Assembly (NCBI GenBank): GCA_002269645.1
Contig: NIVC01004900.1
Coordinates: 1 to 32,014, forward strand
DNA from: Macrostomum lignano
Lineage: Eukaryota
DNA: 32,014 nucleotides
Direction of reading: 5' to 3'
Positions 1-32,014 of this stretch are shown here, piece by piece. How positions within the stretch are numbered: the first letter of the stretch is position 1; every line of letters starts with the position of its first letter. The notes under the pieces were generated by a model that did no database searches, was not told the DNA's origin, and was given only the letters and a program-made list of their open reading frames with translations. The position numbers and the translations under genes are program-made.

Positions 1-1241
1 ATAGCTGAAGACATCGTTTTGGCCTGATGCGTCTCATTTTGAACGTAGATACCCTTTGGTCAGCATGTTTTTCACATAATTTCTGCAGATACGATCGGTA
101 ATCCTGACTAGTGTAGGCAGCCATCATGAGTACTACGAGAACAGAATGTAGAAAACGATGTCCTTCAAGATGTCGTTCATGTTGTTCTCACGGATTCTGG
201 ATGGTGATGTTAAAATAGCTGTAGTAGAAACTGTACATTAGTTTCAAAAATATTTGTGCAAACTTAAAAAGTTACAACGGTGAAATGGTGATAGAATTTC
301 CTTACCGCTGCTCCCGCAACTCCTCAGCACGTGCTCATCAGGCGGCGGAGGCGCCCGCTTCGACTTCAGGAACATCTCCCTCTTGCTGGGGTCGGTCAGG
401 TCCTTGATGCTCAGCCGCTCGTGCACTGGCGGGAGGCCCGCAGCGACCATCTCCTTCGTCACCTCGTCCTCGTCCTCGTCGATCTTCTTCACCAGCAGAG
501 CGTAGGCGGCGGCGATCACCACGATCTTCACGGCTGAATCAGCACGATCGACTGCAGCAAAGTGACAAGCATCGAGGCGAGCCACTCGGACGTCTTGGCC
601 TCGCCGAGAACTCCGCCGAACTCCACCATCAGATAGGTGCACGCGGCCACGCTGAGAAACGACAGGATGTAGCCGATGATGTAGGACCACCAAGGCAGAG
701 GCCACACGCGGCGCACGGCTGGGCGGATTCGAGCCAGGACTTTTGACTTGAGCGACTTTCCGGCGGCTTCTTCGGTGGCGACAGACGGTTCGCCAATGGC
801 ATACTTTTCACCATCCCAGCGCCGCTCTCTTCGTCAGGTGTGACCGCCGCGTGGCTTCACCTTTGAGGCCTTCTTCGGCTTGTTGCGTCTGTTTTTGAAC
901 AGCACAACAATGAGCACGTTAATCGGCAGGATGATCAGCGAGGACACAGTTGCCAGGTAGATGCTGTGAGCAGTGAGCTTTATCGGGCCGAACTCGATGA
1001 GTTGCGGACTCTCGACATGTTTTGACTGTCCGTAGAACATAAGGTTGACCATCATGGTGCTCATGACCAACACCAAGCAGGCTGTGGCTCGCTGGACTCT
1101 CGTGAACTTGCTCCTGGGAGACCTGGTCACCACCGAGAGCCACAGGTGGCCGTCGTTGAGGTTCTTCTGCGCCTTGCTCCAGAAGACGACTTCGAACTTC
1201 CTGACCTCCTCCATTCCGGACACGGGCAAAATCCTGTCCAC
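1..1241 (-). other. Polycystin-1 membrane region after PLAT (about TM2-TM6)
   Basis: HLWLSVVTRSPRSKFTRVQRATACLVLVMSTMMVNLMFY, PLPWWSYIIGYILSFLSVAACTYLMVEFG, and ENNMNDILKDIVFYILF(L)VVLMMAAY are typical PKD1-family segments. Confidence 0.85.
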
Positions 1242-4200
1242 CTGAAATTGGCACACTGATGTTGCGTCTCTGCTCCAGTGCAATGTCTACTCAATAAAAT
1301 GCTTAGCTTACCATTCCGTCATCCTCGTCAATGCGAACCAACGATTGCAGATAAAGAAGTACTTGTCTCCTGTCTGCAAATCTTCAACCAGCAATCGATT
1401 GAAGTACCACTTGGGATCTGAGCCGGCGTTGTCGTGCCAAATCCTGGCATGGGTGAGACGGCCGAGGTAGCTCGGAGTCGTCATGAAGAACGAGTCTACG
1501 CAGCCAGTTTGCAGAACGGGTCTCTTAGGATCAAGGACCGGCCGAGCCTCACTCTCCGAGTCCTCGCCGATCAAAGAGAATGACACCTGGGCGGTCGTGC
1601 CGGCGTGTCGTCTGGCGCCCGTCCAGAAAGTCAACTCATACCTGAGAATTTTAAACAATTATTGAATGTTTTAAAATTGCATAATTTTGATAACTTCAAG
1701 CTTTCATAAGATCAGTCGAGAGTCAAGCCTGTCCGTAAAGAAGAAGATAATAATTACTTACCTGAATTCGTCTGCCGGATGATTGTCTGGCAACGGCGTG
1801 ACGCCAACCTTCTTCATGTCGTCCTTGTCTTTTCTGCGAACCCAAACAACAATGATTAGGTAGAAACAGACCAGTGCCAGGACCACGCTCAGTGCGATCG
1901 GGTTGCTGTCCAGCTTCAGCCAGCCCGAGTCGGAAGGATTAAACGCCAACGGTGGCACGTAGAATGAAGACATAAACGAAGTCATGTGGCTGCTGAAGCA
2001 TTGCGTTTCAGTTGGCGTACTGCACTGACCGACCTGAAAAAAAAACATTTTCAACACGTATTTATAATTTGAGGGGTTATTGAAGAACTAAACAAAGTTT
2101 ATTCTGAAACGTTTTCATACATGAACGCCTATATTGCTAAACTGAGAAGAATTCGTGTCAAAATAATAACAGCCAGCCGTAAACGCTGTGCTCTTGAAGT
2201 CCATGCTTAGGTACTGATACTCTGGTATCTTGGAATTTTCGCTGTTGCCACTGCTGCTGTCACCATCTATAGTTTTCACGGATGGCTTTCCGTCAACGTC
2301 CAGTTTAATTGCTCGAATGCCGAAGTGGACGGTTTTTTCGACCTCGCGGCTGTAATTATAGTAAATAATATTCGCTTTGTATTGAAGTTATAATTATTAA
2401 AAGACATATAAGCATAAAAACACGTGCGTATTGAGATCGTCCACTGAAAGGTAGCAAGTCCACAAGTCAGGCTGATATGAATTCGACTTCTCGCAATTGT
2501 CTGTTGAATCCAAGTCGCTGTTTGGACTGCACCAAGTCGAGTTGCACATACAATTGGTCAGCTTATAGTCCGGTCCAGCTGGTACTGACGTCCCATTATA
2601 GTCAGTCAAGGGAGAGCAGAACCAACCCAATGTGCTGTTCCTACAGTTGCACGGCTCCTGTCTAAACTCGGAGCCCGAACTCGAGTCGGAGGCGTTAGAA
2701 GGTGCACTACACATAGTCGTTGCTGGCAGCGGCAGCTGGCACAGCCGGTCATAGGAGCTATCAGTGGGTGGCTCTCCCGCTTTAAAGTACACTAGGAAGC
2801 CGTAGTTCAATAAGTTCGTGGCCGTAGTTTCGTTGCGAGCGGTGGCGTCGGTCGAGTTCAGATATTGCTCAACTTTCACGAACAAGGCATTGCTGGTCTC
2901 CACTAGTACTTTCTGAGTTTGCAGAGTGACAGACTTGTCTGCTGTCTGTCCGTAAGTGCTGGGAATTGTCTCATTGTCCGCCATTATGTTAGTGAGCCGC
3001 ATTTCAATCCAAGAAGATGAACCGAGATCACTGATGTCATATTCCCCATTTGTAGAGGAGGACATGGTAATGGAGTAAGTGCTCGAGCTCATGTTTCCAC
3101 CGCCTTTGGCCGATGCGAACAAGTTTGACTTGCTTTTGATGACCTGAGATTTAAAAAGGCCTCGTGCAGTAGATGCCATGCTAAAATTACTTAAAGTAAG
3201 AAACGAAAGAGTCTTACTTTCGTCAGCGCTGACTGGGAGGGAACCGTTGTGTTAGGATTTCTCGGATCCGGTTCCACTAAGAGGCTGCTTCCGTAGCTAT
3301 CTTTGAAATCGCCGAGCTTGAAGTTGTCACATCCTGTTGAACCGCTGGCCTTGAGTTTTGCTGGAAGTTTAAAAAAGTAATAACTATGGCCTGTGTAATA
3401 GTTAAAAAGAATTTAAGCATTAAAGGTAAACAATGAATATAGTTTTTAGCGTACCATTATTCAATTTGCTTGGCTGCCGTTTCACGACCACAATGCTGAT
3501 GTTGGGAGTTGAAATATGCGTCTCCCGTTCATCCGTGACCATTTTGTTAGCCAAAGAATCGGCAGCGGTAATGTAATTGCCTAGCTGCTTGTTTCCAAGT
3601 TTTAGTTTGTTTGACGACTTGTCTTGGTTTCCTGCTCCGTTTTGCTCTGCGTTGTTAAGTGACGAGGTAATACTTTCGGAGGATGTAACTAGCCGATTCA
3701 CGCTAGCGAGAACTTCGTGGTACGACACGCCGCGCTGCTGCGAGATTTCAAGCAGATTTTTTGCCATATTTTTTGCCGTTTCAGCAACTACGTCAAGTGA
3801 ATCCTCGTCAAGTTCACCCTCAGTAATTGTGCTGAGCATTTTCGACTGGAATTCGAGGTCTCTCAGTCGATTGTCTGTCGTGGTGTTGCTATCAGAGGCG
3901 TTAACGCACTTTGATATCAGATTAACAACTTTGCGCTTGAATAGAATCATCTCTTGAACCTGAGCAGGTGTATCCACTGTTACAGTGCTAAGGGAGTTAA
4001 TGGCTGGGAACGCAGCCTTACCCATTTCACGAGAGTTTCCTCCGTAAGCGGAGCCTTCAATTCTGTTGTAGATGTTCCCATTGCTGAGCTCGTCAATGCT
4101 CATTTGTCGCTCCTTGACCCGTAGCAAGGTGGAGATATTATAGAAAGATGAAGCCATCGCTGCGTCAAACACCTCAATGCAGATAGTAATCATGTAGTCA

Positions 4201-7200
4201 CGCTTCTGAGAGCCGCTAGGTAGCATTGTAGCCTGGCTTAGTTTGCATTCATTTGCACCTGACAAGATAGCGGTATTCAGTAAATAAGATGACGTATTGA
4301 GCTATTTACTAATAGCGAAAATGCACTGCTCACCTATTTCAATCGGAATGCAGTCATCCGGTCCGCTTGGGTTCTCCAGCTGGCTGTAACCAATGTTGTA
4401 CTTTAGTGAGCCGTCGCTATCCGTGGCGCCGTCGCACGTAAGCTGAAATCTCGTATTCAAAGCTTCGCCAACGGTAGGAAAGGCTCGAACAGAGAGCAGG
4501 CTTACGTCTGGAGCAGTGTTGATCATCAAGTACAGCAGTTTGAAGCCATAGTTAGTTGGTGATCCATCGCGGTAGGACTTCACCCTGAGTATGTAGATGC
4601 CGTTCGATGCACGCGGCAGACAGCCGACTCCATCGATGGCAAGTCCCGGAGAGAAAATGCCTAAAATATCAGAATATTTGTTTTAATCTGAGTAAACTAT
4701 TTTAAGCCTTTTAAAGAAACTTTTCAACTTCTGTGGCAAACTTTACCTGTACTTGCACAGTTTTGGCCATCTAAAATTAAATATAGAAAGCATATATTAA
4801 TTTTTGTGCTCTTCCACGAAAATGCAACTGATTGATAGATAGCTATTTGATAAGTACTTTTATGTCCAATACAATAAAAGATGATTACCAATGATGCTCC
4901 AGTCCGGACCCATTTCATCCATATCTAGCTGGGCCAGGACTGAACTCTGCGACAGATCGTACGGACAAGATGTAACTGGCTTTTTTAAATTAGAAATCTG
5001 CCAGCGATAATGAAATCTCACGCCCGGAATGTAATTGTCAATCGATGTTTGGAATTTTATCGGAATGTTTGGGTTGATGTTGATGGCTTCATCTTCGCAG
5101 GCTCTTCCGTTTATCTTCGGGTTCTTAATGACGCTCCTGTGGCAATTGCTGATGCATCTAAAATTACAAAGGCACACCGTAGGGTCAGACAATGTCATTG
5201 CTAAATAAGTAATGCAAAAAGCAAGCTTACATGTCAGTTATAATTGGTGGCATTCCAAGAGTAAATGTAGCGACTACATTAGTGATCTGTGGTTCCAACG
5301 ATGGATCGTTTTTATCCCGCACAACAACATAAATTCTGTGGCTTTGCTTCTCAAATGTTGTCAGAGTGTTCAAAATGAGACTGGAATCAGATCTTTGACC
5401 AGACATGTAATACAAGTAGCGGTATACTTTTTTGCTTATGGCGTCATCTTTCCATTTTTTGAAACTCGGAATGTCATAAACATAATCCATTTTTCCTGCT
5501 CCACCCGAATAGTTCCAATCACCTTTAATTATGCGAGAAAGATGATGTCTAGTCTTCAGAGGATCCAATGAAAAACACGTTAGGTTATGTACCACGTCAC
5601 CATTCATGTTTGTCTTGTTGCAGACATTCTTCGGCTGGTTTGCAAAACTGTACGAGGCATCGGGACCGAAGATGAGTTCTCCCTCGCACTCGCGGTTGCA
5701 GTAGTACTCAAAGTCCCAGTCACTGAACTCTCCAGCCAAGGCGAACTTGTTCGGATTGACGCTGCAGCTCGCGTCGAACTCCACCTCGAAGCCGAACTTG
5801 CTCTGCGCAGGGCTGCTCAGCTTGTACCACCTCGAGAGCTCTTGGTCATACACTCTGTAGCTGAGACATGGTCGCAGAGGCGCCTTGTAGATGTAAACAT
5901 CAATCGAGTCGGTTGTGTTCAGGGCGGGCTCTTCGACCATCGTGGCCTGTACAGTGATCCTGTACACTGTGTGGATGTTGAATGCATAAGGAAACACAGT
6001 GAAAGTCTTGAGTTGGTTGTTCGATCCTTGGTACATCACTCCGGATATCATCGTATCGTCCAGAGCAACATAGTTTACATGACTTGGGTAGTTCTGATGG
6101 AACTGCTTCAGCTGTGGTAGGAAGTCTTGCCATGCATTGGTGCCGTTATTGTATCGCTCGATTTTCCACTTCACTTCGACACTGTTATTGTAGCAGTTGA
6201 CACTGAGGTAGGGGTTAAAGACGAGAAGTTGGTCTCTTGAAAACCGCGGATCCGGCATCGAGTACGAGAGATTGAGCTTCGGCTTTGAGCACGGCCCCTT
6301 CGAAACTACCATGTAGAAGGAAGTCTCCTGCATGGAGTACTTGTTGTAGCCTTGCAAGCGAACAACCTTTTGGTCAAAATACGTAAAATTCTTGATGAAA
6401 AGAACGACTGTAGACACAGGAGGACTCGTCAGCGACTCTTGGTAGAGCCTGTTGTACTCTTGCGAAAGTTGGTTGTCCCAGTACATGCTGCCATATAGAG
6501 AGCTCACTGGAGACAGAGTTTGGCATGCGGTGGCACTGCCAAACATGTGAGCGCTCTGATTGGCTACAACTTTGTCACCAAAGGCGCTAAAGTCCACAAC
6601 AAAGCAAGCTTCTGCAGGAAGTGTTCCCAGATCGATGAACACTTCGTATGGCTGCATCATCGATGCTGTGATTTCTGCTCCAATCTCGAGCTTATCCACT
6701 GGTCTGTAGACACTGATGTTTACTGACGCGAAAGCAGTGCTGTACGCATGGGAAACATTGACTTTGATAAGATAGCTTCCTTCTTTTGCATACTGATGGC
6801 TGACTGAGTTAGTGCTGGATTCAGTGCTGATTCCGTCACCGAAGTCCCAGGAATACTTTAAACCTGGACCGCTACCGAACTGCATTGTGGCAGTGAAGGT
6901 CACAGGCCTGTTTCTCGGAAAATACCGTTGCGAAACCCACGCGGACATTCTGGGATCGGCAGCAACATCGGGGTGAGGCACAGCGGCCACTTTAGGTCCC
7001 ACAATCAATGCAAAAATGGAGATGTTGTGTGTGATTTCCTGGAGTCCGATGGGTTTAGTGACTCTGACGGTGGCAGTAAAGTCTCCCGTCCAGCTGTATG
7101 TCTGAGGTGGAAACAGGTAACAGAAGATCAGACTGGGTTCGATGCTTGAGCAGGTAGTGTTTTGAGCTGATGTTCCCGTATTACAAGTTGTTAGTCTAGT

Positions 7201-10200
7201 GGGTCCAGTCACACCACTCGAATCGCCCTTGTCGATGGTCACATCACCCAAGTACAGATTCGGCTGTGATGTGTAGTTTGTGCTAGCACACAGAATGAAG
7301 TTCGGATCCGTGATATTTGATGAGCTCATGTCGATGAGTCCAAGTTTTAGAGCCGAGATCGCAAATCCGAACGGTACCAACAAGATTTCGACCGTTGTTC
7401 CTTCAAGTGTGATAGTCTCCGAGCTCATTTTGTTGGTTACTCGGGCGGTGACGGTGAAGTTAGCAGAAGTCAAGTAGGTGTGATTGACCAGCACCGAGTG
7501 TTGTCGACCCTCAATAGTCATGTTCGCGACATTCCCATCTCCGAAGAAGACCTCGAGCTCATAATCGGAGCCCCAAGTAACGGAAAATTGGAAGCTCATG
7601 ACTTGGTCTGTGAGTCCCACGCGAGCGAAGGCAAGCAGCTTCGGATTCTGTATTTGTTCCTGCACAGTCACGCGACACTGAAAGCTGAAGTTGGAAACTC
7701 GATTCCACAGAGTTCCATAGATGTCATATTCTCCGTAGTCAAAGCTTCGAGCTTCGGAATGCGTTGGATCAGACTGGGTCCACGTGAACTGAGTTGAGAC
7801 GTTTGCGACATTGATGACATAGTAGTCGAGGTGAACGTTGCTTGGAATAAAGTTTGCATCTCCAGTGTAGTTAAAATTGAAGCTTGTACCTGCACCCGCA
7901 GCATTTGGAAACAAAGGCAGGAACCTATTGCAATCTACAGTGGCGTTGTTTTGGTTCAGAGGGTGCTCGATTTGGATGATGACCTGAAACGAAATTATAA
8001 TTAAGCTATGCATGTTATGCATTGATCTGGAATGCATTAATTTTTTACTTACGGATGGCAGTTCCTGCGTAGATATATAGTTCGATGCGGTACATCGGAC
8101 AGCAAAGCTGCCATCGATGTTGTACACGTGACTGAAGCTCTTGCTGCCGCTGTGCAATATTGGCTCACCATCGGAGAAGTTGCAGGCGTATGTTGGTCTA
8201 CTGCCCGCATGAGCTTGAACTTGAAAATTAATCGGAACTCGAGATTGGGCTGAAGTGAAGTTTTGGTGTCGGTTTTTTTATTTATCAAGTATTTCTTAGG
8301 TTTAAATTCATAATACGAGTCGTATTTCGCGGCCTCTTACACAACAGCGTGCTCGCAACAATAACTGCTCCGGACACAGGAATCTGAACAGTGACTGTCT
8401 TGGCAATTAATTGGTTGCTATTTCCTACATTTAGCTGGATTGTATAGTTTTGATCCAATGAGCAGATCGATTCATTGGAGCAGAAGCTATCGTTGTACAC
8501 CGTGGACAGGATCATCCGGCTTTGCCTGTAGCCAAACAGTTGTACGGCCAGGTCTCCGCCCGGACTAGCTGTCGGAGAGATCGTTAAGACTCCGCCAGAG
8601 TCAACATTATTCAAAATATCGTTTGTTGGCCCAGCCTTTTCAGAGAGTCCGATAGTCGAGTCTTGGATGCCGACAATGTCTCCGGGTAGAACCTCGAGGC
8701 GATTTGAGCCATTCAGATTTACTAAGTTGAGTCCTGGAGTAGCTGTGATCGCGACGCTGTTCACCAGTACATAGGTTCCGGCAAAGAGGGGTGAAACACT
8801 TCGGGTCACCTGTCCGGTTGTGAGGTTTACGCACGCCCTGTTAACTAAACTCCATTTGCTTCCGCTTCCGCAAGCGCTGGCTCGGACGGTACCGTTGCAC
8901 TTTGAAGCCAGCGGAATGCAGGCGTTGCTGTAGTAGCAGTACTTTGCCACGTTGGAACACATTGGTCGATATTGAATCACCTGGAAAATTAAAGATAATG
9001 ATATATAAAATTAACATAGATGCGCATTTGCTCTTACGTGATGTATTCTATTTCATGTTAAATTTACTCTGCTCTTTTTTATTATACATAATAAGCATTT
9101 TTTTACCGTCCACTCAATCATCTATATACTACTTATAGTACAGTTTTCTTGTGCTTTTGCGTTACACACACTTTGCTTTCCAAAAATGATGCATGCATGC
9201 CGCACAAATTTTCATATTGTTTCGCACATCCTTTAAAATTTTTACTATTGCGCTTGTAAACAAAATTCAAGAGCCTCGTGTCCCTATCTTTGAGTCCCTT
9301 GTGTCAATCTAGCAATTCGTTTTATTATGGTGACTACTCACATAAATTTGAAAACTGGATCCCGAGAACGTGTGAAACTGAACCTGGGTGACTGTGGTTG
9401 GCTGCTTAAAGTCGAATTCGCGAAGCAAAACAACCGGTGAACTCGAATTGGCAGTTCTTGTCCTGAGGGTGCCGTTGCCTTCGTATTCTTGCAGGCTGAG
9501 CTTGCGAAATGTTCGGGCCATGGGTTCTAGGAAATTTTAAGAATAAAAACATGGAATTTTATGTTTGGGTTAGGCGAGTTCTACCCAAAGTTTTCTGTTT
9601 TTTTTCAATAAAGTTCCTAAAAAGTGTTGAAAATTGTTATTGAAAACAATAACTTTAGTAATTTGCAAAAACAAATGATTTTAAACATATTTTTCGTCAA
9701 AAAACTTTATCGATAAACATTTTAATAGACTTTCATTCACTACGTTAATTTAAAAAGGTATTAACTTTTGTTTCACCAAAGTAGACACCTTTACTAGGAC
9801 TAAGAAATTTTCTTCGTCCTATTTTATTGATGGACTTTCGCGATAGCAGCTAGCACATATTAGTTAATATTTGTTGCAAGAATACTCAAGAAAACGCCAA
9901 ATGTGCCGCTATAACAAATAATTTTTATGACGCAAATTTGTCTTGCCGTTAATATAAAAAGGGGCAGTTCGTTAGCGTACAATAAATGAAAACTCTTAGC
10001 GCCTGTTTAATGGATCATTGCCAAACACTGTCATTAAAATATAAATATTGAAGGAAGCCAATAAGAATGCATCTTACCAATAAAATTTTCCAATGTTTTA
10101 ATCTCGCCGTTGCCGAAGTCAACTAGCACGGATTGATTAGTGCCAAGGTTGATGCTGGCAACAACTTCCACCTGGGTGCGGATCGGCACAGCCTTGTACA

Positions 10201-12100
10201 GGTTGCCGCGGTAGTCGATTTCGAGTTGCACTCCCTCGAGTCGCTGGTAGGTTTGCACTACTCTAGTTTTGTGCAGCTGGGCTACGCTGGAGCTGGTCAC
10301 AGCATGGAGCACGTATCTGCCGTCTAAATGGGCAGTGACAGTCAAGAGTAAACGGTAGGTTACACTGTCAATTGGCGAATTTCATTACTTTACATAAATT
10401 TTTATTTACGCAACTTTGCTCAAAAACTTGGCCATTTGACTGCTAGTTGTCATGGTAAATCATACATATACGAAACAGCAGTATCCATGGTATTTCAAAA
10501 AGTGGTTATGCACACAAATCGTTAAATCAAGAGTTTGACAGCCTTAAATCCTAGATCTTTACTGGGGACCACCTGGGAAAGGCTTGTACCCTCTCTGTGC
10601 CTTGAGGGTTGGTCCTCATTGGTGTGAATCAATGTCAATGTATGAGTATTTCAAGCTTCATTATGGTGATTCATGACATCCCTGCGCCTATCTGATTCCC
10701 ATTAGCAAACAAATAATTTATTTACTTTCTCATTATTGTGCTTTGCATGTCTTTCAGTCTTTTCTCTTAAATTGCACTACCCAACCAAGGCAGTCAGTCA
10801 GTATGCGTGTGTACTAACGGGCTCACCTGAGAAGGTTGGCCTAGCTAGAATCCCAGAAAAATTGGCTGGCACAGGTTGCTCGAGTAGCACAGAGCCTGTA
10901 GCGGCTCCAGTGGCCAGGAACGGATCGTGGTCAACAATTCTTCCGAATACGCCGCTAACATCGGAGCCGATGGAGGCCGCCATGATGTCCTGGACGGCTT
11001 GCTCACTGTTTGGACCAGTCGGTGCTGTTTAAAACAAATATACAAATCCTGCGTATTATTTACAATTCCAAGGAAAATAGCTATAGCGATACGGAATGTG
11101 TATGTATCTACAATTGTATCAAGGGACAACAAGAATTAGTCGGTTTTTTCAGAGTTCACAAGAACATCTATATAGGTCAAAACGTTTTATGATGCTGGCG
11201 TGAAGACAAACACAGTCTAAAAGTTCTAAAGAATAGTGTTTCATTCTTCGGTAGATTTTGATCGTGAAATGGTTGTGGATACACCGGATAAAGGTTGTTT
11301 GCTTTCAAGGGGCTTGGGCGCTCACATCTTTGCACTCGTCAGGCTAGTATACTCGTATATACACAGTCTGGTTCAACCCTCACGAGTGCATATTACCCAA
11401 TATAATCTTTTCTTGATAAACAAGGCTACAATGAATGAGATATTTATCAAGGAACATGGTCCTTTGCATTTGCTACTTTTTAGTGTTGTTTCGTAAAATT
11501 TGAGTTTAAAATTTCGAGTTTACGTCAGTTTTCACTTTTATCTATAATTCCAATAATATTGTCCGTTTAACTCAGCGTAGCACAAATACCGTCGGAGACG
11601 CTCAAATCCATCTTGGTCGGAACAATTTCGGTTGGCACGATGGAGTAAAGCATCATCTGGGAATTCCAAGTCACCGATTCGCACTCCTGAGTTGTTGGGC
11701 CGCAGGTCTCAACGCATCCCGTAACGTTTGCGCTCGGCAAGTTGTAGCCGCAGAAGCAGAGGGATGCGTGAACTCCAGCGTAGCTGCATTGACGAGAATG
11801 GGAAAGCGACCCACTGTACTCATCAGCGTGCCTAGCTCGCATCTCTTAGCGTGTCTCATTGTCATCTCTTAGCGTGTCTCCCTGTCATCTCTTAGCGTGT
11901 GTCACTGCCATTTCTTAGCGTGTGTCACTCCCATATCTTAGCGTGTCTCACTCACGTCAAGCTGCGCGCCCACAGTGCCGCATCAACCTACATGTATTTG
12001 CTCAACCCCGATCGCGTTTATCTCCATCGATTTATACTTCCTAACTAAGTATTCACATTTCCTTGTCACTTCATCTACGTTAATCCAATAAATTAAAATA
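1..12100 (-). CDS. Polycystin-1-like (PKD1/PKD1L family) multi-exon gene; 3' end beyond window start, 5' end uncertain
   Basis: Minus-strand ORFs join through GT-AG introns (e.g. 197-305, 1242-1311, 1642-1761, 2034-2120, 3181-3217, 7985-8052). Domain order is WSC, PKD (WDFGDG), REJ, GPS (CFSSHMTSF), TM1, PLAT, TM2-3 (GHLWLSVVTRSPRSKFTRVQR), further TMs. Several 1-bp frameshifts are needed to keep the frame. Confidence 0.93.
1312..1641 (-). other. PLAT/LH2 domain exon
   Basis: YELTFWTG...AGTTAQV...IGEDSES...G.VDSF...LG.L...RIWHDNAG.DP.WY...V.DLQT...FFICNRW matches the PLAT consensus; flanked by AG and GTAAG. Confidence 0.92.
1762..2349 (-). other. GAIN C-terminus / GPS motif and TM1 (two exons, 2121-2349 and 1762-2033)
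   Basis: AGCYYFDTNSSQFSNIGVH|VGQCSTPTETQCFSSHMTSF, then PIALSVVLALVCFYLIIVVWVRRKDKDD. Confidence 0.88.
3218..6330 (-). other. REJ module and GAIN N-terminal region
   Basis: GPCSKP, FDASCSVNP, DICISNC, INTAP...V.AFP..GEALNTRFQLTC and LKYNIGY motifs lie between the PKD repeats and the GPS. Boundaries are approximate. Confidence 0.7.
6400..8250 (-). other. Array of PKD (Ig-like) domains
   Basis: CNFSDG...SFSHVY, VFFGDG...VNHTY and YSWDFGDG...VSHQYAKEGSY, plus divergent copies. Another partial copy (VDFGNG) lies at ~10075-10365. Confidence 0.85.
8880..8980 (-). other. Cys-rich motif resembling the PKD1 LDL-A-like segment
   Basis: RPMCSNVAKYCYYSNACIPLASKC has Cys spacing similar to my recollection of human PKD1 C..GGRWC..ANICLPLDASC. 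Confidence 0.5.
11590..12100 (-). other. WSC-like domain exons (11590-11783 and ~11956-12100)
   Basis: YAGVHASLCFCG...C...C...C fits the WSC core. The donor GTATTT at 11589 is phase-compatible with the next exon (10827-11024). Confidence 0.65.
11841..11955. repeat. Intronic 23-bp minisatellite, 5 copies
   Basis: Units ATCTCTTAGCGTGT(C/G)TCxxxxxx in tandem with period 23. Confidence 0.9.
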
Positions 12101-13921
12101 AAGTAAGTAAGTCGCTAAAATCGATATCAAGCGTGAGGAATCTCTCACTTGAATCTAGCTGGCACGTCGCTGCACTGCTGCCTGCAGGTCTCGGGACTGA
12201 CTGCAGTGGGGGTGCCCGAGCCGCCGATGGCGCCGGGGTTGGCGCGAAATGCGCGCCGAGAATTGGTCAAGCTGACCGACTTACAGCCGAGACTTTCGAC
12301 GCTTTCTAGAATTAATTGGTACGTTGATAAAGCAGAAATCAGTCAGTTTGTTGGGGTGTTTAGGGTCCTGCTACAAATTTCACTTACCAGCAGCCTCGGA
12401 GGCTCCGATGGAAACAATAAAAACTATCCAGAGAACAGAAAGCTTAGCCAGAATCGGCAGCATGCTGTTGTGCCTCATCTGGAATTGAGTCTCAGAAGAC
12501 ACTGACGCCAGTTAATGTGTTTGCTTTTTTCGCAATATTTCCTTATTCACTCCTATCTTCCTCCTAACCAGTTACTATCTGACTTCCCGGCTTGCGATGC
12601 TAATCTTTTATTTATTAAAAACCAGGCGAGACTTGGCAGCAGACGCCCCAGCATTCATCATCCTTCCTAGCCACACACGCAACCTCATCTCCGGCCACGG
12701 TTACAGCTAATCGGAGCGATCTGTTTATCGCTGGGTCACCCTGGAAACCGGATGGCAACAAGAAATTGTGGGAGCTGGGGCTGTGCTAGGTTGGGCGAAA
12801 GGCTTCTCATAGCAGGGGTTGGGAAGAGTGAGAGGAACAAGCAACAGGTGTTTCAGGAACAATGCCAGCGGGAGTAGGGGGGGGGCAATGAAGGCGGTGA
12901 GCAGTCAAGCGAATCGCTTGCTCAACACCACCCATCCCAAACTTTCCTGCTGCATCGCAAGCATGTTTCTTTCACGAACGTCTGGCCTCCGATCCGCAAA
13001 AGCAGCAGCAAGCAGCTGCATCAAGCTTTACTATACTTGCTGCGACAGAAAGGCCACGAAGCCACCTGCAGCTCCCAGTAAGAGGTTTGACTTGTTTGGG
13101 CACACTGCAAGCTGCTGGAGGGGCTTAGGATGCTCCAGCCCTCATCTAAGCACTCAGCTAGGGGCAAAGACAAAAGCTGCGGCTTTTTTGTACCGAATCT
13201 AAGAGCTAAATTGGGAAGCAGATCCTCACAAAGCACCAATTATCGACAACGAAAATAAGTGGCTTACTGCTTGAAGAAAAGTTTCAAGTAGCATATAAAA
13301 AAGTCTCAAAGCTGGAATTCGTAAACATGAAAACGTAGAGAATTCTGAACAGAAATATAAAAATATACCGTATGAATAAAGGTAGCAATTGACCAAACTC
13401 GAGAAAAGTCTCACTTTGTGAGTGCTTGCTCCTAAGCAAATGCTCAACGTTAGTGTCTCAAAAGTTAGTGCTCGCATCTTGAGCAAATGTGGTCTGTCCG
13501 TGACTGAGTAGAGGAATGCATAAGCATGAATAAAACTCTGGTCATAGATGAAACTTTTTTTAGCATTTGCTCGCATTTTCTTGAGTCTTGTCGGCGGAAT
13601 TCTCAAGCCATATTCAGCATCATAATTTCCTACTGCACTGTTAGCTAGGTTGAGTTTGAAGTTAAGATGATCTGCTATAGTTAGCCTAGGCGTTTTGAAA
13701 CGGGGTGAAACGCACGGCAGCCCCCCGCTGCAATTATCTACATGTATAGCCGACTTCAATAAATATAAAACTCGTATGCATATACGCGTATCTAGTCAAT
13801 GTTTTTACAGCTTGTATATTTATAAAGCTCAGTACCGCTTAACAATGTAGATTGTATAGTATTCAACTCAGTTGTATACTATACAAGTGCATTGTACTTA
13901 TACTTTCACTCAGCGCGCAGT

Positions 13922-13989
13922 CATTATTCCACACTTTTGCGGCCATTATTCCACACTTTTGTCGCTGTCATTATTCCACACTTTTTATC
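13922..13989. repeat. Short tandem repeat, 3 copies of CATTATTCCACACTTTT plus short variable linkers
   Basis: Read directly from the sequence. Confidence 0.8.
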
Positions 13990-14057
13990 ATGCTTCAATT
14001 GGCTGTTTTAAGAGTTGTTTTACCCATAGACGACTGAGTTGTGTGGCTTAGATTGAC

Positions 14058-14777
14058 CATAGACAACACTGTGATGAGTGCTGATTTCGCTTGCGTCTTG
14101 CAAGAAATCAGGAAAGCGAGTAGTGGGAGAAAAAGCTATTTGTCTTGTCAAACAACCATGGCTGGTGCATCTCGTCAAACAGCTGCGCTTATTAATTGAA
14201 AAAATCTTCCTGTCGACGACTGAACGAACCGTGCGGCGCTACCTAGGAAGAAAAGTCGACCATGAAGTCTTCAACGCCTTGACGGCTATAAGCGATGCTT
14301 CAAAGCGACCAATAGATTTAGTCGAGCAGCCGACAGTCCCAAAGAATCCCAACTTGGATCCTGCGTTACCAAAGAAGCCCATCAGACGAAGCTTATCAGT
14401 CGCAAGCCAACCAAGACGTGCATCTTTCAAATGGTAAGTTCGGCAACTATACTTAAGCACCTGTATTTCTCTTTTATAGAAAACATTCAAAATAGACCAA
14501 CTCCTTTTGCAGTGCCGAGCATCTTTGGGAACTGCGGCTTTGAGAACTGCATGTTTCACTTTGGGTGAAAAATGTATTCATCGTGGAGATTTTCACATTG
14601 TCAAATTTCGACTACAAACTGATGAACTGCACTAGCTGTGACATTTATAATGAACTCTTTTCGTGTAGCTGGTACTTTAGTTTTAATGATTTTTTCCTTT
14701 TTGATCATTTACTCCTTGCTGTTTTGTATTTATTAACAAAAATACTGAGCGATGATTTTTCAATCCAAATGTCTATG
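14058..14777. mobile_element. Possible DNA-transposon remnant bounded by CATAGACA...TGTCTATG
   Basis: 8-bp inverted ends; contains ORF 14078-14437 with a GTAAGT donor near 14434. No TSD found. Confidence 0.3.
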
Positions 14778-14836
14778 GTACACATCAAAACTGTGAAATA
14801 ATGGCCAAAATATTTTGTTATTGCGTCTGGGTAAAA

Positions 14837-15212
14837 CATGGATGAATGAATAGAATGGATTGCTATTCTGGCTCTGGCTATTTTCGTTTTTGACTCTTTT
14901 GCATCCGGTTCCCCCCGTGCCTTTTCATTGGTTGATGATTGCCATAGACAATTTTCGGCCTTCGCCCCTTTCTTTCGATGCGATGCACAAGCGCAAAGAA
15001 CTGAGAATTTCAACAAAGTTCAATTTCAACACAAGTAACTTCTATTTACTAACAAGAAAGCGCTTGTGCATCGAAAGAAAGGGGCAAATGCCGAAAATTG
15101 TCTATGGCAATCATCAACCAATGAAAAGGCACGGGGGGAACTGGATGCAAAAGAGTCAAAAACGAAAATAGCCAGAGCCAGAATAGCAATCCATTCTATT
15201 CATTCATCCATG
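14837..15212. mobile_element. MITE with ~155-bp terminal inverted repeats and 8-bp TSD (P- or hAT-type)
   Basis: Arms 14837-14994 and 15060-15212 are near-perfect reverse complements starting CATGGATGAATGAATAG. Direct repeat GGGTAAAA flanks both sides (14829-14836 and 15213-15220). Confidence 0.92.
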
Positions 15213-15384
15213 GGGTAAAAGTATAATTACAGTGCTTAGTATCAGTTACTATTTTTTCGATTCACAAAATAAGGAGTTTTGGCCTCAGACAATTTCTTAG
15301 ATTTCATTTTTTCTTTCTTTCTCTAGAGTGCCGGTGTGCAAATGTGACTCAGCGCCCCCTTGACCCCGCTTTCTTCTGACTTTG

Positions 15385-15832
15385 CTATAGACATTTTCAG
15401 CGGGCCGTGAAACCGACTGAATATATTGGAGTAAATGGGATTTTACCATAGACAGTCTCAGCGGGCCGTGAAACCGACTGAATACATTGGAGTAAATGAG
15501 ATTTTACCATAGACAGTCTCAGCGGGCCGTGAAACCTACTGAATACATTGGAGTAAATAGGATTTTACCATAGACAGTCTCAGCGGGCCGTGAAACCGAC
15601 TGAATGCATTGGAGTAAATGGGATTTTACCATAGACAGTCTCAGCGGGCCGTGAAACCGACTGAATACATTGGAGTAAATGGGATTTTACCATAGACAGT
15701 CTCAGCGGGCCGTGAAACCGACTGAATGCATTGGAGTAAATGGGATTTTACCATAGACAGTCTCAGCGGGCCGTGAAACCGACTGAATACATTGGAGTAA
15801 ATGGGATTTTACCATAGACAGTCTCAGCGGGC
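15385..15832. repeat. 61-bp tandem array, about 7.3 copies
   Basis: Unit CATAGACAGTCTCAGCGGGCCGTGAAACCGACTGAATRCATTGGAGTAAATGGGATTTTAC, starting at 15447, 15508, 15569, 15630, 15691, 15752 and 15813, with a diverged first copy near 15385. Confidence 0.97.
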
Positions 15833-15855
15833 TTTCACACCCACTATCTAAAACA

Positions 15856-15960
15856 CTAATATGGATGGGCTGCATTGGGCAGAAACGAGATAACTCCAGA
15901 TAACGAGCTACGCGCCTCGGCGTTAGCTCGTTTCTGCCCTCTGCAGCCCATCAATATTGG
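15856..15960. repeat. ~105-bp palindromic element (small MITE or hairpin)
   Basis: GATGGGCTGCA..GGGCAGAAACGAG.TAAC is inverted at the other end as GTTAGCTCGTTTCTGCCCTCTGCAGCCCATC. Confidence 0.75.
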
Positions 15961-16830
15961 TATATTTTGCTTTTCTCACGCAATCGTGGAGTTTCTAGTA
16001 CAGAGATTTCTTGACGACCACAGAGAAACACGTAGACTTGGAGTCCTGACTTTACTCAGCCGGCAAGGGTGGCGCATTGGGAATGAAAATCTCGTCCTTT
16101 TTCAACTTGAATCAAACAGAATGCTAGTGCATTTATTTCAAGCTTAAAAGTTAAAATCTGTACCTCATTATTTAAATTTTAAGAGCTTGGTAAGTTAGCT
16201 ACTTCTCTCTTGAGCTCTACATCTAGATCTCCTTAGACCCGAGGTCGCTGTAAACTGCGTCACCGACCCCAGCCCGTCCACTAGTTTTCTTATTTCCTGT
16301 GGCTGAGCAGGTCTGGCAGGATGACTTTGGCGTCGCCTGCCATGCAATAAACCTGAACAGCCTACAGTGGCTCTCATTCTTGGGCTCTCTCTCTCTCTCA
16401 CCCTCTCTCCCTGTCTCGCTCGCTCTAGCGAGAAGCAGCAAAGACCAGGGATAGGGGTAGAAAAGGCAAATCAATAACGACAAGACTAACGAAGACTGGG
16501 CTCACACGCCCCGGCTTGCATATTCTCTTGTCAAGTGCGTGCTATGAGGAGTTGACAGTAAATTTTGTTTGTTTCCAGAGCCTTACTCTTTGTTTCTATG
16601 GTTACGAGGGCTCTTAGAGTCAAAGACTATCTCTTAGAATGGGGTGGGAGAGGAGGTCTATAGGGGGTCGGAGTTGTGACTTACTGCTTCTATCTTTTCA
16701 GTTTCTCATCTCAATGGCAATGACGAGCTTATACTGGGAACAGAAGCGCTAAAAATTAAGTAGCTTACAGAAACTGCTTCAGGTAACTTTTTATTTATGC
16801 GTCAACTATCTTCTTTTAATAACTGCTTTC

Positions 16831-17348
16831 TGAGGGATGCTTGCTGTCTGGGGGATGCTTGCTATTTGGGGGATGTGTTGCTATCTGGGGGATGCTTGCT
16901 ATCTGGGGGATGCTTGCTGTCTGGGGGATGCTTGCTGTGTGGGGGATGCTTGCTGTCTGGGGGATGTTTGCTGTCTGGGGGATGCTTGCTATCTGCCTGG
17001 GGGATGCTTGCTATCTGGTGGATGCTTGCTATCTGGGGGATGCTTGCTATCTGGTGGATGCTTGCTATCTGGTGGATGCTTGCTGTCTGGGGGATGCTTG
17101 CTATCTGGGGGATGCTTGCTATCTGGTGGATGCTTGCTATCTGGGGGATGCTTGCTATCTGGTGGATGCTTGCTGTCTGGTGGATGCTTGCTGTCTGGTG
17201 GATGCTTGCTGTCTGGGGGATGCTTGCTATCTGGGGGATGCTTGCTCTCTGGGGGATGCTTGCTGTCTGGGGGATGCTTGCTGTCTGGGGGATGCTTGCT
17301 ATCTGGGGGATGCTTGCGGTCTTGGGGATGCTTGCTATTTAGGGGAAT
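16831..17348. repeat. 18-bp G-rich minisatellite, about 28 copies
   Basis: Unit ATGCTTGCT(A/G)TCTGG(G/T)GG; it produces spurious LGDACY/GGCLLS/WGMLAI ORFs in all three plus frames. Confidence 0.97.
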
Positions 17349-17604
17349 GCCTGTTATCTTTCTGAAGGCTTTATTTTGTTGTCATTTTGTTACTTTAAGA
17401 AAAAAAGAGATTCATAGCGAACGTCTTTGTCCGTGACAATTAATTTTACTAGAATAAAGTGATTTATAAAACTGAAGAAGGAATTGGTTCTTATGAAAAT
17501 GTGCTTTTGTAATCTACTTGTATGAATAATCTTTGCTCCTTGCTTATTGGGGAGCGCACTAGATTGCTAGTTGTATCGAAATCTAGCTGGTTAACTGAAT
17601 TGTT

Positions 17605-17750
17605 TTCGAGTCCTTGCCGGTAGGGTGCCTGATGGCTGTTGGGTAGGCAGTGCGACTGGGCGCGGATGATGTGGCCCGCCAGCTGAAGTCGTCGACGGTG
17701 TAACCGGATGTTTAGAGTGATCAGGCTGGCGCGGCGATACGGCGATGAAA
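17605..17750 (-). mobile_element. 3' fragment of a non-LTR retrotransposon (RTE-like LINE ORF2 C-terminus)
   Basis: Minus frame reads YRRASLITLNIRLHRRRLQLAGHIIRAQSHC...QAPYRQG; RRRLxLAGHxxR is the typical post-RT motif. Confidence 0.7.
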
Positions 17751-18069
17751 TTTAATCTTCGAAGTTTGCAGGGACTTGTATGTGCAGATCAGTTTTAGCT
17801 AGCTGTAATTCTAGCTAAATAAGAAGCTTTGCATAGCAAATTTTTCTTGTGAGCTGGAAGCATGATATAGATGAAAATTGACATAACAATGTAATCAATA
17901 CTACCTCTGTGTGCTTTCTGCATGGAAATGTTGACGTTTTGGATTGTGAAAACGCGATGGACGAAAATTCCCTTGCCCGTCTTTTTGCTCCGGGCTTGTG
18001 TGATTTTCTGCGCCATAGAATGAATCGTATTATATTACTTAAAGTAGACGCGCTATTGCCCGGTCTTTA

Positions 18070-18270
18070 AGCTTTTGATCACGCTGACGAGCTGACGAGT
18101 TCGCTGGAACTGCATCCAGGCCATATCATCCGCGTTAAGAATTGTACTGCCTACAGCCGCGATGAGGGAGGTGCTGCTGCTGACGTTACAGGTGCTCTAC
18201 CGGCTACCGCTAAGCACTGCACAATGCGTTTACTGCCGACTGGCTGACGCCGGCTGCCAAATGCGGTAGG
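18070..18270 (+). mobile_element. Second degraded 3' fragment of the same LINE family
   Basis: With frameshifts it reads GHIIRV..(L)YCLQP..EVLLLTLQVLYR, overlapping the GHIIR motif of the 17605-17750 fragment. Confidence 0.55.
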
Positions 18271-18488
18271 TGGCGTAGCCTTCTATTCGCACTCAAGCTT
18301 TATGCTCACCATGTGATGAAGTTGCTCTTTATTCATGATCTGTTGAAAGCGTAAACTTTGTTTTGCTCTGCGGTAGAAAATAACAAACACGTAGTTTCAG
18401 TTACATAAATTTGATAGAGGAAATAGCTTTATAGAAACTTTAACCCAGGCCAAGTATTAATTTTTTGTTGTGTTAATTTTAAACTTAA

Positions 18489-19198
18489 CAGTAGAACTAC
18501 CAAGAGGGGGGGGAAAATTTCCCCCCCCCTGACAATTTTTTTTGCTGCGCCGGAACGGAGCAACGCAGGCACACGAAATTCAAGAACACGGGCTAACTTT
18601 TTGTTGCGCACCTTCTCAAACAAGAATCAAGTCGCCAGCCCTTCGGACCGTCGAGATATTCGACGATTCTGCCAGAAGGTCGGATTTTTCCCATAAGCGC
18701 TAGTGTATTCAGTACACCCCTGTGCGCCAAATAGCACTGCGCCTCAGTGCAGCCTTGCCAAGTCTCCAAATTTCATCAGCACGTCGACCAAATGTGTCTG
18801 CATCAGCTCTGACTTCGTTGGTTACTGGCCTTCACCGAGACGGAGCTTCTAGACCTTCAACAGGTGGCACCAGGTGACTATGAACACCTTGATGCGAATT
18901 TCTCTAGTTTCGCCGATCAAGCCTCGACAGTGGGCAAGCCTCAACCCCTGGACATCCTCAGCTAGTCTCTCACTGGACATCCTCAGGTGTCGGGATGATG
19001 AAGGAATGCTCAGGAGACTAGCTGAGGGTGTCTGGCAGTTGAGGCTTGCCTACTGTCGAGGCTTGATCGGCGAAACTAGAGAATTTCGTGTGCCTGCGTT
19101 GCTCCGTTCCGGCGCAGCAAAAAAAGTTGTCAGGGGGGGAAATTTTTCCCCCCTCTTGGTAGTTCGACGGGCGGAAAAATGGCTTGGTATTCCTACTG
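18489..19198. mobile_element. Non-autonomous DNA transposon flanked by TTAA
   Basis: TTAA|CAGTAG ... CTACTG|TTAA ends, with ~90-bp subterminal inverted repeats at 18494-18581 and 19081-19165. The left end lacks a segment present at the right end. Confidence 0.75.
18900..19083. repeat. Internal hairpin with ~70-bp arms
   Basis: 18900-18969 is the near reverse complement of 19014-19083 (TTCTCTAGTTTCGCCGATCAAGCCTCGACAGT...). Confidence 0.85.
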
Positions 19199-19354
19199 TT
19201 AATGACTCGTTCCTAATGCTTACAATATAAAGTGGTATTCAAGGACTACTTAAGTAGAAGGATGGGAAACTACATTTCTTGGAAAAGTTTAGTAGTCATA
19301 TGGTTTTATAATGGATCACACATGCGTTTTAAACTTTGAAAAGTTATCGGCCCC

Positions 19355-19846
19355 GGGCCGATTTCACGAAACAGCTAGCAGTTAGCAGTTAGCAGCAGCT
19401 AGTTTAGCCGTGCTATTTAGACGCATCTGAAAAAGTGGTTTCACAACACCATGCTAAAAAGCAACGGCTAGTAAGCCGTGGCTAACGTGGCTAAAAGCAT
19501 GCTAGCGTGGGTCTCTGCCATAGACATGAGGCGTCACTAAGACGATTATTGATTTGTGCCTGCGAGCGACTCGAAAAAAGTCACGGCAGGAAGTTATGAA
19601 GATAGAGGAAATTCATTGACTAACCAGGGTTGAGGCTGGCTGAAAAGCAGCTGCTAGTTTAGCCTTGCTAGTCGACGTCTGCTAGCTTCGTGAAATCAAC
19701 TCTCCCACCCTCGGCACCCGATCTGACCTGCTAGCCATAGACAGCTAGACGCTGCTACTTAGCAGTCACTTTGAGAAACCCAGCCACTGCTTTTAGCAGT
19801 TAGCAGTGGCTAAATAGCTGTTAGCAGTGTTTCGTGAAATCGGTTC
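19355..19846. mobile_element. MITE-like element, Harbinger-like termini
   Basis: GGGCCGATTTCACGAAACA ... TGTTTCGTGAAATCGGTTC, with subterminal TTAGCAG/GCTA repeats. No TSD seen; the superfamily call is inference. Confidence 0.6.
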
Positions 19847-20000
19847 CAGAATTAGCTGGGGTAATTGAGGGTGTGTGGGCGACCTCCCTCCCCAGTCCTT
19901 ACGTCGTAGACTGATCAGCTGTATGCAGCCTTCAGATAAGGCGCGCAATAGCTGCGGCTAAGCTGTCGGTTGCACATCTGGCCCAACACAAGTGTAAAGT

Positions 20001-20057
20001 ACTATTATTACTATTATTACTATTATTGTTATCGTTACTATTATAATATTATTATTT
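20001..20057. repeat. Degenerate (TAT/TAC)n microsatellite at the 3' break of the second polycystin copy
   Basis: Read directly; gives poly-Y and poly-I spurious ORFs. Confidence 0.85.
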
Positions 20058-20059
20058 TT

Positions 20060-24020
<3,961 letters not shown>

Positions 24021-24676
24021 CTTGAGAGAGTAAGTAAGAGTTCAGTGCTTTTTATATGGCCAACTTGTTGACAAAGTGAGTCAGCGCTTGTAAAAGAATT
24101 TTCAAGGCAAGTGACAATGACATCTATCTCGTAAGATTGCTATGGAAACCGAAATATCAAACTGCAGCAGTCACAGTCACAAACTATACTTTTTGTTTGA
24201 TGATTGTCAATATATATTTTGTTAAAGTTTCTCAGTTTTAGTTTTTAATTTTCATGCTCCACAGTTGCTCTATCTAAAAAATGGGAGCTGAAAGTAAAAA
24301 CATCTACCCAGACTCCTAAAACAATTCTAAAAAGCAACAATGCTACTTATTTTTTGCTTCTACCATGCTGTGAAAACGAGTGAGTTGCACGTATAGCTGA
24401 CTTTTTGCAAAAGTGATTGACAGCTCCCAGCTCAAAAAACGTTTTTTACAACACCAGATTATACACTTTTTCCAAAGCTGAAACAATGTGGAGTTATCTA
24501 TCTAATGCTAAACTGCTTTGAGATGCAATCAACTTTCAGACAACGTTTATTCCAGAATTTGTGTTAATTCTTCAAACAGAATAGAAGTATTTTCCCATTA
24601 ATCTTTAGTGTCTTTGCAATTGTTCTTTGCACTCAATATGTTTGTACACTTCAGTGCAGTCTTTTTTCTAAACAAA

Positions 24677-26762
24677 TCAGCGAAAGGTAAGCGGACGAAC
24701 TTCGTCAATTTTCAGTTGCAGTATCCAGGTTGTCGGAGCGAACTTGCTGCTGCTGGCCAGGTCGATGTTAGCCGCCAGTCGCCAGCCCTTAGAGATCAGA
24801 GCGTCGAGTAGCGCTGCCACAAGTCCCAGGCCTTCGATGGTGACGTCCGGGTTGTCCGCGTGCCACTGCCAGGGCTGGTCAGTGAAGTTGAACCCGATCA
24901 CCCAGCCGCTGTTAGACTCGCTGAGCTCGCACTGCTGACTGCGAAACCAGGAGTCGCGAATTTCGTTAGTCAGCTTGTCTTTGAGCTCCTCGGTGGCGCC
25001 CATCACTAGCAGGTGGCTCGACTCGTGGATGGCCACGCTCAGGTGCGGCTGCACCAGGGTGTTGGAGCAGCGACGCAGTACCATCAGGCTCTTGTCGTAT
25101 GCGCTGCGATAGATATCGGCCTGTAATAATGAGCATTCGCTGTAGGTTTCTAGCACTAAATTCGATTTATATGAAGGCGACGAACGATCTAAACGAAGAC
25201 TATGACTTTATTTGCTAGGATTTCTTAATGACCAATTGCGTTTGCCGAAAGCTTGCTACAAGTGTTTCATTTAATCCAAACAAACATGCCTTAGCTACTT
25301 ACATTGAGCACAATAGTCCAGCCCATGCTGCAGATTTCCTTGAGCAGCTCCATTACCAGTTCACAGGCTCTCACAGATGTGTCCTGATTCCAGGACTGGA
25401 TGAACCAGGGCGATGATTTCAACTGAATTCGGCTCATTCGATCAGGGACAGCCTCCGAAGACTCGGAGCGCAGACAGCCTGGGGCCCAGTGCTGACGGCA
25501 GATGCTGACGGTCTTGGTGACAACCTCGTCTGGAGCGTCGTACAGACGGATTTGATCGCGCTGATTCAAGCTGACAATCATGAGCTCACCGTCGGCGCTG
25601 CAGCTACATGAAGTTATGCCAGAGGGTTATATGATTTTATCTAGAGATTTAACAGATTCGGGGTTCAACTACCTTCATTTTTCTAAAGTTTTTGCTTAGT
25701 TTTCAAACCTAAGATAGTCAAGGTTCCGATAATTACGAGTATTCAGTACAAGCAACTCTGCTTCTATTGCCTCAGGCGCCCGACGGAAAAGCCAGCCGAC
25801 ACTGAGCTCTGGATTTCCCTGTTTTTGCTCTTGTGCCGTTCTTAATCAACTTTGTTGCTGATGTGAAACACTTTATTAATTTTTCTTTACTGACGGTTGT
25901 GAGACTAATGTCTGGTCGAACCTTTCATTTCATTAAAAAAATCACAAACCCCTGCGTCGTCTTGAGGAACGTCAGGCAGTCCATGTTACCCCGAGCGTGT
26001 GTCGCGGCCAGGAACTCGTAGCCGTAGTTGGCCAGAATTTGCACCAGGACGAGCACAATCAACGGGCCCCGTTCGCCGTTCTCTTTATAGCTGTCCCAGG
26101 GCTGGCCGTGAAGCTCAGCCGCGAAGCTCCTAGGCTGGTCGATGGCAACAGCACTGCCCTTCGGCCAGATGTCCTTTAGTTGAGCTGCAATCTCGGAGTT
26201 CACACCCTCAGGCGCGTTCACCACAAGAAGGCGGCCCCAGTCTTCAAAAGCGACGGTAAGTAGGTTGCCACCGGCTCCACCTTGAATTGCCGTCTCTATG
26301 CGGCGCTCTCGATCGTCATCGACAGCATTGAACACCCAGGAGCTGCGACAGGTGCCTTGTAGAAAAATTCCACTGGCAACCAGACTGCAACCAGCTTTCA
26401 GAAGCGCTGTGAGCAGCTGGTTTACAAGCCTGTAGACGCTCATCAGACGGTCTATGGGTTGGACCTGGCAATTTACATAAACAGATCTTAGATATACTGT
26501 TTTCCTTAACGTTACTGATGAAAATTATTGTTCTCACCTCCGAGTCAAATGGCTCTTTGTCCAGTCGCAGCTCGAAGCCCAACGAGAACTTCTTTTCAGA
26601 CCGAACTCCCGGCGCCCAGCAGTAATGCACGGTGTCGCGCACCAGCTTACCAATATCCGTCGGGGCGTGAATCACCTGTAAAATGTCCGGCTGGCGAAAT
26701 CCCACCACGAAACTGCTGGTTGGAAAAGCTCGGCCTTTGATGCGAGAATACTCGTTTCCCAT
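24677..26762 (-). CDS. Uncharacterised 494-aa protein with four tandem ~105-aa repeats; exons 26538-26762, 25950-26464, 25303-25603, 24677-25120
   Basis: All three introns are GT-AG and phase-consistent (225+515+301+444 = 1485 nt), with no frameshift. Starts MGNEYS. Each repeat has hxVxh..hxhxxA(P/T)..W...P(W/F)...L...G(W/Y/C). Confidence 0.88.
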
Positions 26763-29282
26763 GTTCAATTTGTGGATTTGAATCGTAGAAGAAAAATCGC
26801 AATAAAAACGATCAGTTTAATTGTTAAAATGTAGAATTCCAAATTTTGAATGTAGATTTGGCGAGCTGGCACTGCACAGAGAGTCAAACTGAGAAGTAGC
26901 TCGGCTCAAGAAATCTGTTTAGGACTACTGAACTGCTACCTTTTTATCTGCACCTTCCCGGTTTCCTTAGTTCACCTCCCCCTAGCTGCCACGCCCTGAA
27001 TTCTTCTCCAGGCGAGGTCCGCCTCTTTTTCATCGGTCCGATTGCCTGAGCTTTCTGCTTCAGCTCAGGACACGCCCCAATGAGCTTTAATAAATCCCTA
27101 TAGCCGCCTCGAGAAAGGTTTTGTTTCGGGTAGAGTCGATGCCGCTTCTAAAAGAGCTGCAACCGATACAGCATAGAAATAGCATGGGAGCTAAGAATTT
27201 CTTCTTTGTTTTCTGCTTGTCGAAGCATGCAAGCGTACCCTCTCGCCTGCCGGGTGTAGCCACTAGACGTAGAATTTGGTGTTTTAAGCCGGTCCCAAGC
27301 CCGGCCTTTGTCTCCGTCGAGACTAGCCACAATAATACGAATATACTGTATTGCCAGGTAGAAAAGTACTCAAAATTGTCCGAATAACTCCGTCAGTGCA
27401 CCATGATCAGCTAACGGGTCCTACCCGATTGCAGATTTCTCTCGATATTGTAGATTTAACTTGGTAGCGATATACGCACTTAATTATTTCGTGAAGAAAA
27501 AGACGTACACAAATCAGTTAATTCATCGCTTGACAAGGTTAAAAGAACTGCAGACGTCTATTTTCTCTATTGCACTATTACTCACATGCGTAGAACGTAT
27601 CTTTGGTTTATGAAACTTTTTCAGTTGAGCTTTCGAACTTTGTCCTATCTTGAAAAATAACGAAAATTAGGGTCACGAACCCGGTTTTACGCAATTAGAA
27701 AGCTAAACTTTTAGAGATTTTGCGGGGGTTGGGATTGTGCTTTTTAACTGCCGCTTTTAGGTGATTAACCAATGCGGAAAGCCGTTTTTGCCGAGCCAAA
27801 CTGGCTCTCCATAGATATTTTTCTAGTCAAGTGAATTGCGCAACGAGAATAAACTGGGCAAAGCAATTAGGGCTGGAAAGAGGTGACAAGGACTGTGCAG
27901 TCGGAGCTCTGCGGAATTTCTGGGCCAGCTGTTGCTAAAGACTCTCACAAGCAGGTCTGTGGGATATCCAGCATTCTTCATTTCTTCTTCGAGCTACTGG
28001 TATTAGGCAGTGAATTGCCGGGCAAAGAATATGGCCGCGATAAAAATTTACGTGACAAGCTTCGGATTTTTCTGTCGGGTTACCCATACACATGGCTTGT
28101 TACTAGCTCGGTCCAGTTTTAGTACCGCGCTTTTCGACAAAAAAGAGACCATATTTTGAAAGCCCAAGGAACCTGAAACGGGAAGGAATGGCTTCTTTAA
28201 GTTTTCCCACTTGCAGCCAGATATCTACCAGACATATTACCGACATAACCGATGAAAAATGTTGCCCTAGTAGCTAAACCGAGATATATCCTACAGTAGA
28301 GTAACTCTAACTACATACATTCGGTTTGTTCCACATTCGACGAAATCTCGCAATTCATCAAGGAATTTTTCTTGCCCAGTGATAGTTATGAGATACAGTA
28401 GCAGTAGTTTTACAACCAGCACATCGTTAGGGCACCATTAATTTAGAATGACTTTCCTTTTCGTAGGCCGTATTATATAGCCGCTTCTAACACGCACCTA
28501 GCTTTATATGTATGGGCTACAGCATGCACAAATTCCCAATCTGTGGGCCTGCAAGTCGAAGGAAAATCCCGCGCATATCTCTCCACGCGGCAGAATATTT
28601 TTTCTTTCCCTCAAAGATAGAAACGGCAGCAAGGCCTGCACCTGATGCTGAAACTGACCCAGGCATGCGACGGCACCCCTACTGGGGGGGGGGGGGGGGG
28701 TAACACGCGGACGAGTTGCTGGTTCAATACAATGGGAGGCTGCTAGGCTGTTCAGTCCGCAGCCAGTTTGACCTCCTCTGTCCAGTTCTAAGACGGCGGG
28801 CGCCGCAAGATGAAGTGTCTGCGTGGGAAGCCAAGGCAGCCTAAGGTCGGCCGGCAATACGAGATCCTGCATCTAAGAAATAAGGCCTTTCAAAGCGGAA
28901 GCGCATAAGGAACCAGCAAGCCTGATGTTCTGCACAAAACCGTTTCTAACTCCTCTGCCCAATTAAGCTTCTGATCCTGCTGGCCTTTTGCATTCGCGCG
29001 AAGGCCTGCTGGAGCTAAATCAAAGGCACAAGAAAGTTATTGGTCCTTCAGCTGCAGCCAACAGTTTCCGCTTGGAGAGAGAAAAGTGCAACGAGCGGCG
29101 GTTCGCCCGTCGTCACTTCCAACCCAAGAGATATCTATTCCACTCGATTGAATATTGGCAAACCGCTGATATCCCATCAAAACCTCATCCCCTGGTCTTA
29201 CCTCATATTATAAGACGGGCCGGTTGATATTTGGCCGATGAATGAGAAAGAAATGACCAAGCCCAGCTTCCTTACAGGAGCG

Positions 29283-30610
29283 ATGAAGCCCACTGACTGG
29301 CTACTACCAATTGCGTTAGTCTGGCTAGTGCGGTTTTCCACTGCGCTTACAGACACAGCGATCAACTTTACAATTCCATTCGAGACCTCAACAGCTCCGC
29401 CAAAGGACAGCATTTGCATCTGCAGTATCAATGTGTCTCAAGGTCGTCGCTGCCTGGACTGCCGACAATATCAACTCGACTCACCGGACCTTGTGTTTCT
29501 GAGCTCTCGCAACATCTTGCTGAGGGCTCCGGTATGCAGTGGAGTCACCAGCATTAGAGCTGAACAGCCGGTGCGAATTCATCAGCTCCGCCCAGGTCGC
29601 CTGTTGCAGATGACGGGCCTGATCAGCATCCGGTTGCGCCAAGTTGACTTGAGATTCAGCTTTCATCCGGACGCATTGAGAGGGCTCAAGAATCTTACTG
29701 ACCTGGAGATAATTGGGCCGCACAGCCTTGACAGGCTGGAGGCGCACAGTTTTCAGCACACTCCCAGACTTAGGCGATTGGTGCTCAGAGACAACGGCAT
29801 TAAGTACATCGATCGCTTTGCTTTCTGTGAGGCGGAGAATTTAGAGTACTTGGACCTGAGCAGGAATCGAATAGTTGCGTATTCGTGCGACTGGTTCCCG
29901 GGCCTGTCTGCTCTGAAGTTTCTTAACGTCACTCTGCTCACTGGCACAGAGGTATTTGCTAGCGTGGGGACTAAGCCACCAAGTTGCCTGTTCTGCCGTT
30001 GACGGGTCTGGCAATATTGTCTTTTAATGATATAAACTACGCCGGACCAAGCATTCAGCTGCTGAGGCATGCAATTATTAAGCACTACCGCTTGCAGTTG
30101 CTTGAGCCGCTGTTGTACAATGTTACTGGCTTGCGAGATCCTCAAACTTGCGGAGGCCTCGACGGAGAAGCGGCCATCGCCTGGCAGCAGTGCCAAAGAT
30201 GGCGTGACGGCAAACCTGTGGTGGCCCAGTACGTGACTATGGGGCCGAGCACAGCTGCCGTTAGCAGCACCGCTAGCCCAGCAGAGGAAGTCTCCGACTC
30301 GAACGGTGTGATTCAAAGCCCGAACGAATACTTCAACAACAGCTCATCTCGACAAATTCCTGACACGAGTTCCGGCGATGGGCTTCAAGTGTTTTTAAGC
30401 AGTCAATTGTTTCTCGTGGTGCTTGTCGTGTGCATCGTCCTTGTGGCCTTGTCGCTGATCATCTGCTGCATAGCCTGCTGCTTTGCCCGATCGCGCAGAC
30501 ACCGCGGCGCTCGCTACAGTGTCAAAGCTGCCAACGAAGCCGCCGCTGCCGCCGCTGCCGCCGCTGCAGCTGGCAACGGGAAAGCCGCAAATGGTAGAGC
30601 AAATGCTTGA
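29283..30610 (+). CDS. Intronless leucine-rich-repeat type-I membrane protein, with one -1 frameshift near 29977
   Basis: Signal peptide MKPTDWLLPIALVWLVRFSTA, Cys-rich cap (CICS..CLDC), LRRs (LRRLVLRDNGIKYI, LEYLDLSRNRI), Ser/Thr stalk, TM LFLVVLVVCIVLVALSLIICCIACCFA, basic stop-transfer RSRRHR, and an 11-Ala tail. ORFs 29238-30002 and 29984-30610 join if one C is restored. Confidence 0.85.
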
Positions 30611-32014
30611 TTTTTGTTCCCTGGGCAAACTTTTAACTAAGGATTTCATCCTTTACTTTGGTACTAGTTAAGTGTTTTTTCTTTATGAAGTACGAGTATA
30701 TTCAAACAAAAAGTTATTGTGCAGATGTTGGTGATTGCAGTTGCTCAACGTAATTTTTCATGATATTTCGTTGAGCCAACTACCGATTGGCTACTGAGTA
30801 TAAGCATCTGTACGCCTGCAGGTTGCAATTTGTGTTCTTTCCTAAGTTTTATTCTAGACATATTTGCTTCATCATTTTGTACGGCTCATTAGCATATTTT
30901 GAGAAGTTACGAGCAGTTGGGACAGGTTTTAGCTGGAAGCCATTACTGTTTGGCTGTCTCTGCAAATTAATGTCTTAGTTAGACTACTGTTTGTGTTTTC
31001 GTGAGACGCCTGATAAGCGTTATTGTGGTGTTAGAAAATCCTGAAGCTGGAATCTCCGATTGAATATTCAGTCTATGCGCTAACTTCACTTCTGATCCAT
31101 GCTCTACCGAGAGAGTGACTTTGCAAGCCCGCTTACCCCAAAAACTATTTTGACGTTTTCTCATTAAATCTGTGGTCCACACTGAAGCGTTTTCAAGTTT
31201 TAATTTTACTTTTTCTTGCCCGCTTTTCTCCTGACTGCAGACAGTCATTGTTTTAAATTTAGAAGAACAGAGCAAGTTCCAGACAGTCCTACAGCCTGGC
31301 TAGAAGTTCGCGAACCAAAGGAATGCATAAAAAGCCTCATAGTTAAGCCGCTGTTTTACTGACAAGAAGCAAAGCAGGCAAAATATAGGAGTGAAATTCT
31401 ATCAGCCAAAGACGTTGACGAACAGCTGAGGATCCCAGCTTAGTAAGAAGGCTTGTGATGCCAGGCTGGATTTTATTCCCTTTTCACTTTAAGTTAAACT
31501 CTTGTCATTTCATTGACGGAGACTTACCTGACGTAACTCTTTACTAATGAATTGAAATGTTTTAAGTGTACATTATCGTCTAATTTTGATTGCTGAGATG
31601 CTTAAACTAGCTTAAGTTGTTTTGAATTTTAACCCGAATGTACAAATGTTCATTCAGTGAATTTTTAGGCTAGCATGCAGACAGTGAGTTCCAAAGTTTC
31701 ATTTTAACATTCGTAACATTAGTGCGTTTATTCTTGAGCAACTATTAGCCAGCATCAATTTCCGCGACTAACATCAGAGGTAATAATCAATAATACTACT
31801 GAAAGTACCCTGCAAAATGCTAATGTTTATTGTGAAAGCAAAATTGTATAAATAATATAGTTTCGATTATACTAAAAATTCAAACAAACAGAACGTTGTA
31901 AAGAAACTTTTAAGTTAAAATCATTGGATGGATTGTACAAAACAGCTGAATAAAACTTACATGAAAGTAAAAGTTTCACAAACTCTGATGGTTATCAATC
32001 ATGCAAGCGTGCAC

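What the first reader, a model, noticed from the sequence alone, without database searches (positions are those of the whole stretch)
24677..26762. Intact gene for a candidate myristoylated protein built from four copies of an unnamed ~105-aa domain
Seen: the spliced 494-aa product has four alignable units. R1 FVVGF..DILQVIHAP..W.PG..LRLDKEPF..LLTALLKAGC; R2 LTVAF..RLLVVNAP..WPKG..LHGQPW..LVQILANYGY; R3 IVSL..DQIRLYDAP..W.PG..LKSSPW..LLKEICSMGW..D; R4 LSVAI..LLVMGAT..W..FTDQPW..LLDALISKGWRL..D. The start MGNEYS fits the MGxxxS N-myristoylation consensus (established). Inference: the helix-G(W/Y)-strand ending recalls GFRP/KCTD-H1-like folds, which normally oligomerise, so four fused units might form a pseudo-symmetric membrane-associated ring. 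I recall similar unnamed repeats in fungal and invertebrate hypothetical proteins but cannot assign a family.
Basis: partly seen in the sequence, partly recalled or inferred. Interest (0 to 1): 0.7.

Follow-up and report, generated by a model that had tools for sequence, protein, structure and literature searches.

The report
Lipid-anchored protein of four fused domains
This is a real, intact gene for a probably lipid-anchored protein built from four copies of one small domain; that domain's only solved relative is a trypanosome protein that forms a four-part ring, and the family has no name or known function.

Summary
A four-exon gene on the minus strand (24677-26762, all introns GT..AG) encodes 494 aa starting MGNEYS. 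[quoted passage not shown]

No Pfam family matches. An exhaustive HMMER search found 295 relatives at E<=1e-3. All 15 clusters with a taxon name carry hypothetical, uncharacterised or evidently transferred names, and they come from flatworms, nematodes, cnidarians, a copepod and diplonemids.

- **Architecture:** 70 of 77 relatives of 440-600 aa have exactly four units; one of 1038 aa has eight.
- **N-terminus:** 45 of the 50 long relatives that start MG fit the N-myristoylation pattern.
- **Structure:** the AlphaFold2 model is confident (pLDDT 88.9, pTM 0.89).
- **Closest solved fold:** T. cruzi Q4D6Q6 (6XYB/6XYD; Foldseek probability 1.00, TM 0.63). It is also the only PDB hit of the unit profile (E 0.07; hhalign 79-83 %). 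It is published as a propeller-like homotetramer and as kinetoplastid-specific.

My reading is a myristoyl-anchored, single-chain pseudo-tetramer that acts as a membrane or vesicle scaffold. About a quarter of relatives carry a C-terminal PPxY motif; this protein does not. The ring geometry, the lipidation and the function are all inferred. The GFRP/KCTD resemblance is weak.

The parts
26538..26762 (-). Exon 1 (codons 1-75), start codon at 26762-26760
   Evidence: Donor is GTGAGA. An in-frame stop lies upstream at 26817-26819.
26742..26762 (-). MGNEYSR, an N-myristoylation consensus on Gly2, followed by basic residues R7, K9 and R11
   Evidence: PROSITE PS00008 pattern. The MG start and Ser6 are conserved across the family.
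25950..26464 (-). Exon 2 (codons 76-247, ending in phase 2)
   Evidence: Acceptor ..TTGCCAG, donor GTTTGT.
25303..25603 (-). Exon 3 (rest of codon 247 to codon 347)
   Evidence: Donor is GTAAGT. The intron position is shared with the M. lignano orthologue.
24677..25120 (-). Exon 4 (codons 348-494 plus the TGA stop)
26324..26714 (-). Unit 1 (residues 17-122, spans intron 1): bbabbabb
   Evidence: AF2 secondary structure and unit HMM E 6e-21.
26264..26323 (-). Linker between units 1 and 2 (residues 123-142). It has a short helix and is the only long low-confidence internal segment.
25961..26263 (-). Unit 2 (residues 143-243)
   Evidence: E 3e-20.
25070..25584 (-). Unit 3 (residues 254-364, spans intron 3)
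   Evidence: E 1.5e-27.
24713..25045 (-). Unit 4 (residues 373-483)
   Evidence: E 6e-19. The family R4 profile aligns to the kinetoplastid Q4D6Q6 family over 107 columns.
24680..24712 (-). Short, low-confidence C-terminal tail (residues 484-494) without the PPxY motif found in many relatives
24546..24551 (-). AATAAA polyadenylation signal, 125 nt after the stop

Best explanation
The locus is a functional four-exon gene. Its 494-aa product is co-translationally N-myristoylated on Gly2 and sits on the cytosolic face of a membrane, helped by the basic residues R7, K9 and R11.

The rest of the chain is four tandem homologous domains. [quoted passage not shown] The domains share the fold of, and are probably homologous to, Trypanosoma cruzi Q4D6Q6 and T. 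brucei Q586B2. Those single-domain proteins assemble into a propeller-like homotetramer. Here the four units pack within one chain into an equivalent closed pseudo-tetramer, giving a rigid lipid-anchored platform.

The most likely role is a membrane or vesicle scaffold or adaptor that presents binding surfaces to partner proteins. Many relatives add a C-terminal PPxY motif that would recruit NEDD4-type WW-domain ligases. This protein belongs to a flatworm-type branch that lacks the motif.

Shown here: the gene model, the four-fold repeat, the family and its conserved MGxxxS start, the confident fold, and the structural match to Q4D6Q6.
Inferred: homology rather than analogy with Q4D6Q6, the ring-like packing, the actual lipidation, and the scaffold function.
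For: - **Gene model and conservation:**
- **Repeat homology:** E 1e-29 to 1e-34 against reversed controls of 0.007-0.19.
- **Family size:** 295 representatives at E<=1e-3 and 106 at E<=1e-10. Members come from Macrostomum, Taenia, Hymenolepis, Anisakis, Steinernema, Plectus, Rhopilema, Actinia, Lepeophtheirus and the diplonemids Lacrimia and Rhynchopus.
- **N-terminus:** 53 of 66 MG-start members have Ser6; 45 of 50 long MG-start members fit PS00008.
- **Model:** AF2 with 37 sequences gives pLDDT 88.9 and pTM 0.89, with four bbabbabb units.
- **Structural match:** Foldseek against PDB gives 6xyb/6xyd probability 1.00, target TM 0.58-0.63 and rmsd 3.8 with both models.
- **Sequence match:** 6xyb is the top hit of three at E<=10 for the full-length profile (E 0.066) and the only hit for the unit profile (E 0.078, covering residues 25-117 of 119). 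hhalign of units against kinetoplastid orthologues gives 79 % and E 1.6e-5. The R4 profile gives 83 % and E 8.5e-6 over 107 columns, with reversed controls of 0.03-0.34.
- **Published tetramer:** Q4D6Q6 is a propeller-like homotetramer of bbabbabb monomers, and Q586B2 localises to endosomal and exocytic vesicles (PMC10899635).
- **Fixed copy number:** 70 of 77 proteins of 440-600 aa have four units, and a 1038-aa member has eight. This fits a closed assembly.
- **PPxY:** the motif is 13-fold enriched in C-terminal tails and present in 23 of 87 long members.
Against: - Sequence evidence for homology with Q4D6Q6 is marginal on its own (E about 0.07 against PDB; hhalign below 90 %).
- No model coordinates were available, so the relative arrangement of the four units could not be compared with the 6XYB tetramer. 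pTM 0.89 shows a defined packing, not a ring.
- Myristoylation is a consensus prediction only.
- No partner, ligand or phenotype is known for any four-unit member.
- The window protein lacks the PPxY motif, so that functional hint does not apply to it directly.
- No transcript evidence exists for this species.
Confidence: 0.6

Rival explanations
1. The four domains are independent beads on a string, or an open array, with no closed pseudo-tetramer. The resemblance to Q4D6Q6 is at the level of one domain only.
For: No coordinates were available to check the geometry. The unit 1-2 linker is about 20 residues long and poorly predicted.
Against: pTM 0.89 for a 494-residue four-domain chain implies fixed inter-domain packing. 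The other linkers are only about 8-10 residues. The unit number is fixed at four, or eight, across the family, which is unusual for open repeats.
Confidence: 0.15
2. It is an enzyme, a tautomerase like the activity reported for T. brucei Q586B2.
For: PMC10899635 reports tautomerase activity for Q586B2. The kinetoplastid orthologues start MPN, which would leave Pro1 after Met removal.
Against: In the tautomerase superfamily the catalytic group is the free N-terminal Pro1 (established knowledge). Here the N-terminus is Gly2, predicted to be acylated, and the Pro residues that precede the first strand of many units are internal. No residue typical of a catalytic site stands out; the nearly invariant positions of the full-length alignment (Ser6, Trp198, Gly310, Gly341, Pro430; Phe241 invariant) are Ser6 of the myristoylation motif plus Trp, Gly, Pro and Phe of the kind expected for fold stability.
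Confidence: 0.07
3. It is a soluble or unconventionally secreted signalling protein rather than a membrane scaffold, by analogy with secreted Q586B2.
For: Q586B2 is released and induces IL-10 in host macrophages.
Against: The MGxxxS start is conserved across phyla, which argues for lipid anchoring in free-living animals and protists. That immunomodulatory role is specific to a parasite.
Confidence: 0.1
4. It is a member of the GFRP/KCTD-H1 fold family, and regulates a partner such as G-beta-gamma or GTP cyclohydrolase.
For: From memory, untested here, GFRP has a similar strand-helix order.
Against: These hits are missing from the top 50 with the confident model. There is no sequence signal. 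Those proteins are pentamers, whereas this family is fixed at four units.
Confidence: 0.05
5. It is a pseudogene or a mis-assembled gene model.
For: No transcript data exist for this species.
Against: All exons have open frames and all introns have canonical splice sites. GC content differs sharply between CDS and introns. The product is 50 % identical over its full length to a flatworm orthologue and shares an intron position with it. Relatives are recovered from transcript-like contigs with uninterrupted ORFs of 894-1569 nt.
Confidence: 0.02

Closest known systems
Trypanosoma cruzi Q4D6Q6 (PDB 6XYB/6XYD) and T. brucei Q586B2, a family published as kinetoplastid-specific
   Same: Both have the bbabbabb topology. 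The structural match is the best found (Foldseek probability 1.00, TM about 0.6). The same motifs occur in the same order: P-x-L-C-V-S in the first strand, P-x-G after helix 1, (N/G)-P-x-x-W after strand 4, G-W at the end of helix 2, and F-F in the last strand. Four units make one assembly. The kinetoplastid protein is associated with vesicles.
   Different: The kinetoplastid proteins are single domains of about 116 aa that form non-covalent tetramers. They start with Met-Pro, carry no lipid signal, occur as four separate paralogous genes, and are reported to have tautomerase and immunomodulatory activity. This protein is one chain of four diverged units with a myristoylation signal.
KCTD C-terminal/H1 domains and GFRP
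   Same: They are small alpha+beta domains with a helix-Gly-aromatic-strand ending, and they form closed oligomeric rings.
   Different: They are pentamers. Only weak Foldseek hits were found, and only with the poorer model. There is no sequence similarity.
[quoted passage not shown]
   Same: [quoted passage not shown] These proteins fill the low-probability part of the Foldseek lists.
   Different: TM scores are 0.1-0.3 and probabilities are below 0.55. This is a fold-class resemblance only, with no sign of a ligand-binding site.
Lipid-anchored or membrane-bound PPxY adaptors of NEDD4-family ligases (arrestin-related adaptors, NDFIP; also the myristoyl plus PPxY logic of some retroviral Gag proteins)
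   Same: For about a quarter of the relatives: an N-terminal membrane anchor, an oligomer-like body and a PPxY motif within about 10-50 residues of the C-terminus, usually the last 20.
   Different: The folds are unrelated, and the window protein and its flatworm orthologues have no PPxY. This is a 'works like' analogy for relatives, not membership.

Membership tests
Q4D6Q6/Q586B2 family | [quoted passage not shown] | tested here: met
   DSSP of both AF2 models shows this order four times. The topology of Q4D6Q6 is taken from PMC10899635.
Q4D6Q6/Q586B2 family | Structural superposition on 6XYB/6XYD | tested here: met
   Foldseek probability 1.00, target TM 0.58-0.63 and rmsd about 3.8 A over 106-124 columns, with two independent models.
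Q4D6Q6/Q586B2 family | Significant sequence or profile similarity | tested here: inconclusive
   6xyb is the top PDB hit of the full-length profile and the only PDB hit of the unit profile, but at E 0.066-0.078. hhalign gives 79-83 % and E about 1e-5, with reversed controls of 0.03-0.34.
Q4D6Q6/Q586B2 family | Propeller-like assembly of four units | not testable with these tools
   Four units in one chain, pTM 0.89 and a copy number fixed at four all fit. No coordinates or PAE were returned, so no superposition on the tetramer was possible.
Q4D6Q6/Q586B2 family | Single-domain protein with N-terminal Met-Pro (the basis of the reported tautomerase activity) | tested here: not met
   The window protein starts MGNEYS and has four fused units. 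Kinetoplastid orthologues start MPNLCVS.
N-myristoyltransferase substrates | Met-Gly start fitting G-{EDRKHPFYW}-x(2)-[STAGCN]-{P} | tested here: met
   MGNEYSR fits. 45 of 50 long MG-start relatives fit, and Ser6 is present in at least 90 % of the 37 aligned full-length members.
N-myristoyltransferase substrates | Actual attachment of myristate | not testable with these tools
   This needs metabolic labelling and a G2A control.
GFRP / KCTD-H1 fold | Significant structural match to a GFRP or KCTD C-terminal domain | tested here: inconclusive
   Probability 0.51-0.75 with the pLDDT-68 model. Not in the top 50 with the pLDDT-89 model.
PPxY adaptors of NEDD4-type ligases | An accessible PPxY or LPxY motif | tested here: not met
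   There is none anywhere in the window protein. The motif is present in the tails of 23 of 87 relatives.
Pfam DUF4177 | Match above threshold | tested here: not met
   No hit for the window protein even at E<=10. Only 4 of 37 relatives hit, at E of 7e-4 or weaker.

The most novel reading that the evidence does not exclude
The four-unit, myristoylated protein is the ancestral eukaryotic form of a membrane or vesicle scaffold. It would be older than the split between animals and Euglenozoa. It is present as one gene in diplonemids and animals. On the kinetoplastid stem it was broken into the four stable single-domain paralogues described for trypanosomatids and Bodo. If so, the physiological kinetoplastid assembly would be a heterotetramer of those four paralogues, and the family that includes the T. 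brucei virulence-associated Q586B2 is not kinetoplastid-specific.
Probability: 0.25. Interest if true: 0.75.

Novelty: new variant of a known kind. Interest (0 to 1): 0.6.

Why it matters
- **A new family.** It defines a widespread eukaryotic protein family that Pfam does not cover. The family has a clear architecture: a lipid anchor plus four fused domains.
- **A link to a solved structure.** It connects the family to the only solved structure of this fold. That structure belongs to a group published as restricted to kinetoplastids and proposed as a target against trypanosome disease.
- **Testable ideas.** The link suggests an ancestral membrane or vesicle role for the fold. It suggests that the four kinetoplastid paralogues may co-assemble. 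It also gives tractable free-living organisms, such as Macrostomum, cnidarians and nematodes, in which to study the family's cell biology.

Tried and rejected
- **Pfam.** I scanned the whole protein, each unit, the orthologue, 37 relatives and ten long relatives. Nothing useful came back; only weak DUF4177 hits in 4 of 37 relatives and isolated hits in single members.
- **Single-sequence PDB search.** It returned only a chance-level hit to 3pjv.
- **Word-indexed homologue search.** With the single protein and with the 37-sequence profile it returned only the M. lignano orthologue. The family came from the exhaustive HMMER search instead.
- **Foldseek hits to MurA/EPSP synthase, efflux pumps and EF-G.** I rejected them: TM scores are about 0.1 and probabilities at most 0.4, which reflects generic multi-domain alpha+beta similarity.
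- **T. brucei mitoribosome assemblosome chains FQ-FU.** They match at probability 0.57-0.95 but with target TM of only about 0.3. I could not establish which protein these chains are.
- **Viral structure library.** No meaningful match.
- **Raftlin.** Using a sequence recalled from memory, so a lead only, I found just a 15-residue helix-GW motif at 1.4 bits, and rejected it.
- **Rfam on the window.** Nothing.
- **Original Q4D6Q6 structure paper.** It is not held in the library.
- **Organism of the window.** Not determined. The protein's nearest relatives are flatworm proteins.

Full report
**1. The observation**

The minus strand between 24677 and 26762 carries four open segments that join through canonical GT..AG introns. 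The exons are 26762-26538, 26464-25950, 25603-25303 and 25120-24677. Together they make a 1485-nt reading frame of 494 codons starting MGNEYS.

Several features support the model:
- The coding sequence is 57 % GC (69 % at third positions), while the introns of 73, 346 and 182 nt are 30-38 % GC.
- The nearest in-frame stop upstream is at 26817-26819, with no ATG in between.
- An AATAAA lies 125 nt after the stop.

The closest relative is a Macrostomum lignano hypothetical protein (BOX15_Mlig031497g1), 50 % identical over 99 % of the length. It has the same MGNDYS start once 44 residues of apparent 5' read-through are removed. It aligns without gaps across two of the three junctions. Its gene has an intron at the position of the window's third intron. 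The gene model and the 494-aa product are confirmed.

**2. The repeat**

- Two-sequence profiles align to one another at E 1e-3 to 1e-6.
- Profiles built from 37 family members give probability 99.8-99.9 % and E 1e-29 to 1e-34 over about 100-110 columns. Reversed-sequence controls give E 0.007-0.19.
- A unit HMM places the units at residues 15-122, 142-244, 252-366 and 371-482.
- The introns do not fall at equivalent places in the units, so the repeat is old and does not reflect exon duplication still visible in the gene.

**3. The family**

Pfam has nothing for the protein, for its single units or for the orthologue, even at E<=10. An exhaustive HMMER search of 1.84 billion cluster representatives found 295 relatives at E<=1e-3 and 106 at E<=1e-10.

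In every cluster with a taxon name, the names are 'hypothetical', 'uncharacterized' or evidently transferred labels. They come from:
- Flatworms: Macrostomum (several paralogues), Taenia, Hymenolepis.
- Nematodes: Anisakis, Steinernema, Plectus.
- Cnidarians: Rhopilema, Actinia.
- A copepod: Lepeophtheirus.
- Two diplonemids: Lacrimia, Rhynchopus.

No fungal, insect or vertebrate member appeared among the 30 clusters I could inspect.

Three features are conserved across the family:
- **N-terminus.** 66 of the 150 listed proteins start MG, and 53 of these have Ser at position 6. Of 87 proteins of at least 440 aa, 50 start MG, and 45 of those fit the PROSITE N-myristoylation pattern anchored on Gly2.
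- **Unit number.** 70 of 77 proteins of 440-600 aa have exactly four units. A 1038-aa member has eight.
- **PPxY tail.** 23 of 87 long members carry a PPxY or LPxY motif in the last 120 residues, in most cases within the last 20 residues. This is a 13-fold enrichment over the rest of the sequence.

The window protein and its nearest relatives (Macrostomum, the cestodes and some unnamed transcripts) form a divergent branch without PPxY.

**4. The fold**

With only two sequences, AlphaFold2 gave a mediocre model (pLDDT 68.5, pTM 0.77). With the 37-sequence alignment it gave a confident one (pLDDT 88.9, pTM 0.89; 364 residues at or above 90).

Both models show the order strand-strand-helix-strand-strand-helix-strand-strand four times. 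[quoted passage not shown] That reading is my inference. It explains why the low-probability part of the Foldseek lists is filled with ACT domains, engineered ferredoxin folds, MurA/EPSP synthase and EF-G.

The linkers are short, at about 8-10 residues, except for about 20 residues between units 1 and 2. A pTM of 0.89 for four domains means their mutual packing is predicted with confidence.

**5. The closest known structure**

With both models, the only PDB match with high probability and a good target TM score is Trypanosoma cruzi Q4D6Q6 (6XYB/6XYD). It scores probability 1.00, TM 0.58-0.63 and rmsd about 3.8 A over the whole 106-residue chain.

Sequence profiles point to the same protein independently:
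- The full-length family profile has 6xyb as its top PDB hit at E 0.066, ahead of two chance-level hits at E 0.7 and 1.1.
- The 80-unit profile hits only this protein in the PDB, at E 0.078, aligned over residues 25-117 of 119.
- I retrieved four trypanosome orthologues using the stretch of Q4D6Q6 printed in those outputs and aligned them. Profile-profile comparison then gave 79 % probability and E 1.6e-5 for the pooled units.
- The unit-4 profile gave 83 % and E 8.5e-6 over 107 columns, with reversed controls at E 0.03-0.34.

The shared motifs occur in the same order:
- Pro then x-L-C-V-S in the first strand.
- P-x-G after helix 1.
- (G/N)-P-x-x-W after strand 4.
- G-W at the end of helix 2.
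- A final F-F strand.

I judge homology probable at about 0.75. It is not proven, because each sequence statistic is marginal on its own.

**6. What is known about that relative**

PMC10899635 reports the following:
- Q4D6Q6 crystallises as a propeller-like homotetramer of bbabbabb monomers.
- Its T. brucei orthologue Q586B2 is predicted to form the same tetramer.
- Q586B2 localises to vesicles, with partial overlap with RAB5B, RAB11 and RAB2B markers, glycosomes and acidocalcisomes.
- It has tautomerase activity, is released, and induces IL-10 in host macrophages.
- tBLASTn found the family only in Trypanosomatidae and Bodo, as four stable paralogues, and in 'no other eukaryote supergroup'.

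The present family challenges that last statement. Diplonemids, which are the sister group of kinetoplastids, and several animal phyla have one gene with four fused units.

**7. How it most likely works**

Shown here: an intact gene, a conserved MGxxxS start, four homologous domains of a fold whose free form makes tetramers, a fixed count of four, and confident inter-domain packing.

Inferred:
- The protein is N-myristoylated and attached to the cytosolic face of a membrane. R7, K9 and R11 add an electrostatic contribution.
- The four units close into an intramolecular pseudo-tetramer equivalent to the Q4D6Q6 tetramer, forming a rigid platform.
- The platform works as a scaffold or adaptor on endomembranes or vesicles.

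The vesicular location of Q586B2 and the PPxY tails of many relatives point the same way. PPxY is the ligand of NEDD4-family WW domains, which is established knowledge. However, the window protein lacks PPxY, so its partners are unknown.

Catalysis of the tautomerase type is unlikely. That chemistry needs a free N-terminal proline (established for the tautomerase superfamily). Here the N-terminus is an acylated glycine and the equivalent prolines are internal.

**8. Rivals**

I considered five alternatives:
- An open, non-ring arrangement is the main one (0.15). It cannot be excluded without coordinates.
- A soluble or secreted role (0.1).
- An enzymatic role (0.07).
- A true relationship to GFRP/KCTD-H1 (0.05). 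This rests only on weak hits with the poorer model that vanish with the better one.
- A pseudogene or mis-modelled gene, which is very unlikely (0.02).

Raftlin, another lipid-anchored protein with a helix-GW-strand motif, was tested with a sequence recalled from memory. It shares only that 15-residue motif.

**9. Novelty and verdict**

The thing is not categorically new, because its domain has a solved probable homologue. It is a new variant: a four-fold fused, lipid-anchored form belonging to a sizeable, unnamed and uncharacterised eukaryotic family.

If homology holds, it overturns the 'kinetoplastid-specific' label of the Q4D6Q6/Q586B2 family. It also suggests that the four kinetoplastid paralogues arose by fission of a four-unit gene and may co-assemble. 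Interest is 0.6.

The trypanosome sequences were used only as comparators for homology.

Noticed in passing
window 240-8980, minus strand: A large polycystin-like gene with very long exons. One exon encodes a PLAT/LH2 domain (1311-1658, E 2e-19). A 976-aa exon carries PKD domains (5230-8157, E 1e-26). It runs off the window's left end.
   Followed up: partly
window 29238-30610, plus strand: A leucine-rich-repeat gene (LRR_8, E 3e-17) with a hydrophobic stretch and a poly-Ala tail. It is transcribed divergently from the gene under study, with about 2.4 kb between the two start codons.
   Followed up: partly
window 16824-17359: An 18-bp unit repeated about 29 times (90 % matches). It produces long spurious ORFs in three frames (CLLSGG, WGMLAI and GDACYL repeats) and a strong GC/AT skew in the 17-18 kb bin.
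   Followed up: no
window 15387-15832: A 61-bp tandem repeat with 7.3 copies and 96 % matches, of unknown nature.
   Followed up: no
window 22406-22533 and 11825-11953: A perfect (CTA)43 microsatellite, read as poly-Val in one minus-strand ORF, and a 23-bp repeat with about 5 copies.
   Followed up: no
relatives P0005, P0007, P0013-P0017, P0041, P0048, P0052, P0053 and others: Many four-unit relatives end in a Pro-rich tail with a PPxY motif, in most cases within the last 20 residues. The motif is 13-fold enriched over the protein body. It is absent from the window protein's branch.
   Followed up: partly
relative P0081 (1038 aa): It has eight units, two complete sets of four. The unit number therefore changes in steps of four.
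   Followed up: no
PDB 6sga / 9hny, chains FQ-FU (T. brucei mitoribosomal small-subunit assemblosome): Five consecutive chains match one unit of the model at Foldseek probability 0.57-0.95 but with a target TM of only about 0.3. A preprint describes a homopentameric factor (mt-SAF24) in this complex. I did not establish whether these chains are that factor.
   Followed up: partly
L001 (M. lignano NIVC01000406.1), gene at 10001-16137: The deposited orthologue model is marked partial and begins with 44 residues upstream of the conserved MGNDYS. The true start is probably that Met. The neighbouring genes (a calpain and a DUF4730 protein) show no synteny with the window.
   Followed up: partly
kinetoplastid orthologues P0206-P0209: UniRef labels them 'paraflagellar rod component', while the 2024 paper places the T. 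brucei protein in vesicles. They start MPNLCVS, and many internal units of the four-unit family begin with a similar P-x-L-C-V-S strand.
   Followed up: partly
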